Source: an uncultured Candidatus Saccharibacteria bacterium (GTDB lineage Bacteria; Patescibacteriota; Minisyncoccia; UBA6257; GWB1-50-10). Taken from it: a DNA stretch of 64,000 nucleotides. Location: positions 23,329-87,328 of the forward strand of contig CAYISA010000002.1 in NCBI GenBank assembly GCA_964365955.1. Direction: 5' to 3'. Position 1 is the stretch's first letter, and each line of letters begins with the position of its first letter. The position numbers were made by a program, and so were the translations under genes. Below the pieces are notes generated by a model, which searched no databases, was not told the DNA's origin, and saw nothing but the letters and a program-made list of their open reading frames with translations. This document shows positions 1 through 64,000 of the stretch, one piece after another.

Positions 1-252
1 CAGATCCGATACATGTCCGAGGATAACCACCGCATTATTCGGAAACTCCGGATTTTCAAAACCAACAGCTACAAGGATATGTACCAGACTATCGGGAGCA
101 AGATTGCAAAAAACGAGGAGGGCGACTCCATCGAATCCGTCTTGATCACCTCAAAAATCATGCTCAATCTCGAGGCAAAACTCGAAACAATGAAAGGATG
201 GGGAGATCGGTACAAAAAAGCGAAGACGGAATTTTCAGCGCATTTCTTTTAG
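1..252 (+). CDS. 3' end of a gene that begins upstream of the window (frame open to position 1); hypothetical protein
   Basis: ORF 13..252 is in frame with position 1 with no upstream stop; no recognisable motif. Confidence 0.3.
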   Translation, partial: QIRYMSEDNHRIIRKLRIFKTNSYKDMYQTIGSKIAKNEEGDSIESVLITSKIMLNLEAKLETMKGWGDRYKKAKTEFSAHFF

Positions 253-281
253 GCACTTCGAAATTTGGAATAGCTAAAGGA

Positions 282-1052
282 TTAGTTGAAGTTAAAGATC
301 AATGGAAGGTGATCTGAAACGGCGACGTTAGGAACTGCGAGCGCTTTAATAATAACATCAGGAGAAACAAGGATGTAATCAGATATTTTATCTTCCTTAG
401 TTTTTAGTAAGCGACTCCGTGTTCGAGAAATATTTTGATTTTTAACAACATTTATCATATCTTCCTCGAGTATTGCTAGACTTCTTGTGTCGGGAGACAA
501 ATTAAAATCCCCGCACAATATTTTAGAATGGTTTATAGTTTTTAAAAATCCAGAAATATTTTCTGATTGTTTAATCCGCGATGCAGAATCAACTTTTGGC
601 CACACCGAAATACCATGAAAGTTAGCGATGGTATATTTTTTTTCCCCAAAAGAAAAGGTTGCGTGCTGTACCATGCTCGGCATTACGCTTGTGTTATTTG
701 ACAGAAAATATCGGTTGCGTTCTCCGTAGGTAAAAAGGCTTCCAAATTTTTCAACATTAATTGATTTCTTTATAAAAATTGCGAGGCCAGAAGATGAAAC
801 TAGTTTGTTCTGACTCGAATAGACATCCTGCATGGTCGTAAAATCACTTCTAAAATCGGGTAGTAAATTTTTGAAAACGGCGTACATATTATATTTATTA
901 TCAAGAAGATCGGCGGTGTTAAAATGTCCAGAGAGCATTTCTTGAAAACAAAAAAAATCCGTCTCTTTGGCGTTTTTTAAAACAAACTCCCTCAATGGCT
1001 CAAATACTTTGCCCAACCAAAGGTTTAAAACAATTAACTGCATTGTATCCAA
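282..1052 (-). CDS. endonuclease/exonuclease/phosphatase (EEP) family protein
   Basis: CGDFNLSPD and C-terminal SDHLPL motifs typical of the EEP fold. Confidence 0.55.
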   Translation of the reverse strand: MDTMQLIVLNLWLGKVFEPLREFVLKNAKETDFFCFQEMLSGHFNTADLLDNKYNMYAVFKNLLPDFRSDFTTMQDVYSSQNKLVSSSGLAIFIKKSINVEKFGSLFTYGERNRYFLSNNTSVMPSMVQHATFSFGEKKYTIANFHGISVWPKVDSASRIKQSENISGFLKTINHSKILCGDFNLSPDTRSLAILEEDMINVVKNQNISRTRSRLLKTKEDKISDYILVSPDVIIKALAVPNVAVSDHLPLIFNFN

Positions 1053-1124
1053 TTTTAAGAAATTACTGTCTTGCTCTTAATCCATCGACACATGTGTTTT
1101 TTTGTTACTTGTACTTTCTAGTAT

Positions 1125-2336
1125 CTAGAAGATTCTTTCAATAGCATCTAAACAAATCTCCTTTGTAAAATGAGTGAGGGCGTATTTTAGGCCGTTTTCT
1201 CCGTAATATTTTAATCTTTCTTTTTCTAGATAGACTTGCTCGGTCAGACGGGTCATTTTTTCTTCATTATCGGAAATGGTGGCCAAGCCGCATTTTGCGT
1301 CATTCACAATTTTTATCCCGTCGCTCTTTTCGTGAAGGAAGGCCAGTACCGGAAGGCCAGCAGCCATATATCCCATAAGTTTTGCCGGAACTGCCGGGGT
1401 GGTGTTGGCACCCGTAAGTGACGCTATCCCCACATCAGCGTCCCTTAGAAGCTGTGGGTAATCCTCTTTTGAAACCGGCGGCTTAAAAATAACATTGTCC
1501 AAACCGAGTGACTGCGCGAGCGCGACTAGTTGATTCTTTTCGGAACCGTCGCCGACAAAAAGAAATGTGATATCTTTATATTTTTTTAATTTTTCTGCGA
1601 TCCGGATGAATATTTCAAGCCCCTGCGAAGGACCGAGGATGCCACCAAAAATGAAAACAAATTTATCGTGAAGCCCGTATAATTTTCTAAACTTCCCGGT
1701 TTGTTTAACTTCTTCAAAAGGTTTTATGTCTATCCAGTGAGGAATAACGCGTATCTTCTGGAGCGGCACCTTATAACGCTCATGCAAAAAATCCTTATGA
1801 GCTTCCGAGGGTGTTACGATTATGTCCGAAATGATATAGGCGCGCTTCTCCATTTTTTGGAAAAACCGGATAAGAAATTTATTCTTTAAAATACCGAGAT
1901 CCACAGCATTTTGCGGAAAGAAATCCTGAAGATTCAAAAAATATTTCGCGCCATAAAATTTTTTGACCCATTGAGCGGTGAGGGCAAGTGGTAGGGGTGG
2001 ACTGTGAACCCATACCGCATCGAGCTTGCCCGTAATGTGCTTTTTAACATGATAAAAAAATAAGTACGGGAGTATCATTTGCGCAATGCCTTTTACGATG
2101 AAATTTACATTATGGTGCCGCAATACGTTTACGCGTATTACGGTAATTCCGTCCTCCCGCATGATACCCCCAGCAACCCGTCGTGTGCCGGATGGAACAT
2201 TCTGCTCTGCAGGGCGTGACGTTACCACAAACACTTCATATCCCCGCTCTTTAAGTCCGTCGGCCATCTCTTTCATTAAATGCGAGGAGGAGCGTGTTTC
2301 TGGCGGATAGGAGTCGGTGACGATTAAAACGCGCAT
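1125..2336 (-). CDS. glycosyltransferase family 4 (GT-B, group 1)
   Basis: N-terminus MRVLIVTDSYPP... and C-terminal GT4 region (GGILGPSQG..., LPVLA). Confidence 0.8.
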   Translation of the reverse strand: MRVLIVTDSYPPETRSSSHLMKEMADGLKERGYEVFVVTSRPAEQNVPSGTRRVAGGIMREDGITVIRVNVLRHHNVNFIVKGIAQMILPYLFFYHVKKHITGKLDAVWVHSPPLPLALTAQWVKKFYGAKYFLNLQDFFPQNAVDLGILKNKFLIRFFQKMEKRAYIISDIIVTPSEAHKDFLHERYKVPLQKIRVIPHWIDIKPFEEVKQTGKFRKLYGLHDKFVFIFGGILGPSQGLEIFIRIAEKLKKYKDITFLFVGDGSEKNQLVALAQSLGLDNVIFKPPVSKEDYPQLLRDADVGIASLTGANTTPAVPAKLMGYMAAGLPVLAFLHEKSDGIKIVNDAKCGLATISDNEEKMTRLTEQVYLEKERLKYYGENGLKYALTHFTKEICLDAIERIF

Positions 2337-2341
2337 ACTAT

Positions 2342-3130
2342 TTATATTCCTGATAATCCGTAGATTTTAGCATCAACCAGAAATCTATACCAAAAACCGT
2401 GTAAAAAATGGAAGATGAATCCGGCTTTACCATCAAGAAAACCGAGCCGGAAAAAATAGCGGTAAATAAAATAACAAAAAACGCGCAAGAACGGCGGAAG
2501 CTGATAGTAAAAATTCCTTTTTTCGCCCATGCCATATTCCCCGGCTTTAACTTCTTCGGCTTCTCGTGAAGCGTAATTTTTGTGTTTTAGGATCCAATTC
2601 TTGAGGTCTTTTTTATTATTATCAATAAAATCGTTGTTTAATCTTCGACTTTCGTCCTCAAGGAGAATGATGTGCTCGTCCATTTTTCTTTCTTCCGACC
2701 GTCCTTTCCCTTTTCGCCAAAGGCGTAAAAACCAGATTGGATAGTATCCACCGTGCTTAATCCACCGGCCCATGAAATAAAATCTGCGTTTCATGTAGAA
2801 GCCCGATATTTCCTTACCTGCCTTCGGCAGGAATTCTAAAATTTCATCCTTGAGTTCCGGCAAAATCTCCTCATCGGCGTCCAATTTCAAAATCCAATCG
2901 CTTGTAATGGCTAAATTATCGAGCCCCCAGTTGAATTGGTCGGCTTGGTTTTTAAAATCATGGGCATAAACTTGGGCGCTATATTTTTTTGCAATTTCTA
3001 AAGTTCTATCGGTACTGTGCGAATCGACGATAAAAATTTCTTGCGCTAAACCAGTAATGCTCTTCAGGCATTTTTCGAGATTTTCTTCTTCATTAAAAGT
3101 CAAAATAATGACTGAAATTGATGACTTCAC
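2342..3130 (-). CDS. glycosyltransferase family 2
   Basis: VIILTFNEEENLEKCL...IFIVDSHSTDRT GT-A signature; DAD-like motif. Confidence 0.8.
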   Translation of the reverse strand: MKSSISVIILTFNEEENLEKCLKSITGLAQEIFIVDSHSTDRTLEIAKKYSAQVYAHDFKNQADQFNWGLDNLAITSDWILKLDADEEILPELKDEILEFLPKAGKEISGFYMKRRFYFMGRWIKHGGYYPIWFLRLWRKGKGRSEERKMDEHIILLEDESRRLNNDFIDNNKKDLKNWILKHKNYASREAEEVKAGEYGMGEKRNFYYQLPPFLRVFCYFIYRYFFRLGFLDGKAGFIFHFLHGFWYRFLVDAKIYGLSGI

Positions 3131-3774
3131 AATTTTTTAGCGAAAACAATCAAATGGGCGCCCAGGGATGGAAAAATATCGCCTAGAATTTCGAAAACTC
3201 TGCCCAATTTATTTCGTCGTGTTGAAAAAAGAATATGTGTGGAAACGAGTTTCAAGACCTTTAAATTTCCTTCTTTGAACATGCTGGCGAGTGTCTTTCT
3301 GTTATACATATGGTAGTGATAGGGAGCGTAAGCAAAATACTTAGGCACCTGTCCGAACAACATCAAAAAACGGTTGGGGCCAAAAACTAAATTGGGCACG
3401 GTGATTATTAAAATGCCATCCGGCCTAAGCGCTTCGCGGCAATGCTGCAAAAAAGCGGAGTCGTCAAACAAATGCTCCATTACTTCGCCCGCAAAAATTA
3501 TGTCGAACTTAACGCCGAAATCAGGAATACCTTTATTTAAATCTGACTGGATTATCTTTATGCCGTTAATCTCTCTGGGGTTAACATCAACGCCAAAACA
3601 TCGCACCCCTTCCTTTTTCAGCATATCGGCAAGCCCCCCCTTCGCCACGCCACATTCAAGGAGATTAAGATTTCGCAAATCCTTAAAATATTCGGTGATA
3701 AAATTATACGCTTTTTTGATCCTTATCGGATCTGGAACCTCGAAATGCTCAAAAACTTCCTGTTTTTTGTCCAT
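3127..3774 (-). CDS. class I SAM-dependent methyltransferase
   Basis: LLECGVAKGG...GVDVNPREI motif I/II; 4-nt overlap with the neighbouring gene. Confidence 0.75.
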   Translation of the reverse strand: MDKKQEVFEHFEVPDPIRIKKAYNFITEYFKDLRNLNLLECGVAKGGLADMLKKEGVRCFGVDVNPREINGIKIIQSDLNKGIPDFGVKFDIIFAGEVMEHLFDDSAFLQHCREALRPDGILIITVPNLVFGPNRFLMLFGQVPKYFAYAPYHYHMYNRKTLASMFKEGNLKVLKLVSTHILFSTRRNKLGRVFEILGDIFPSLGAHLIVFAKKL

Positions 3775-3918
3775 AACTTTTGATTAAATCATTATAAACT
3801 TGAATCCATTTTTTCGCTATTTCCCGACTTAACTTTCAAGATGTTCTTCTCAATAAGGATGTTCAAGATCAAGCCCTGTCTTTTTGGATGCTTTGATACA
3901 GCACCTCGCGACAATCAT

Positions 3919-4883
3919 CTATAAGATTTTTTGTATATAAAGAGAGGAGGGAAAGTGCCGACCCTCAATGTTTCCACTCCTCAGTCCAAAATCATTCTCC
4001 TGTGGCTTATAACCAGAAAGGAGTTTCTCGAATTCACTGGGGACTGCGTAATGTAGCATACTTAATGACGTGCGTATGACATAGTGTGCGTTCCCGATTA
4101 AAAACGCGTGCAGCAATACACTCTCATTAGAGAAAAAGAGACCGTCTGACATTAAAGCTCTTTTATAATCATACGGGAAATAAATGTCGTGGAAATGCAC
4201 ATAAACACCTTTCGCAAGACGCGATAGCACTTCCAAAATAATGAGATTTACTTCGCTACCAGGTTTCACAGTATGGGTAGAATCAATAAACAAAAGGTCC
4301 CCTTCTCCTAGAGTAAGATATACATCCAAAGGAACACTCTGTGTTTTCTCCTGGTGCAAGGAAATGATATTTTTTTCGCGATCTCCCGCAAAAACTGCGT
4401 AGGATATGGATCAATGCAAATAATATCGCATTTAAAATCGAACTTTTTCATCGCTTGAAGCATCACCGCGGTGGAAAGTCCCGCTCCGACCTGAATAACC
4501 TTGTGGGGGCGTGCAAAACCGAGAAAACAAAATAGAAAATCGGACTCTACCGGACCAAAGCCTGCATCTCCGTTCATACGACAAGCCTCAAGAAAAACAT
4601 TTTCTTCGGACAACATCTGTGCCTTCCCGTTGCAACAACTTTTCGCAAAATCTAGTTGGGCATCCATGTCAGACCCCAGCACACCCACCATTGTACGTGG
4701 ATTCTTCCACGTCGATTCTTGTTTAAGTTCACGAATATCGGGTATTTCAGAATAAAAATGGCGAGGTAATATATCGAATCCTAAATATTGGGCCGCTTCA
4801 AAAAATTTCCTGAGTCCTTTTTTTAACCCCTCCTTAAGGGCTCTTTTACTTTTCTTCATAAGAAATTGTCCTTGTGTGTGCAC
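3919..4883 (-). pseudogene. class I SAM-dependent methyltransferase split into two frames by a frameshift at an A7/T7 homopolymer (4370-4376)
   Basis: ORFs 4308..4883 and 3919..4359 overlap in different frames. Adding one A to the coding-strand A7 tract fuses them into one ~320-aa protein (...REIAKKNIISLHQEKTQ...LLFIDSTHT...). VIQVGAGLSTAV is MTase motif I. Confidence 0.5.
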
Positions 4884-6043
4884 TTACTATATTCTTCTAT
4901 AAATCTTTCGGCAATTTTATTATAAGAATATTTCATCGCGACAAGTGCACGTCCCCGCTCTCCCATCTTTTTGCCTTCCACCGGGTCACCGAGTATTTTC
5001 AAAATTGCATCTGCAAGAGCCCTGTCGTCTTTAGGGACCACAAGCCCCGCTTTCGCCTCCAAAACGTCGGAACCAATCGCGACGCCCTCTGTCACAACCA
5101 CGGGGACACTCGCCGCCATTGCTTGCCCAAGTGCTACACCAAAATTTTCAGAATAAGAACCGAGTACAAACACGTCCGTATCGACGAATGCTTCTGCGCG
5201 TTCTATTCCCTCCAATGGTCCGGTGAATAGAATACTCGTCTCAAGCTGGTATTTCGCAATAAGTTGCATAATTGTCGCTTTATATCCTTCATCCGACCAT
5301 ACTGCGATAACGAGTATTGCACCGGGGTTCTTTTCGTGTACACGCCCAAAGGCGGGAATGAGTGTATCAAAACCTTTTTTCCATCCAATCCTGCCATGAT
5401 ACAGAATCACTTCCCTCTCTGGAGATATACCAAGTCGCTTCTTAAACCTTCCTGCGGAAACAACCTTTTTTTTATCAACATCAATGCCGTTCGGAATCAC
5501 AATACTGCGCTTGATTGGAAAGTTCTTTGTCCTGTACTCTTTCTCTTCCTTGGGGGCTGTAAAATGAATTGCCGAAGCATTCTTAAGATTATTTTTCTCA
5601 ATAAACTTGAGGTAGAACGTTTTCTTTAGCGAGCTCTTTTTTGTTAATGGATCAATCATTAAGCTTCCACGCGGAGAGATAATATAAGGCTTTCCACATT
5701 TCTTAGCATAATATGCGCCCAAAGTAGATGCGGCCAGAAATACCGAGGTGACATGAACTATGTCAAACTCTTTACAGTGTTCTCTTAGGGCTTTGTGCAT
5801 CGTCCGAGAATAAAACCAAGATCGCGGGAATGAGATCGGAAAGTACACAACCTTTACGCCGTCCTGTTCTACCGGCGTCTCCAGGGGCACGTCGAGCGTG
5901 CCTCTGCCATCGGCGTTCGTGGCATAAACCGTAACGTCGACACCCGCTCGTACAAGCCATTTATTGAGTGTATGAACGCTTGAGATCGGTCCGCCATAGC
6001 GGTAGGCCGGAGTATACGCCGGGGTTATATGGAGAATTTTCAT
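4856..6043 (-). CDS. glycosyltransferase family 4
   Basis: MKILHITPAYTPAYRYGGP... and C-terminal EGFGVALGQAMAASVPVV motif. Confidence 0.8.
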   Translation of the reverse strand: MKILHITPAYTPAYRYGGPISSVHTLNKWLVRAGVDVTVYATNADGRGTLDVPLETPVEQDGVKVVYFPISFPRSWFYSRTMHKALREHCKEFDIVHVTSVFLAASTLGAYYAKKCGKPYIISPRGSLMIDPLTKKSSLKKTFYLKFIEKNNLKNASAIHFTAPKEEKEYRTKNFPIKRSIVIPNGIDVDKKKVVSAGRFKKRLGISPEREVILYHGRIGWKKGFDTLIPAFGRVHEKNPGAILVIAVWSDEGYKATIMQLIAKYQLETSILFTGPLEGIERAEAFVDTDVFVLGSYSENFGVALGQAMAASVPVVVTEGVAIGSDVLEAKAGLVVPKDDRALADAILKILGDPVEGKKMGERGRALVAMKYSYNKIAERFIEEYSKCTHKDNFL

Positions 6044-6090
6044 TACAAAATGATTTTAACAGCATCTGATGAGTTCGCAATGCGGTGCTC

Positions 6091-6813
6091 CTAATCCATT
6101 TTATTTTTCGACAGATGACGTTCTACTTCCCGATACTTATCCATCGTGTCGATTCCTTTGGAATATTCATCACATTCATAACCGTAGAAATTCTTCCCTT
6201 TTCTGACGATTTCCGGCAAAAGTTCTTTACCGATTTCGTAAGAAATGCCTAGCGGCACAAAATTCAAGATTTCCTTTTTGAGAATAAAAACACCTCGCAT
6301 CCTGTACGCGTTCGGATATTTTTCGGTGTGAGGCTTCGGATGGATCTTCATAAACCGACCGTTCTGATTGAGCTCGGCAATGTCTGCATCCGCGTAATCA
6401 CCTGTCTTTCCCACGCGCTGGATGCCAATAGGATCTTTAAGCTTATCAAAAAAATCGGCCATTGTCGTATAATCAACCAAACTTATCATATCGCCATAGA
6501 TCAGAAAGAACTCGACATCTAATTTGTTTTCAAATTGTTTCACGCCGCCTGCAGTCCCCAAGATGGCGGACTCGAAAACGTAGTTGATTTTAACGCCAAA
6601 CTTGGAGCCGTCTCCAAAATAATTCCGAATCACATCCGGCAAATAATGGAGATTTATGAAAAATTCCGTAACCCCGTGCTTTTTGAACTGCTCGATGTTC
6701 CACTCGAGCATCGGCTTCCCTAAAAGTGGAATCATTGGCTTCGGGATAGTATCGGTAAGTGGCCTTAACCTTGTGCCCAAGCCCGCAGAGAGAATAACGG
6801 CTTGTTTTAACAT
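6091..6813 (-). CDS. hddC: sugar-phosphate nucleotidyltransferase, probably D-glycero-alpha-D-manno-heptose 1-phosphate guanylyltransferase (HddC-like)
   Basis: AVILSAGLGTRLRPLT...KPM nucleotidyltransferase signature; sits next to gmhB, gmhA and hddA. Confidence 0.65.
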   Translation of the reverse strand: MLKQAVILSAGLGTRLRPLTDTIPKPMIPLLGKPMLEWNIEQFKKHGVTEFFINLHYLPDVIRNYFGDGSKFGVKINYVFESAILGTAGGVKQFENKLDVEFFLIYGDMISLVDYTTMADFFDKLKDPIGIQRVGKTGDYADADIAELNQNGRFMKIHPKPHTEKYPNAYRMRGVFILKKEILNFVPLGISYEIGKELLPEIVRKGKNFYGYECDEYSKGIDTMDKYREVERHLSKNKMD

Positions 6814-7409
6814 TTATTTTTTATTATTTTTACTGCTTCGATCAAATTTTTCGCCTTAAAATCCGGTCGTACTTTATTTTCATAGATTCTATCTAACCGG
6901 GAATGACCCGGCCCAGTCTTAACCAGAATCGTCTTTAATCCCGCCCGTTTCCCGGAAACAACGTCGATAACAGAATCTCCAATCATAAAGCTCTTTCGGG
7001 GGTCAATGTTAAATTTTTTAATAGCTTGTTTTAACATTCCGGGGCTCGGTTTCCTGCAAAAACAAACTACCCGATATTTTTTTAATGTCGCTTCCGGATG
7101 ATGTGGGCAAAAATAGAATGCATCGATATGGGCCTTTGAACGCTTGAATCTTTTAATTAAGATTTCATGAAGATCGTCGATGCCTTTTGGTGTAATTAAA
7201 CCGCGGGCCACTACCGGCTGATTTGTCACTACAATCACTAAGAAACCGAGCTTGTTAAACTTGTTTATCGTCTCTGCGGCACGTGGAAGCAGGCGTAATT
7301 GCGAGGGCTTCGTTACTAAATCTTCAAACTTGATGATGGTGCCGTCGCGATCAAGGAAAATCGCTCTACGCAATTTTTGTTTTTTGAACCGATTCCCATT
7401 TTCCTTCAT
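6807..7409 (-). CDS. gmhB: D,D-heptose 1,7-bisphosphate phosphatase (HAD-IIIA, GmhB-like)
   Basis: AIFLDRDGTI, VVTNQPVVARG, CPHHPE...CFCRKP zinc-binding loop; start moved to Met10 of the ORF. Confidence 0.7.
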   Translation of the reverse strand: MKENGNRFKKQKLRRAIFLDRDGTIIKFEDLVTKPSQLRLLPRAAETINKFNKLGFLVIVVTNQPVVARGLITPKGIDDLHEILIKRFKRSKAHIDAFYFCPHHPEATLKKYRVVCFCRKPSPGMLKQAIKKFNIDPRKSFMIGDSVIDVVSGKRAGLKTILVKTGPGHSRLDRIYENKVRPDFKAKNLIEAVKIIKNKC

Positions 7410-7983
7410 TGGTTCTGAATTTTGGATGTGAAACAATCAAATGCCACAGCACCGCCTGGAAAGATTCGGTATGAGGAGTGACGTTCTCGACGTTTACCAC
7501 GGGCACCACAACACAGGCATCAGCAACGGTCTTAGTATACCCCCCGTCGCGCCCTACAATGCCTACCACTTTTGCGCCAATTGATTTCGCAAGTTTCAAA
7601 GACTCCACAATGTTCATGCTAACGTTTTTTTCGGCATTGCCTCCGCCGACAGAAAATACCATAAGCGCGTCCCTAATATTCAATTTGCTTCCTAAAAGCC
7701 AGTTGGCAAAAACCGTGTGCCATCCATCATCGTTTACCCGGGCCGTGAGCTCCGAGACATTATCGGTGGGTGTGTACGTCTCAATGCCCGTAAGTTTTCT
7801 GAAGTCATTTACCGCATGGCTTGCATGCCCCGCTCCGCCACCAACGCCAATGATAAAAAGCCGTCCACCGCCAGTTCGCACATTGTTTAAAATCTCTATC
7901 ATTTTATTCAAAGGTTCGCGGTCAATTTTTTCCGCAATTTCCTTCACTTCATCTAAATAAGATTTTATGTAGTCGTAGTACAT
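7366..7983 (-). CDS. gmhA: phosphoheptose isomerase (SIS domain, GmhA-like)
   Basis: SIS motif GGRLFIIGVGGGAGHASHAVND; pathway context. Confidence 0.7.
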   Translation of the reverse strand: MYYDYIKSYLDEVKEIAEKIDREPLNKMIEILNNVRTGGGRLFIIGVGGGAGHASHAVNDFRKLTGIETYTPTDNVSELTARVNDDGWHTVFANWLLGSKLNIRDALMVFSVGGGNAEKNVSMNIVESLKLAKSIGAKVVGIVGRDGGYTKTVADACVVVPVVNVENVTPHTESFQAVLWHLIVSHPKFRTNEGKWESVQKTKIA

Positions 7984-7998
7984 TTCAAATTTCTCTAG

Positions 7999-8745
7999 TT
8001 ATGCTTCATACAGCGTGTAGCCGGCCTTTTGCCCATCGTCGTAAAACATTTTGACGGTGTCCAAGGAGAGTTCGTGATGGTCATATCCGACTTTCTCCAA
8101 TTTCTTCAAAATGTCGGAAGTGACGGTAACTATTTCACACCCTACTTCATCGGCGTGGTAAATATCCAAAAGCTGTCTCGGACTTGCCCATAACAGTTCG
8201 CACCGAGAAACCTGCGAGGTGATTGCTTTTGCTTCTTTCATGATGGGGGTGGGGTTTACTCCGGTATCGGCGATGCGACCAGCAAAAACGGAAATAATTG
8301 AGGGCGTCTTGGGTGAGAGCGCGCGAACAATGTGCGCTACTTGAGAAACGGTAAGTATTGCGGTTACGTTTAATTTTATCTCTTCTCCCACAAGTTTTTT
8401 TACAAGATCAAATGAAGATTCTTTTTTGGTATTGGTGATCGGTATTTTAACATAAACGTTAGGCGCCCAAGAATTTATGATTCGCGCCTGCCGCTCCATT
8501 TCGTTAAAGTCGTCGGAGAACACCTCAAATGAGATTGGCTTGTCTCTTATAACTCCTAAAATATCTTTTGCAAAAGAAGCATAATCGGTGATGCCCGCCT
8601 TCCTCATTAACGTAGGGTTGGTGGTAAATCCCTTAATATGAGGCTCTTTGGCCAAAGCGACCATTCCTTCTTTTTCAGCTCCATCCGCAAAAATCTTGAT
8701 TTTTAGCTCGTGGGCTTTCTTCGGCATTTTGTAATAATTAAACAA
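7999..8745 (-). CDS. transaldolase / fructose-6-phosphate aldolase family protein
   Basis: GFTTNPTL and ...VKIP... motifs of the MipB/TalC family; could supply sedoheptulose-7-P. Confidence 0.65.
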   Translation of the reverse strand: MFNYYKMPKKAHELKIKIFADGAEKEGMVALAKEPHIKGFTTNPTLMRKAGITDYASFAKDILGVIRDKPISFEVFSDDFNEMERQARIINSWAPNVYVKIPITNTKKESSFDLVKKLVGEEIKLNVTAILTVSQVAHIVRALSPKTPSIISVFAGRIADTGVNPTPIMKEAKAITSQVSRCELLWASPRQLLDIYHADEVGCEIVTVTSDILKKLEKVGYDHHELSLDTVKMFYDDGQKAGYTLYEA

Positions 8746-8763
8746 AAATTAAAAGAAGTCAAC

Positions 8764-9789
8764 TCACCGCTCCCTTGCAAGCCAAATTGGTTTTTTAGTT
8801 TTTGAAGATTCATAAACCGCGGCTATAATCCTATTTGCTTCAAGGCCGTCTTTTGCATCGCCAATAATTTTCCCTTTACCCTGTAGCGCCGATAAAAAAT
8901 TCTTCCATTCTTCTACCCAACTTACGTCTTTCTGAAATTTGAAAATTTTTATTTTCGGTACACCGAATTTTTTAGGTCTTCGACCGAAAACCAATGTTTC
9001 CTCTCCATAACTACCGCCCTTGCCATCAACGGCAAGAAATCCCCTGTCGCCAAAAAGTTCAAAAGAAAATATGTTCTTCCAATTCGTTGTACTCACGTGA
9101 AACGAGGCGGTAACAGTCTTATTTTTCATCAGTACGAAAGTATTATCGTCCAACTTTGTCTTCCAAAATTTTGTTTCTGCAAGACCGTAAACCTCATTAA
9201 AATCGCCGGCAAACCAACGACACAAATCAATGATATGAACGCCTTGATCCAAAAGCTCGCCACCTCCGGAAATATTCTTTTGAAACCGCCATTCTTTCTC
9301 CATTCCCAAGCGACCACCATGGCCATAGCGCGCTCTGATAAAAAGTAGCTTGCCTATCTGACCTTGATCAAAAATTTTCTTCGCCTCTCGAATTGCCGCA
9401 TGAAAACGGTGGTTAAATCCCACTTGAATTAATCTTTTATATTTTTTACCAGCATCAAAAATCTTCTTGGCCTCATCAAAATTCCGGCCAAAAGGTTTTT
9501 CACACAAAAGATGTTTTCCATTTTTGAGCGCAGCCATGGCAATCGGCATCAAAAACTTGTTGGGTGTAGCAATAATGACCACATCAATTTTTTGATCCTT
9601 CACCAAATCCTGCCAGCGACGATATGATTTGCACTTATAATTCTGACTCAGGCTTAAGGCGCGATTCCAGTCAATATCTGCTACAGCCAAAAGACGGGTA
9701 CCACCTACATGTTTTAAGGCCTCGGCACGTTTATTGCCAATTAGTCCAGCGCCTACAATCCCTACATTGATAATCCGTCTTCCTTTCAT
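8764..9789 (-). CDS. Gfo/Idh/MocA family NAD(P)-dependent oxidoreductase
   Basis: N-terminal Rossmann INVGIVGAGLIG...; EKP motif (LLCEKPF). Confidence 0.8.
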   Translation of the reverse strand: MKGRRIINVGIVGAGLIGNKRAEALKHVGGTRLLAVADIDWNRALSLSQNYKCKSYRRWQDLVKDQKIDVVIIATPNKFLMPIAMAALKNGKHLLCEKPFGRNFDEAKKIFDAGKKYKRLIQVGFNHRFHAAIREAKKIFDQGQIGKLLFIRARYGHGGRLGMEKEWRFQKNISGGGELLDQGVHIIDLCRWFAGDFNEVYGLAETKFWKTKLDDNTFVLMKNKTVTASFHVSTTNWKNIFSFELFGDRGFLAVDGKGGSYGEETLVFGRRPKKFGVPKIKIFKFQKDVSWVEEWKNFLSALQGKGKIIGDAKDGLEANRIIAAVYESSKTKKPIWLARER

Positions 9790-9793
9790 AATT

Positions 9794-10621
9794 TTATTTA
9801 ATTCTCCGGAGAGTAAGTTTGTCGCTTTTCATTATCTTTTTTAAATCGCTCTTCCGCCAACCCTGCCAGTCGTCCCAAACGGCGCTGATCAAGCGGCCAC
9901 TAAGTGGTTTGGATTTATCGGAGGCAAGAAAAAGTACAAGTTCCGCAGCTTTTTCAGGGGGCGCACCACCGATTTTCGACCTCTTTTTAGCCGAAGCTAG
10001 CTCTTCCGCGCCAGCTCTTGCTCCGGCACGTAAAACCTCTTTTAGCATTTTTGTATTGACCGCACCCGGCGCAATCGCATTGACCCGGATTCTGTATTTT
10101 TTTAATTCATCAGCTAGAATTTCTGTAAATCTCACAACGCCGGTTTTGGCAACAGCATAGGCGGAAAAATTGGTACGCGAAGAAGTACTGCCGCCACCTG
10201 AAAAATTGATAATGCTTCCTGATCTCCTTTTTATCATCGCCGGCAAAATTAGCTGACAAAGAAATACTGTCCCCAAGAGATTGACTTCCAGATTCTTGCG
10301 CCATTGCCCTAAATCATTTTCAACAAACGAGCCGATGGGTTCCTGAATGCCGGCGGCATTCACAAGTACGTCTATAAAACCATATTTTTTCTGAATGCCA
10401 CGAACCACTTGCGAAGTTTCGTTGAGGTTGGAAATATTAACTGTTTTGAAATCTACTAAACCACCTTCTTTTTTAATCTTGTAAGCCACTATTTTCAATA
10501 ATCTCCGGGAACGACCAAGAATAATTACCTTGGCACCCGCGCGGCAAAAATAATCTGCGATAACCGAACCAATACCCCCGCTTCCACCGGCAATCAAAAC
10601 TACCTTATTTCTAAAATTCAT
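9794..10621 (-). CDS. SDR family oxidoreductase
   Basis: VVLIAGGSGGIG Rossmann motif; YAVAK catalytic motif. Confidence 0.8.
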   Translation of the reverse strand: MNFRNKVVLIAGGSGGIGSVIADYFCRAGAKVIILGRSRRLLKIVAYKIKKEGGLVDFKTVNISNLNETSQVVRGIQKKYGFIDVLVNAAGIQEPIGSFVENDLGQWRKNLEVNLLGTVFLCQLILPAMIKRRSGSIINFSGGGSTSSRTNFSAYAVAKTGVVRFTEILADELKKYRIRVNAIAPGAVNTKMLKEVLRAGARAGAEELASAKKRSKIGGAPPEKAAELVLFLASDKSKPLSGRLISAVWDDWQGWRKSDLKKIMKSDKLTLRRIK

Positions 10622-10622
10622 C

Positions 10623-11609
10623 TTAGAAGTTTGTTAATACCTTTGAGCCCTCAAAATCAAAACGGTATCGCATCTCTCTTAAACCTTCACGTGCCATTGT
10701 TTCGCGGAAATTCTTGTGACCGCCCGGAACGTAAAATATAAAGAATCCTCCGCCGCCGGCGCCGGAGATTTTTCCTCCTAAAGCACCGCTTTCCTTAGCA
10801 AGATCATACAACCGGTCAAATTCCGGATTCGTCATTTTTGAAGATATCTTCTTTTTGTGCTGCCAATGCGCATCAAAAAGCTTTCCCACTTCATCGATAT
10901 TCCCCTCTTCAACCGCCTCAAGAATCTCACACCCGATTTCCTTGATATAATGCATGCTCTCTACAACTTCCTTTTTCTCTTCGCTTACTCCGGAAGATTG
11001 TTCTTGCAAAATTTCATCGGCCTGCCGCGTAACTCCAGTAAAGAAAATTAGTATATTGCGATTCAGTTCATCCGCCACATCCATTGAAACGTTTGCTTTT
11101 CTTAAAGAAACATTTCCATCTTTTTTAATTTCTAAGACTGTGAATCCGCCAAAAGCCGCCATATAAGGATCTTGTTTGCCGATGGGTCGTTTTAAAACTT
11201 CTGCTTCGAGTTTAAAATCTTCTTCGGCTAAAGTTTGAAGAGAAATATACTCTCTTTTTAAAGTGTGGAGGGCGTGGAGAAGCCCCACAGTATAACAACT
11301 TGAGGAACCCAGACCCGTGCCGGCTGGTATATCGGCTAAAGAACTGATTTCTATATTTTTTTCAACGCCGGTCATTCGAAGCGCCTCGCGAACAAGGTCG
11401 TGTTGAATTTGATCCACTCTCTCAACTGTTTCCGATTTTGTGTATTTAAGCCGAATCAAATCGTCGGCTTTCGGTCGGTTAACATCAACAAACATGTATT
11501 TATCAAGGGCGGCTGCAAAAATAAAGCCGCCGTATTTTGAATAGTAGGAAGGCAGGTCGGTTCCTCCGCCGCCCAAAGTAATCCGAAATGGTGTTTGAGT
11601 GATTATCAT
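10623..11609 (-). CDS. hddA: GHMP kinase, probably D-glycero-alpha-D-manno-heptose 7-phosphate kinase (HddA-like)
   Basis: MIITQTPFRITLGGGGTDLPSYY N-terminus and GHMP motif PAGTGLGSSS. Confidence 0.7.
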   Translation of the reverse strand: MIITQTPFRITLGGGGTDLPSYYSKYGGFIFAAALDKYMFVDVNRPKADDLIRLKYTKSETVERVDQIQHDLVREALRMTGVEKNIEISSLADIPAGTGLGSSSCYTVGLLHALHTLKREYISLQTLAEEDFKLEAEVLKRPIGKQDPYMAAFGGFTVLEIKKDGNVSLRKANVSMDVADELNRNILIFFTGVTRQADEILQEQSSGVSEEKKEVVESMHYIKEIGCEILEAVEEGNIDEVGKLFDAHWQHKKKISSKMTNPEFDRLYDLAKESGALGGKISGAGGGGFFIFYVPGGHKNFRETMAREGLREMRYRFDFEGSKVLTNF

Positions 11610-11678
11610 CTTATTTACTTCTACTTAATAAGCTACAACGAAAACAACTAAATGTAAAATGGGGCGCGGTGGAAACAA

Positions 11679-12464
11679 CTATTTTCTGGCGTATACATAA
11701 GCAGTGGAACCGACTAACTTGGGTACTATTCTCCCATCCAAATCAACTAAAAATACCTCGAAGCCATTTTCTTTTAATGCTCTCTGAATTTTTAAATAAT
11801 CTACCCTATCACAATGTATCTCCATAGAAATGAGCTTGGTGATCTTCAAAAATTGATTATTGTATAAGAACAAGTTTTCTTCAGAACCGTCGACATCGAC
11901 CTTCAAAAAATCGATTTGTTCGATTTTCTCTTTTTTTATGATGTCATTAAGAGAGAGAGAGAGATTAGAATTTTCGGGATCATTGCTATCAAATCCTAGA
12001 GTATCTCCGACAAAACCATGCAGCAGTTGAATAGTCTCGAAACAACTATTGGTAGCAACATTTTTCTGGAATATTTTAGTACGGGGATAATTTGTTTCTA
12101 CGGCAATTACTTTTTCTGCTCCCAATTTAGCCGCAAGAATAGAAAAAGCCCCGAAACTAGCGCCTAAATCCAAAACAACGTTTCCCTCTTTTATTAAAAA
12201 TCCGGGTAATCGGCAGTATACGTTCCGAGCGTATATCTCATAAGCATAGCCAATCGTATCTTTCTCCGCAATTATTCTTTTGCCAAAAACACGAAAATTC
12301 CAAGCCGACTTATCCATTTCAGAAAATAACGAGGATAGGTTTTTACTTCTTAGTATTTTCGAAAATTGACGGATTAATATTTTCAGAAAACGTATAAAAT
12401 CCCCGAAGGTAAGGGCTAGGAAAAAATCAAAAGGAATTTTTATAGTTCTTAAAATTCTTTTCAT
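11679..12464 (-). CDS. FkbM family methyltransferase
   Basis: VVLDLGASFGAFSI...VIAVE motif typical of FkbM. Confidence 0.65.
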   Translation of the reverse strand: MKRILRTIKIPFDFFLALTFGDFIRFLKILIRQFSKILRSKNLSSLFSEMDKSAWNFRVFGKRIIAEKDTIGYAYEIYARNVYCRLPGFLIKEGNVVLDLGASFGAFSILAAKLGAEKVIAVETNYPRTKIFQKNVATNSCFETIQLLHGFVGDTLGFDSNDPENSNLSLSLNDIIKKEKIEQIDFLKVDVDGSEENLFLYNNQFLKITKLISMEIHCDRVDYLKIQRALKENGFEVFLVDLDGRIVPKLVGSTAYVYARK

Positions 12465-12496
12465 AAAATGATTGTAGATTGAGATTAAAACTGTCT

Positions 12497-13420
12497 CTAT
12501 ATCCTTCCCTTCTCCATCTCCCCTTTAATAAACTCAGCCATTGCGCGCAGTCCTTCTTCAAGATTTGTTTTGGGCTTCCAGCCCAGCGCTACGGCATCCG
12601 AAATATCGGCGAGTGTTTGTGTCGGAACGTCTCCGCTTAGCTGTGGTTTTATGATTGGCTCAATGTCGGATTGTAAAATATTTTTTATTGTATTTAAAAT
12701 ATCTACCACTGAATAAGACTTTCCGCTCCCCAATCTAAACATCCGATTATCTACACGGTCATCGGTAATGCACTGCAAGTGGAAATCATTGATGTCATCT
12801 ACATAAACAAAATCGCGTTTGTTATTTTCCGCTCCTTCATAAATCGTCGGTCGCTCACCCTTTAGTAGTTTTATTATAAAAGCGGACATAACAGGTGGAA
12901 TTAAACGCCGATAATCCTGGCGTGGGCCGTAGACGTTAAAATACCTAACGCCGACCATCGTTACACCAAAAGCCGCGTGGTAACCGTCGGCAATCATTGC
13001 GTCTGTTAATTTACTTATTGCATAGAATCCTTTCAAACGATCGTCGCCTTCTTCAACAGCCGAAGATTGAGCGTAAACAACCTTTCGCACTCCGGCTCTT
13101 TTTGCAGCTTCAAAAACATTCGTAGTTCCAACAACATTAATCTGCATTGTCTCGACGGGATCTTTTTGGCAATCAAGAAGCTGGTTTTTAGCAGCAAGAT
13201 GGAAGACGGCATCAACGCCCTCAAATAATGGATAAATGCTCTGCGAAGAAACATCAACCCTATGAAACTCTACTTCTTTGGGGACTTGATGGGCCGGTCC
13301 ATATGCTAGATTATCAAGGCCCAAAACTTTATAGCCCGCGGCCAGCAATCTATCAGCTAAATTACTGCCGATGAAACCGGCCACGCCCGTAATCAAGATT
13401 TTTCCTTTGCTGACAGCCAT
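12497..13420 (-). CDS. NAD-dependent epimerase/dehydratase (extended SDR)
   Basis: ILITGVAGFIGSNL Rossmann motif; YAISK catalytic motif. Confidence 0.8.
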   Translation of the reverse strand: MAVSKGKILITGVAGFIGSNLADRLLAAGYKVLGLDNLAYGPAHQVPKEVEFHRVDVSSQSIYPLFEGVDAVFHLAAKNQLLDCQKDPVETMQINVVGTTNVFEAAKRAGVRKVVYAQSSAVEEGDDRLKGFYAISKLTDAMIADGYHAAFGVTMVGVRYFNVYGPRQDYRRLIPPVMSAFIIKLLKGERPTIYEGAENNKRDFVYVDDINDFHLQCITDDRVDNRMFRLGSGKSYSVVDILNTIKNILQSDIEPIIKPQLSGDVPTQTLADISDAVALGWKPKTNLEEGLRAMAEFIKGEMEKGRI

Positions 13421-13435
13421 ATAAGTTCTTTAATT

Positions 13436-14191
13436 CTAAATCTTTTCGGCAACAACACAAATAGAAAGATAGGGATAACCCAACAAATCACTAATAGGCT
13501 TGTCTAAAATCTGGAAAATCCGTAGGGGAAATGTTACAAACCATCCTAAATTATGGAACATGCGATCAAGGACTTTTGCAATCCGACATAAATACTGAGA
13601 AATAAAACCAGTTACATATTCCTCTTTGTTAACTTTGAAACCCGACGCAACTAATAGAGAGTTCATTTCTTTAAATGTGTAACCCCAACGAACGTGGTTT
13701 CCATCCTCAACTTCAGACACACCATCTCCTGGAAAATGCCTGTAATACTTGTAGGGAGTCGTTAAAAGAATATGACCGCCCGGTTTTAAGAACAAACAAA
13801 AATTTTTCAATAATTTTTTATCGTCCATAATATGCTCGATTGTTTCAAAACAGATAATCTCGTCGAAAAGTCCTAAGTCTTTAGCTAGCAAATCGAGTTG
13901 GTTTAGATTTGTATGGACAAATTTCACATTTTTCAATCCCAAAATATCCGCTCTCTCCACTGCTTCGTGATTATTCCTTTCGTCAAAAGAAATGCCGATT
14001 GCTTCCCCACCTCGTTTTGCAGCACAAAAAGTGAAAGCCCCGGAACCGCAGCCGGCATCAAGAACACGTAAATTCCCTGTCCCAAGATTACGTCTCAACC
14101 AAACTAGACGATCAAAGGCCGCTGGGTCGCTCCACAAAACTGCACTCTGATATCCACCAATTTTTAATATTAGTTTTTGAAGAGAGGACAT
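13436..14191 (-). CDS. class I SAM-dependent methyltransferase
   Basis: VLDAGCGSGAFT motif I. Confidence 0.75.
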   Translation of the reverse strand: MSSLQKLILKIGGYQSAVLWSDPAAFDRLVWLRRNLGTGNLRVLDAGCGSGAFTFCAAKRGGEAIGISFDERNNHEAVERADILGLKNVKFVHTNLNQLDLLAKDLGLFDEIICFETIEHIMDDKKLLKNFCLFLKPGGHILLTTPYKYYRHFPGDGVSEVEDGNHVRWGYTFKEMNSLLVASGFKVNKEEYVTGFISQYLCRIAKVLDRMFHNLGWFVTFPLRIFQILDKPISDLLGYPYLSICVVAEKI

Positions 14192-14192
14192 T

Positions 14193-15359
14193 TCATTGTT
14201 TTTTCGCTGCCATTATTTTTTCAAAAGCCGCAAATACCTTATCGCCATAATCGTCCCACGTTAATCCAGAAGTTACCCTCTGTTTAGCCGCTTGACCCAT
14301 AGCTACGACTGCCTGGGGATTTTTATAAAAAAATAAAATTTTTTCTTTAAGCGCTTCAACATCTTTTATGGGTATGATAAATCCCTCTTTCCCCTCTTCA
14401 ATAATGTCGGGCCCGCCGGTATTCGTCGAAGCAATGGCTGGCAAACCACAGGCCATCGCCTGCACCAAAACTGCCCCAAAGCCATCATCGAGCGAGGGGA
14501 AGGCAAACACTGATCCTTGGGAGTACAGTTTGTAAAGCTCCGCCTGGGGTTTGTGGCCAACCCATGTATAATGGCCTTCATATTTTTTAAAAATGGGTTT
14601 TATTTGCTCGGTCAAGCCGCCGACAAGGAACAGTTCCGAATTCGGCAGTTTAAGTTCTGTAAATGCCTGGATCAAATAGTGAACTCCTTTTCTAAGCGAC
14701 ATCCCGCCAGCAAAAATGACCCTGAAAATCTTGTCTTCCTTGGGAACTTGCCTAAAGGCGGAAAGGTCAACGCCGTATGGAATATGAATTATTCTCTCCT
14801 CCGGTATTCCGAAAGCTAGAAAACGATTTTTGATATAAAGGGACGGAACGCTTAAATAGTCAGTTTCCTTGTATTCCTGAATCGCCTTCTCGACCAATCT
14901 CGGAGAAGATAATTCATATGATTTTGTAGGCCAACCGACTAAGTCATACTCATCTTTAAGAAGTCTATTCTGTTCAAGCATGGGCGCGTTACCCACCTCG
15001 ATGATAGAAATTGCACCTTTTTTCTGGGCCTCTCTTAAGGAATGGAGTGAAAAAGAGGTCCAGCCCCAAAAAATGTCGGCCGGAGTTATTCTTTTTGCAG
15101 CCCCCTTATCAAAAGTTTCATGAATGAAATAATCTGGGCTCGTAACATTTTTTATAAAATTAGGAAGCTTCGACCACCCCCGCGTCAAAATTTCTTTAAT
15201 GATTACGGAATCTATCTTTGAACGCGGGATCCCATATTTGACTATCTCAAATTTGGGATACGATGTGATGAGCTTCTCCAAAGAATTTCTCTTTAGAAGT
15301 TGTTGGGCTAAATAAGTGGTGCTTGCCCCACGTCCCGCGATGCTTATGATAGTTTTCAT
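14193..15359 (-). CDS. glycosyltransferase family 4
   Basis: FAFPSLDDGFGAVLVQAMACGLPAIAS EX7E-type motif. Confidence 0.8.
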   Translation of the reverse strand: MKTIISIAGRGASTTYLAQQLLKRNSLEKLITSYPKFEIVKYGIPRSKIDSVIIKEILTRGWSKLPNFIKNVTSPDYFIHETFDKGAAKRITPADIFWGWTSFSLHSLREAQKKGAISIIEVGNAPMLEQNRLLKDEYDLVGWPTKSYELSSPRLVEKAIQEYKETDYLSVPSLYIKNRFLAFGIPEERIIHIPYGVDLSAFRQVPKEDKIFRVIFAGGMSLRKGVHYLIQAFTELKLPNSELFLVGGLTEQIKPIFKKYEGHYTWVGHKPQAELYKLYSQGSVFAFPSLDDGFGAVLVQAMACGLPAIASTNTGGPDIIEEGKEGFIIPIKDVEALKEKILFFYKNPQAVVAMGQAAKQRVTSGLTWDDYGDKVFAAFEKIMAAKKQ

Positions 15360-15368
15360 ACGGATTGA

Positions 15369-16559
15369 TTATTTAACGCTTGATTCTAACGCTCGCAAGA
15401 TACCCGTAACGCAAGCACCATAGTTCCACTTTGAAATCAATTCTAGAGACTTCTTGCCCATGGCATTTATTTTCCCACGATCATTAACCAATAGTTCTAA
15501 GGAATTTTTTAGACGCTCGACATCACCACAGGGATAAATGAATCCGTTTGAGCCATCTTTTACAATGTCATAAACGGATGGCACAGCGTCGGAGACAATA
15601 ACCGGCAGGCCTGAACACATTGCCTCGTTTACAACCAATCCCCACGTTTCACCATCAGAGGGCAAAACAAAAATATCGCCCAATGCATAATATTTAGGCA
15701 TCATACCTTGAGAAATAAAGCCGGTAAAAACCGCATTTCGTATATGAAATTCTTGAACATACTCTGTGAGAGCTGACCTTAAGTCGCCATCGCCAACAAA
15801 GACTAAAGATGCCAAACCGTTTTTTAACTGTGAAAACGCTTTTAATAGATCTTCGGGTCTTTTCCTATGAATTAACTTGCCCATAAAGATCACCACCGGC
15901 AAATCAACTGGCAAATTAAGTTCTTTCTTGAGTTCGGTCTGGTGTGGTTTGTACTTACTGTTTTGATTAATAAAAAAATCATTATCCACGGAGTACGGGG
16001 TTAGAAAAATACGATCTGCGGGTACTCCATAGTACTTATAAAATTCTCCGCTCTTGCTACCTATGGACAAGCATGCCTTTGTCAACTTAAAAAGTGGTTT
16101 TAGCGCCATAAATTTTAAGGCCTTGGTCCAGAGCGATTGATTTGGCCGCACTAGAGTTTCTCCTCTAAATATAAGCGGGGTGCCTGTAATAAGGGCTCCA
16201 AAAAAACAAAACCAATCCGACAAGTGCGTGTAACCATGAACGATAATCGCATCGTAGCGATTCCGAAAAAGCTCTACTATAATTCCGGGATTGATAATTC
16301 CCAAAAAATTGGAGGAGGTTTTTTTAATCGCCCAATTATTAAGGAATTTATATCTGTATCCTTCTAAAAGCGGGATGTCCCACTTGATATTGACACCCGA
16401 TTCCAAATCATGGGTCTCCTTAACTCCAAAGTCCCAACCGTAATAAACCGTCAAATCAATTTTAGAGTGTCTGGCCAAACTTTTAAATAAGGGGCCGTTA
16501 TACTCACTGGGGTGAGAGGTAAAAAAAGCTAATTTTATTTTTTCGGATTGTTGAACCAT
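15369..16559 (-). CDS. glycosyltransferase family 4
   Basis: IFVLPSDGETWGLVVNEAMCSGLPVIVSD motif. Confidence 0.8.
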   Translation of the reverse strand: MVQQSEKIKLAFFTSHPSEYNGPLFKSLARHSKIDLTVYYGWDFGVKETHDLESGVNIKWDIPLLEGYRYKFLNNWAIKKTSSNFLGIINPGIIVELFRNRYDAIIVHGYTHLSDWFCFFGALITGTPLIFRGETLVRPNQSLWTKALKFMALKPLFKLTKACLSIGSKSGEFYKYYGVPADRIFLTPYSVDNDFFINQNSKYKPHQTELKKELNLPVDLPVVIFMGKLIHRKRPEDLLKAFSQLKNGLASLVFVGDGDLRSALTEYVQEFHIRNAVFTGFISQGMMPKYYALGDIFVLPSDGETWGLVVNEAMCSGLPVIVSDAVPSVYDIVKDGSNGFIYPCGDVERLKNSLELLVNDRGKINAMGKKSLELISKWNYGACVTGILRALESSVK

Positions 16560-17696
16560 TTAAACCTTAAAATAGCCGTCGCGGTCCAAAAAATTTTCTT
16601 TAACAAACACTTGAGATTCTTTTAATTTTAGATCATCTTTCTTCGCAGATCTTCCAAGGAAACCAAAAAGGCGAGAAATGATTCTTGGAATCAAAAGGGA
16701 AGTTACAAGCACACGCTCAATAATAGAAAAATCTTTGAAATATTCAGAAATCACCTTGCGGTTTTCTTTTATATCAAAAAAAGATGGCCGCAATCCTGAT
16801 CTTAAGAAATAAATAAAAAACGTTGCTAAGGATTGCGCTCCTGTATAAATTTTCATTCTGCTGTAAAAGTTTGGATATTTGTATTTATAAATGGATTTAA
16901 AAAAGAGTAGGCCATAATACTCACTCTTCAAGACGTTGGATGCTGAAGAAAATTCAAGATTCTTAAACGTCAAATTGCTTGAATGCGTTATTTTCATAAT
17001 TATGAATGAATCGTCTGAAACGCAGTTTTTATATCTTGTCAAAATTTCCAGAAAAAATATAAAATCGGGAGCATAGGCCTTTTTTAGGGTGATCTCTCTC
17101 AATTCTTCAGGAAAATCTGGGCTATAACAACAATTTTTTAGAAAATAGTTTATGGCACTTAGCGCATCTTCTTTTCTAAACAAAGCGAAGAGACAAGAGG
17201 CGGATAAAAACCCTCGATAGGTTTGCTTTGCAATCCATTCGGCTGAATAAATCCCCGAGGGCACGCTGGCATCCATAATAAAATCAAATTTTTCCTTATC
17301 AATTTCGCGCAAGCTTATTACTCTTGGCATAACGGCAGATGAATCGGGGTAACGTAAAAAACTACGCACGCCCCTTTCAATAGAGTTCCGCGTAAGCCAA
17401 TCATCGGTCCCGAGCCAAATAACGAATTCTCCTTCCGCGAGTTCATACGCTCGCTTGAGACCCGGAATAATGCCAAGCTTCTCGGGATTTCTGAAATACC
17501 TTATCCGCTTGTCGTGTAAAGCATATTCCGCAATTATTCTCTGACTATCGTCGGTGCTGGCATCGTCTACAAGCACAACTTCAATGTTCTTATAAGTTTG
17601 ATTCAGAGAGCTTTCAAGAAATCTGTGAATATATTTCTCCGAATTTAAAAATGTTGCGCAAATACTAACTAATGGTTTTTTGTTATTGAATTTCAT
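16560..17696 (-). CDS. glycosyltransferase family 2
   Basis: VSICATFLNSEKYI...VVLVDDASTDDS GT-A signature. Confidence 0.75.
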   Translation of the reverse strand: MKFNNKKPLVSICATFLNSEKYIHRFLESSLNQTYKNIEVVLVDDASTDDSQRIIAEYALHDKRIRYFRNPEKLGIIPGLKRAYELAEGEFVIWLGTDDWLTRNSIERGVRSFLRYPDSSAVMPRVISLREIDKEKFDFIMDASVPSGIYSAEWIAKQTYRGFLSASCLFALFRKEDALSAINYFLKNCCYSPDFPEELREITLKKAYAPDFIFFLEILTRYKNCVSDDSFIIMKITHSSNLTFKNLEFSSASNVLKSEYYGLLFFKSIYKYKYPNFYSRMKIYTGAQSLATFFIYFLRSGLRPSFFDIKENRKVISEYFKDFSIIERVLVTSLLIPRIISRLFGFLGRSAKKDDLKLKESQVFVKENFLDRDGYFKV

Positions 17697-18685
17697 TGGA
17701 TTTTCTTTTTTGCCAACACATACAGATTCACGCCTCTCAAAAAAACGAACTTGGATAAAAGAAAAAGAAACGGCAAAAGAATTATAACGGGCACCTGCAA
17801 TACAACGGTTTTTATAACGGCGGCTACTTTCAGGATTCTAAATTTTAACGTGTTTTTTTGTTGTTTTTCATGATTAGAAAATTGATCTTTCTTAACCTTG
17901 GCAACTGCGCCGGTGCTCGTTAAAAAACTCAAAAATCCCTGAATAAACTCGTAGTTCTGTCCGATAGTTTCCAGACGTTCCTCGGCGATTTCCATAATTT
18001 CAAAACCCTGGCTCATCAAAAATTTGGACAGGCTGTCTTTATTCCAGCGGGTTAAATGGTGCGGTGGATAATCCCAACCTTCGCGTCTTTTTCTGAGATT
18101 TATGGTTAAAAAAAATCTTCTGGAATTCGGAACGGCGATCGCAAGAACTCCCTTTGAATTAAGTATTCCTTTTATTTCTTTTATAGACAAGGCGGGATCC
18201 TCTAAATGTTCCAGAACATGAAACATTGACGCAACGTCAAAAACAACACCGGGGAAAAGACGCGGGATATCTGAAAGAGCTCCGACTTTCACATTATTAA
18301 ACCCGCAACTTCTTGCCTTCTCTATTGCCAACTCGTTAAAATCTACCCCGAACACATCAAAACCGCATCGTGATGCAACTTTCAAAAATTCTCCGGGTCC
18401 ACATCCTATATCAATAAGTCGGCCTCGTACATTGAATTTTTTAGAATCGGTTGCAAATTTTTGAAATTCCCACTTGTTTTCATCTCCGTATCCCTCACCG
18501 TCAGCTCCGTAATTAAATTCATAATATTCAGATGATCCGGCTTCGATTGAAACACAAAATTCCGCCCCGCAATCATCACAAAAATAAAACGAGTCGTCAT
18601 TGATCGCGCTGGCCGGTTTTACGGATTTAGAGTTACAGAGTGGGCACAAAATGTCTTGAGTGGGATTTTTAATTGAACTTTTCAT
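17693..18685 (-). CDS. class I SAM-dependent methyltransferase with N-terminal C4 zinc ribbon
   Basis: CPLCNS...CDDCGAEFC zinc ribbon; LIDIGCGPGEF motif I. Confidence 0.7.
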   Translation of the reverse strand: MKSSIKNPTQDILCPLCNSKSVKPASAINDDSFYFCDDCGAEFCVSIEAGSSEYYEFNYGADGEGYGDENKWEFQKFATDSKKFNVRGRLIDIGCGPGEFLKVASRCGFDVFGVDFNELAIEKARSCGFNNVKVGALSDIPRLFPGVVFDVASMFHVLEHLEDPALSIKEIKGILNSKGVLAIAVPNSRRFFLTINLRKRREGWDYPPHHLTRWNKDSLSKFLMSQGFEIMEIAEERLETIGQNYEFIQGFLSFLTSTGAVAKVKKDQFSNHEKQQKNTLKFRILKVAAVIKTVVLQVPVIILLPFLFLLSKFVFLRGVNLYVLAKKKIQ

Positions 18686-18782
18686 CCTTTAGCTTATTAA
18701 GAACAGTATCATTTCGGCCTCTGCCGCGCAATAAAAAGCCATCCTTCACACACAAAAAATGCTGTGTTAAACTAGCCCGTAT

Positions 18783-20132
18783 ATGGGGAACTCCCAAAAG
18801 ACGGTGGCAATTTTTGGCCTTGGATATGTTGGACTTCCACTCGCAGTAGTGCTCGCAGAAAAAGGATTTAATGTTCTTGGAATCGACACAAATCCCGAAA
18901 TTCGCGATACGATCATGGAAGGAACGCCCCATTTCTTTGAAACGGGGCTGGAGCCACTTCTTAAAAAATGCATTGGAAAAAATTTTGAAGTTCGCGCATC
19001 CATTGAAAAAGGAGATGCGTCCGTGTTCATCATCACGGTTGGAACGCCCCTTAGCGAAGGAGAAAGGGTTCCGGATCTCACTGCAATAAAAATGGTGAGT
19101 CGGTCGGTTGGTAGAACCCTGAAGCGTGGGGATTTAGTAATTCTACGATCAACCGTTCCAATCGGAGTAACACGTAGGGTTACCCTCCCCATACTGGAGC
19201 AGGAATCCCAAATGAACGCGGGAGGGGACTTTTTTCTTGCATTTGCACCAGAACGAGTTATCGAAGGCGCAGCACTTGAAGAGTTGGTCAAGCTTCCGCA
19301 AGTCGTTGGCGGAGTAAACGAAGAAAGCACAGTCCGTGCACGCGATTTTTTCCAAACCTTCGTTGAAAAAACAATCGTAGTGCGCTCTCTTGAAACCGCC
19401 GAGATTATTAAATTAGCAAATAATGCCTACCGTGATACGATATTTGGTTTTGCAAATGAGTTTTCACGTCTCTGCGGTGCATTCAATATCGACCCACAAG
19501 AGGTGGTCAATGCTGCAAACGCAAATTATCCCCGCGGACACATCCCCTCCCCTAGTCCGGGTGTAGGGGGATATTGTTTAACAAAAGATCCTTACATTTT
19601 AATGAGCTCTGCGGAGTCACGTGGAATTTCCATGTCGATCATTCACGCGGGCCGCAAAAGCAATGAGGTGATGGTACCTTATATTCTAAAAAAAGTTCAA
19701 GATTTTTTTGAGAATATCCGCAAAAAAGATATCCGCAAAGAAAAAATTGCGCTTTTGGGTATGGCGTTTAAGGGGTGGCCAGAAACATCCGACATCCGCT
19801 TCTCACCAAGCATTGATATGGCAAAACTACTTAGAAAGCAGGGAGCGGAAGTGTGGGGACATGATTTTGCGGTTCCCGCAGAAACACTAACGCCGCACGG
19901 AATCAAATTCGCGCTCAGCATAGAAAAAGCGGTACGCGAAGCAAGTTGTATAATACTCATGACCAATCATCCACGTTACCAGGATAAAAGCTGGCTCCCA
20001 TGTCTTGAAGCTTTAAATACTCCGGCCCTTTTTTTCGATCCATGGAGGCTGTGGGATGAAAAAATCATTACAAGCTATCCCCAAGTCTACTACACGAATC
20101 TTGGGTATAGCTCGTTTTACAAATCTCGTTAA
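18783..20132 (+). CDS. nucleotide-sugar dehydrogenase (UDP-glucose/GDP-mannose dehydrogenase family; WbpA-like)
   Basis: VAIFGLGYVGLPLA N-terminal motif and catalytic-Cys region GGYCLTKD; the only plus-strand gene in the island. Confidence 0.85.
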   Translation: MGNSQKTVAIFGLGYVGLPLAVVLAEKGFNVLGIDTNPEIRDTIMEGTPHFFETGLEPLLKKCIGKNFEVRASIEKGDASVFIITVGTPLSEGERVPDLTAIKMVSRSVGRTLKRGDLVILRSTVPIGVTRRVTLPILEQESQMNAGGDFFLAFAPERVIEGAALEELVKLPQVVGGVNEESTVRARDFFQTFVEKTIVVRSLETAEIIKLANNAYRDTIFGFANEFSRLCGAFNIDPQEVVNAANANYPRGHIPSPSPGVGGYCLTKDPYILMSSAESRGISMSIIHAGRKSNEVMVPYILKKVQDFFENIRKKDIRKEKIALLGMAFKGWPETSDIRFSPSIDMAKLLRKQGAEVWGHDFAVPAETLTPHGIKFALSIEKAVREASCIILMTNHPRYQDKSWLPCLEALNTPALFFDPWRLWDEKIITSYPQVYYTNLGYSSFYKSR

Positions 20133-20144
20133 CCGTCTCATCTC

Positions 20145-21143
20145 CTAAATTTTCCGTGCGTTTCGTATCCAAGCGGCGGTTTTTAATATTCCTTCCTTTA
20201 GCCCGATTTTCGGCGCCCAACCAATGAGATGCTCAATTTTTGATGGATCCATTTCGCGCTGAATGGCGGTATTAAAATCGGTCTTATCGACAATATATTT
20301 TAATTCCTTCCTGACACCAAGTAGTTCCCAAATCAAACGAGCCAGATCAATAATCTTGGTTACATCCTTTGATCCAATGTTAAAATCGCTATTGATCACG
20401 CGAGGATTTTCTTTTAGCGCTTCTTCAATAATCATGGTTGTTGCTTCTACGGCGTCGTCCACGTAAGTAAATGGCCTCGTTGCTTCAACTTCGCCTAAAA
20501 GTTCAAGGGGGTACTGACCGCTAATAATTTTTTTAATGAGCGCTGGGATAACGTGAATATCAGCCAGCGTCGAACCTTTTGAATCCTCGCCAGGACCATA
20601 GACGTTGTGATATCGGATAACGACATATTGCAAACCATATTGTTTTTGGAACGCCGTGCAGAAGTATTCACCGCCGAGTTTTGAAAAACCATAAATATTT
20701 GTTGGTGGCTTTATAAGAGGCAAATCACTTTCCTTATAGGGATAGTGTTCTGCTCCTTGAAAAACCATAGAGCTCGAGGAGTATATGATCGTTTTGACCC
20801 CAGCCTCAACTGCCGTAGGATAAACAACGGAATCAATCGCCATATTATTCGCCATAATTTCAGCCTGATGATCGCGCATGTAACCAATGGGGCCAATGTC
20901 AGCAGCAAGGTGAACAACGAGATGAATTCCTTTGAGTGACTTTTTCGCACAAGATTTTTCCCTTAAGTCACACGTCAGTATTTCCACTGCGCTCGGCAAT
21001 TCAACCATAACTTTTTTATGCTCCTCTGGCGTTGCAATATCAACGACACGAACATCGTGCCCAGCTTCACTTAGTGCTTTTGCTACCCGACTTCCGATGT
21101 AGCCACAGCCGCCCGTCACAAGAATTTTTTTGCCTTGCATCAT
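20145..21143 (-). CDS. NAD-dependent epimerase/dehydratase
   Basis: ILVTGGCGYIGS Rossmann motif; YGFSK catalytic motif. Confidence 0.8.
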   Translation of the reverse strand: MMQGKKILVTGGCGYIGSRVAKALSEAGHDVRVVDIATPEEHKKVMVELPSAVEILTCDLREKSCAKKSLKGIHLVVHLAADIGPIGYMRDHQAEIMANNMAIDSVVYPTAVEAGVKTIIYSSSSMVFQGAEHYPYKESDLPLIKPPTNIYGFSKLGGEYFCTAFQKQYGLQYVVIRYHNVYGPGEDSKGSTLADIHVIPALIKKIISGQYPLELLGEVEATRPFTYVDDAVEATTMIIEEALKENPRVINSDFNIGSKDVTKIIDLARLIWELLGVRKELKYIVDKTDFNTAIQREMDPSKIEHLIGWAPKIGLKEGILKTAAWIRNARKI

Positions 21144-21174
21144 TAGAAGGGTTTTTTATTAATCCTGGAAATAT

Positions 21175-22104
21175 TTATTTATTCCACCCCACATTTATTA
21201 CACGAAAAAGCGCCTGCCACATTCCTATAATCATGCCAGCATCCTTGACATAACTTATCCACATAAATGGGATAAAGTCTTTATGCCTCCGCCCAGAGTA
21301 AAGCGATATGTGCCACGCGCGAATAATGGGGAGAGGAATTACTATTTTCACCAGTCGTGAGACGGTCGAAAGAATGGTATTTAAGATTATATGGAACAGG
21401 GAAAAATGTTTCGCGTAGTAGTAATAATTCGTTCTCCCTTTTCCCCGAGCTCTCTGTTGCCACCAAAATTCCTTCAGGGTGTCTGGCGCGATATGGGGAA
21501 CAATAATTTCCGTTGCTCGCACGCCTGGATACCGTTTCTCAAGTTCAACTCCAAAATCAACATCTTCGCCGGAAAACCCTGGCATATCTTCAGAAAATAA
21601 GCCTACCTCAAGCGCTGCGTCTTTTCGGCACGAAAAACCTTCGGTCCATACCCAAGGAGCACCCTTTACCGTATACACATAGTATCCCTCTGCGCCGACA
21701 TATCGAGGATATAGTTTTTCGGTATTGAGCACGCGATCAAACACAGAAACCCAATACTTGCCCTCAAGATAATATGGAGCTATCCTTCCCAAAAAATCAC
21801 GCGGAAGAATAACATCAGCGTTCAGAATAACGAGCACGTTGTTCTTCGCGGCTTTAATTCCAATATTGCGTGCCTCGGCAACACCTTTTCGTTTGCTTTC
21901 CGGCTGAAAAAGAAGCGAAAAATACGAGAGGCGATTTGCATATCCCTTGATAATCTCAATGGTTTTATCTGTAGAGTGACCATCCACAATAATTACCTCG
22001 TATCCGTCCCAATCAAGAGCTTCGAGCGCATTTAGCGTACGATAAATATCTTTTTCCTCATTGTAGGTAGGAACAATTATGCTAAAACTCGGTTTATTGA
22101 ACAT
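21175..22104 (-). CDS. glycosyltransferase family 2
   Basis: FSIIVPTYNEEKDI...VIIVDGHSTDKT. Confidence 0.75.
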   Translation of the reverse strand: MFNKPSFSIIVPTYNEEKDIYRTLNALEALDWDGYEVIIVDGHSTDKTIEIIKGYANRLSYFSLLFQPESKRKGVAEARNIGIKAAKNNVLVILNADVILPRDFLGRIAPYYLEGKYWVSVFDRVLNTEKLYPRYVGAEGYYVYTVKGAPWVWTEGFSCRKDAALEVGLFSEDMPGFSGEDVDFGVELEKRYPGVRATEIIVPHIAPDTLKEFWWQQRARGKGRTNYYYYAKHFSLFHIILNTILSTVSRLVKIVIPLPIIRAWHISLYSGRRHKDFIPFMWISYVKDAGMIIGMWQALFRVINVGWNK

Positions 22105-22157
22105 TTAGTTATACTATATCTAATTTTGCACCTTTTCAAAAATTCGTTTTGATTTTT

Positions 22158-23426
22158 TTATCTCCGGGTGGTATGAAAAAGATAAGAAGCGATATTTTGC
22201 GAATACGCTTCCCACGTGAATTTATTAAGGGTCCGCTCTGCCTCGGCAACAAGAATTGATTCGGTATTCAAAGCATGCTCTATAACGCGAGCCATAGAAA
22301 CTGGATCGGGATTCGCCTCAAAAAGCATCTTGCCTTTGAGTTCGCCCAAATCTCCCGAAAGGTCATAGTCGGTCGAGCAAATAACCTTTTTCCTTAAAGA
22401 GAGGCCTTCCATCACAGTAAGATCAAAGTCGATCCAGGCAGGATGGAATATTGCCGCAGCACTTGCGTAGAGATCCAGTAAATCCTCCTCCGCAACAAAA
22501 CCAGCAAGTACTGCATGACTTTCTACACGTAGTTCTTTAATAAGTGCTTCCAGATTTTTATCCTCCGGACCTCTGCCTCCCACTACAAAATAAATATCAT
22601 TTCTTTTCTTTTTTAGCTCTGCTATGGTCCGAATGCAAAGATCAATGCGTTTCCCGGGAATCAATCGGCTTATATCAACAAGTATCTTAGCGTCAGGAGG
22701 AAAACCATATTTTGCTCGCATGTCTTTTTTTGATTTGTAATTAAAAAAAGACGGGTTCACACCACTTTTTATATCAATTACAGGGCGACTATAAAATTGC
22801 TCATTCTCCCAAGCCATCCTCCGAGTCATAGAAAAAGCGTAGGCAGCGCGACGCACTACAAAATAATTCATCCAAGCGCGGCACTGCAACGCCAATCTAG
22901 CAAAAAATCCCCTAACCGGATTTTCCAGTGGAATAAAAGCCTGATGTCCGGAAATCGAATTTCTTACTTTGGTAAACACTCGATTAAAGGGTGCCATATA
23001 TTTCAATCCGTCTTCTGGAAAATTAAAAAATGAAGCGTAGAGAAATGTAGCGTAAGGAATTCTCATCCCCAGAGAAGCTAAATAAAGTAACTCTGCGTCC
23101 GCGGGATTCTGTCCTAATAAAATATCTGGTCGAAATATTTTTATCTCCTTCCGGAGTCTACCAACACTCGAGAGAGAAATCCAAATCTTCCAGAATATAT
23201 GAGTTGGATAATTACCTTCATGAAAGCTGGCAATAGGGACATCTGCGTAAGCACCGTCAAAAAGCGAAACAGTATTTTTGCCCTTTACCGAAACCACGCG
23301 TACTTCATAACCGAATTTTATAAACCACTTAGCGATTTCAAGCATCAACCGCTCAGCACCACCTTCGTGTGCAAGAGTTTTCCTAAACAAAAGTATTCTT
23401 TTCTTTTCAATCATATACGCGCGCAA
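22158..23426 (-). CDS. glycosyltransferase family 4
   Basis: C-terminal GT4 fold (FHPAWIDFDLTVMEG...). Confidence 0.7.
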   Translation of the reverse strand: MRAYMIEKKRILLFRKTLAHEGGAERLMLEIAKWFIKFGYEVRVVSVKGKNTVSLFDGAYADVPIASFHEGNYPTHIFWKIWISLSSVGRLRKEIKIFRPDILLGQNPADAELLYLASLGMRIPYATFLYASFFNFPEDGLKYMAPFNRVFTKVRNSISGHQAFIPLENPVRGFFARLALQCRAWMNYFVVRRAAYAFSMTRRMAWENEQFYSRPVIDIKSGVNPSFFNYKSKKDMRAKYGFPPDAKILVDISRLIPGKRIDLCIRTIAELKKKRNDIYFVVGGRGPEDKNLEALIKELRVESHAVLAGFVAEEDLLDLYASAAAIFHPAWIDFDLTVMEGLSLRKKVICSTDYDLSGDLGELKGKMLFEANPDPVSMARVIEHALNTESILVAEAERTLNKFTWEAYSQNIASYLFHTTRR

Positions 23427-23463
23427 GGTTTCTCAAAAACTAAAAGATTGTGGTCAACCAGAG

Positions 23464-24483
23464 CTAGTGTATTTCGGAAATATTTACTACACGTTTCTCT
23501 GCGTTTGATATTCTTGCGGCTTCAAGAATACGCGCTTGAGCCAAAAGATCATCTTCATAATCCTTCGTGCTTGCTTGACCCACAAAAATTTCTTTACAAA
23601 AATCGTCCACCATTAATTTAAAATGGTCGATCGGCGGGAATCCAATTTCCTCAACCCTATCGTTAGAATCAAGAAAAATTTTTGTTCCCATGTCACTTGG
23701 GACAGCATATGCTCGCCCCATTCTTATATGAGCCTTAGTACCCAAAACACTGTAGGTTGATTGAAAGTAAGAACCAAAGAATGAAGTAGTTGAGGCTGTT
23801 CGTCCCTCGGAATATTCCAGAAGTACGGTTGCGCCTATATCAACACCACTCTTCGGATCGATTTCCAATCGACAAAAAACACTGACCGGCTCTTCACCAA
23901 AAACCATCCGACTTGCAGAGACCGGATATACCGCACATGAGTTCAAAGATCCTCCCTCTAAATCTTTCTTCATCGCAATATCTGTTTCCTCAGGCATGGT
24001 AAAACCAAGACAACCATCAAATTTGGTAAGCCTCCCTAGAGTTCCTTGTTCTATCAATTCTTTTACTTTTATTTGTTGGGGGTGATAACGAAACATCAAG
24101 CCCTCAAGAAGCCGAACTTTGTTTTTTTTTGCAGCACCAACCATTCGCTTTGCTGCCGCATAAGAAATAGCGGCTGGTTTTTCGCAAATTACATGCTTTC
24201 CGGCCTCAAGTGCTTTCACAGTCCACTCTTCGTGAAGAGAGTTGGGAAGAGAAATATAAACCGCTTGAATATCCTTATTTTCTAAAACTTCTTCATATGT
24301 TCCCCACTTGTCCGCACCGAATTGCGCTGCGACTTCTTTTGCTTTTTCAGAGTTCCTACTTCCCACCATGCTAAGCTCGGAATATTCCGAACTTCCTATT
24401 GCGGAAAGCATCCTCTTCAGGGCAATACGTGATAAACCAATGACGCCAAATTTAACTTTAGAATTTTGTTTTTTTGTAGTCAT
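23464..24483 (-). CDS. Gfo/Idh/MocA family oxidoreductase (WbpB-like)
   Basis: KFGVIGLSRIALKR, CEKP motif. Confidence 0.8.
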   Translation of the reverse strand: MTTKKQNSKVKFGVIGLSRIALKRMLSAIGSSEYSELSMVGSRNSEKAKEVAAQFGADKWGTYEEVLENKDIQAVYISLPNSLHEEWTVKALEAGKHVICEKPAAISYAAAKRMVGAAKKNKVRLLEGLMFRYHPQQIKVKELIEQGTLGRLTKFDGCLGFTMPEETDIAMKKDLEGGSLNSCAVYPVSASRMVFGEEPVSVFCRLEIDPKSGVDIGATVLLEYSEGRTASTTSFFGSYFQSTYSVLGTKAHIRMGRAYAVPSDMGTKIFLDSNDRVEEIGFPPIDHFKLMVDDFCKEIFVGQASTKDYEDDLLAQARILEAARISNAEKRVVNISEIH

Positions 24484-24498
24484 GATATGTCAATTGCT

Positions 24499-25230
24499 TC
24501 AGGATTTTTTTGCTATAACGATAACATTTTGTGTAAAAACTCCTACCCCACTCCCGGCTTCAACTAGACGGTACAAACGAAGGCGAAGCTCAATACAAAA
24601 CCATAAAATAAGCCGAAGGAAAGAGATGGGTCCATGAGCCGTCGGCCGGACTGAAAAGACCTGCACTGCATCAAAGCCATATGCCAAAAGTATCTGTTTT
24701 AAACTTGAGCCAGTAAAACTTGTATCGTGTGTAAAGTCACCATAGCGGAGACGGCCACTCATCGGACTTTCGGCATTCGGAGTTTTTATAATAAGGGTTC
24801 CACCTTTTTTTAATGACTCAAAAATTAATTCCATAATTTCTAAAACTTCAGCTTTTTCAAAGTGACCCAAGACATCCCGTATAAAAATCAGATCAAAAAA
24901 ATTCTTTCGAGTTTTCAAAAAATTGCTCAGATCGTCCTTCTCAATTCCAGAGATACCAATTTTTTTACCCAACTCAATCTGCTCAGAACTCACATCAACC
25001 CCCACAGCATTTTTATAATCCAAGGACCTTAACCAATAAACAAAACCACCGTTGCCACATCCCAGATCAACAATATTCGCATCGGTATTCCCCGTCAAAA
25101 ATCCGGAATAATAATTATTCCAAGCAGTAAACTGGTTTTTAATAATTTCCAAGCTAGTGTCCCCATAAAGATTGTGATTGTGCTGGGAAACGTACTTTGA
25201 ATAAAATTTTTCTTTGTAATTACTCTCCAT
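24499..25230 (-). CDS. class I SAM-dependent methyltransferase
   Basis: IVDLGCGNGGFV motif I. Confidence 0.75.
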   Translation of the reverse strand: MESNYKEKFYSKYVSQHNHNLYGDTSLEIIKNQFTAWNNYYSGFLTGNTDANIVDLGCGNGGFVYWLRSLDYKNAVGVDVSSEQIELGKKIGISGIEKDDLSNFLKTRKNFFDLIFIRDVLGHFEKAEVLEIMELIFESLKKGGTLIIKTPNAESPMSGRLRYGDFTHDTSFTGSSLKQILLAYGFDAVQVFSVRPTAHGPISFLRLILWFCIELRLRLYRLVEAGSGVGVFTQNVIVIAKKS

Positions 25231-25233
25231 GAT

Positions 25234-26400
25234 TTAAGAAAGGGACTGAAGAACTGCTTTTAAAGTACGGACAACATAACTTTTTTCTTCATCGGTTAAA
25301 ATCGGGCCACTGGGAATATAAAATCCATTTAGGCCAAGATTGTTTGCAACCGGGCAGTCCTCTGGCTTCGCCAATCCTTTCTTAATGAAAATGTCTTGCA
25401 TATTGTACGGAATAAAATCTTCTCGAACTTCGATTCCCTGCCTTAATAATTCTTTAAGAACAGCTGACCTCTTCCCATGGGCGCTTCCACGAAGGATTAC
25501 ATTAAACATCCAGTACACATTCTTGGCATACGGTTTTTCTACAGGAAGCTGAAGTTGCTCTACATCCGCAAGTTCTTTTAAATAAAAGGAGGCGAGTTCT
25601 CGTTTTTTTTGAATGATAAAATCAATTTTTTTAAGCTGAGCCAACCCTAGCGCCGCCTGCAAATTCGTAAGCCGATAATTAAAACCAATCTCCTGATGCA
25701 TGAATTTGTTTTCTTTTCCAAACGCAAGCGCCTTTAGCATCCGCGCTCTTTCTGCAAGCTCCTTGTTATTGGTTGTGATCATTCCACCTTCACCAGTCGT
25801 GATTATTTTATTCGCATAAAAACTAAAACAACCAATATCACCCAAGGAACCGACTTTTCTCCCTTTGTATTCTGTGCCATGCGCTTCAGCACAATCTTCA
25901 ATTACATACAGGTTATGTTTTTTTGCAATCGCTAAAATTGGATCCATATCAACCGGGTGCCCGTAAATATGAACAACCATAATCGCCTTAGTTTTTGGCG
26001 TTATCTTTGCCTCAATCAAATTTGGATCAATGTTCCATGTGTCCGGTTCACTATCGATCGGAATGGGCCTTGCTCCTTGGTAATGGACAGCAAAGAAAGT
26101 GGCCATATTCGTAAAGCTCTGCACAAGCACATCATCACCCGCACCGATCTTCAGGGCCGCAAGTGCCAGATGAAGCGCCGTCGTCCCGTTTGATACAGTT
26201 ACTGCATGCTCAACCCCACAATAGCGCGCGAAGCCGGTTTCAAAGTCTGTTATATAGTTTCCGGAAAACCCAGAAAGCTCTCCTTTGTTTAGAGCGTCAT
26301 TTACAAACTTTTTTTCTTCTTCTCCAATAACCGGCTGGGAAACAGGGATTTTCATAAGAATTACAGGTGTAATTATGACGAAGTGGTGCAAAAAATACAA
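25234..26400 (-). CDS. DegT/DnrJ/EryC1/StrS family PLP-dependent sugar aminotransferase (WbpE-like)
   Basis: Characteristic SFxxxK lysine region (SFYANKIITTGEGG) and N-terminal cofactor-binding region. Confidence 0.85.
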   Translation of the reverse strand: MYFLHHFVIITPVILMKIPVSQPVIGEEEKKFVNDALNKGELSGFSGNYITDFETGFARYCGVEHAVTVSNGTTALHLALAALKIGAGDDVLVQSFTNMATFFAVHYQGARPIPIDSEPDTWNIDPNLIEAKITPKTKAIMVVHIYGHPVDMDPILAIAKKHNLYVIEDCAEAHGTEYKGRKVGSLGDIGCFSFYANKIITTGEGGMITTNNKELAERARMLKALAFGKENKFMHQEIGFNYRLTNLQAALGLAQLKKIDFIIQKKRELASFYLKELADVEQLQLPVEKPYAKNVYWMFNVILRGSAHGKRSAVLKELLRQGIEVREDFIPYNMQDIFIKKGLAKPEDCPVANNLGLNGFYIPSGPILTDEEKSYVVRTLKAVLQSLS

Positions 26401-26401
26401 A

Positions 26402-26430
26402 CGTACATAATAAAAAGAGGCGGGGTATTT
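26402..26430 (-). terminator. rho-independent terminator downstream of the HD-domain gene
   Basis: Perfect 9-bp GC stem GAGGCGGGG/CCCCGCCTC followed by a U-tract on the minus strand. Confidence 0.6.
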
Positions 26431-26458
26431 CCCCCGCCTCTACCTTGAGCTTTGTAAC

Positions 26459-27166
26459 TCAATCTCTCGCGAACTCCACCGGATATGGCACGAGACCTTC
26501 CTTGCGCCGCTGTTCCACAATCTTTTCGAGGAACGCTCTAAGTTCGGCCACATACTCCGTAATCATCCACTTCGCCTTCTCAGTCCGCACCGCGAATCGC
26601 GCATTCTCGGGAGAATTAAAATCTCCCCAGTCCAGGCAATCACGGAGAGCGTCCATAACCGTCGGACGACTATTGTAGCGCCCGACTTTCTCGCCGCTCA
26701 AAAGTCGAACGGGATCAAGCACTAGTTGTTCTGAATGAAACTGCGCCGAGCGAATTATGACATCGAGTCGCGTGTTTACAACCCGATCGGCGTCCTTCAA
26801 GGCAATCGTAACAGCATCATCTGACTCTTCGTTCGGTCTGCCATGATTCAAAACCGCTCGAGCAATGATCTGTTTTTCCTCTTCGGAGAGATTCGGTTCT
26901 GTATCAAGCCAGCTCCTTACTAGCACTTCGACATCTGCGGCGGGAACTTCTCCACGCGGCTTGCCTAAGTCTATCGCAATCATGCGATCAGCATTATGAC
27001 AAATACCAGCGACCCAAGCTTGACCAGAAGAATCCGACCAAAACGTTTGAGCAAGTTGTGCCACAGCAAAAGCATGATCGAAATCATGTCCATGGGCCAT
27101 CTTTCGGCTCACGTGTGCTTTTCTCACAATTTTTGTGAGATTCGGAAACACAGTCCATAAATGCAT
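26459..27166 (-). CDS. HD-domain-like phosphohydrolase (hypothetical)
   Basis: HGHDFDH ... CHNADR ... DADR motifs; visibly higher GC than its neighbours. Confidence 0.45.
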   Translation of the reverse strand: MHLWTVFPNLTKIVRKAHVSRKMAHGHDFDHAFAVAQLAQTFWSDSSGQAWVAGICHNADRMIAIDLGKPRGEVPAADVEVLVRSWLDTEPNLSEEEKQIIARAVLNHGRPNEESDDAVTIALKDADRVVNTRLDVIIRSAQFHSEQLVLDPVRLLSGEKVGRYNSRPTVMDALRDCLDWGDFNSPENARFAVRTEKAKWMITEYVAELRAFLEKIVEQRRKEGLVPYPVEFARD

Positions 27167-27303
27167 CTGAAACTCCTTTCGTAGAGTTATTTGCTATACG
27201 TTATTTTTAAGCTTCTAGTAAGACAATAACATACTATATATTTCTTTGTCAATACTACGTAATGGTTCAATAGCTTGGAATACCCCTCGGGGCCATTCAA
27301 GCT

Positions 27304-27657
27304 ATGTACATGGCATATTCTAACAATCCCCATCTGCCTCGTGTCCGACGGGAAGCGGTGCAGCTTGTTCGTGCAGGATGGAGCACCGTGAAGGTTGCTC
27401 GACATTTGGGATATTCCCAGAGTGCCGTTGTGAAGTGGGCGCAGCGTGCTCCGGAGGATGGGAGAAAAATCATTCCTACGCTCTCATCCCGCCCTCTTCA
27501 TCATCCGAACGAACTTTCGGATACGGTGGTGTTCCGCATCTTGGAACTTCGGAGAGAACGGAACCAATGCGCGGAGATTCTGCAGTATCGGCTGCAGAGA
27601 GAAGGAATCGCAGTATCTCTCTCTTCGGTAAAACGAACTCTCCGCAGACATCAATAG
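27304..27657 (+). mobile_element. truncated IS481-family transposase N-terminal HTH fragment (no DDE core)
   Basis: GWS..KVAR.LGYS...V.KW..R......SSRP.HHP......ILELRRER....I...L.REGI.VS.SSV.R.LRRH matches the IS481 transposase N-terminus; ORF stops before the integrase core; high-GC patch. Confidence 0.55.
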
Positions 27658-27663
27658 AACCCT

Positions 27664-28743
27664 TCACCTTATCTTGAGCTCGTGCTCCATCATTATGGAC
27701 ACAAGATCGTCAAATTTTATTTTCGGCTCCCAACCAAGTTTGGTTTTAGCTTTTGTATAATCACCCAGGAGATCGTGGACTTCTGATGGACGAAAGAAAT
27801 CCGGATCAATTTCCAATAGTACCGCCCCCGTTTTTTTATCAAACCCCTTTTCATCAATGCCCTTGCCGCGCCACTCTATATCAATTCCCACGTGTTTAAA
27901 GGATTTTTCAACAAATTCACGCACGGAGTGACTTTCTCCTGTTGCAATAACGTAATCATCTGGCTCCGACTGTTGTAGCATAAGCCACATCGCCTCTACA
28001 TATTCGGGAGCGTATCCCCAATCTCTTTTTGCATCTAAATTACCAAGATGTAGTTTTGGATGAAGTCCCTTCTTAATACCCACAACGCCTTTTGCAATTT
28101 TCCGTGTTACAAAATTAATTCCCCGCCTAGGTGATTCATGGTTAAAAAGAATGCCATTTGCTGCAAATATGTTATAAGCTTCGCGATAATTCCTTACTAC
28201 ATTGAATGCAAACACCTTGGCGCATCCATAAGGACTTCTTGGATGAAAAGGGGTTAGCTCATGTTGTGGAGCAGGAGCAGCGCCAAACATCTCTGAACTT
28301 GCCGCTTGGTAAAATTTAATTTTATGCCCCGGATTACGCGCTTCAAACTCTTTAATAAGCTCAAGGAGTCTTAACACACCAAGACCCGTAACATTCGCAG
28401 TATATTCGGGAATATCAAAACTAATTCGCACGTGGGATTGAGCGCCTAAGTTATAAATTTCGTCCGGAGGGAAGTCGAATTTATGGAGCCCATATCTTCC
28501 GTATGCGTCATGCGAACCAAATATAAACCTGGAAAGACTATGCGTATCTGAGAGATCGCCATAATCTCTAAAGAGGACCGCTCCTTTGTTATGTAAGTCT
28601 TTAAGGATATGGTCAATACGCTCCGTATTCGGAGAAGAAGAACGGCGAACAACTCCCATGACTTTATAGCCTTTTTCCAATAATAACTCAGCGAGGTATG
28701 AACCGTCTTGGCCCGTTATGCCCGTAATAAGCGCGCTTTTCAT
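27664..28743 (-). CDS. gmd: GDP-sugar 4,6-dehydratase (Gmd family; possibly GDP-heptose 4,6-dehydratase)
   Basis: [26 protein letters not shown]...VHG; start set at the MKSALITG Met. Confidence 0.85.
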
Positions 28744-28828
28744 GATTAACAAATGATAAGAAAAATAAGGCCGATGGTCAAGTTTATGCGTTGACTGATA
28801 AGGTTTATTTTGCTTACATGTATATGCT

Positions 28829-30061
28829 ATGGCGCATATTACGAAATGCAGATTTTGCAACAAAACGACCCTAGAGCCCTACCTTGACCTAGGTTTTACG
28901 CCTCATGCCGATCGATTCCCAACGTTGGAACAGCTCGAAAAGCCGGAACTATACCACCCCCTAAAAGTAATGATGTGTAAAAACTGCGGACTGCATCAAT
29001 TAAGCTACACAGTAGATCCAAAATTCCTTTACCAAGAGGATTATTTGTACGAATCGTCCATAACAAAAACCGGAGTTAGTCACTACCATAGTTTTGCCGA
29101 GTCGGTCACAAAGAAATTTGATCTTACAAAAAAAGACCTTGTGGTTGATGTGGGCTCAAACGTCGGGGTTCTCCTTAAGGGATTCAAAAACCAGGACGTA
29201 AAAATTCTTGGCGTTGATCCGGCAAAAAACATTGCGGCGATCGCGAATAAGAACGGCATACGGACCATTCCAGATTTTTTCGTTTCGCACGTTGCGCAGA
29301 CGGCGCGGAAAAAATACGGCCCCGCCAAAATCATTGTCGGCACGAATGTTTTTGCCCATATTTTTGACCACCACATTTTTATGAAAGCGGTAAAAATCCT
29401 TCTCGCAAAAGACGGGGTGTTTATCTTTGAATCCCCCCATCTTTCGCACCTCATACAAAACCTCGAATACGACACAATCTACCATCAGCACCTCCTCTAT
29501 CTATCATTAAAACCCGTGGTGCAATTTTTCAAAAGCCATGGAATGGAGGTATTTGATGTGGAAACATACCCCATTCACGGTGGCTCGTTTAGGGTATTTA
29601 TCGGTAACCGAGATGTCCACAAAGTCCAACTATCGGTGGCGCGGATGCTAAAAAGCGAAAAGAAAGGCGGAATTTATTTTATTCCGAAATTGAAAAAATT
29701 CGGAAAAAAAGTTCATCAGCACCGGCAAAAACTTATGAATTTATTGACGGATTTAAAGCGTCGTGGGAAAAAAATCGCCATTGTAAGCACCCCTGCCAAA
29801 GGAATGACCTTGTTAAATTTTTGCCGGATAGGTCCGGAACACGTTGAGTTTGCAACGGAAAAATCAAAATTAAAAATAGGTCGTTTTACTTCGGGAACGC
29901 ACATCCCGATTTTCCCCGATTCCGAATTATTGAAACGGAAACCCGATTATGCTCTGCTTCTGGCCTGGAATTTTGCGCCGGAGATTATGCGGGGACTAAG
30001 CGAGTACAAAAAGAAAGGTGGTAAATTTATCATCCCGATTCCTAAACCAAAAATAGTATAA
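28829..30061 (+). CDS. NDP-sugar C-methyltransferase (TylCIII-like; zinc ribbon + SAM MTase + C-methyltransferase C-terminal domain)
   Basis: CRFCNK...CKNCGLHQ zinc ribbon, [10 protein letters not shown] motif I, C-terminal domain characteristic of sugar C-MTs. Confidence 0.7.
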
Positions 30062-30068
30062 TTGAATT

Positions 30069-30446
30069 ATGCAAGTAGAAAAAAAGCCCATTAACTTCGA
30101 GGATGCGCGCGGCACTATCCGCGATATTCTGATTGGCGTAGATGTTGATGCAGTCACTATTATCACCTGTGCAAAAAATTCCGTCCGGGGAAATCACTTC
30201 CATAAAAAGACGACGCAAAACACTTATGTGGTAAGCGGCAAATTAATTTATGCAACCCAACAAGACGACGGACCGATCGAAACCAAAACTGTTGAAACAG
30301 GAGATATCACCATAGATATTCCAGGATCAAGGCATGCCTTCAAAGCGCTTAAAGATTCGGTTATCCTACAGATGTCAAAAGGCCCCCGCCAGGGGAAGGA
30401 ATACGAATCAGACACTTTTCGTTTAGAAAAACCGATTCTTTCATAA
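30069..30446 (+). CDS. cupin-fold sugar ketoisomerase/epimerase (FdtA/WxcM-like)
   Basis: INFEDARGTIRDI...RGNHFHKK pattern similar to FdtA/WxcM C-terminal domain. Confidence 0.55.
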   Translation: MQVEKKPINFEDARGTIRDILIGVDVDAVTIITCAKNSVRGNHFHKKTTQNTYVVSGKLIYATQQDDGPIETKTVETGDITIDIPGSRHAFKALKDSVILQMSKGPRQGKEYESDTFRLEKPILS

Positions 30447-30472
30447 AAATATCCCTTTGAGGGATATTTTTA
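30445..30472. terminator. bidirectional rho-independent terminator between convergent genes
   Basis: AAAATATCCC-tttga-GGGATATTTT hairpin flanked by A/T tracts. Confidence 0.55.
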
Positions 30473-30497
30473 TTATGCCAAAAGACTGTTTGACGGA

Positions 30498-31085
30498 TCA
30501 TTGAAGCATTTCAAGAGTGCTCTTGGTTTGTTCATCATCCGGCCACAGCGAAAGAATTCGCTTTGCGATCACTTTCGCTTTTTCTTTTTGACCGCCGTCT
30601 TTATAAAGTTGGAAAAGCGTATAAAGCGGAGGCGGCAACTTCGGACCGATTTCCAATACTTTTAAATAATAATCTTCGGCTTTCCCGAAATCTTCTTGTT
30701 TCCCAAAACGCCTCCATAAGATGTAGTACATCTGCCCCGTCGTCAAAAGATGCCGCACGTCGTTTTTAAACATATACGGCTCCAGGTATCCCAGAAGCGC
30801 GCGCGATACGTTTTCCGGCGTGTCTTGCTGCGAGATCGCGGACATAATATCGTTCGACAAAAACTTTGCAATCTCTTCGTCCCCCACGGGAGCATAGAAC
30901 TTGAACGACGCATCAAACGTATCCTGGAATTGCTGGAGCGATTGCACGGAGCCAAGAGCGCGAAGCCCCGCAATAAACCGGCGGGAACGCGCAATAGGAA
31001 GGAGTGACCCATAAATAATCGCGACGATCACGATCATCCCTACCATGCTCGAGATAATAATTTTAACGGTTGGAGTCGCGCGCAT
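30498..31085 (-). CDS. membrane-anchored TPR-like protein (hypothetical), overlaps the upstream gene
   Basis: N-terminal TM helix, then helical repeat region; 23-nt overlap with the ligase-family gene. Confidence 0.45.
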   Translation of the reverse strand: MRATPTVKIIISSMVGMIVIVAIIYGSLLPIARSRRFIAGLRALGSVQSLQQFQDTFDASFKFYAPVGDEEIAKFLSNDIMSAISQQDTPENVSRALLGYLEPYMFKNDVRHLLTTGQMYYILWRRFGKQEDFGKAEDYYLKVLEIGPKLPPPLYTLFQLYKDGGQKEKAKVIAKRILSLWPDDEQTKSTLEMLQ

Positions 31086-32493
31086 GTTCGATGATGGTAT
31101 TGGAACTCGACGATTTGAATTCTAAAAGAAACGTGGAAAATGCCAGGAAGAAAAATAAATTGAGGTAGGTGGGAAGTACGTCGAAGAGCACTAATCCTTG
31201 CACAAGATACGCAATCGGGATCGCGGCAATCAAGGCACGCTGAAACGATGATTTTTGGGAAATGAACGAATCCTGTTTTTTGGACGCGATAAAGAAACGC
31301 CAGTAAAAAACGATAAACATTCCCACAAAACTCAAAAGACCCACAATGCCCGTCTCGGCCAAGTAATCGAAAATCAAACTGTGAGCGCGGTCAAACCATG
31401 CCCCGAATCCATCCTTCGGAATAAAATAGCGCGTATCGAAATGGGTGTCGAAAATTTTAATATAGTTCTCCGGTCCCCAACCGAACACGGGGTGCACTTT
31501 AAATCCTTCCCACGCCACATTCCACATAATACGCCGTGTTGCGAATGTCTCCGCGGAAATGGAGACATCGAAAACACGATGACCTGGAATCGCCTGCACA
31601 AAAGGGGTATTTTTAAAATTGATCAAAAGCACCACCACGGCAATAAAGGCGACGACGCCCGTAATCAGCCACTTCCGCCATACTTTGTGACTGTAAGCAA
31701 ATAACAGCGCCGCAAAAACCGCCGACGCCACAAGTCCCATAAATGCTCCGCGCGTACCTGCAAGGAAAAAGAAAGCAAGAAAAATAGCGAGAAGTCCTAA
31801 GAGAATCCATGCGGAAGGTTTCTGTTTAAAATCTTTATATTTTTCTGCAAAAAAGTATAGGACATAATACACCATGAATGCCAAGAATACAGCTACGTAA
31901 GACGAGTTGCCGATGGAGCCTGCGAAACGAAATCCCGGAGTGCTGAATTTATCGCCAATAAAACCGAACATACCGAAATTCGCCAATACACCATATAAAA
32001 TCATCAGTGTTGCGCCCACGAAAAACCACCGGAGCGCTGTGTGCCATTGCTTTTCTTCATGAAATAAGAGCGACGTGAGAATAAAGAAAAACCAAAGATG
32101 AAGAATCTGAAACCCACCTTCACCGCGCTCAAAATTTGACCAAAACGACCACTTGGGATCGATACCGAAAAAAGATGCTAAGAGAAACGCGATCGTGAAA
32201 ACGGTAACCGCGATCGCGATCGGGGATCTGAATAAACTTTTCAACCGCGTCCAGAAAAACTCCGCCTGTTTCCCCCACAAAAGTCCCATCACGGTAAAAA
32301 AGAACGCCAGATCCACGGCGGTGCGGAACCAGACATATTTACCGACAATAAAAGGGAATAGCGTGGAGGTAGTGACAATCGCGACGGTAACGCCGATTGC
32401 CATCAGAAAAAATCGGGCAATTTTGAAAAAGTCGGGCATAACACTAAATAGTCGTTTATCAGTGTACTGTATTCGTGAAGTCCCTGCAACCAA
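31063..32493 (-). CDS. O-antigen ligase family (Wzy_C) polytopic membrane protein; candidate oligosaccharyltransferase or polymerase
   Basis: About 12 predicted TM segments; loop motif FDRAHSLIFDYLAETGIVGL matches the O-antigen ligase H-N-x-x-L...E-x-G signature. Confidence 0.7.
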   Translation of the reverse strand: MVAGTSRIQYTDKRLFSVMPDFFKIARFFLMAIGVTVAIVTTSTLFPFIVGKYVWFRTAVDLAFFFTVMGLLWGKQAEFFWTRLKSLFRSPIAIAVTVFTIAFLLASFFGIDPKWSFWSNFERGEGGFQILHLWFFFILTSLLFHEEKQWHTALRWFFVGATLMILYGVLANFGMFGFIGDKFSTPGFRFAGSIGNSSYVAVFLAFMVYYVLYFFAEKYKDFKQKPSAWILLGLLAIFLAFFFLAGTRGAFMGLVASAVFAALLFAYSHKVWRKWLITGVVAFIAVVVLLINFKNTPFVQAIPGHRVFDVSISAETFATRRIMWNVAWEGFKVHPVFGWGPENYIKIFDTHFDTRYFIPKDGFGAWFDRAHSLIFDYLAETGIVGLLSFVGMFIVFYWRFFIASKKQDSFISQKSSFQRALIAAIPIAYLVQGLVLFDVLPTYLNLFFFLAFSTFLLEFKSSSSNTIIEHARDSNR

Positions 32494-32552
32494 AATTAAA
32501 ACCGCCCCGAAGGGCGGTTTTAATACAGTTTTTTGCTACTGCAAAACCAGAT

Positions 32553-35500
32553 TTAGGTCTTCGCGGTAACCGTTCCGAGTGAAGGCGTACCATCAACATA
32601 CATGTTGCTGGTGGTATCGGACAAGTCAGAGTCAGCATTACCGGAGTATCCAAGATCGGACTCAAGTGCGTAGTAGATGACATTCCCCAACGCGCTCACA
32701 GAAAGCTGGAACGTGTTGTTGTTTGCCGCCGCTGCGCTGGTCTTGATCGTGAGATACCTCCAAGAACCTCCATCGAGCTTCGCTTCTGTAGGAGTAACTA
32801 CAGCCGTATCAAACGGAATCGTGGAAGAAGCGCCGAAGGTACCGGTGTTTGCCGCATACCCACTGCCGCTCGACCATGCCGATGTATCCGACTGACCGCC
32901 ACCCATCGCAGATGCGTAGATCTTAAAGGTTGTGGACGAAGAGGCAGTTCCACCGTTCGCAAACACAAATGTTGATGTCGCGAGGTAGACCGGAGCAGAA
33001 CCGTTATTGGTAACTTTGAAGATACCAACTGTGTTTCCACTACCCGTACCAATATCGACTGCCGTAAGCGGAGACACCGCGGAGATCACAACGTTTTGCG
33101 ATGTGACATACGTAATACCGCTCGCCGTCGGCGTACCGGTAATGGTCGCCGTTGTCGTTGCAGTGGTGTTTCCTTTCACGGCAATATCTGTCGTCGCCGC
33201 AATCGAGAACACATAGTCATTCGCCAAGATCGCAACACCACCGTTTGACACATCCGCTTTTACCGACATCGTCACACCTGTGACCGGCACCGGGGCCGAA
33301 AGCAGGTTATCCGTTGCGGTAAACGTGATCGTACAAACCGTTGCGGTGCAAGCATCAAACTGCGAGGCCTGTGCGACTTGGGTCGAGCCTTCGTACAAAC
33401 GAATGTTTGAAAGCGTCGTTGTCGCCAAAGCGCCCGCGCCTGTTGCGGTGATCTTCAAGGACGTAATCTTCTGCGTCTCAAACTGCGAGGTCATCTTCCA
33501 CGCAAAGTAGACACCATTTGCGGTACCCACGCTCACCACCTGCTTCTGGGAAGGCGATGCGCCACTACCAGAAACCAATGCGAGGTTGAGTTTGCCGGAT
33601 GCGACATGCGTCATCATCTGGCCAGTACCCGCGAACGTGATGTTCGTTCCGTGCGTCAAAGAGTTACCCGTAGAGATACCTGTTGCAACAATGTTTCCCG
33701 AAGAGGAAGCAATGTTGAACGTGCTGGTGGTTGTTCCGGAGAGCGCATCCGCCTTAAGGTGGAGCGTAACCGGAGCCACACGCGTCACAACAATCGGAGT
33801 TGTGAAGTCAAACGTTACGGTTACCGCATTGGTAGCGGTCGATCCGGTTGTCGGAAGCGGAGAAGTGTCATTATCTTTGTAGAGATAAAGATTCCCCACG
33901 TCCCCAACGGTCGGACCCGTATGCGTGACAATGATTTTTGTTACCTTCACATCCTCGCCGCCCGACTGGGCATTGAGCTGGAGGGTAGCATATTCATAGC
34001 CGTTTGTTCCCGCAACAACAGAGTTCGCGACCGGAGTCGAGAGTGTCGTTACTGCGAGTTTCGCGGCCTGAACGCCAACCGTAAGACCGCTCACGGTTCC
34101 CACGGAAGGATCCGTAAGATCATTTGTGATCAAGCGCTTTACCTGAAGAAGGTCAAACGCGTTCACTGTGTAGGTCGCGGTTGAGGCCGCACTGGAATTC
34201 ACAGAACCTTCTACCGAAATCACGGAGTCCTGACCGGAAGTCAGAATCGGATACGAAGAAAGCGTGATGGTCTGAACCGTTCCTGCTGTAGCGAAACCGG
34301 AAGCGGCTGCGCTGTAGACCGTTACGCCGTTTACCTTCACATAAACCGTGCCGGTAAGAGCAGTCGTAACCTGTGTGATCCCAAAACTAATCTGGCGGAG
34401 TTCCATGTTTTCACCCGTCGGCTTCGCATTGAATTTCGCGAGAACCACGTTGGTGGAACCAGGAACCACGGAAGCGCTCGGGGAGTCCGACGCGCGGGTA
34501 AAGGTAACCGAACCCGAGTTGATGGTATGAATGTTGAATCCATTACCAATCGGGAATGATGTGTCATTCGAGCCTACACCCGGAATGACGGATACGCCGG
34601 TTGATGCGCCACGAATATCAATATCGTAGTTGTTGTAAACCACGAACTCAATTTTGCGGCTGGTGCCATCAACAACTTTTGCGCGCACCGCGAAATCTTT
34701 CGTCAATCCCTTGTCAATGAAGTAGGGCGACGTGAGGTTAAAGACAATGTTCTTGCTAGAGGGCTGTGCCGTTGCAAGAACCGTGCCGTCCTGCGCTTCC
34801 AAGGTGATATCTTTAATATCCCTGTCGGAGGCAGTGTTGTACATGTAAAGCGTTAAGCTATGCAAGTAAATTCCCTCGTTGCTTCCAACTTCTTGAATTC
34901 GGAATTTTGTGATTTCCTGAACACTGTTCGGATCCACGTTCAACGACGAGGAACCGGTGGAGGTGAGCACATCAAGCGTCGTAGACGCAAGAGAGGTACC
35001 ACCATTCACAATGTTCATCGCATTACCGTTCAACGGAAATGCTCCGGAAACTGCGGTCGTGTCGGCGCCCACTGCGGAAACCGAGTTGAGGCCGAACGCA
35101 ACCGTACCGTTGTAATTTCCTGTAAGGAGGTTAAAGCGAACCGTGAGGTATTCCGTCGATCCTGCGCCAACCATGACCGGATCCATCGACATCGTGATCA
35201 AAACGGAGTTGTCGGCATTCACCGAGGTTACGACATTTCCATGCCGCATCCCCTTAGAATCCACGACATCCACGCCGTTCAAATTCGAATTTGCGAGAAA
35301 TCCGCTCTTCATGACGGAGAGGGACGAAACTTTCACGTTTTTGGAACCGGCAGTTAACTTCACCTTTAAGGCGGGGTTAAACGCGGTACCACTTCCGAGC
35401 GTGCGAGACGCCGGATTGTCCGATGCCAACTCCACCATCAGATCCGTTCCCACGGGAACCGGAACCGGTCCTGGTACGGGGATCGGAGAAGGAGCAGTCG

Positions 35501-35888
35501 CCATTGCGGCGCGGCTTTTCGGACCAAAGTAGCCAACCGCTGGGGTAATCCCATTCGCGCTCTGCCATGCGGCAAGAGCGGCTTTGGTCATAGGACCAAA
35601 GTAGCCGGTGGGGGCGGAAATTTTAAGGTAACCACCCGAGATCAAGACATTCTGCAGAGCCGTTACGTCAGCGCCTTTCGATCCGAGAGTGAGGTTCACG
35701 GAGAAAGTGTATGACGACGGAGCAGTTGCCTGCACAGCGCCCAATTTTGCTTGAAGCGCTGCGATTTGAGCTAAAATTGCAGCTACATCTGCGGAAGAAA
35801 GCGATTGTGCCGCCGCGATTCCCGAAAGGGACGCGATGGTCGCTACCGCTACTGCCACGGATGCAACTTTTCGTACTAATATACTCAT
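32553..35888 (-). CDS. 1111-aa secreted surface protein (S-layer-like): signal peptide, coiled segment, peptidoglycan-binding domain, Pro-rich linker, ~950 aa Thr/Ser/Gly/Val/Asn-rich beta-type region
   Basis: N-terminus MSILVRKVASVAVAVATIASLSGIAAAQS; PG_binding_1-like GSKGADVTALQNVL...GYFGPMTKAALAAWQSANG; PIPVPGPVPVPV linker; long low-complexity Thr/Ser-rich body. Confidence 0.8.
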   Translation of the reverse strand: MSILVRKVASVAVAVATIASLSGIAAAQSLSSADVAAILAQIAALQAKLGAVQATAPSSYTFSVNLTLGSKGADVTALQNVLISGGYLKISAPTGYFGPMTKAALAAWQSANGITPAVGYFGPKSRAAMATAPSPIPVPGPVPVPVGTDLMVELASDNPASRTLGSGTAFNPALKVKLTAGSKNVKVSSLSVMKSGFLANSNLNGVDVVDSKGMRHGNVVTSVNADNSVLITMSMDPVMVGAGSTEYLTVRFNLLTGNYNGTVAFGLNSVSAVGADTTAVSGAFPLNGNAMNIVNGGTSLASTTLDVLTSTGSSSLNVDPNSVQEITKFRIQEVGSNEGIYLHSLTLYMYNTASDRDIKDITLEAQDGTVLATAQPSSKNIVFNLTSPYFIDKGLTKDFAVRAKVVDGTSRKIEFVVYNNYDIDIRGASTGVSVIPGVGSNDTSFPIGNGFNIHTINSGSVTFTRASDSPSASVVPGSTNVVLAKFNAKPTGENMELRQISFGITQVTTALTGTVYVKVNGVTVYSAAASGFATAGTVQTITLSSYPILTSGQDSVISVEGSVNSSAASTATYTVNAFDLLQVKRLITNDLTDPSVGTVSGLTVGVQAAKLAVTTLSTPVANSVVAGTNGYEYATLQLNAQSGGEDVKVTKIIVTHTGPTVGDVGNLYLYKDNDTSPLPTTGSTATNAVTVTFDFTTPIVVTRVAPVTLHLKADALSGTTTSTFNIASSSGNIVATGISTGNSLTHGTNITFAGTGQMMTHVASGKLNLALVSGSGASPSQKQVVSVGTANGVYFAWKMTSQFETQKITSLKITATGAGALATTTLSNIRLYEGSTQVAQASQFDACTATVCTITFTATDNLLSAPVPVTGVTMSVKADVSNGGVAILANDYVFSIAATTDIAVKGNTTATTTATITGTPTASGITYVTSQNVVISAVSPLTAVDIGTGSGNTVGIFKVTNNGSAPVYLATSTFVFANGGTASSSTTFKIYASAMGGGQSDTSAWSSGSGYAANTGTFGASSTIPFDTAVVTPTEAKLDGGSWRYLTIKTSAAAANNNTFQLSVSALGNVIYYALESDLGYSGNADSDLSDTTSNMYVDGTPSLGTVTAKT

Positions 35889-36140
35889 TTCTAACTTATA
35901 TTTAACTTAATTATTTTTTATTTTGTATGGTTTCGACCTTTTTTTCTGATACCTGTCGCCCACGCGTTTCGACCCTGATACCATCAGGAACCGTTAGGGA
36001 CAGGGGTGATAATGATTGAAAAAAGAAAAATCCCGCTTTATTGGAGCGAGACAAAAAATAACGCTAATACCCCGACTGGGTGATAAACGCAAAACCGACC
36101 TAGAATTAGCGTATTCGGCCTCACACCAAATACAGCAATG

Positions 36141-36169
36141 ATATTAGTAAACAATCGTAAAAAGTGCAA
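36141..36169 (-). promoter_or_regulatory. candidate sigma70-type promoter for the surface-protein gene (-35 TTGCAC, 17-nt spacer, -10 TAATAT), giving a ~245-nt leader
   Basis: Read on the minus strand: TTGCAC-N17-TAATAT. Confidence 0.35.
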
Positions 36170-36257
36170 CTACCTAAACGCTCTCCCTCTATCGTAAGGT
36201 ATAACGATACAGGCGGGTGGAAGTTACGAGAATCGCCGAAAATCCAAGTAAAACGGA

Positions 36258-37010
36258 CTAAACAGACCACTGACTCCCCGCAAATATGAGGATAGCCACC
36301 CCAACAAAAAAAGCGAGTCCACGAAGAAGGAAGGGGATGTCCAACTTGCCGCGATAATGGGCTATTACGGAATCGCGCATGAGAAAGAGAATGAGCGTCA
36401 AAAACGCGGCGGCATTTAAAAATCCGAGCGGCAACAGTTTCAGAAAAAATCCTGCCTGAAGCGCCAGGAACGCAATCACCGCGCTTACAATCCATACTCG
36501 TCGCCTTCCTGCAATGTCAAAAAATCCAAAAGCGCCCCGAAACAGCAACAAAACGGCGCAGAAAAGAAAAAGTGCCGACATAAGGGCAAAAAATCCGCTA
36601 AAACTAAACGCCCATGCCGCAACCAAGAAAAAGAGGGTGGTGCTTAAAAGGGAATAGACAAACTCGCGTTGTTTTATGAAAAATGACGTAATTCCCACAA
36701 GAAAGAAAAAGAAGATAGTAAAACCGACAATGACCCATCCTATCGACGCGCTTTCGGGAAACGTCTCGGCGAGCGCTTTCAGTTCTCCTACGCTTAGAAT
36801 CGCGAAAAACCAGAACATAATGCGCGTACGCTTCCTCTCCGGCTGTTCCTGTAGATAAATCCAGAGCAAAAATGCTCCGTACAGCGTCCAAAACAAAAAT
36901 TCGGTGGAATCATACGTGCTCCACCATAAAAAACCGCCGAACAGCGCCGCTTCAAGCGCTAATCTCCACGCGATTCGCTGGGTTAAGAAAAACGTTAACT
37001 TTTTGACCAT
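36258..37010 (-). CDS. polytopic integral membrane protein (hypothetical)
   Basis: Multiple hydrophobic helices; no recognisable motif. Confidence 0.45.
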
Positions 37011-39603
37011 CTTTAATGTCGCCCCGGATCATTTTGTCCGCCAAGGCATCCACAATCAGCTTCTGAATCAGACGCTTAATCGGCCGTGCGCCATAATCGG
37101 GATCGAATCCGTTTTTCACGATATGCTCGCGTACCGAAGGTTTGATATGCAGTACAATCCCTCGCTCTTTCAGTCGCTCCTCAAGGCGCGTGATCTGAAT
37201 ATCCACGATTTTGCCGATCTCACCAGGCGTAAGCGGATGAAAAACAATCACTTCGTCCAATCGGTTCAAAAATTCCGGCCGGAACGTGTCTTTTAAGTCC
37301 CCCATCACCCGATCGCGGAAATCATCTTCCCGTACCTGCATCTCTTTCTTTTTGGAATCCCCAAACCCGAGCGTCGAAATTTCACGGAAATACGAGCTTC
37401 CGACATTGGAGGTCAAAATAATGATGGAATTTTTGAAATTCACTATCTTTCCCTTTCCATCCGTCATCCGGCCGTTATCCAGTACTTGCAGGAGAATGTT
37501 AAAAACTTCCGGGTGGGCCTTTTCGATCTCGTCGAATAAAATCAGACTGTAGGGCCGGTGGCGGACGATATCGGTAAGTTGTCCGCCTTCGTCATATCCC
37601 ACATACCCCGGCGGAGAGCCGATCAGGCGCGAAACGGCATGGCGCTCCATATACTCCGACATATCAATGCGGATCAGGGCTTTTTCGTCATTGAACATGA
37701 ACTCCGAAAGCGCTCGTGCCAGCTCGGTCTTCCCGACCCCGGTGGGACCAAGAAACATAAACGATCCCGACGGTTTGTCCTCGTCCGCAAGCCCCGCGCG
37801 GCTACGCCGCAAGGCGCGCGCGACCGCGTCAATCGCTTCTTTTTGCCCCACCACGCGTTTCCCGAGCTCTTCCTCCATACGGATCAATTTCCCCATCTCG
37901 GACTCCATCATGCGTTCTACCGGTATTCCGGTCCAGCGCGAAACAACGCCCGCAATGTCTTCCGCATCCACTACCTCTTTTATGAAGCGCTCGTTTTTAT
38001 CGGATTTTTTCTTTTTATTTTCTTCGGTCGCGAATTTTTTCTCGTACGCGCGATATTCTTTTTCCGCCGACGGCAACTCTCCATAGAGAATCTGCGCCAC
38101 GCGCTCCAGATTGCCTTCCCGTTCCGCAATTTCCGCCTGGCGGCGCAGTTCTTCGATCCGTTTTTGAAGATTATGAAGATTTTCGAACGTCATTTTTTCC
38201 GCGCGCCATTTCCCCTGAAACGCGTCGTACTCTGTTTTTAATTTTGAAAGTTTTTTATCGAGCTCCTTAAGACGCGCCGAAGGCTTCTTTTTGTTTTCTT
38301 TTTGAAAGGCGGAACGCTCGATCTCAAGCCGCGTAATATCGCGCTTCAGCGTATCCATCTCAACGGGAACGCTGTCGGATTCCAATCGCTGCGCCGCCGC
38401 CGCCTCATCGATCAAGTCAATGGCTTTATCGGGCAAAAAACGGTCGGTAATGTAGCGCGCGCTCAAATTCACCGCCGCGACAATCGCGCCGTCGTTGATT
38501 TTGAGCCCATGATGCGTTTCGTACTTATCTTTGAGTCCCCGCAAAATAGAAATGGAGTCCTCGATTGTCGGCTCTTCCACAATCACGGGTTGGAACCGCC
38601 GTTCGAGCGCGGCATCTTTTTCGATGTGTTTTTGATACTCTTTGGTGGTCGTTGCGCCGATTGCATGAAGCTCTCCGCGAGCGAGAGCGGGTTTCAGCAG
38701 GTTTGCGGCATCAAGCGCCCCTTCTGCGGTTCCCGCCCCCACAATCATGTGAATTTCATCGATAAAAAGGATAATCCGTCCTTGGGAATTCTGGATTTCT
38801 CTCAAAAACGCCTTCAGACGATCTTCGAACTCGCCGCGGAACTTTGTCCCGGCAATCAAGGATCCCAAGTCCAACATCACCACCTCTTTTTCTTTCAGCG
38901 ACTCCGGAACTTCGCCGTGAATAATCCGTTGAGCCAGTCCTTCCACGATCGCGGTTTTCCCGACGCCAGATTCACCAATCAAGACGGGATTATTTTTGGT
39001 GCGGCGCGACAGAATCTGCATCACGCGGCGCAGTTCTTCTTCGCGGCCGATCACCGGATCTAATTTTCCTTCCCGCGCCTTCTGCGTAAGATTCACCGCA
39101 TATTTTTCAAGCACTTGAAATTTGCTTTCGGGCGTTTCGTCCGTCACGCGCATGGATCCGCGCAACTGCGCGAGCGTCCGTAACAACACATCGCGGCGGA
39201 CGCTAAGTTTAAGAAGAAGTTCCTGCGCGGCGGACGGAATATCCAAAAGCGCAAGCAACAGATGTTCGCAGGAGATAAATTCGTCTTTCTGGCGAAACGC
39301 GATCTCCGCCGCATGATCCAGTAGTTTCATTAATTCTTGCGACAGATACATCTGGGCGACATTCCCGGTCGCGGTTACCGCTTTTGGAAGTCGGCGCAGG
39401 ATTGTTTCAAGATCACGGCGCAACGCATCCACATTCACATTCGTACGCAGGAGCATGGGCGCCACAAGCGTTTGCTCGTCCTCCAAAAGAGAAAACAAAA
39501 GATGGAGCGCTTTGAGTTCGCCGTGCTGATACTGGCTCACGAGCTCCTGCGCTCTCTGAAGCGCTTCTTGTGCTTTGATCGTAAATCGGTGGAATTGGGG
39601 CAT
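36952..39603 (-). CDS. clpB: ATP-dependent chaperone ClpB
   Basis: Clp N-domain, two AAA+ modules ([15 protein letters not shown]; [15 protein letters not shown]), long middle coiled coil. Confidence 0.9.
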
Positions 39604-39654
39604 AGGTTAGATGCTTACAGTATAAATTTTCCTTTCCTTATTTTCAAATATGTA

Positions 39655-39684
39655 TTGCGAAATTGAGATTGTGGGATATATAAT
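39655..39684 (+). promoter_or_regulatory. candidate sigma70 promoter (TTGCGA-N18-TATAAT) for the 39767 gene
   Basis: Near-consensus hexamers with good spacing in the divergent intergenic region. Confidence 0.4.
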
Positions 39685-39766
39685 GGAGCCATACGGATAC
39701 TGGATAACATTTTCTTCCGTGATTCGTAGTATTCTAGGCAAAAGGTCGAGGTCAAAATTATAAAAT

Positions 39767-40387
39767 ATGAAACATACAGTAATTTTATTGGGAGGCACGC
39801 TACTTATGATGGCGATGCCGTTCCTCGCGGGCGCGCAAGTGACCCCGGCGCAGACATCATGCGCCATACCAGCGAACCCAACAACCGCAAGTGACTGGAC
39901 ACCAACCGTCACCTGCTTGATGCAGAGAATTTTTGCTATAGAAGCTCGTCTGGCAAAGATGGAGACGCAACTCGGCGTGGGAAACGCGGGAGTTCTTCCG
40001 TCAATCGGAGCACCGACTCCGGCCCTCTATCCAGCTAATCCGACAAGCGGATCAATCCCTCCGAACTACGGCGTCCCGACACCAGTTGGCCCCTATGTAG
40101 GAGGAAGCGGCTCGGCAGGCGTCGGTACCGCAATGGTGTCGCCTTCTATGGTGACTACGGTTCAGAATTTCCTGAAAGCAGAGGGATCATTCGTTTATCC
40201 CACCGCTACAGGATTTTTCGGGCCTATCACCCGGGAAGCGCTGAAACAATTCCAGGAAAAACAAGGGCTTCCGGCATCAGGAGAAATTGATGCGGCAACC
40301 TTGAATAAGATGAAGATGCTTGCACCTACGATTGCGCCCGGCATGTCTTCGCAAATGCAAATGATTACCATCCCTTCAGTTCGATAA
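39767..40387 (+). CDS. small secreted protein with coiled segment and C-terminal peptidoglycan-binding domain
   Basis: Signal peptide MKHTVILLGGTLLMMAMPFLAGAQ; PG-binding-like ATGFFGPITREALKQFQEKQGL; same module types as the giant protein. Confidence 0.6.
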   Translation: MKHTVILLGGTLLMMAMPFLAGAQVTPAQTSCAIPANPTTASDWTPTVTCLMQRIFAIEARLAKMETQLGVGNAGVLPSIGAPTPALYPANPTSGSIPPNYGVPTPVGPYVGGSGSAGVGTAMVSPSMVTTVQNFLKAEGSFVYPTATGFFGPITREALKQFQEKQGLPASGEIDAATLNKMKMLAPTIAPGMSSQMQMITIPSVR

Positions 40388-40403
40388 ACCGGAAAAGAAA
40401 CAA

Positions 40404-40446
40404 GAAAAACTCCCATCTAAACATAGGTTAAGATGGGAGTTTTTAT
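40404..40446. terminator. bidirectional rho-independent terminator
   Basis: 10-bp stem ACTCCCATCT/AGATGGGAGT with A-tract upstream and T-tract downstream. Confidence 0.6.
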
Positions 40447-40456
40447 TTAAGCGCTG

Positions 40457-41719
40457 CTAGTTTGAAGGACGCTCGGCAAGCGCGGCGCGTACCGTAACAA
40501 TAGTATCGCCGCGCTGTATTTTGAAGGTAAGAGTGTCGCCGATATTATATTTTTGAATGATCGCTGAAAGCGGATGTTCGATTGTAATTTTTTCGCCGTT
40601 CGCTTCAAGCAGAATATCTTCCGCTAAAATCCCCGCTCTATCGGCCGGAGAATCCTTAACGACTGCGGGACCGTCTTCGGAACCGCGCACCAATGCGCCG
40701 TAATTCACCGGAAGTTTTTGCGCCTTCGCGTACTCTTCGTCCACCAGCCGATACCGCACTCCCAGATAGGCGGACCTGATACTGCCGGTTGTTTTAACCG
40801 ACTGAATGGCACGTTTTGCATTATTGATGGGGATCGTAAACCCGATGCTCTGCGCTCCCTCGGCCATCGCGGTATTAATACCGATCACTTCGCCCCGAAG
40901 ATTCAGAAGCGGCCCGCCGGAGTTTCCCGGATTGATTGCCGCGTCGGTCTGGATTACACCGGAAATCGTTTCCGTGCCGATCCCCTCGCCGGACGCGGTT
41001 ACCGTGCGCCCCAATCCGGATATCACTCCCACGGAAACCGTATTCCGGTACTCGCCAAGCGCGTTCCCGATTGCAATTGCGGTCTGCCCCAGTTTCAACG
41101 CACTCGAATCCCCCAGTTTTGCCGCGACAAGTCCTGCCGCCGTGATTTTGATGACCGCTAAGTCCTGTACAGGATCGCGCGCAAGCACTTTTGCGCTGTA
41201 TTTTTTTCCGTCGTTTGTGAGGACGGTGTACTCTGCTTTTGCATCCGCAACCACATGTTTATTCGTTAAAATCATGCCGTCCTCCGAAATCACGAACCCT
41301 GACCCCCCGCCCACTTCCTGCTTCTTGGTTCCCCTCTGGCAGGGTTGGCTGAACTGGAATCCAAAGTTTCCGCCAAAAAAATCGCGGAACTCCGGCGGAA
41401 TACCCCCCAACGGGTCTCCCGGACACTGTTCAATCACGGGTAGATCCTTGGAAATAACAATTGAGACTACTGACTTTGCGGCAGAATCCACTGCACCCAC
41501 AACGGCATTTTCATAATCAATCGCCGGCTTGTAGAGCGGAACTGTTTTCTCTTCCTTTTTTTGATCACTATAAACAGGCGCTTCCGGAACTTCACGCTTG
41601 AAAAACTTGAAGATATCGTCAAAAACGTTCGCGCGCGCGACTCCAATCGTGATCGCCACACCCGCGATTCCTCCCACAAGTCCTACCGCCACAATAAAAG
41701 AAATTAGTTTTTTAGACAT
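40457..41719 (-). CDS. htrA: HtrA/DegP family serine protease with PDZ domain
   Basis: TNKHVV (His), D, and GNSGGPL catalytic motifs; C-terminal PDZ. Confidence 0.85.
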   Translation of the reverse strand: MSKKLISFIVAVGLVGGIAGVAITIGVARANVFDDIFKFFKREVPEAPVYSDQKKEEKTVPLYKPAIDYENAVVGAVDSAAKSVVSIVISKDLPVIEQCPGDPLGGIPPEFRDFFGGNFGFQFSQPCQRGTKKQEVGGGSGFVISEDGMILTNKHVVADAKAEYTVLTNDGKKYSAKVLARDPVQDLAVIKITAAGLVAAKLGDSSALKLGQTAIAIGNALGEYRNTVSVGVISGLGRTVTASGEGIGTETISGVIQTDAAINPGNSGGPLLNLRGEVIGINTAMAEGAQSIGFTIPINNAKRAIQSVKTTGSIRSAYLGVRYRLVDEEYAKAQKLPVNYGALVRGSEDGPAVVKDSPADRAGILAEDILLEANGEKITIEHPLSAIIQKYNIGDTLTFKIQRGDTIVTVRAALAERPSN

Positions 41720-41746
41720 CGATAAACATATCTACGGTGTTCCAAC

Positions 41747-42538
41747 CTAGCGAATTTCGTACCGAAGCGTGACCGAAACGGAAACATCCTGCGAGCCGGG
41801 TTCAATCGCGGGAACGGGAACCGGAGCGGCATCGCCTCCGCCCATCCCGTATACTATTTTTTCATTCATCATCCGCAACGGAGCATACCCCTCATCAATC
41901 GAAAGTAATTTGCCGATACGAAAACCCCCGGCGTCCGCGATCATCTTCGCCTTCTCTTTAGCCCCTGTAATCGCCTTGGCACGGGCTTCATTTTGCACTT
42001 TTGAAAGATCGTCGATTCTGAAATCAAGGCCCGAAACCGTGTTTGCCCCGTTTTTTACGACACCTGCCAAAATATCGCCCACCTTCCCGAAATCGCGCAC
42101 TTTAACCGATACGGTCTGCGTAATGGCGTACCCCACGATCTCCGCGGGCGGGCAGGGTTTTGTGTTCCTCGACGCATCATAGGCGGGATTGCAGTTGTAA
42201 TGCTGGTACCGCGGTTCCAGATTATAGTTCTGTGTTTCGATGTCTTTTGCCTCCACACCCTGCGATTTTGCATACGCAATCGCTCCGTTCATTTTTTCGG
42301 TATTTTCTCTAATAAGCCCCGCGATCTCTTTCCCGCCTTGCGTTAAAACACTGAACGTAAAGGCGGCAACATCCGGAATCGCCACCACCTTTCCTTCTCC
42401 CTGAACCGTAAAGCTTCTCTCACGATTTAGATTGACCGAATCGTTATAACTCGACACGTAACTCCACGCGGCGAGCGTCACCCCCACAAGCGCAAGGATA
42501 ATCGCGCCTCCCACATAATTTTTTATTTTTTCTGTCAT
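41747..42538 (-). CDS. SIMPL (DUF541) domain protein
   Basis: N-terminal TM, then SIMPL-like region (VAIPDVAAFTFSV...). Confidence 0.7.
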   Translation of the reverse strand: MTEKIKNYVGGAIILALVGVTLAAWSYVSSYNDSVNLNRERSFTVQGEGKVVAIPDVAAFTFSVLTQGGKEIAGLIRENTEKMNGAIAYAKSQGVEAKDIETQNYNLEPRYQHYNCNPAYDASRNTKPCPPAEIVGYAITQTVSVKVRDFGKVGDILAGVVKNGANTVSGLDFRIDDLSKVQNEARAKAITGAKEKAKMIADAGGFRIGKLLSIDEGYAPLRMMNEKIVYGMGGGDAAPVPVPAIEPGSQDVSVSVTLRYEIR

Positions 42539-42552
42539 AGATTTTATTATAA

Positions 42553-42584
42553 CAAAAGACCCGTTTCAAAAATCGAAACGGGTC
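42553..42584 (-). terminator. rho-independent terminator of the 42641..43279 gene
   Basis: Perfect 10-bp stem GACCCGTTTC/GAAACGGGTC with a flanking U-tract on the minus strand. Confidence 0.55.
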
Positions 42585-42640
42585 AAAAATCTAAGGGACT
42601 AAGAGATTAAAAATCTAAGCATCAAAGTCCCAAGTCCAAG

Positions 42641-43279
42641 TTACTTGCGCACCGCAAGGAAACGATAGTTGCCATCCCAGCCACCCTCAAACCCAAGCAG
42701 ACCCAGCCCGCGCCCCGAAGCATGCGAGCAGAGCACCAGCACGCGGCGGTGGCCATCCAAGTACTGCCAGACCGAACCAAGAGCTACGATAGGATACTCC
42801 TTCTGCTCATCGCGGAAGGTTTCCCCAAAGGCAAGAAGCTCTGCTCCGTTCCCCGGGCGGAATCCATCCTTTTCCATCCATTTGATCGCCTCTTCGGAGG
42901 AGATGGGACGATCAAAGTGATAGAGTTTGTGGTCTGGAGAGTAGTCTACAGGCACGTTTGTGGGGAAATGCCCTTTTGTGATGTCGGGGTTTACCCAGTC
43001 GTACTTCCCACGGGCGATACGGTCGGCAAGGGAGAGATGCGCTGGAATTTCCAAAATGTTTTTAACCACTCCATGCACTAGCTCGGCGAGCACATCAGCG
43101 ATCTTCTTGATCGCGGGTTTTCCCCTTGGTTGTGCCACCGCAGTAATTGCCTCGACAACGTTTATACCGCGCTCCTTGAGTTCTTCTGATATTTCAGTTG
43201 CGACAGACTGAAAATGGCCGGCAAACTGAATCAAAGGATTTTTTTTACTCATGACACTACTCCTTATATTGTGGCTCAT
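42641..43279 (-). CDS. hypothetical protein
   Basis: No recognised motif; has its own terminator. Confidence 0.4.
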   Translation of the reverse strand: MSHNIRSSVMSKKNPLIQFAGHFQSVATEISEELKERGINVVEAITAVAQPRGKPAIKKIADVLAELVHGVVKNILEIPAHLSLADRIARGKYDWVNPDITKGHFPTNVPVDYSPDHKLYHFDRPISSEEAIKWMEKDGFRPGNGAELLAFGETFRDEQKEYPIVALGSVWQYLDGHRRVLVLCSHASGRGLGLLGFEGGWDGNYRFLAVRK

Positions 43280-43402
43280 CTCTCATCTCATGATTTTCAC
43301 GAGACCCCAGACAAACCGTTTGTAAAGTACATTTCTAGTCTAGCATATGATACGCTAGAAAGTCAATAGCTATGAACGATAAGTAAAATATGGAGTTTTG
43401 GC

Positions 43403-44866
43403 CTATCGCTTAATAATTTTTCTTAATCTTTTTACCACCTTCCGAACTTCTTCTTGCGTGGTTTCACGTCCTAAACTGAACCGGATACTGCACGTTATGC
43501 GATCGGGCGCGCACCCGATCGCCTGAAGGACGTGCGATGATTTTAACGCGCGTGCGGAACACGCCGCACCGGCGGAAACCGCAACTCCCGCCCGATCAAA
43601 TTGCATAAGCAGGTCTTCCGCAAGATGCGCCGGGAAAAATACGTTCGCGACATGCGGCGCAAAACGTGCCCTCTTACTCTCAAAATCCAGACCGTTCCAC
43701 TGCGCATCGGGATAAACTTTTTTGATGCCTTCAAGAAGCTCGGCGCGCAACACGTAGACTTTCTTCCTATTTTTCACGCGCTCTTTTACGGCAATCTCAA
43801 CTGCCTTCCCGAACCCCGCGATCCCCGGCGTATTCGGAGTTCCCGCCCGCATTTTGAACTCCTGCTCCCCGCCCGTGATCACGCCCGGCAGTTTCACACG
43901 GGTGTAGAGCACGCCCACACCTTTCGGACCCTCGATTTTATGTGCCGAAAGCGTCATCATATCCACATTGAGTTCCCACACGTTGCAATCCAGATACTGA
44001 AATGCTTGTACGGCATCGGTATGAAACAATGGATAGACAGAGTCGCTCACCTTTCTTTCACGAAAAGACGGGGTCTCACTCGCCCAGCCGCTCGTTCGCC
44101 CGCTTAACTCTCGTCCTCGCTCTTCTCGCAATGCTCGAAACCATGCCCGCTCGGACTCCGAGACACTTTTCTTAGAAAGAAACGTTTGCTCCTTAAATTC
44201 TTTAATAATTTTTGAAATCTCGACGATCGGTTGAATCGTCCCAATCACATTATTCACATACATGATGGAAACCAGAATCGTGTTTTCGTTCAGCGCGCTT
44301 TGTAGCGCGTGGAGATCTACCACGCCCCGCGCATCCACCGGAAGATACACCACCTCCACGCCTTTGCGCTCCAGATCTTTTGCGGTTTCCAAAACAGATT
44401 CGTGTTCGATCGCAGAAACAATAATTCTTGGACGATGCTTTATTTCAGAAAGCTGTTTTGAGGAATATCCCACAGCTTCAACAAGCTTGGACTCCGACTC
44501 ATGTCGGAGTTGTTGAGGCGAGGGAAAAGAAAGTTTTGCCGCTGGAGAAAAACTATTCTGGTTCCGAAAAACAGTTTGCTGAAATAATAAGGCTTGTTTT
44601 ACAACACCGCGAAGCGCCAAATTATTCGCCTCCGTTGCGGAACCCGTAAATACAATCTCTTCAAACTGTCCTCCAATCGCGCGCGCGACTTTTTCCCGTG
44701 CGTCATCCACCGCCTTGATGGCTGCCTGCCCCCAGGAATGGAGCGATCCCGCATTCCCAAACTCACCCTTAAAATACGGTTCCATCGCCTTAAAGACCTT
44801 GGGGTCAAGGGGTGTAGAGGCGCAATAATCCATATAAATCCTTTTATTTGCTTGCTTTTTTGACAT
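43403..44866 (-). CDS. cysteine desulfurase (aminotransferase class V, IscS/NifS-like) with two insertions
   Basis: DYCASTPLDP..., SAHKIEGPKG PLP-lysine, C-terminal active-site Cys region; ~90 extra low-complexity residues compared with typical IscS. Confidence 0.8.
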   Translation of the reverse strand: MSKKQANKRIYMDYCASTPLDPKVFKAMEPYFKGEFGNAGSLHSWGQAAIKAVDDAREKVARAIGGQFEEIVFTGSATEANNLALRGVVKQALLFQQTVFRNQNSFSPAAKLSFPSPQQLRHESESKLVEAVGYSSKQLSEIKHRPRIIVSAIEHESVLETAKDLERKGVEVVYLPVDARGVVDLHALQSALNENTILVSIMYVNNVIGTIQPIVEISKIIKEFKEQTFLSKKSVSESERAWFRALREERGRELSGRTSGWASETPSFRERKVSDSVYPLFHTDAVQAFQYLDCNVWELNVDMMTLSAHKIEGPKGVGVLYTRVKLPGVITGGEQEFKMRAGTPNTPGIAGFGKAVEIAVKERVKNRKKVYVLRAELLEGIKKVYPDAQWNGLDFESKRARFAPHVANVFFPAHLAEDLLMQFDRAGVAVSAGAACSARALKSSHVLQAIGCAPDRITCSIRFSLGRETTQEEVRKVVKRLRKIIKR

Positions 44867-44894
44867 ATTGACAGATTAGTATCTATATAATAAG

Positions 44895-45548
44895 ATGATA
44901 ACAGAATTCTTTACAATTTTCAATCACTTAAAAGAAAGGTGGCTTCTTATGCCCCAGCAAGTAAAAAAATGGAGCGAGTATGCTCCTCCGGGTCGTCGTG
45001 TTTCAGGAGACTGGGACGTGATGGCGTATGAAAAAAACGAATCGGGAAAGATGGTCGTTCATCTGATCATCTGGGACGGCGCCTCTATCGTCCTTGTAAA
45101 AAATGAAAAAGGGGAAAGTAGCGGGTTTCAAAAACCTGCGGCATGGGGACTCCCAACCGAGACCGTGCGTTCGGGGGAGCTTGCAACTATTGAGACGCCC
45201 TACGCAGCTGTAGAACGGGTGGTCAGAGAGGAACTAAATCTTTTCGATCATTCGGTCTCGGTAAATTCGAAACCGATCCTCGTCACAAAAACATCCAACG
45301 GGGTTTTCCATTTCTATTTTGGTGGCACCATAGAGCCATATACGGATATCCCAAAAAATATTCGTGATGTCAATAGAGGAGAAGTCTCCGCCGCAACACT
45401 CGTGGATCCAGACACAATCCGGATTCCAGATGCCTCGCCTGATGCCCCAGAGATAGAACGCTTTCCGTTTTTTGAAAATCGAGACGGAAAACAAATTATC
45501 TATCCGGGACACCTGGGTGGGGTAGCGTATGCCCGGTCTCACGGTTAG
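44895..45548 (+). CDS. NUDIX-like hydrolase with degenerate Nudix box (hypothetical)
   Basis: AAWGLPTETVRSGELATIETPYAAVERVVREELNL only loosely matches GX5EX7REUXEEXGU. Confidence 0.4.
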   Translation: MITEFFTIFNHLKERWLLMPQQVKKWSEYAPPGRRVSGDWDVMAYEKNESGKMVVHLIIWDGASIVLVKNEKGESSGFQKPAAWGLPTETVRSGELATIETPYAAVERVVREELNLFDHSVSVNSKPILVTKTSNGVFHFYFGGTIEPYTDIPKNIRDVNRGEVSAATLVDPDTIRIPDASPDAPEIERFPFFENRDGKQIIYPGHLGGVAYARSHG

Positions 45549-45599
45549 AAAAATCGAGCCGATCCGAGAAATGAATCCCCTGCAATACGCGGGGGATTT

Positions 45600-46190
45600 T
45601 TATTTTCCTGTGAGCGACGTAAGAAGTTTTCGAATCTCAATTCCGTCTTTTGTTTTTTTGTTTTCGCACGCAAGTAGAAGCCGCGCTAGTTTCTTGCGGT
45701 GCCCGAATGCCATTCCCGCGCCTTCGGACGCCGCATCGTCCCCACCCGGAAGTTTCGAAAGCGGGAACCACTTGGTTTTTTCAATCACCTTGTCGCGCGC
45801 GACATCTTTCAACGGTTTTGGTTCTTTGTCGGTTACCACAAGAAAAAAAGTGTCTTCGTGAAACTCGGCGTCGGGCCGATCCGAAGGGATGCGGATAGAA
45901 ATCGAAAGCTTGGCATCGAGAACTCCTTTCGGGAGCGCACATCCGGTTTCTTCTTCAAACTCGCGCTGTGCCGTATCCGTCAAAGATGTGTCGATGCGGA
46001 TATTAAAATGTCCCATCGGCATTTTCCATGCGCGTTCTTCAACAAAAAATCCTCCGCTTTTCTGGAGGTTTTTTTCACCCGCCCGCTGCAGCATCAATAG
46101 CAGATGCGGAATTTTATTTTTCAAAAAAATGAACGCGACGCCCGCCGAGTAACTGACGCCGGATTCGGGTTTAAATGCCGCACGCTCCAT
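45600..46190 (-). CDS. NUDIX hydrolase
   Basis: Canonical Nudix box ...REFEEETG; start set at MERAAF so that it abuts mgtC. Confidence 0.6.
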   Translation of the reverse strand: MERAAFKPESGVSYSAGVAFIFLKNKIPHLLLMLQRAGEKNLQKSGGFFVEERAWKMPMGHFNIRIDTSLTDTAQREFEEETGCALPKGVLDAKLSISIRIPSDRPDAEFHEDTFFLVVTDKEPKPLKDVARDKVIEKTKWFPLSKLPGGDDAASEGAGMAFGHRKKLARLLLACENKKTKDGIEIRKLLTSLTGK

Positions 46191-46194
46191 AGGG

Positions 46195-46770
46195 TTAATC
46201 GTGACTGTGGCTACGATCTTCTTCGTCTGCCTCCTCTTCCGGATGCCGGTGCCCGGGAGCCTTCCCGACGTATTTATAAAGGTTGATTTTTCTAAGTCCG
46301 ACCAATAACAATGTGAGACCCACCGAAGAAACCGCCGCGAATTCCCACAGCCCAATGCCACAGAGCACTCCGATTGCCGCCGCAAACCACACAGTAGCCG
46401 CGGTGGTAAGCCCTCGTACATGGATCCCCTGCTTTACAATAATGCCGGCACCCAAAAAACCTACTCCCACAACCACATTCGCCACAGCGCCCAAGAATCC
46501 GCTGTTACGCGCCAGAATTTCTTCCAAGTTCGCGGGTGAAAGCGCAATTAAATAAGGAAGCGTAACTCCAACAATCGCAAAAATTGCCGCCCCCGCCGCA
46601 ACCATAATATCCGTGCGGATTCCCGCCTCTTTCCCGGCAAGTTCGCGCTCCAACCCAATGATGGCTCCTAAAACCACCGCAATCGCGAGCCGCAACACCA
46701 TCTGTTCCAGGGTAAGCATGACCCTATTATTGTAATCATAAAAAAACACCCCCGCAAATCGCGGAGGCAC
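46195..46770 (-). CDS. mgtC: MgtC/SapB family membrane protein
   Basis: LRLAIAVVLGAIIGLERELAGKEAGIRT signature. Confidence 0.7.
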   Translation of the reverse strand: MPPRFAGVFFYDYNNRVMLTLEQMVLRLAIAVVLGAIIGLERELAGKEAGIRTDIMVAAGAAIFAIVGVTLPYLIALSPANLEEILARNSGFLGAVANVVVGVGFLGAGIIVKQGIHVRGLTTAATVWFAAAIGVLCGIGLWEFAAVSSVGLTLLLVGLRKINLYKYVGKAPGHRHPEEEADEEDRSHSHD

Positions 46771-46785
46771 TTTTTAAGCTCTGAT

Positions 46786-47073
46786 CTAGAGACTGTTTAC
46801 ATCACTATTGACGCTCTGAAAATCGGGCGCAATCGGATTCATGTTAATCCCTTGTACATCTTCATCTAAGGGAGTGAGATTTTCCGCCGGAAAAGCAGAC
46901 GGGGAATTTTGACCTGTAGACGGCGCGGAAACTTTATTCATGCTGGTGATCCAGACAGCCGCGATAATCGCCACAAGGACAACAAGAACAATCCAAAGCA
47001 TCATCTTCTTCTTTGAATCCTCTGGTTGGGGCGCACTCACGGGAGTCACGGGTTGTTGCATATTATTATCCAT
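46786..47073 (-). CDS. small single-pass membrane protein (hypothetical)
   Basis: MLWIVLVVLVAIIAAVWITS TM segment. Confidence 0.35.
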   Translation of the reverse strand: MDNNMQQPVTPVSAPQPEDSKKKMMLWIVLVVLVAIIAAVWITSMNKVSAPSTGQNSPSAFPAENLTPLDEDVQGINMNPIAPDFQSVNSDVNSL

Positions 47074-47090
47074 AAGAAATAAAAATTAAA

Positions 47091-48077
47091 TTAAGGAGTC
47101 GACGTTGTCGCGGTAGACGTTGGAGTGGAAGTGGGTATTACCACTAGAGGATTTTCCGCACCACGTGCTTTCGCAAGCGCAACAGCCGCTGTATGCACGG
47201 CATCGCGCGCGCCCTGTACGACCGTTCGTGTCGCTTCTAAATCTTTACGAAGCGCATCCCGCGCCGCTTGAACCGCATCTTTCACCACTGCGGGCGTGGT
47301 CGAAGCCGTCCATGTGATCGGATACGTTTTCCCGCTCTGTGCTTTTACTGCCGCTTGCGCGTTTTGAATTGCGGTATCGGCTACGGTGATTGCTGTTCGC
47401 ACATCCGCAACATTGATGCCCCTAGAAGCCACATCATCGGTCCGCGCCTTAATGCGCACTAGCACTTCCCCTACCTGATCCAATACATCCAGGAAATGGT
47501 CTGTCCAACGTGTATTCAGTTTTCCAAGATTTTCATCCACGCGGTTCACGACTTCTTCCCGGCGGGTATCGCGCAGTTCGCGCACTTTTTCTTTTAGTTT
47601 TTCGCGCGCGTTTTCTATTTTCTTCTTCGCCTCTTCGCGAACCGTTTCCATCTTGAACTTAAACTCTTCCCGCTTCACTTCAAACGCTTTTTTCATCTCT
47701 TCCCGTTTCGCTTCAAATACTTGTTTCATTTCTTCTCGCTTTGCTTCAAACGCTTTCTTTGCGTCTTCGCGGGTATTTTTAATTTCCTCGCGGAGATTTT
47801 GGACCCCTTCCTTTCGCGCTTCATTGAGATCCCGCTTTACGTCGCGCACTTCCTCACGCACATCTTTATGTACGTCGCGTATGTTTTCCCTTACGTTTTT
47901 CTGTACATCACGCACTTCTTGACGGACGTCTTTGCGCGCATCGCGCATCTGTTCGACCGTCTCTTTCTTCCCTTCACGCAATACTTCGCGAGCCCCTTGA
48001 AACGGTACCGGTGTTGGTTGAGCAAGCGCCGCTCCCGTAATCGCAAAGAATGCTATAAACGAAATAACAGTTTTCAT
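47091..48077 (-). CDS. secreted coiled-coil protein with tandem 8-11-aa amphipathic repeats
   Basis: Signal peptide; (D)VRxEVRDV repeats, then AKREEMKxxFE 11-mers; Thr/Ser-rich C-terminus. Confidence 0.6.
   Translation of the reverse strand: MKTVISFIAFFAITGAALAQPTPVPFQGAREVLREGKKETVEQMRDARKDVRQEVRDVQKNVRENIRDVHKDVREEVRDVKRDLNEARKEGVQNLREEIKNTREDAKKAFEAKREEMKQVFEAKREEMKKAFEVKREEFKFKMETVREEAKKKIENAREKLKEKVRELRDTRREEVVNRVDENLGKLNTRWTDHFLDVLDQVGEVLVRIKARTDDVASRGINVADVRTAITVADTAIQNAQAAVKAQSGKTYPITWTASTTPAVVKDAVQAARDALRKDLEATRTVVQGARDAVHTAAVALAKARGAENPLVVIPTSTPTSTATTSTP
47640..47759 (-). repeat. about three tandem 33-bp repeats encoding the 11-residue AKREEMKxxFE units
   Basis: Near-identical DNA units visible at 47650-47760. 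Confidence 0.6.
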
Positions 48078-48162
48078 ATAGTATTTTTTGTTTGACCTTT
48101 ATAGATAATACGCCTTCTATGGGACGTATGCTCTATTATGCCATATCGCACACGAAAAAAAA

Positions 48163-48726
48163 TCAATAGGAAGGATGTTCTTCTAAAATTCCCTTCGCGT
48201 GGTTTGCATACCGCGCGAGCGCAAATAAAACACTTGAAAGTCGGTTCCAAAAAGTAAGGAACTCGGAAGAGAGCGCGAGTCGCTCGCGCACACCCGCGAT
48301 GCTCCGCTCCGCGCGCCGCGCTTCCACGCGCGCAAGCTCAAACCGCGCGGAAAGTTCACTTCCGCCGGGGATAATGAACTGTGTGAGCGTCGGCATTTTC
48401 TTGTCGATCACGTGAATCGTTTCTTCCAAAAAAGCGATATGGGACTCCAAAATCTTCCTGGTGTTGTCGGACACACCGAACGCGCGTGCGGCGCATTCCG
48501 CCTGCGCGATAAAAATTATTTCCTGAATTTTCAAAATAGTATTCCCGATCTCGCGGAGCGCGGGAATCGCTTGAGGAGCGCTTTCAACCCGGCAAAACCC
48601 TAAAAGCGCGTTCACCGAATCCATCGCCCCAAGCACCTTGAACACGGCATCGTCTTTTCCGTATGTCTTTCCGCCAATCTTACTTTCTCCTCCGTCTCCT
48701 GCTCCTGTAAAAAACTGGGTATTCAT
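48163..48726 (-). CDS. PduO-type ATP:cob(I)alamin adenosyltransferase family protein
   Basis: FTGAGDGGESKIGGKTYGKDDAVFKVLGAMDSVNALLG N-terminal signature; start at the MNTQFF Met. Confidence 0.75.
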   Translation of the reverse strand: MNTQFFTGAGDGGESKIGGKTYGKDDAVFKVLGAMDSVNALLGFCRVESAPQAIPALREIGNTILKIQEIIFIAQAECAARAFGVSDNTRKILESHIAFLEETIHVIDKKMPTLTQFIIPGGSELSARFELARVEARRAERSIAGVRERLALSSEFLTFWNRLSSVLFALARYANHAKGILEEHPSY

Positions 48727-48775
48727 GGATATATTGTAGAACAAAATAAAAACCCCCGGAACTCGGGGGGTGATG

Positions 48776-49186
48776 TCATTCGGTTTTCGGCGGCGTATAG
48801 GGCACCTCGTCGTAGCCGTCATCAATTAACTTTTTCCTTCTCTTCCGTATTACTTCAGAAGTCTGCTTAATCTCTGCCTCTGCGCCACAAAAGGGACAAA
48901 ATCTTACTTCTACTCTTCCGTTCAGATACAGGCCTAGTTCCCCGCGCACAAGGAGCTGTATGCCAGGTCCTCCGTAAAAAACATCATCTGGGTTCGGTCC
49001 AAAACAACGGTCCCGATACAAGGCATCGAAAGCCGCGCAACAGGATTTTGTTTGCTCATAATCCGGCCTCTTGCCCCAAACAGTTTCTGGGCTTGCCCAT
49101 ATTTTTCTGAATCCGACGACGCATTTTTTCTTCTCGTCTGCCACAATCGTTTCTCCTAAAATAGTGAGTGAATGTCCTGAAACCAA
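48776..49186 (-). CDS. hypothetical Cys-containing protein
   Basis: ORF only; CPFCG motif. Confidence 0.3.
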   Translation of the reverse strand: MVSGHSLTILGETIVADEKKKCVVGFRKIWASPETVWGKRPDYEQTKSCCAAFDALYRDRCFGPNPDDVFYGGPGIQLLVRGELGLYLNGRVEVRFCPFCGAEAEIKQTSEVIRKRRKKLIDDGYDEVPYTPPKTE

Positions 49187-49256
49187 GATAGCCTTTTTGC
49201 GCTACCTCGTCAAGTTTTGGATCGTTTAATCAGTCCGCACAACCGGTCGTCCAAAT

Positions 49257-49331
49257 TGGGGTGCCTGAAGGGAATCGAACCCTCGTGACCGCTGCCACAG
49301 AGCGGTGTTCTACCATTGAACTACAGGCACC
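49257..49331 (-). tRNA. tRNA-His (GTG) with G-1 and genomically encoded CCA
   Basis: Hand-folded cloverleaf: anticodon loop CTGTGGC, G-1:C73 pair, TTCGATT T-loop. Confidence 0.85.
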
Positions 49332-49378
49332 GTCGTTTATGTTATACCCCTTTCAAAAGGTGACGTCAAAAAGCTCCC

Positions 49379-49777
49379 CTACCAGCGCCCGGAACGAAGC
49401 GCTTTTTTGCGTCCGTGCATTTTTTTGTCTTCGCGACGAGCACGTTTTACACTCCGCGGAACCGCGGTAGGAATGCGCGGAGCTTTTATTTTAAGAACGC
49501 TATTGATAAGTGCGTTTAAATGTCCAATCGCCATAGCACGATTCTGCGCCTGCGACCGTTCTTCTTCGCACCATGCTTCTATTTCATCGCGGTGATTCAA
49601 CCGGTGGCGCGGAAGTTTTTTTCGGAGCATTTTTTTCTGCTCTGCCGAAAGCGGCAATTTTCCCACGCCCACCCACACTTGCGCTTTGGTCGCGCGGCGA
49701 TTCGTGCGGGATCCGCCCGGACCCGACGAGCGCGCGCTTTTGAATTTCACATCTTTTTCCGTAAGGTAAATAGGCAT
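49379..49777 (-). CDS. ArfB-like peptidyl-tRNA hydrolase domain protein (RF-1 domain) with GGS in place of GGQ
   Basis: SARSSGPGGSRTNRRATKAQV aligns to the ArfB GAGGQHVNKTSTA loop; basic C-terminal tail; start at MPIYLTEKD. Confidence 0.55.
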   Translation of the reverse strand: MPIYLTEKDVKFKSARSSGPGGSRTNRRATKAQVWVGVGKLPLSAEQKKMLRKKLPRHRLNHRDEIEAWCEEERSQAQNRAMAIGHLNALINSVLKIKAPRIPTAVPRSVKRARREDKKMHGRKKALRSGRW

Positions 49778-49804
49778 TTTTGAATTATACGGTATACTAT
49801 TTCG

Positions 49805-50506
49805 ATGGGCAATCTTGTGGATGGGTTGGGACAGCTCTTTATGAACTATCCAGCGTGGCGCCTTGCAATTATCGGTGGAAGCATGCTGATTCAGGGCGAA
49901 CTCGCGGTCTTGGTGCTTATGTATTTCGTCCTCAATCATTTCCTGACGTTCCAGGAATTCGTAATCTCGGCGCTCGGAACCGTATTTGTGGCTGAACTAT
50001 TCGTTTATTTCTTTGGACGCATGATGCGCGGCACACGCTTCGGATGGAAGTTTTACCGCAAAATGAAAGGGAATCGTCGCGTTCAGTTGTATTCTTACTA
50101 TCTCAAAAAAAATATTGGTAAATTATTGGTCATCGCAAAATTTTTGCCCGCCACCAGCGTCCTTTCGTTGCTTCTGACCGGATGGACGCGCGTACGATTC
50201 GGTACATTTTTAAAAGCGTATACCAAAGGTCTTCTGTTTTGGTTCGGAAGCATGACGCTTATCGCGTATTTTTTAATGAGCGGCGTAACATACTTAAAAA
50301 CTTCACAATCCTTCCGAAGCGTGGAGATTGTGATTGGGGGACTGTTCGTGCTGATTTTCATCGCGGAACATTTTATAAAAAAATCCATGAATGCGCGTTT
50401 TAATCTGGAATCCAAGGCGGAAATGATTGGAAAAGCGGTGGAGGAATGGGAACGGAATACTCCGGAAATAAAAAACCCCGCGGACGATGACGTCGTGCAG
50501 GGTTAA
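49805..50506 (+). CDS. DedA/SNARE-associated (VTT domain) family membrane protein
   Basis: Hydrophobic profile and ...FLPATSVLSLLLTGWTRVRF region. Confidence 0.5.
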   Translation: MGNLVDGLGQLFMNYPAWRLAIIGGSMLIQGELAVLVLMYFVLNHFLTFQEFVISALGTVFVAELFVYFFGRMMRGTRFGWKFYRKMKGNRRVQLYSYYLKKNIGKLLVIAKFLPATSVLSLLLTGWTRVRFGTFLKAYTKGLLFWFGSMTLIAYFLMSGVTYLKTSQSFRSVEIVIGGLFVLIFIAEHFIKKSMNARFNLESKAEMIGKAVEEWERNTPEIKNPADDDVVQG

Positions 50507-51312
50507 GAAGAGATCAATTTGGCATACCGAAGCACTACGATGCGATACATTTTCCCGTTATATCGATCAAGCGCCGATCTTTGCCGCGCAAGTTTCTTTG
50601 CCCATCCGTGCGCGCGAAGATAATTCGCCGCGCTCGCGAGCGCATCGCGTTCATTAAAGAGATCGAGATAACCATCATTGCTCCCATCAACCGCAAAAAC
50701 AAACGAGCAGGGGCGAAATTGAGTGCGTCCCCACGCTCCCGCAGAAGATCCCGTAAGAGAAAAAACGTCCACGACGTCTCGGCGCGCGAGCTCTAGAAAA
50801 CAAACCAGCTGATTAAATTCTTCCAACTGTTTTTTTCCGGTGCGCATGAAATATCGAGTATAAAGCGCTTGAAGCACGCTATGAGTTCCAAGATAGCGTC
50901 CGAAATTCGTCTCGGCGCGATACACGGCGGTAATGACCGCCGCATCAACGCCAAACTCTCTCTCGAGTGAGTCAAGGAATTCTCGCTTTTCAGCAAAAAA
51001 TCGCTTTCCTTCTGCAATCGAAGTGTCGGTAAATAAGAACGAGTAGTCGCTTTTTCGCGGTTTCCGATACAGGAGCGTGGAGTCAATCTTGCAACGCGAA
51101 TCCGCAAAAATCTTCTCGACATACATACTATCCGTCGCTTGCGCCAGTTTGTGTTTTAACATTTCGCGCTCTTTCAAATAGATTCGTTTGCTTTTTGAAA
51201 CGCGCATCTGATTATCTTCCGCGCGCGCACGCGGTGGGCAGGAAAGCGCGGACCACGAAAAAATCAGAAGCGCCACGATGTACCACAAAAATCTTCGCAT
51301 GCCATTCTCCAA
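50503..51312 (-). CDS. lytic murein transglycosylase B-like (SLT_2 family)
   Basis: VITAVYRAETNFGRYLGTHSVLQAL matches the ETxFGR active-site region; signal peptide. Confidence 0.7.
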   Translation of the reverse strand: MENGMRRFLWYIVALLIFSWSALSCPPRARAEDNQMRVSKSKRIYLKEREMLKHKLAQATDSMYVEKIFADSRCKIDSTLLYRKPRKSDYSFLFTDTSIAEGKRFFAEKREFLDSLEREFGVDAAVITAVYRAETNFGRYLGTHSVLQALYTRYFMRTGKKQLEEFNQLVCFLELARRDVVDVFSLTGSSAGAWGRTQFRPCSFVFAVDGSNDGYLDLFNERDALASAANYLRAHGWAKKLARQRSALDRYNGKMYRIVVLRYAKLISS

Positions 51313-51395
51313 ATAAGTTGTTTAAGTTCTACTGTTAGAATACTCCGCATTTTCTTTTTTCGCAAAAAAATACCCCGCACGTGGCGGGGGGCGGA

Positions 51396-51809
51396 TTAAA
51401 AAAAATCAATGCCGTGGGAAACTACCTGATAATAATTCCACACAATTACGAATGGATAAATCATGTTTATGCCGAGAAGGGCCTCGGGAGATCGTTTAAA
51501 AAGAAAATAGATAAGCGTGTTCAACACAACGAGCCGTGTAAATACCATACCAGCCATTCCCAATGTTTTGAACAAATAGTAAGGAATGAGCGAACCTTCA
51601 CATTCGAAACCGAATACACTTATCAACCGCGAAGTGCTATGAATATCGAGGACGGAAAATAGGACAAAAGAAAAAAAGAACCAAGGGAACACTTTTTTGC
51701 CCACTAGAACCGGAAATCGCGCTACGAAAAATTCCACAAATGCCACAATGATCATCCACGCCCCAATCAATCCCAACAACACAGGGATAAAACGCAGTAT
51801 CGATTCCAT
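51396..51809 (-). CDS. integral membrane protein (hypothetical)
   Basis: 4 predicted TM helices. Confidence 0.4.
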   Translation of the reverse strand: MESILRFIPVLLGLIGAWMIIVAFVEFFVARFPVLVGKKVFPWFFFSFVLFSVLDIHSTSRLISVFGFECEGSLIPYYLFKTLGMAGMVFTRLVVLNTLIYFLFKRSPEALLGINMIYPFVIVWNYYQVVSHGIDFF

Positions 51810-51929
51810 AACAACTCCTTCTGTATGAAATTGTGAAATAGTTTGCTGATTTTTTTATACTCCCCAAAACCGTTGAAGTCAAATAAAAAGCCCCCCGCAA
51901 CTGCGAAGGGGCCATTTGAAACCGCTTCT

Positions 51930-52571
51930 TTATACTTCGACTTCCGTCGTTGGTCCAACAAGGAGGCAAATTTGCCCATCCTGAACTGTCAAAAATCCAG
52001 ACGGTTCAAGCGGAAGAGCAGTATCTCCGATCTTGTTGCCACCCGCATCTCTCTTCCATCGCAGGACTCTCGTCCCGTTGGACTCGAAAAGCGAAACCCG
52101 CCCCTCAAGATTGATGCTCGCGGCGAATTTCCCCGGGACAACCTGTTTGTCTACGAAGAGCGGGTTGATATACCCGCGAACACGCCAGAGCGCTGCGGCG
52201 CAAATTTCTTCAAATGCGTCTCGCAAGACATCGCGTTCCGCGACGAAATTTTTCGAGCAGGTTGCCCAATTTTCCGGCGCGAACATGAAGCGCGTGATAA
52301 AGTGATACTTTTTGGATTTCGGATCCTGCATTTGCCGACACCACGCGCCAACCATGACGAATCCGATTCCCTCAAGTTGATTTAGAAAATCAGAAACGGA
52401 GATGTTTTCGGTCATCTCAAACACCTCCACTCCCTTGATGGATTCTTTGTTCGTGGGAGGTCGCTCTGGTTCCCATGGAATCGCTTGTGGAACATCTTTC
52501 TTCTTGGCAAATCTAAATTGGATGCAAATGAGTCCCACTTTCGCAGAACTCTTGGTTGATGCGTCGTCCAT
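51930..52571 (-). CDS. hypothetical protein
   Basis: ORF only. Confidence 0.35.
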   Translation of the reverse strand: MDDASTKSSAKVGLICIQFRFAKKKDVPQAIPWEPERPPTNKESIKGVEVFEMTENISVSDFLNQLEGIGFVMVGAWCRQMQDPKSKKYHFITRFMFAPENWATCSKNFVAERDVLRDAFEEICAAALWRVRGYINPLFVDKQVVPGKFAASINLEGRVSLFESNGTRVLRWKRDAGGNKIGDTALPLEPSGFLTVQDGQICLLVGPTTEVEV

Positions 52572-52705
52572 GACGTTTCCCTTCTAAAATGTGAATGGAA
52601 TTGTTAACTTTCTGCTATAAGTATAGCATAGTCGACACTATTCTGTCAATAGCCAAAACGAAATGAAAACCGGGGGGTATTGATTTCCTTCTTTTCGTTC
52701 AGTTG

Positions 52706-52777
52706 TGCCGCGGGGGTGAATCGAACACCCTACGCCAGCCTCTTCAGGGCTGCGCTCTACCAATGAGCTACCGCGGC
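52706..52777 (-). tRNA. tRNA-Phe (GAA)
   Basis: Cloverleaf: acceptor GCCGCGG/CCGCGGC, anticodon loop CTGAAGA, T-loop TTCGATT; CCA not encoded. Confidence 0.85.
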
Positions 52778-52846
52778 GTTTCTTAAAGCGTTTCTTCTAT
52801 TTTTAACGCATTCCCATTATAATCAAGATAGGATCTTCGTCAAAAC

Positions 52847-53551
52847 ATGGAACCAACCACCATCCTTTCGGTATATAATCTATCGGTCACGCTTGGACAT
52901 AAACGCATCATTCATGATGTTTCCTTTTCGGTTCAGCCCCAAGAAGTGGTGGCAATTATCGGCCCAAACGGCGCCGGCAAATCCATACTGGTAAAAACGC
53001 TAATCGGACTGACTGAAGCAACGTCGGGAAAAATCGAATGGCAACCCGGCACAAAAGTGGGATATCTCCCCCAGCGCTTTCATGTGGATCATTATCTCCC
53101 CATGACCATCAAAGAATTTCTGGATCTGAAACCGAAACGCGCATTTTCCATTCATGAAGTGCTGGAGCTCACCAAACTGGATACGTCATGGCTCAAACGT
53201 CCGCTCGCACATCTGTCGAGCGGTCAGTTGCAGCACGTTCTGCTGGCATGGGCGATTTTGGATAAACCGCAACTTCTGATTTTCGACGAACCGACCGAAA
53301 ACGTGGACGTCGTCGGGCAAGAATCTATTTACACGCTTCTCCATAATCTCCAGGATACGCTCGGCATCGCGATGATGATCGTTTCGCACGATCTGCACGT
53401 GGTGTATCGCTACGCGAATACCGTGATCTGTTTGAACGGAAAAATGGTCTGCTACGGAGCGCCCGAAACCGCACTCACCACCGATAAACTTTCGGAGCTC
53501 TACGGCAACCACGCGTTTTTCCATCATCATCATTATAAAAACGAAGAATGA
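52847..53551 (+). CDS. znuC: metal (Zn/Mn-type) ABC transporter ATP-binding protein
   Basis: Walker A GPNGAGKS, signature LSSGQLQ, Walker B LLIFDEP. Confidence 0.85.
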   Translation: MEPTTILSVYNLSVTLGHKRIIHDVSFSVQPQEVVAIIGPNGAGKSILVKTLIGLTEATSGKIEWQPGTKVGYLPQRFHVDHYLPMTIKEFLDLKPKRAFSIHEVLELTKLDTSWLKRPLAHLSSGQLQHVLLAWAILDKPQLLIFDEPTENVDVVGQESIYTLLHNLQDTLGIAMMIVSHDLHVVYRYANTVICLNGKMVCYGAPETALTTDKLSELYGNHAFFHHHHYKNEE

Positions 53552-54321
53552 CAAACACCTTATTTCCTCTCATTTTGGGTTCAGGAATCCTGGTCGCCAC
53601 CGCAAGCGGTCTGGTGGGATCATTTTTGCTGTTGCGAAAAATGACGCTCCTTTCGGACGCGCTTTCCCATATTGCGCTCCCGGGGATCGCGCTCGGAGTA
53701 CTCTTCCATTTTGAGCCACTGCTCGGAGGCGTTCTATTCTTATTCATCGGCGTATTTTTTATCTGGGCGATCGAGCATAAAACAAAGCTCGCGGTAGAAA
53801 CGATTACCGGCGTTTTGTTTGTCACAGCGCTTGCGGCGGGCTCCTTTCTTATTCCGGAAGAAAATCTTTTGGAGACATTTTTTGGAAGCGTGACGCGCAT
53901 CACCGTCCCCGAGCTCATACTACAAGGCGTCGTCGCGCTGCTCATTATCGCGGTCATTATTCGTTTTTTAAAACCACTCGTCCTTTCCTCCATCGCGCCC
54001 GACCTCGCGAGAGCAGAGCGTCTTCCCGCCTCTTTTCTGGAATTTCTCCTTTTGACACTCATTGCCTTTACCATTGCGATCGGCATCAGCTTCGTGGGGA
54101 TTCTTCTGATGAGCGCGCTTGTTATCATCCCGGCTGCGTCCGCACGGAATATCGCAAGAAATTTTCGCCAGTTTATCGGATGGAGTGTCGTCTTTTCTGT
54201 TGCATCGCTCACCATCGGTCTGTATGCGGATGCCATCTGGCATTTCGGACCGGGAACAGCAACAGTTTTCACGGGAGCATTCTTTTTCATACTTACGCTG
54301 TTCGGCAAACGAGATTATTAA
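53548..54321 (+). CDS. znuB: metal ABC transporter permease (ABC-3 family)
   Basis: Polytopic protein; 4-nt overlap with the ATPase gene. Confidence 0.8.
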   Translation: MTNTLFPLILGSGILVATASGLVGSFLLLRKMTLLSDALSHIALPGIALGVLFHFEPLLGGVLFLFIGVFFIWAIEHKTKLAVETITGVLFVTALAAGSFLIPEENLLETFFGSVTRITVPELILQGVVALLIIAVIIRFLKPLVLSSIAPDLARAERLPASFLEFLLLTLIAFTIAIGISFVGILLMSALVIIPAASARNIARNFRQFIGWSVVFSVASLTIGLYADAIWHFGPGTATVFTGAFFFILTLFGKRDY

Positions 54322-54322
54322 C

Positions 54323-55036
54323 ATGACACCCGCGTCATCACCGCTTCTAGCCCGGGCGGGCGTAAACACCATGATGATTTCCGACGTGCACTTGGGTTCT
54401 CATGTGAGTCGGGCAAAAGATTTGCTTGTAGAACTCAAGAAATACGACTACCGCCGACTTATTTTACTCGGTGATGTTTTTGATAATTTGAATTTTAAGC
54501 GTCTTACGAAAGATCACTGGGCACTCCTTTCTTATATCCGCGATCTTTCGGAGCCTGAAAATAATGTCGAGGTAATCTGGGTGCTTGGAAATCACGACAC
54601 CCCGCTTGAAAATTTCTCGCACTTCATTGACGCGAACGCGGTCTCGGAATATCTATGGGAGCACTGCGGCGTAAAACATCTTGCGATTCATGGGCATCAA
54701 TTCGATAGTTTTTTGCGTCGCAATAAATTCATTAGCGGCATCGCCAGTTGGGCATTTCTTACCGTCCAGCGGGTGAGCGGCGTAGATCAACGCCTGGCGC
54801 GTTTTTTGAAACGCTTGAGCAAGGGGTGGCTCCGACTTTCGAAACAAATTGCCCGAAAAGCGATAGAGCGGGCTGAATCCAAGGGCGCAAGCATCGTCTT
54901 TTGCGGGCACACGCATAAATCCATGACCGAAACAGCGGGCGGCATCCGCTACTTCAACACGGGATCCTCAACCGATATCCCCGGATATTACATTACGATT
55001 GGGAACGCCGGAGAAATTACGATACACTCTTATTGA
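54323..55036 (+). CDS. metallophosphoesterase (calcineurin-like)
   Basis: ISDVHLG, GDVFD, GNHD, HGH, GHTH motifs; start at MTPASS. Confidence 0.65.
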   Translation: MTPASSPLLARAGVNTMMISDVHLGSHVSRAKDLLVELKKYDYRRLILLGDVFDNLNFKRLTKDHWALLSYIRDLSEPENNVEVIWVLGNHDTPLENFSHFIDANAVSEYLWEHCGVKHLAIHGHQFDSFLRRNKFISGIASWAFLTVQRVSGVDQRLARFLKRLSKGWLRLSKQIARKAIERAESKGASIVFCGHTHKSMTETAGGIRYFNTGSSTDIPGYYITIGNAGEITIHSY

Positions 55037-55758
55037 TGGAACTGAACCAGGAACTTTCTATCGTAGTTCCGACAAAAGACGAAGAAACGCAGATCGGGCG
55101 TCTGATTGATTCGCTGCGCGGACAAGACTACCCCCGTCTTTCTCAAACCCCCATTTTTATCGCGGACGCTCATTCGACGGATCGAACCTGCGAAGTTGCG
55201 CGCGAACATTCCGAGGACATTCTCCTCTGGTGCATTAAAGGCGGACTTCCCGCAAAAGGACGGAATATCGGGGCGCGCCAAACCAAAAGCACCTACATTC
55301 TTTTCATTGACGCCGACATCACGCTTCCCGATCCACGCACCATTCGGCTGGCACTCGAAATCGCGAAAAAAAGAGGGTATGCATGCATCACTACGATGAT
55401 TCGCGCAAATAACGGTGACTGGATCGATAATCTTTTTTACGGAGCCGGAAATCTTCTATTCTGCATCTCAAAGTATTTTTCTCCTTTTGCATCCGGCATG
55501 TTTATGCTGTTCCGCCGCGACCGGTTTGAAGAAATCGGGGGGTTTGATGAAACCGTCACATGGTCCGAAGATTACGTGTTGACCCGCAACCTTCGGGCCT
55601 CGGAATTCCACGTTCTTCCCATTTATGCGGAAACGCCGAATCGCCGGCTCGAAAAGTTGGGACACTGGAAATTTTTGCGCATGATGATTGGGAGTCTTCT
55701 GCACATATGGGGAATTAACTATTTCCGCCGCGCCGGAAGGAAGTATTTCGATAAATAA
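55033..55758 (+). CDS. glycosyltransferase family 2
   Basis: SIVVPTKDEE...IFIADAHSTDRT, DAD motif. Confidence 0.7.
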   Translation: MMELNQELSIVVPTKDEETQIGRLIDSLRGQDYPRLSQTPIFIADAHSTDRTCEVAREHSEDILLWCIKGGLPAKGRNIGARQTKSTYILFIDADITLPDPRTIRLALEIAKKRGYACITTMIRANNGDWIDNLFYGAGNLLFCISKYFSPFASGMFMLFRRDRFEEIGGFDETVTWSEDYVLTRNLRASEFHVLPIYAETPNRRLEKLGHWKFLRMMIGSLLHIWGINYFRRAGRKYFDK

Positions 55759-55782
55759 AGAACCGCTCATTTGAGAGCGGTT

Positions 55783-55956
55783 TTATGATGACAGTGGCCA
55801 GCGTTTTGTCGTGGTGATTTCGTCTGTGGATTTTTTAAACCCTCGGGCAAGATTTTTGATGCCGCGACCGATCTTAAACAAAAGATCAATTGCAACGACA
55901 ATAATTGACATGAAAAGCGCTACCACGAAAAAAAGGAGCCAACCCAACGGTCCCAT
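55783..55956 (-). CDS. tatA: TatA/E-like twin-arginine translocase subunit (small membrane protein)
   Basis: MGPLGWLLFFVVALF...KIGRGIKNLARGFKK resembles the TatA TM+amphipathic helix. Confidence 0.45.
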   Translation of the reverse strand: MGPLGWLLFFVVALFMSIIVVAIDLLFKIGRGIKNLARGFKKSTDEITTTKRWPLSS

Positions 55957-56070
55957 TCCTTTCGATATTTTCGGCGATACTGCTTCCATCTGTCCCTCTT
56001 GTGGTTAAACAAAAAAACTATCTTTAGAATACTCCGGAGCAAAAAGAAGTCAAGGATGGGTCTATTTTTG

Positions 56071-56142
56071 TGTCCCCGCGAGGAATCGAACCTCGATCTA
56101 CTCCTTAGAAGGGAGTCGTTCTATCCGTTGAACTACGGGGAC
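56071..56142 (-). tRNA. tRNA-Arg (TCT)
   Basis: Cloverleaf: acceptor GTCCCCG/CGGGGAC, anticodon loop CTTCTAA. Confidence 0.85.
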
Positions 56143-56224
56143 GATAATTTGACTTTATTACTATATTAATTTATCGTGGAAAAAGCAATTCAAAACATAA
56201 TTTCCCAAATAAAAAAGGTGGCGT

Positions 56225-56422
56225 ATGTTGTTGAGCAAGAAAGAACGCGAAGAGATCATCCTGGCACAAATAGACAACCTTAAGGATTCTCGATGGGCTG
56301 CGGGTGCACAGATCGAGGCTGCAAAAGCTATCGCATCACTACTGCAAGCGGAAGCATTGGAAAAAATTGGTGAGGAACTCCATTTACTTGTGGGAGCGCT
56401 AAAGACAGGCAGGCAACAATGA
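56225..56422 (+). CDS. small hypothetical protein (65 aa) with SD and terminator
   Basis: AAGGTGG 5 nt upstream of ATG; terminator follows. Confidence 0.4.
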   Translation: MLLSKKEREEIILAQIDNLKDSRWAAGAQIEAAKAIASLLQAEALEKIGEELHLLVGALKTGRQQ

Positions 56423-56479
56423 GAAAAGGGGCAAAGAAGTCTCAACCTGCGTCCTGAAGTGTAATAATAAAAAAGTGTT

Positions 56480-56505
56480 GCCGCACCTTGAGTGCGGCTT
56501 TTTAT
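56480..56505 (+). terminator. rho-independent terminator
   Basis: GCCGCAC-cttgagt-GTGCGGC then TTTTTATTTT. Confidence 0.6.
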
Positions 56506-56526
56506 TTTGGTAAGCTGTGGAAGTAA

Positions 56527-56600
56527 CGGGATGTGGTGTAACGGTAGCACGCATGCTTTGGGAGTATGTAGTCCGGGTTCAAATCCCGGCATCCCGACCA
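56527..56600 (+). tRNA. tRNA-Pro (TGG) with encoded CCA
   Basis: Cloverleaf: acceptor CGGGATG/CATCCCG, anticodon loop TTTGGGA, T-loop TTCAAAT, 3' ACCA. Confidence 0.85.
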
Positions 56601-56698
56601 GTTCAGACGTTTTGAAAATTTGACAAAAGTAAAAAACACGCTACAATAAAAAGTGTAATTTAACAATTTCAACATTTCATTATCGAAAGGATTTTTGA

Positions 56699-57067
56699 AT
56701 GCAGCAGCAAGCGCTTACCGCAGAAAAAAAGGGGGGGTTTCTCATAATCGTCGACAAGGAATGCCGCGAACTTGAAAAATGCATCGAGGAATTGGGAGTA
56801 CGGCTTGAAGAAGTGCGAGATGACAGTCTGATCCCTATCGCACATGCGCCGGGAGAAGACGGGGCAAATATACAAGCAAAGGAAAGTATCGCACTACAAA
56901 GAAAGGCAGTGGTCTTGCGTTACAAAGCTCTACAGAGAGCACGACATGCGCTACGCACAGGAACCTACTACGGTGTTTGCTGTTCTTGCAGGAAATTCGT
57001 GGATTTTGAACACCTCAAGGAAGTACCCGAGGCAACTCACTGTGTGTCTTGCATAACCCCAAGGTAA
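56699..57067 (+). CDS. DksA/TraR family C4-type zinc-finger protein
   Basis: C-terminal CxxC-N17-CxxC (CCSCRKF...HCVSC); coiled N-terminal half. Confidence 0.65.
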   Translation: MQQQALTAEKKGGFLIIVDKECRELEKCIEELGVRLEEVRDDSLIPIAHAPGEDGANIQAKESIALQRKAVVLRYKALQRARHALRTGTYYGVCCSCRKFVDFEHLKEVPEATHCVSCITPR

Positions 57068-57104
57068 TGCCATCCGAACCGCCTCAATATTTATCGGGGC
57101 GTTT

Positions 57105-57713
57105 TTATTGTAGCGCTTGGTCGAACGCCTGCATTTTTACGTTGAATTCTTGATTGATTTCGTTGATGCGTGTTGCCTGCTCGTTTGCTGCCTGAAGCGC
57201 CATATCGGCAACCGCGCGATCCGCAACAGATCCCGTCGCGATGGTTTTCCCTAATTTTTCCAAAAATATATTCAGTTTCTGTGTGTAAAGAATAAACTCA
57301 CTTACCAGCGATAATTCCGTAGAGATTGCATCATACGCCCGTCCCCGCAGTTCGGACGCGCCCATGGAAGAAAGCGACTCCGCAAGACGCTGAAGATGTT
57401 TGGTGAGCTCGAACACCTGTGCGTACGCTTCCTGATTCGACGCATTTGCTTCCCGAATAAACGTGAGCGCACGCTCGGCATCTCCCGCAAACTCGCTGTA
57501 ATTTACGGCGCGAATTTTGTCGCTTGTGTAGTTCGTCAAATCCACGATTCGTGCGCTTACCCCGGCCGCTTCTTTTCGCGCTTCCAAAAATTCAGCCGAA
57601 ACGCCGCCAGAACGCGTGGCGCGCACGATAAAATAGATTCCGAACGCAACTATAACAATTCCAAGAAAAATTCCGATATTCTTTTTTGCTGTTTTCCCGC
57701 CTAAAATACTCAT
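57105..57713 (-). CDS. membrane-anchored hypothetical protein
   Basis: N-terminal TM, then helical soluble domain. Confidence 0.4.
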   Translation of the reverse strand: MSILGGKTAKKNIGIFLGIVIVAFGIYFIVRATRSGGVSAEFLEARKEAAGVSARIVDLTNYTSDKIRAVNYSEFAGDAERALTFIREANASNQEAYAQVFELTKHLQRLAESLSSMGASELRGRAYDAISTELSLVSEFILYTQKLNIFLEKLGKTIATGSVADRAVADMALQAANEQATRINEINQEFNVKMQAFDQALQ

Positions 57714-57835
57714 AAATGATTACGCTCCATCATACCAACACCTTTCTATTTTCTCAATTGTCAGATTGAAAAAGAGTTGCGCGCGCGCATTTTCCCCGTT
57801 ACTATAGTAATCACAGAGGGTTACTCGTTGGGGAG

Positions 57836-57906
57836 GCGGGATTCGTATAGTGGCAGTACGTGACCCTTCCAAGGTTAAGGCGCCGGTTCAATTCCGGCAT
57901 CCCGCA
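57836..57906 (+). tRNA. tRNA-Gly (TCC)
   Basis: Cloverleaf: acceptor GCGGGAT/ATCCCGC, anticodon loop CTTCCAA, T-loop TTCAATT. Confidence 0.8.
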
Positions 57907-57973
57907 CAAAATATGGAAAAAATAGCGTTACACACCGTTACGAAACAAAGTCGCAATTTTATCGTTCTACTTC

Positions 57974-58537
57974 ATGAAGGAAGAGGAGTTGCTCGTTAAA
58001 AAGGCGCAAGAAGGGAATGCGGACGCGTTCGGAAAACTCTACGACACGCATATGCCGCGGATTTTCCGTTTCATTGTCCTCAAGGTAGGAGCCAAACACG
58101 ATGCCGAAGATTTGACACAGCAGGTTTTTATAAACGCGTGGCAACATCTTCCGAATTTCGAGTTCAAGGGATTCCCTTTTTCAAGCTGGCTCTACCGCAT
58201 CGCATCGAACGCCGTGATTGATTATTACCGAACCGCGCGACCAACCTATGACATCGAAAAAGTTCCGGAAGAGCTGGTGGCACGAACCGCGGCGATGGAA
58301 AATGAACTGGATCACTCGTTCGGAATGGAGACGATCAAAATAGCGCTTGCGAAACTTGATCCCGAACACCAAAACGTGCTGATTCTGCGATTTGTCGAAG
58401 ACAGGAGCACAAAAGAGATTGCGGAGCTGATCGAAAAAAGCGAAGGAGCGGTACGCGTGATTCAACACCGGGCGCTCAAAACGTTAAAATCAATTGTCGA
58501 TGGAAAACAATATCGTTCTACAATTAAAGAGGCTTAA
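57974..58537 (+). CDS. ECF-type RNA polymerase sigma factor
   Basis: Region 2 (DLTQQVFINAW) and region 4 HTH. Confidence 0.85.
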   Translation: MKEEELLVKKAQEGNADAFGKLYDTHMPRIFRFIVLKVGAKHDAEDLTQQVFINAWQHLPNFEFKGFPFSSWLYRIASNAVIDYYRTARPTYDIEKVPEELVARTAAMENELDHSFGMETIKIALAKLDPEHQNVLILRFVEDRSTKEIAELIEKSEGAVRVIQHRALKTLKSIVDGKQYRSTIKEA

Positions 58538-58988
58538 GACAATCACGCCAGACCCCGTATGGAACGCGAACGCGCGGCGCGTGGTTTTGGCATCCCGTGA
58601 AATTTTGCGCGCGCCAATCTCGAGTGGAATGCGATACCGCTTTTTGTGGTTTGCGGCTCCCGTTCTGGCACTCGGGGTCATCGCTTTTGTCATGCTCCCC
58701 ACTTCATTTTTGCCGGCGGAAGACGGCGGTCTTGCGGCAAATGGAGCGCTGAACCCGCAGAGTATCGCGCAGGAACTGAAAGGGTTTTCTATCCATGTAC
58801 AGATCAAAGAAATTCGCTACCAGGAAACGGCGGATAACGCGGTCGCAACCGCACTTTCCGAGATCACTGACAGCGCCACGCAACATTTAAGCCCTTCCCT
58901 TTTAAAATCTGAAGAGGCCAACGCGTTGAATCTTACGAATCCGAAAAATCCGTCTATCGATGAAATGTTAGACACCGTTATTTTCTAA
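58494..58988 (+). CDS. putative anti-sigma factor (single TM)
   Basis: Overlaps the 3' end of the sigma gene; central TM FLWFAAPVLALGVIAFVML; operon position. Confidence 0.45.
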   Translation: MSMENNIVLQLKRLKTITPDPVWNANARRVVLASREILRAPISSGMRYRFLWFAAPVLALGVIAFVMLPTSFLPAEDGGLAANGALNPQSIAQELKGFSIHVQIKEIRYQETADNAVATALSEITDSATQHLSPSLLKSEEANALNLTNPKNPSIDEMLDTVIF

Positions 58989-58993
58989 GCCCG

Positions 58994-59938
58994 ATGTTGT
59001 CCCGCACACTATTTTTAACTACTCTGTCGCTCGTTTTTTCACTCTCTCTTACGGGAGTTTTTCCGGCTTTCGTACAGGCGCAGGATAATCCGGTGCAAAA
59101 AGCGACACAGGATATCAAAAACACCTTAGGCGATCTGGTCGCGGCAAAAGACGAAAATGCCGGGAACGAACTCCGCCTTCGCGTGGATACGTTCCGTAAG
59201 GTGCTCGAGCTGTCGCTTGTGGAAGCAAAAGAATTCAAAGCGAATATCGTGGTGATGGACACGGGAAAAATAAAGGAAATAGAGCGCTGGAAGGATAGCG
59301 CCTTGCAGATACTTGATGCCGCACAGAGCTATTTTGGAGATGAACAGGAGTGGCTCGACCTCAATTCAAAAACAATCGACCTTACTGGCATCAAGGTAGC
59401 CGCCACAAAGTTCAAAGAATGGCGAGAAAAGAACTATCTAGAAACCGCGGACCAGGTTCAGGCATTTCTTTTAATCGCGCAAGAAGCCCAAGCGATCAAA
59501 ACCGCCGAAAAACGCCTCCAGAAGGTGGCGGAGGAGATAAAAAAGATATTAAAAACACGAGCGGGAAGCAAAAAAACCAAAGAATTATCGGGATTTTTGG
59601 CAGCTGCGGTGAATTTGATTACGGACGCGAGATCCATAAACGAGGACGCTGGGAACGTTTTCTTCCAAAATTATGTGCTACCGCTTATCGCGACCTCCTC
59701 CACTGCCACCTCAACACTGCCGATTGCCACCAGCACGTCTCCCCTCTCAACCTCCACATTGGAAACCGCTTCTTCTACATCCACTTCGACATCTACAGTG
59801 AGCGGAGACATTCCCCCGCTTCCCCCCTCCCCCGCGCTATCAATCAAAGAAAAAGTGATTGCGTCGCTTACAAAAATCAGAGACGCGTATCAGGTCTTTA
59901 TTGATATGAGCAACTCTGTGAGGGACTTGCTCAAGTAA
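58994..59938 (+). CDS. secreted helical protein with Ser/Thr-rich C-terminal linker (hypothetical)
   Basis: Signal peptide; ATSSTATSTLPIATSTSPLSTSTLETASSTSTSTSTVSG tract. Confidence 0.45.
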   Translation: MLSRTLFLTTLSLVFSLSLTGVFPAFVQAQDNPVQKATQDIKNTLGDLVAAKDENAGNELRLRVDTFRKVLELSLVEAKEFKANIVVMDTGKIKEIERWKDSALQILDAAQSYFGDEQEWLDLNSKTIDLTGIKVAATKFKEWREKNYLETADQVQAFLLIAQEAQAIKTAEKRLQKVAEEIKKILKTRAGSKKTKELSGFLAAAVNLITDARSINEDAGNVFFQNYVLPLIATSSTATSTLPIATSTSPLSTSTLETASSTSTSTSTVSGDIPPLPPSPALSIKEKVIASLTKIRDAYQVFIDMSNSVRDLLK

Positions 59939-59944
59939 CTAACT

Positions 59945-59973
59945 AAAACCCCCGGAATTGTCCGGGGTTTTAG
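59945..59973. terminator. bidirectional rho-independent terminator
   Basis: AAAACCCCGGA-attgt-CCGGGGTTTT. Confidence 0.65.
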
Positions 59974-59998
59974 TTACTCCTTTTAGAGATAAAGCCAT

Positions 59999-60274
59999 TT
60001 ACTTTACCGCTTCTTTCAAAAGCTTTCCTGCGCGGAACTTTGGCTTGGTGGATGCGGCAATCTGGATCGATTCGCCAGTTTTCGGATTCCGTCCCATGCG
60101 CGCCGCACGTTTCACAACACGGAATACCCCGAATCCTGCGACCGCGACTTCTTCGCCGCGGCTCAATGATTTTACAATAGCATCGAAGACTGCTTCTACC
60201 GCTTCACCACCCTGTTTTTTTGTTTCAATACCTGCCGCTTTCATTACGGCTTCTACAAGACCATCTTTTTTCAT
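59999..60274 (-). CDS. hup: HU family DNA-binding protein
   Basis: GFGVF...R.GRNP.TGE...I signature arm. Confidence 0.9.
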   Translation of the reverse strand: MKKDGLVEAVMKAAGIETKKQGGEAVEAVFDAIVKSLSRGEEVAVAGFGVFRVVKRAARMGRNPKTGESIQIAASTKPKFRAGKLLKEAVK

Positions 60275-60456
60275 AAAATTAAGTGTAGGTTGTCTAATCG
60301 ACCTTTTCAGATTCGGCTTCAGTATAGCAAATAAGGAAAATCAAGCAAAAACAGGCCTGTCCACAAGGTGTGGAGCGAGATTTTTTGAAAAAGCTTGAAA
60401 ATAAAGGGATTTCTAAGGTCCTTATTTCAATTGATTTTCTTACACTTTTTGTACTA

Positions 60457-60485
60457 TTGACAAATTAGGATATTAGGAGTATACT
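60457..60485 (+). promoter_or_regulatory. near-consensus sigma70 promoter (TTGACA-N17-TATACT)
   Basis: Read directly from the sequence; GGAGG SD 6 nt before the ATG at 60535. Confidence 0.45.
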
Positions 60486-60534
60486 TACACCAGAATCGAT
60501 TAACAATTTCATTCACTAACTTTTTGGAGGTTGT

Positions 60535-60774
60535 ATGGCTTTGATCCGTGTAACGGTAACTGAAAAATCTGGGCCTTCCCATGTCGTATCCAACATGGAA
60601 ATGCCGATCGTTCCTTTTCTAGATCTTATACTCATTGACGCCTATGGAAAGAAAACTTGCGTTACAAAAGTTTCTTGTCTACTTTCTGACTTCAGCAAAG
60701 GACAGGGCTTGGGTTATCGCGAAAGAGACCCGTATGGGAACGCGATCCAAATCGAATGCGAACCCGTAAAGTAA
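60535..60774 (+). CDS. small hypothetical protein (79 aa)
   Basis: Flanked by strong promoter, SD and terminator. Confidence 0.45.
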   Translation: MALIRVTVTEKSGPSHVVSNMEMPIVPFLDLILIDAYGKKTCVTKVSCLLSDFSKGQGLGYRERDPYGNAIQIECEPVK

Positions 60775-60797
60775 AATGGTTTTCCATCCTCACAATC

Positions 60798-60821
60798 CCC
60801 CGCCTAACCGCGGGGTTTTTT
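60798..60821 (+). terminator. rho-independent terminator
   Basis: CCCCGC-ctaacc-GCGGGG then TTTTTT. Confidence 0.6.
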
Positions 60822-61020
60822 ATAAACTCTCTGTAACTTTCTCTGTTGTCTCAAATCACCAGAATCATTTTTCTCCAGCGGAAAAATGTTCTTTCCGCTC
60901 GGTTGATTTATTTCGCCAAGGCGGAAACCAAGCTAAATCAACCTGCGCGATATGCTTTGAGGCAACAGAGAAAGCCGTGACATAAGAAGCAACCGCATAG
61001 TTTTGAGGAAGCTCTCGGAG

Positions 61021-61066
61021 GCAAAAAAGATTGGTTCCGCCCGCAAAGTGCGGGTGGATTTTTTGC
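61021..61066. terminator. bidirectional terminator, probably the rny terminator
   Basis: GGCAAAAAA...CCGCCCGC-aaag-TGCGGGTGG...TTTTTTGCC, with an A-tract and a T-tract pairing outside the GC stem. Confidence 0.5.
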
Positions 61067-61138
61067 CGAGAGGGCAGACCGCCTTCCGCCGCTGGAGCGG
61101 GAGGACGGTCGGTTCCGAAAAGCTATGCGGTTGCTGGT

Positions 61139-62662
61139 CTACCTAGCAAACTCCACCGCTTTTGTTTCGCGTATTACCGTAACTTTTATCTCCCCCGGAT
61201 AATTTACCTCCGTCTGAATTTTTCCCGCGATTTTCTTGGCCAGTTCAATCGCGCCGAAATCGTCTATTTTCTCCGGCACCACGAATACCCTCACTTCCCG
61301 CCCGGCCGCCACCGCATACGCTTGTTTCACACCCTCAAAGCTGGATGTTACTTTTTCGATATCTTCCAAGCGCTTCAGGTATTTCTCTAGTGTATCGCGC
61401 CGCGCTCCGGGCCGCGCCGCAGAAATTGCATCCGCCGCCGCTACAATATAGGACTCCGGCGTGGAGTACGGATACTCGTCGTGATGTGCTTCCATGCCTT
61501 TAATAACTGCGTCTTCAATGCCGTATTTTTTTAAGAGTTTCCGCCCCAGTTCCACATGCGTACCTTCCACTTCATGGTCAATCGCTTTTCCGATATCGTG
61601 TAAAAGAGCCGCTTTTTTGGTAACGGCTACGTTAATGCCTAGCTCCGCCGCCATCATTCCGGCAATATGCGTCATTTCAAGGGAGTGCTGTAGCACGTTC
61701 TGGCCATAGCTGGTGCGATAATTCAGGCGACCCACCAGATAATTCAGCTCTTTCGGAAGATCCAGAATCCCCACCTCATAGGCGGCATCCTCGCCAATTT
61801 TGCGGATATGTTCTTCCAACTGATTTTTTGCTTCCTCAACTTTTTCTTCAATCTTTGCCGGTTGAATACGGCCGTCTTTAATCAGTTTTTCAAGCGCGAG
61901 TTTTGCAAGTTCGCGGCGCATAGGATCAAACGAAGAAAGTACAATTGCGTCCGGCGTCTCATCTACAATCACCTCAACACCCGTTAAACGCTCGAAGGCG
62001 CGGATATTTCGTCCTTCGCGCCCGATGATTTTCCCTTTCAAGTCTTCGCTTGGGATCTGCACCGATGTGGTGGTAATGTCCGGGATATAATCACGCGCAT
62101 AGCGTTGAATAGCGCCAGTGATAATATCCAGACTTTTTGCCTCGATCGCATCGCGACGTTCCCGCTCAAGCCGCGCGAGTGTCTCCCCCATTTCTTTCCG
62201 GTTCGATTCTTCAAGATCACGGAACAGTTTTTCTCGCGCTTCTTCTTTAGAGAGTCCTGCAACGCGTTCCAGCTCCAACGACGCTTGCGTTTCGCGCTCT
62301 TTAAGCGTTATTTCAAACGTACCCAGACGCTCCCCTTCGTGACGAAGGCGGGCGGATTCGCTGTCCAAACGACCCCGCTCTTTATCGAGCGTGTCCTCTT
62401 TTTTGACCAACCGCTCCTCCATCTTGCGAAGCTCTTCGCGCCGCTCGCGCTCTTCTTTTTGCGCGTCCGCGACAATCGACGCCGCTTTTTCTTTCGCGGC
62501 TACAAGCGCTTCTTTTGCTTGGGCGTTAGCGGCCTCGAGCTCCTTTTTGGATTTCTCTTCGAGTGATCCTTGGACGCGCTTGGCGACCCAGAATCGTGAA
62601 AGATATCCGATTGCGATACCCACTACCGCTAAACCGCCTGTAATCCAGGTGGCTTGATCCAT
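61139..62662 (-). CDS. rny: ribonuclease Y
   Basis: N-terminal TM, coiled coil, KH domain (GKIIGREGRNIR), HD domain (LLHDIGK). Confidence 0.9.
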   Translation of the reverse strand: MDQATWITGGLAVVGIAIGYLSRFWVAKRVQGSLEEKSKKELEAANAQAKEALVAAKEKAASIVADAQKEERERREELRKMEERLVKKEDTLDKERGRLDSESARLRHEGERLGTFEITLKERETQASLELERVAGLSKEEAREKLFRDLEESNRKEMGETLARLERERRDAIEAKSLDIITGAIQRYARDYIPDITTTSVQIPSEDLKGKIIGREGRNIRAFERLTGVEVIVDETPDAIVLSSFDPMRRELAKLALEKLIKDGRIQPAKIEEKVEEAKNQLEEHIRKIGEDAAYEVGILDLPKELNYLVGRLNYRTSYGQNVLQHSLEMTHIAGMMAAELGINVAVTKKAALLHDIGKAIDHEVEGTHVELGRKLLKKYGIEDAVIKGMEAHHDEYPYSTPESYIVAAADAISAARPGARRDTLEKYLKRLEDIEKVTSSFEGVKQAYAVAAGREVRVFVVPEKIDDFGAIELAKKIAGKIQTEVNYPGEIKVTVIRETKAVEFAR

Positions 62663-62799
62663 AAACGAAAATGTTAGTTAAAACTATTGTTGATTGCATC
62701 GACTTTAAAATGCTTCTTTAGTATAACGCGAAGCGCGTCGCGGGGTCAAATAAAAAGGAATGAAAAAATAATCTACCTAAAGTACAATAAAGGAACCTT

Positions 62800-64000
62800 A
62801 TGAAACGTACCTGCGTGCTGGTGGTGCTGGACGGGTGGGGAATCGGTGAACCCGATGCTTCAAACCCCATTCATGTGGCGGATCTGCCCACCATCAAATT
62901 CATTGAAACCAACTTCCCTGCCGGAACCCTGCAGGCCTCCGGCATCACGGTGGGGCTCCCCTGGGAAGAAGAAGGAAACAGCGAGGTGGGGCACTTAACG
63001 CTTGGCGCCGGAAAAATCCTCTATCAGTATTATCCCCGCATCTCGCTTGCGGTGCGTAATAAAAATTTCTTTACGCTTCCCCGCCTGAAGCAGGTATTTG
63101 CGCACGCAAAAAAAACCGGCGGCTCAGTGCATCTGGCAGGACTTTTGACTACTGGAAACGTCCACGCCGCGTGGGAACACCTGGACGCGCTCCTTGAAAT
63201 GGCGAAGCGCGAAACGTGCGCGTCGCTGTTCCTGCATATTTTTACCGACGGACGCGACAGCGATCCGCACTCCGCAAAAAGATTGATAGAAAAACTGGAA
63301 GAAACCGCGAAGGCGAAGGGGGTCGGGAAAATCGCGAGTGTGGTGGGGCGATATTACGCGATGGATCGCGACCGGCATTTTGAACGGACGAAGGAAGCGT
63401 ACGAACTCTTGGTACGCGGCAAAGGATTTGTGCGTCCAATCGAAGAATCAATCCAAAAAGTGTACAGCAAAGATCTAAACGACGAATATATTGAACCAAC
63501 GGCGCCGAACGGACCCATGCCTGTAAAAAACGGCGACGCGCTTCTATTCTTCAACTTTCGCGAAGATCGCATGCGGCAGTTAAGCGAACCGTTTTTAAAT
63601 CCTAAATTCAGCCAGTTTCCCATAGAACAGTTCAAGGATCTTTTTATCGCCACCATGACCGAATACCACAAAGAAATTCCCGGGTATGAAGTATTCGACC
63701 GCGAAATGGTGAACGAGCCGCTTGGAAAGACGCTTGCGGACGCCGAAAAAACCCAGCTCCGCATCGCGGAGACGGAAAAATACGCCCACGTTACTTATTT
63801 TTTCAACGGCTTGCGGGAAGAACCGTTCCCCAACGAATACCGCATTTTGATTCCTTCGCAGTCCGTCTCGCGCCATGATGAGCGCCCCGAAATGATGGCG
63901 ACCGCGATTACCGATCGCGCGATCTCCACCCTGCAGGAAGGGAGCACAGATTTTATTTTAGTGAACTACGCGAATGCCGATATGGTGGCGCACACCGGAA
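62800..64000 (+). CDS. gpmI: 2,3-bisphosphoglycerate-independent phosphoglycerate mutase, 5' part (runs off the window end)
   Basis: VLVVLDGWGIG...GNSEVGHLTLGAGKI; frame open from ATG 62800 to the window end; not in the ORF track because it has no stop. Confidence 0.85.
   Translation, partial: MKRTCVLVVLDGWGIGEPDASNPIHVADLPTIKFIETNFPAGTLQASGITVGLPWEEEGNSEVGHLTLGAGKILYQYYPRISLAVRNKNFFTLPRLKQVFAHAKKTGGSVHLAGLLTTGNVHAAWEHLDALLEMAKRETCASLFLHIFTDGRDSDPHSAKRLIEKLEETAKAKGVGKIASVVGRYYAMDRDRHFERTKEAYELLVRGKGFVRPIEESIQKVYSKDLNDEYIEPTAPNGPMPVKNGDALLFFNFREDRMRQLSEPFLNPKFSQFPIEQFKDLFIATMTEYHKEIPGYEVFDREMVNEPLGKTLADAEKTQLRIAETEKYAHVTYFFNGLREEPFPNEYRILIPSQSVSRHDERPEMMATAITDRAISTLQEGSTDFILVNYANADMVAHTG

What the first reader, a model, noticed from the sequence alone, without database searches (positions are those of the whole stretch)
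30498..35888. Operon for a giant PG-binding S-layer-like protein, an O-antigen-ligase-family protein and a TPR protein, directly next to a glycan island: candidate surface-protein O-glycosylation system
Three minus-strand genes are co-oriented, and two of them overlap. The first encodes a 1111-aa secreted protein with a peptidoglycan-binding domain and a ~950-aa Thr/Ser-rich body, which offers many potential O-glycosylation sites. The second is a Wzy_C/O-antigen-ligase-family polytopic protein (FDRAHS...AETG motif). The third is a TM+TPR protein. The operon ends at a terminator at 30445-30472, exactly where the 30-kb glycosyltransferase/methyltransferase/GDP-heptose island begins. In Gram-positive S-layer glycosylation loci (for example Geobacillus and Paenibacillus slg clusters), the O-oligosaccharyl:protein transferase is an O-antigen-ligase homolog, and in Aneurinibacillus the S-layer glycan contains D-glycero-D-manno-heptose made via GDP-heptose. 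The same logic appears here, but with a different protein scaffold and an unusually methylation-rich sugar toolkit. No wzx/wzz/wzy trio is evident, so this would be a protein-glycosylation system and not an LPS O-antigen locus, presumably in a monoderm.
Basis: partly seen in the sequence, partly recalled or inferred. Interest (0 to 1): 0.85.

Follow-up and report, generated by a model that had tools for sequence, protein, structure and literature searches.

The report
Patescibacterial S-layer gene beside glycan ligase
In an ultra-small groundwater bacterium (Patescibacteria), the gene for the probable cell-surface lattice protein sits next to a WaaL-type glycan transferase, its TPR helper and a roughly 35-kb variable sugar-synthesis island, which is the layout expected for a system that sugar-coats the surface protein, although nobody has shown the sugar on the protein.

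Summary
They are a 1111-aa secreted protein with a PG_binding_1 domain, a Wzy_C protein (458 aa from the ATG at 32439), and a protein with one transmembrane helix plus TPR repeats.

Two points in the description need correcting.
- A strong terminator hairpin (32495-32524) follows the big gene. An equivalent hairpin is present in all 20 related loci tested, so this is not a strict three-gene operon.
- A Wzx flippase and a WbaP-type initiating transferase do exist. They lie 1.4-4.2 kb beyond the window's left edge on the same genome.

The big protein belongs to a very large Patescibacteria family (1,634 cluster representatives at E<=1e-30). Members share an all-beta, Ig-like body and swap their cell-wall anchor (PG_binding_1, SLH or other). 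It is very probably the six-Ig S-layer protein predicted in a 2024 preprint.

Giant, then Wzy_C, then TPR, then glycan genes recurs in 20 of the 23 independent related loci examined. One of them has a different genomic backbone. Wzy_C and TPR are repeatedly fused into one protein.

The Wzy_C protein has a WaaL fold and the invariant Arg/Arg/His triad. It stays 44-54% identical while the glycan genes downstream change.

Best reading (about 0.55): an S-layer O-glycosylation locus like those of Firmicutes, here in a new phylum and on unrelated scaffolds. This is inferred, not shown.

The parts
32553..35888 (-). Gene for the 1111-aa secreted protein, the probable S-layer protein. It has a signal peptide (about aa 1-27), a helical linker, PG_binding_1 (aa 72-129, window 35502-35675), a Pro-rich linker (aa 133-147), and an all-beta Ig-like/cohesin-like body (aa 148-1111).
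35889..36029 (-). About 140-nt leader upstream of the S-layer gene. It carries the conserved boxes ATCCTCAC and GTTCCAGAAA and repeated (A/G)GGTCGAAA motifs.
   Evidence: Alignment A6. GTCGA density is 9.5/kb in the leaders of 20 loci against 0.65/kb background. No significant fold (z -0.73). No Rfam hit.
36030..36052 (-). Terminator-like hairpin ending the upstream clpB / 250-aa membrane protein unit. It marks the 5' border of the S-layer transcription unit.
   Evidence: The equivalent CCTCGC...GCGAGG + T-run element aligns in relatives.
32495..32524 (-). Intrinsic-terminator hairpin (13-bp stem AAAACCGCCC / GGGCGGTTTT, TTCG loop, T run), 29 nt after the S-layer gene's stop codon and before the Wzy_C gene.
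   Evidence: An equivalent hairpin lies 0-50 nt after the stop in 20/20 related loci, dG -15 to -31 kcal/mol.
31063..32439 (-). Gene for the WaaL-fold Wzy_C protein (458 aa, 12 predicted TM helices). It is the candidate O-oligosaccharyl:protein transferase or ligase. The Pfam Wzy_C domain maps to about 31324-31794.
   Evidence: A profile of 29 homologs hits WaaL 7TPG (E 3.9e-9) and an 'Oligosaccharyltransferase' 9RMK (E 2.7e-5). A fused ortholog model matches 7TPG with TM 0.66.
31339..31395 (-). Catalytic-loop motif FDRAH(353)S-x9-G-xx-G, which fits H[NSQ]x9Gxx[GTY]. Together with R230 and R302 it forms the WaaL/PglL Arg/Arg/His triad.
   Evidence: Invariant in 29 homologs. Correspondence to PglL R224/R298/H349 comes from the HMMER alignment and the residue list in PMC3643930.
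30498..31085 (-). Gene for the 195-aa (or 182-aa) partner protein. It has an N-terminal TM helix (aa 6-30) and then a helical TPR-like domain (aa about 100-190). The domain is predicted to face outward, next to the catalytic loop of Wzy_C.
   Evidence: It aligns with the C-terminal TM+TPR part of the 640-666-aa fused orthologs P0178, P0201, P0205, P0210, P0228 and P0234. Fused model pLDDT 92.5, pTM 0.92. The outward orientation is inferred from the 12-TM WaaL topology plus one extra TM.
30445..30472 (.). Bidirectional terminator-like hairpin between the convergent TPR gene (-) and cupin gene (+). It marks the border between the conserved module and the variable glycan island.
   Evidence: Sequence read.
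1..30446 (.). Glycan-synthesis island with lower GC (0.37-0.47, against 0.49-0.52 to the right). It holds 8 GTs, 6 intact methyltransferases plus 1 split one (including a C-methyltransferase), NDP-heptose-like genes (GmhA, HddA, GmhB, nucleotidyltransferase) with transaldolase, GDP-mannose 4,6-dehydratase, a cupin, a DegT aminotransferase, UDP-Glc dehydrogenase, epimerases and oxidoreductases. It continues 4.2 kb beyond window position 1 with a GFO_IDH gene, a Wzx flippase and a WbaP-like phosphoglycosyl transferase.
   Evidence: Extension in L038, which is the same genome.
36258..37010 (-). Conserved 250-aa polytopic membrane protein of unknown family, directly upstream of the S-layer gene and overlapping the end of clpB. 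It may or may not belong to the system.
   Evidence: No Pfam or NCBIfam hit. Detected by tblastn in this position in 12 of the 15 Paceibacteria loci L010-L025 (not in L010, L011, L021), and called in L032 and L035-L037. Absent in the distant-backbone loci L030 and L033.

Best explanation
This is the S-layer gene of a Patescibacteria (class Paceibacteria-type) bacterium, followed by the transfer module of an S-layer O-glycosylation pathway. Steps 2-6 are inferred from family membership.

1. The 1111-aa protein is exported by Sec. It is tethered to peptidoglycan by its N-terminal PG_binding_1 domain, and its Ig-like domains build the surface lattice. The architecture is shown; lattice formation is inferred from the literature on what is very probably the same family.
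2. On the cytoplasmic face, a WbaP-like transferase encoded at the far end of the island primes undecaprenyl phosphate.
3. Eight glycosyltransferases extend the glycan with heptose, 6-deoxy/amino and uronic-acid-type sugars made by island enzymes.
4. Several SAM methyltransferases decorate the glycan.
5. A Wzx flippase moves the lipid-linked glycan outward.
6. The 12-TM WaaL-fold Wzy_C enzyme uses its Arg230/Arg302/His353 site in the large outer loop. Working with the membrane-anchored, outward-facing TPR partner, it transfers the glycan en bloc to hydroxyl side chains of the S-layer protein as that protein emerges. The transfer chemistry is inferred from the family. The acceptor is inferred from conserved adjacency and the TPR analogy.
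7. The S-layer gene is its own strongly terminated unit. Wzy_C and TPR form a coupled pair downstream.
8. The island is the strain-variable part, while the ligase/TPR/target module stays constant.
For: S-layer identity:
- Full-length family across Paceibacterota, Jorgensen-, Brenner-, Wolfe-, Magasanik-, Gribaldo- and Peregrinibacteria, with 1,634 representatives at E<=1e-30.
- A conserved body with swapped anchors: PG_binding_1, SLH or unknown.
- A confident all-beta multi-Ig model.
- S-layer-like composition.
- A conserved strong terminator in 20/20 loci.
- A preprint predicts a roughly 1130-1270-aa six-Ig Patescibacteria SLP forming p6 lattices, with homologs among the most expressed secreted genes. 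Kuroda 2024 describes those as PG-binding-domain proteins.

Linkage:
- Giant, Wzy_C, TPR in 15/15 Paceibacteria loci seeded on the giant protein, in L032, and in 3/3 loci seeded on Wzy_C.
- L033 has a different backbone (ECF sigma/DUF5667 upstream) but still has giant, then a Wzy_C-TPR fusion, then sugar genes.
- Sugar genes lie downstream in all 20 Wzy_C-bearing loci, and their content varies.

Wzy_C and TPR as one machine:
- Recurrent fusions.
- Four-nt overlaps in relatives.
- Fused model pTM 0.92.

Ligase-type enzyme:
- Wzy_C above the Pfam threshold.
- WaaL 7TPG and an oligosaccharyltransferase are the only enzymes among the 3 PDB sequence hits; the third is a 34-aa peptide at E 0.3.
- WaaL fold.
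- Invariant triad.
- 44-54% identity retained across genomes whose glycan genes differ. Ligases and OTases behave this way. Repeat-unit-specific polymerases, to my knowledge, do not.

Precedent:
- WsaB with the adjacent TPR protein WsaA, WsfB with a fused TPR, and PglL with a TPR (PMC2943079).
- O-OTase genes commonly sit beside their target gene (PMC3643930).

Complete pathway:
- PGT and Wzx on the same genome.
Against: - There is no direct evidence of any glycan on the protein.
- A terminator separates the presumed target gene from the transferase gene. Unrelated genes are inserted between them in 5 loci, with a small GIY-YIG/23S-IVP-type ORF in a sixth.
- Much of the synteny lies inside one class with a conserved clpB backbone, so it is partly inherited order. 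Only L033 breaks the backbone, and its fused Wzy_C is a distant paralog-like form.
- Three distant S-layer loci (L028, L030, L034) have no Wzy_C within 10 kb.
- The PglL-specific motif PF15864 is absent.
- A Wzx flippase with a single Wzy_C protein also fits a Wzx/Wzy polymerase pathway.
- Some relatives carry two Wzy_C paralogs, so the window's type might be the polymerase.
- Identity with the published SLP family could not be checked by sequence.
Confidence: 0.55

Rival explanations
1. The Wzy_C/TPR pair is not a protein glycosyltransferase. It would instead be the polymerase (Wzy) or the ligase of a Wzx-dependent cell-wall polysaccharide, capsule or glycolipid. Its place beside the S-layer gene would only reflect a conserved envelope-gene neighbourhood in Paceibacteria.
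For: - Wzx and a WbaP-like PGT are present, and this is the only Wzy_C-type protein in the roughly 36-kb island.
- Weak sub-threshold similarity to the repeat-unit polymerase TIGR04370 (E 2.9e-4, 19.9 bits against a cut-off of 40) and to EpsG.
- A conserved terminator and inserted genes lie between the S-layer gene and Wzy_C.
- The glycan genes track Wzy_C, not the S-layer gene. Loci without Wzy_C lack adjacent sugar genes.
- The clpB-anchored synteny is partly phylogenetic inertia.
Against: - No PCP/Wzz, no LCP ligase and no other acceptor-specific enzyme in the window or in L038.
- The Arg/Arg/His ligase triad and the H[NSQ]x9Gxx[GTY] motif are invariant.
- The nearest solved relatives are WaaL and an oligosaccharyltransferase.
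- 44-54% conservation despite differing glycan gene sets is unlike repeat-unit-specific polymerases (the comparison is from my own knowledge).
- A TPR partner is the feature shared by WsaA/B, WsfB and PglL.
- The linkage to the S-layer gene survives on a different backbone in L033.
Confidence: 0.25
2. It is a general O-glycosylation system. Its physiologically important targets would be other secreted proteins, such as type IV pilins or other wall-bound proteins. [quoted passage not shown]
For: - PglL-type enzymes are often broad-spectrum and need not be next to their targets (PMC3643930).
- Patescibacterial pilins have predicted O-glycosylation sites, and their glycosylation is called unexplored (PMC11623550).
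- Extra secreted Ser/Thr-rich proteins are inserted next to Wzy_C in L016, L017 and L023.
Against: - No pilin gene lies in the window or in the 20 Wzy_C-bearing loci next to Wzy_C.
- The only constant neighbour is the S-layer gene.
Confidence: 0.1
3. The 1111-aa protein is not an S-layer protein. It would instead be a wall-anchored adhesin or host-attachment protein, as first proposed for its highly expressed PG-binding relatives. In that case the locus would be an adhesin-plus-glycan locus.
For: - Kuroda et al. read the highly expressed PG-binding-domain proteins as host-attachment factors (PMC10936435).
- Foldseek's best matches are adhesin and integrin Ig arrays (PrgB, AgI/II).
- No lattice was computed here.
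Against: - One gene at a fixed locus in each of the 23 related loci fetched, across many classes, with a conserved body and swapped wall anchors including SLH.
- The preprint's multimer predictions of p6 lattices for what is very probably the same family.
- S-layers have been seen on Patescibacteria cells (PMC13293708).
- S-layer-like composition.
Confidence: 0.1

Closest known systems
Geobacillus stearothermophilus NRS 2004/3a slg cluster (S-layer protein SgsE with WsaA/WsaB, WsaP, GTs)
   Same: - The S-layer gene is next to a glycan cluster.
- The predicted O-OTase WsaB has a Wzy_C domain and no TPR, and a separate small TPR protein (WsaA, 168 aa) is encoded beside it. The window has the same split: 458-aa Wzy_C plus a 182-195-aa TPR protein.
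- A WbaP-type initiating enzyme is present.
- The glycan is O-methylated (PMC2943079).
   Different: - The TPR gene is upstream of wsaB there and downstream here.
- Export there is by a Wzm/Wzt ABC transporter. Here it is a Wzx-type flippase.
- The S-layer proteins are unrelated, and this one is anchored by PG_binding_1.
- The Firmicute cluster is polycistronic. Here the S-layer gene is separately terminated.
- No sequence comparison with WsaB was possible with these tools.
Paenibacillus alvei CCM 2051T slg locus (SpaA, WsfB)
   Same: - WsfB is Wzy_C with a C-terminal TPR, like the fused 640-790-aa forms in relatives (P0178, P0234, L033, and type A in L035/L037).
- wsfB is transcribed on its own, so the locus is a 'locus' rather than an operon.
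- An asparagine-synthase homolog sits in the locus, as in L032.
   Different: - Glycosylation there is on tyrosine, on an SLH-type Firmicute S-layer protein.
- Export there is by an ABC transporter.
- Acceptor residues here are unknown.
Neisseria PglL, Pseudomonas PilO/TfpO and Acinetobacter PglL/ComP O-oligosaccharyltransferases
   Same: - Wzy_C domain and the conserved Arg/Arg/His triad.
- The donor is flipped by Wzx (PglF).
- The gene is often directly beside the target gene.
- PglL carries a C-terminal TPR.
- A profile of the window family hits the solved 'Oligosaccharyltransferase' 9RMK at E 2.7e-5.
   Different: - The PglL_A motif (PF15864) is not detected.
- The targets there are pilins or periplasmic proteins of diderms.
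- Identity is below 20%.
WaaL O-antigen ligase (Cupriavidus metallidurans, PDB 7TPG)
   Same: - It is the best solved relative by sequence profile (E 3.9e-9) and by fold (TM 0.66, 17% id).
- It shares the 12-TM topology and the catalytic loop between TM9 and TM10.
   Different: - WaaL's acceptor is lipid A-core. No LPS genes are in the window, and Patescibacteria are described as lacking an outer membrane or LPS (my own knowledge, not tested).
- WaaL has no TPR partner.
Predicted six-Ig-domain S-layer protein of Patescibacteria (bioRxiv 10.1101/2024.05.28.596244; e.g. A0A1G2EN61 at 1131 aa, GMX59286.1 at 1185 aa)
   Same: - Same size range, an Ig-like domain array and phylum-wide distribution.
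- Members are PG-binding-domain proteins among the most expressed secreted genes.
   Different: - Identity of the family is inferred. The accessions could not be retrieved or compared.
- In the text and supplement held and searched here, the preprint says nothing about glycosylation of these proteins or about the neighbouring Wzy_C/TPR genes.

Membership tests
WaaL/PglL superfamily (Pfam Wzy_C, PF04932) | Wzy_C domain above Pfam gathering score | tested here: met
   69.1 bits against a cut-off of 31.7, E 4.5e-19.
WaaL/PglL superfamily (Pfam Wzy_C, PF04932) | Conserved Arg/Arg/His (E. coli WaaL R215, R288, H338 = PglL R224, R298, H349) in and around the large outer loop | tested here: met
   Window R230, R302 and H353 align to these in the HMMER alignment with 9RMK and 7TPG. 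They are invariant in 29 homologs. The residue list is from PMC3643930.
WaaL/PglL superfamily (Pfam Wzy_C, PF04932) | 12-TM WaaL fold | tested here: met
   The AF2 model of the fused ortholog P0178 (53% id to the window protein) matches 7TPG with TM 0.66 over 455 columns. The window protein itself was not modelled.
PglL-type protein O-oligosaccharyltransferases | PglL_A motif (Pfam PF15864) | tested here: not met
   No hit at E<=0.1 in the Pfam scan. PilO also lacks this motif, so its absence does not exclude O-OTase activity.
PglL-type protein O-oligosaccharyltransferases | Transfers lipid-linked glycan to Ser/Thr of proteins | not testable with these tools
   This needs biochemistry or glycoproteomics.
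WaaL lipid A-core ligase | Sits in, or acts with, LPS core/lipid A biosynthesis | tested here: not met
   No lipid A, core or Lpt genes in the 64-kb window or in L038. The rest of the genome was not seen.
Wzy repeat-unit polymerase (Wzx/Wzy pathway) | Accompanied by a Wzx flippase | tested here: met
   A Polysacc_synt/MatE-type 491-aa protein lies 1.4 kb beyond the window's left edge.
Wzy repeat-unit polymerase (Wzx/Wzy pathway) | Accompanied by a chain-length regulator (Wzz/PCP), or by CpsCD plus an LCP ligase in monoderms | tested here: not met
   None in the window or in L038.
Wzy repeat-unit polymerase (Wzx/Wzy pathway) | NCBIfam oligosaccharide repeat unit polymerase model (TIGR04370) above cut-off | tested here: not met
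   19.9 bits against a cut-off of 40.
Wzy repeat-unit polymerase (Wzx/Wzy pathway) | Sequence diverges with the repeat-unit structure (serotype-specific) | tested here: not met
   44-54% identity is kept across 15 genomes whose downstream glycan genes differ. The criterion itself is from my own knowledge.
Firmicute-type S-layer glycosylation (slg) locus | S-layer structural gene next to the glycan biosynthesis cluster | tested here: met
   Window layout, plus all 20 related loci that carry Wzy_C. This is conditional on the big protein being the S-layer protein.
Firmicute-type S-layer glycosylation (slg) locus | Wzy_C-type O-OTase with a TPR module, fused or encoded beside it | tested here: met
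   The definition is from PMC2943079.
Firmicute-type S-layer glycosylation (slg) locus | WbaP-type initiating transferase | tested here: met
   A 442-aa Bac_transf protein on the same genome.
Firmicute-type S-layer glycosylation (slg) locus | Export by a Wzm/Wzt ABC transporter | tested here: not met
   No ABC glycan exporter was found. A Wzx-type flippase is present instead.
Firmicute-type S-layer glycosylation (slg) locus | Glycan demonstrated on the S-layer protein | not testable with these tools
   No proteomic data are available.
Bacterial S-layer protein (Patescibacteria six-Ig type) | Signal peptide, cell-wall anchoring module and multi-domain Ig-like body, with anchor modularity across homologs | tested here: met
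Bacterial S-layer protein (Patescibacteria six-Ig type) | Self-assembly into a 2D lattice | not tested
   No multimer prediction tool was available. The preprint predicts p6 lattices for the presumed family.
Bacterial S-layer protein (Patescibacteria six-Ig type) | Sequence homology to the published candidates (A0A1G2EN61, A0A0G1WWP5, GMX59286.1) | not testable with these tools
   The afdb50 library was unavailable. The accessions were not among listed hits or cluster members.

The most novel reading that the evidence does not exclude
[quoted passage not shown] These work with a membrane-anchored (or fused) outward-facing TPR subunit and accept very different lipid-linked glycans. The adjacent low-GC, methyl- and heptose-rich island would then supply a strain-specific sugar coat. 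That coat would set surface identity for host attachment and phage evasion in these episymbionts. It would also make the enzyme a glycan-promiscuous O-OTase that targets folded Ig-like domains.
Probability: 0.35. Interest if true: 0.7.

Novelty: new variant of a known kind. Interest (0 to 1): 0.58.

Why it matters
Patescibacteria (CPR) make up a large share of bacterial diversity, are mostly uncultured, and live attached to other cells, so their surface chemistry is central to how they find hosts and escape phages. A 2024 paper calls their glycosylation 'unexplored'. I found no paper that links their predicted S-layer protein to a glycan-transfer machine: a full-text search for 'candidate phyla radiation' plus 'O-antigen ligase' returned 0 papers.

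If the reading is right, one conserved three-part module (target, WaaL-fold transferase, TPR partner) next to a variable island would explain a surface glycoprotein coat in a whole class. It would give a simple genomic marker for it. It would also offer a new O-OTase clade for glycoengineering. The claim can be tested directly with metaproteomics of small-cell filter fractions or by heterologous expression.

Tried and rejected
- An exact-sequence look-up of the 476-aa TTG-start Wzy_C found nothing. The 458-aa ATG start is the one on record.
- The search for related loci with the broad alignment A1 failed because no stretch was conserved enough. A narrower alignment A2 worked, which biased those loci toward Paceibacteria.
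- The Wzy_C protein searched alone against PDB sequences gave nothing. Only the profile reached WaaL and the OTase.
- The afdb50 fold search, which might have tied the big protein to the published SLP accessions, was unavailable.
- Cluster look-ups and a third homolog search did not surface those accessions.
- BLAST self-comparison found no internal sequence repeats in the big protein.
- 23 of its 274 Ser/Thr are conserved at 90% or more, but this does not identify acceptor sites.
- The TPR protein next to the S-layer gene in L030 is not demonstrably homologous to the window's TPR protein (E 0.08), so I did not count it as conserved linkage.
- I had treated L033's fusion as a Rosetta stone for the window's own ortholog. 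It is about equally distant from types A and B, slightly nearer type A. The fusion argument therefore rests on the 50%-identical fused orthologs.
- I considered a WaaL-type LPS ligase role and rejected it for lack of any LPS context.
- I considered an exosortase-like role for the 250-aa membrane protein and dropped it, because the big protein has no C-terminal sorting signal or TM helix.
- The leader RNA has no significant predicted structure.
- No consensus sigma-70 promoter was found between the terminator and the Wzy_C start, so how Wzy_C is transcribed is unknown.

Full report
**1. What is in the sequence.**

The three minus-strand ORFs exist as described: 32553-35888 (1111 aa), 31063-32493 and 30498-31085.

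- Pfam finds PG_binding_1 at aa 72-129 of the large protein (E 8.6e-10) and nothing in the remaining roughly 980 residues.
- Pfam finds Wzy_C in the second protein (69 bits against a cut-off of 31.7).
- The third protein has only sub-threshold TPR hits (E about 1e-3), and it has one N-terminal TM helix.
- Public gene calls start the Wzy_C gene at the ATG at 32439 (458 aa). They start the TPR gene at either of two sites, so the 23-nt overlap depends on the start chosen.
- The hairpin at 30445-30472 is there.

The window is a Hainich groundwater (well H43, 0.1/0.2-um filter) metagenome sequence. NCBI labels it 'Patescibacteria group bacterium'.

**2. Two corrections to the description.**

First, a strong terminator-like hairpin lies 29 nt after the large gene's stop codon, at 32495-32524, before Wzy_C. 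It has a 13-bp stem, a TTCG loop and a T run. A hairpin of the same kind follows the orthologous gene in all 20 related loci I tested. In five loci unrelated genes are inserted between the two genes, and a sixth has a small extra ORF there. The large gene is therefore its own transcription unit, and the 'three-gene operon' is at most a read-through arrangement. Wzy_C and TPR do look coupled: they overlap by 4 nt in several relatives.

Second, the window contains no polytopic membrane protein in the island and no flippase or priming enzyme. However, a contig that matches the window with 0 mismatches over 12,336 nt continues past window position 1. It encodes a GFO_IDH protein, a Wzx-type flippase (Polysacc_synt/MatE, 491 aa) and a WbaP-like Bac_transf protein (442 aa), followed by thioredoxin genes. 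The island is thus about 35 kb and encodes a complete Wzx-dependent lipid-linked glycan pathway.

**3. The large protein.**

It has 522 homologs at E<=1e-5 in the word-indexed search. A profile search of 1.84 billion cluster representatives finds 1,634 at E<=1e-30. The named members are all Patescibacteria apart from one record labelled Acidobacteria (P0328): Paceibacterota, Jorgensen-, Brenner-, Wolfe-, Magasanik-, Gribaldo- and Peregrinibacteria.

The roughly 960-aa body is conserved while the N-terminal wall anchor is swapped:
- PG_binding_1 in most members.
- Three SLH repeats in P0088, P0104, P0306 and others.
- An unassigned three-repeat module in P0079.

A 2024 preprint predicts a Patescibacteria S-layer protein made of six Ig-like domains, 1131-1274 aa long, forming hexagonal p6 lattices. 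It describes it as 'numerous across many Patescibacterial classes' and reports homologs among the five most expressed secreted genes of two Paceibacteria. The transcriptome paper describes those genes as PG-binding-domain proteins. I infer that the window protein belongs to this family. I could not compare the sequences directly.

**4. Is the linkage more than chance or inheritance?**

- In 15 of 15 genome loci found with the large protein (48-64% identity), the order giant, Wzy_C, TPR recurs downstream of clpB. Most loci also keep SIMPL, HtrA and the 250-aa membrane gene upstream. Wzy_C is 44-54% identical and TPR 34-52% identical.
- The same order is seen in a 36%-identical relative (L032).
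- It is seen in 3 of 3 loci reached from the Wzy_C side.
- Because most of these loci share the clpB backbone, part of this is inherited gene order.
- The informative case is L033. Upstream it has an ECF sigma factor and a DUF5667 protein instead of clpB. The S-layer gene is still followed by a Wzy_C-TPR fusion protein and then by sugar-nucleotide and GT genes.
- Three distant loci (L028 with an SLH anchor, L030, L034) have no Wzy_C within 10 kb, and also no adjacent sugar genes.
- Sugar genes lie within 8-10 kb downstream in all 20 Wzy_C-bearing loci, but which genes they are differs from genome to genome.
- In the window the island has lower GC (0.37-0.47) than the right flank (0.49-0.52).

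So there is a constant module (target, transferase, TPR) joined to a variable glycan cassette.

**5. Wzy_C and TPR act together.**

Among orthologs about 50% identical to the window's Wzy_C, at least seven are 640-666-aa proteins. Their extra C-terminal part aligns residue by residue with the window's TPR protein, including its TM helix. The AF2 model of one fusion (P0178) has pLDDT 92.5 and pTM 0.92. Its membrane part matches WaaL 7TPG (TM 0.66), and its last roughly 130 residues match designed TPR arrays (TM about 0.7).

Counting helices gives 12 TMs, with the large loop between TM9 and TM10 as in WaaL. A 13th TM follows and leads into the TPR domain. I infer that the TPR faces outward, on the same side as the catalytic loop.

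**6. What kind of Wzy_C enzyme?**

A profile of 29 homologs hits two solved enzymes: WaaL of C. metallidurans (E 3.9e-9) and a 610-aa 'Oligosaccharyltransferase' (9RMK, E 2.7e-5). The only other PDB hit is a 34-aa peptide at E 0.3.

The three residues essential in WaaL and conserved in PglL (R215/R288/H338 and R224/R298/H349; PMC3643930) correspond to R230, R302 and H353 here. All three are invariant, as is H-S/N-x9-G-xx-G.

The PglL-specific PF15864 motif is absent, so the protein is not a PglL-family member in the narrow sense. PilO lacks that motif too.

Against a polymerase role:
- No Wzz/PCP or LCP gene is nearby.
- The TIGR04370 score is sub-threshold.
- The enzyme stays conserved while the glycan genes change.

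For a polymerase role:
- A Wzx is present and no second Wzy-like protein is in the island.
- L035 and L037 carry two Wzy_C paralogs in tandem after the S-layer gene. Type A is 759-785 aa with canonical TPRs and is about 29% identical to type B, the window's type. This could mean one polymerase and one ligase, or two ligases for two glycans.

**7. Comparison with known systems.**

The closest described arrangement is the Firmicute S-layer glycosylation locus.
- In Geobacillus, the predicted O-OTase WsaB (Wzy_C, no TPR) is encoded beside the 168-aa TPR protein WsaA.
- In Paenibacillus alvei, WsfB carries the TPR itself and is transcribed alone.
- PglL also has a TPR (PMC2943079).

The window reproduces this split-or-fused TPR feature, the WbaP-type initiator and the methylated glycan theme. 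It differs in four ways:
- It uses Wzx instead of Wzm/Wzt.
- Its S-layer scaffold is unrelated and anchored by PG_binding_1.
- Its transferase is only remotely related to any characterised one.
- Its S-layer gene is separately terminated.

The GDP-heptose claim is plausible but soft. GmhA-, GmhB-, HddA- and nucleotidyltransferase-like proteins sit together with a transaldolase, but all four score below NCBIfam equivalog cut-offs. The transaldolase and GDP-mannose 4,6-dehydratase pass.

**8. Verdict.**

- I put about 0.55 on S-layer (surface-protein) O-glycosylation.
- I put about 0.25 on a non-protein glycan polymerase or ligase.
- I put smaller weights on a general glycosylation system with other main targets, and on the large protein being an adhesin.

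The S-layer protein family itself has very probably been predicted already. The link to a WaaL-fold transferase with a TPR partner and a variable glycan island in Patescibacteria appears undescribed in the searchable literature. I rate it a new variant of a known kind, of moderate to good interest, and directly testable.

Noticed in passing
window 35889-36029 (- strand); leaders in L010-L037: The 5' leader of the S-layer gene carries conserved sequence boxes (ATCCTCAC, GTTCCAGAAA) and 2-4 copies of (A/G)GGTCGAAA spaced about 30-40 nt apart. GTCGA is about 15-fold enriched in the leaders of 20 loci (9.5/kb against 0.65/kb). There is no significant predicted structure and no Rfam match. It may be a regulatory or translation-enhancing element of a very highly expressed mRNA.
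   Followed up: partly
L035:5639-9359 and L037:5725-9938: Some relatives have two tandem Wzy_C genes right after the S-layer gene. The first is a 759-785-aa type with canonical TPRs (about 29% id to the window's). The second is the window's ortholog. They may be a polymerase plus a ligase, or two ligases for two glycans.
   Followed up: partly
P0088, P0104, P0306 (SLH); P0079 aa 35-235; P0090 aa 30-170: The S-layer family swaps its wall anchor. Versions seen are PG_binding_1, three SLH repeats, an unassigned three-repeat module (no Pfam hit), and PG_binding_1 followed by short Cys-bracketed repeats.
   Followed up: partly
L030:6968-8686 and L033:7743-9671: In the Magasanikbacteria-like lineages an ECF sigma factor and a DUF5667 protein (anti-sigma-like) sit directly upstream of the S-layer gene, in place of clpB. 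This hints at dedicated transcriptional control.
   Followed up: no
window 36258-37010 (-): A 250-aa polytopic membrane protein with no family assignment overlaps the 3' end of clpB by 59 nt. It was detected immediately upstream of the S-layer gene in 12 of the 15 Paceibacteria loci L010-L025, and is called there in L032 and L035-L037.
   Followed up: partly
window 3919-4883 (-): Two overlapping ORFs (146 and 191 aa) together look like one Methyltransf_24-type gene split by a frameshift. The same split is called in the independent assembly L038.
   Followed up: partly
window 27304-27657 (+); L009:7511-9908: A small HTH_23/Terminase_5-like ORF sits inside the glycan island. A sister assembly (L009) lacks it and has shorter C-methyltransferase and GDP-mannose dehydratase calls. 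This suggests strain-level rearrangement at this spot.
   Followed up: no
L011:13459-14837, L012:13216-13781, L015:13438-14596, L016:13423-16629, L017:13217-15618, L023:13366-15553: The gap between the S-layer gene's terminator and Wzy_C is an insertion hot spot. Inserts include a 23S-rRNA-IVP-type small gene (L012), an unassigned 227-aa ORF (L011), an unassigned 298-aa ORF (L015), and extra signal-peptide Ser/Thr-rich proteins (L016, L017, L023).
   Followed up: partly
L032:15972-19583; L020:14935-17456: In L032 a PMT_2 (GT-C) protein and an asparagine synthase homolog follow the TPR gene. P. alvei's slg locus also has an AsnB homolog, WsfA. In L020 a GT2 gene and a 589-aa ORF on the opposite strand (not analysed further) lie between Wzy_C and TPR, which may be a lipid-carrier side-branch glycosylation module.
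   Followed up: no
window 39767-40387 (+): A second, small PG_binding_1 protein (206 aa, N-terminal TM helix, E 5.7e-15) is encoded divergently next to clpB. It is also called in the sister assemblies of the same population (L001-L003, L007, L008).
   Followed up: no
window 1-30000 against 32000-64000: The GC content of the glycan island is 0.37-0.47, against 0.49-0.52 in most of the rest of the window. This is the compositional signature typical of exchangeable surface-glycan loci.
   Followed up: partly
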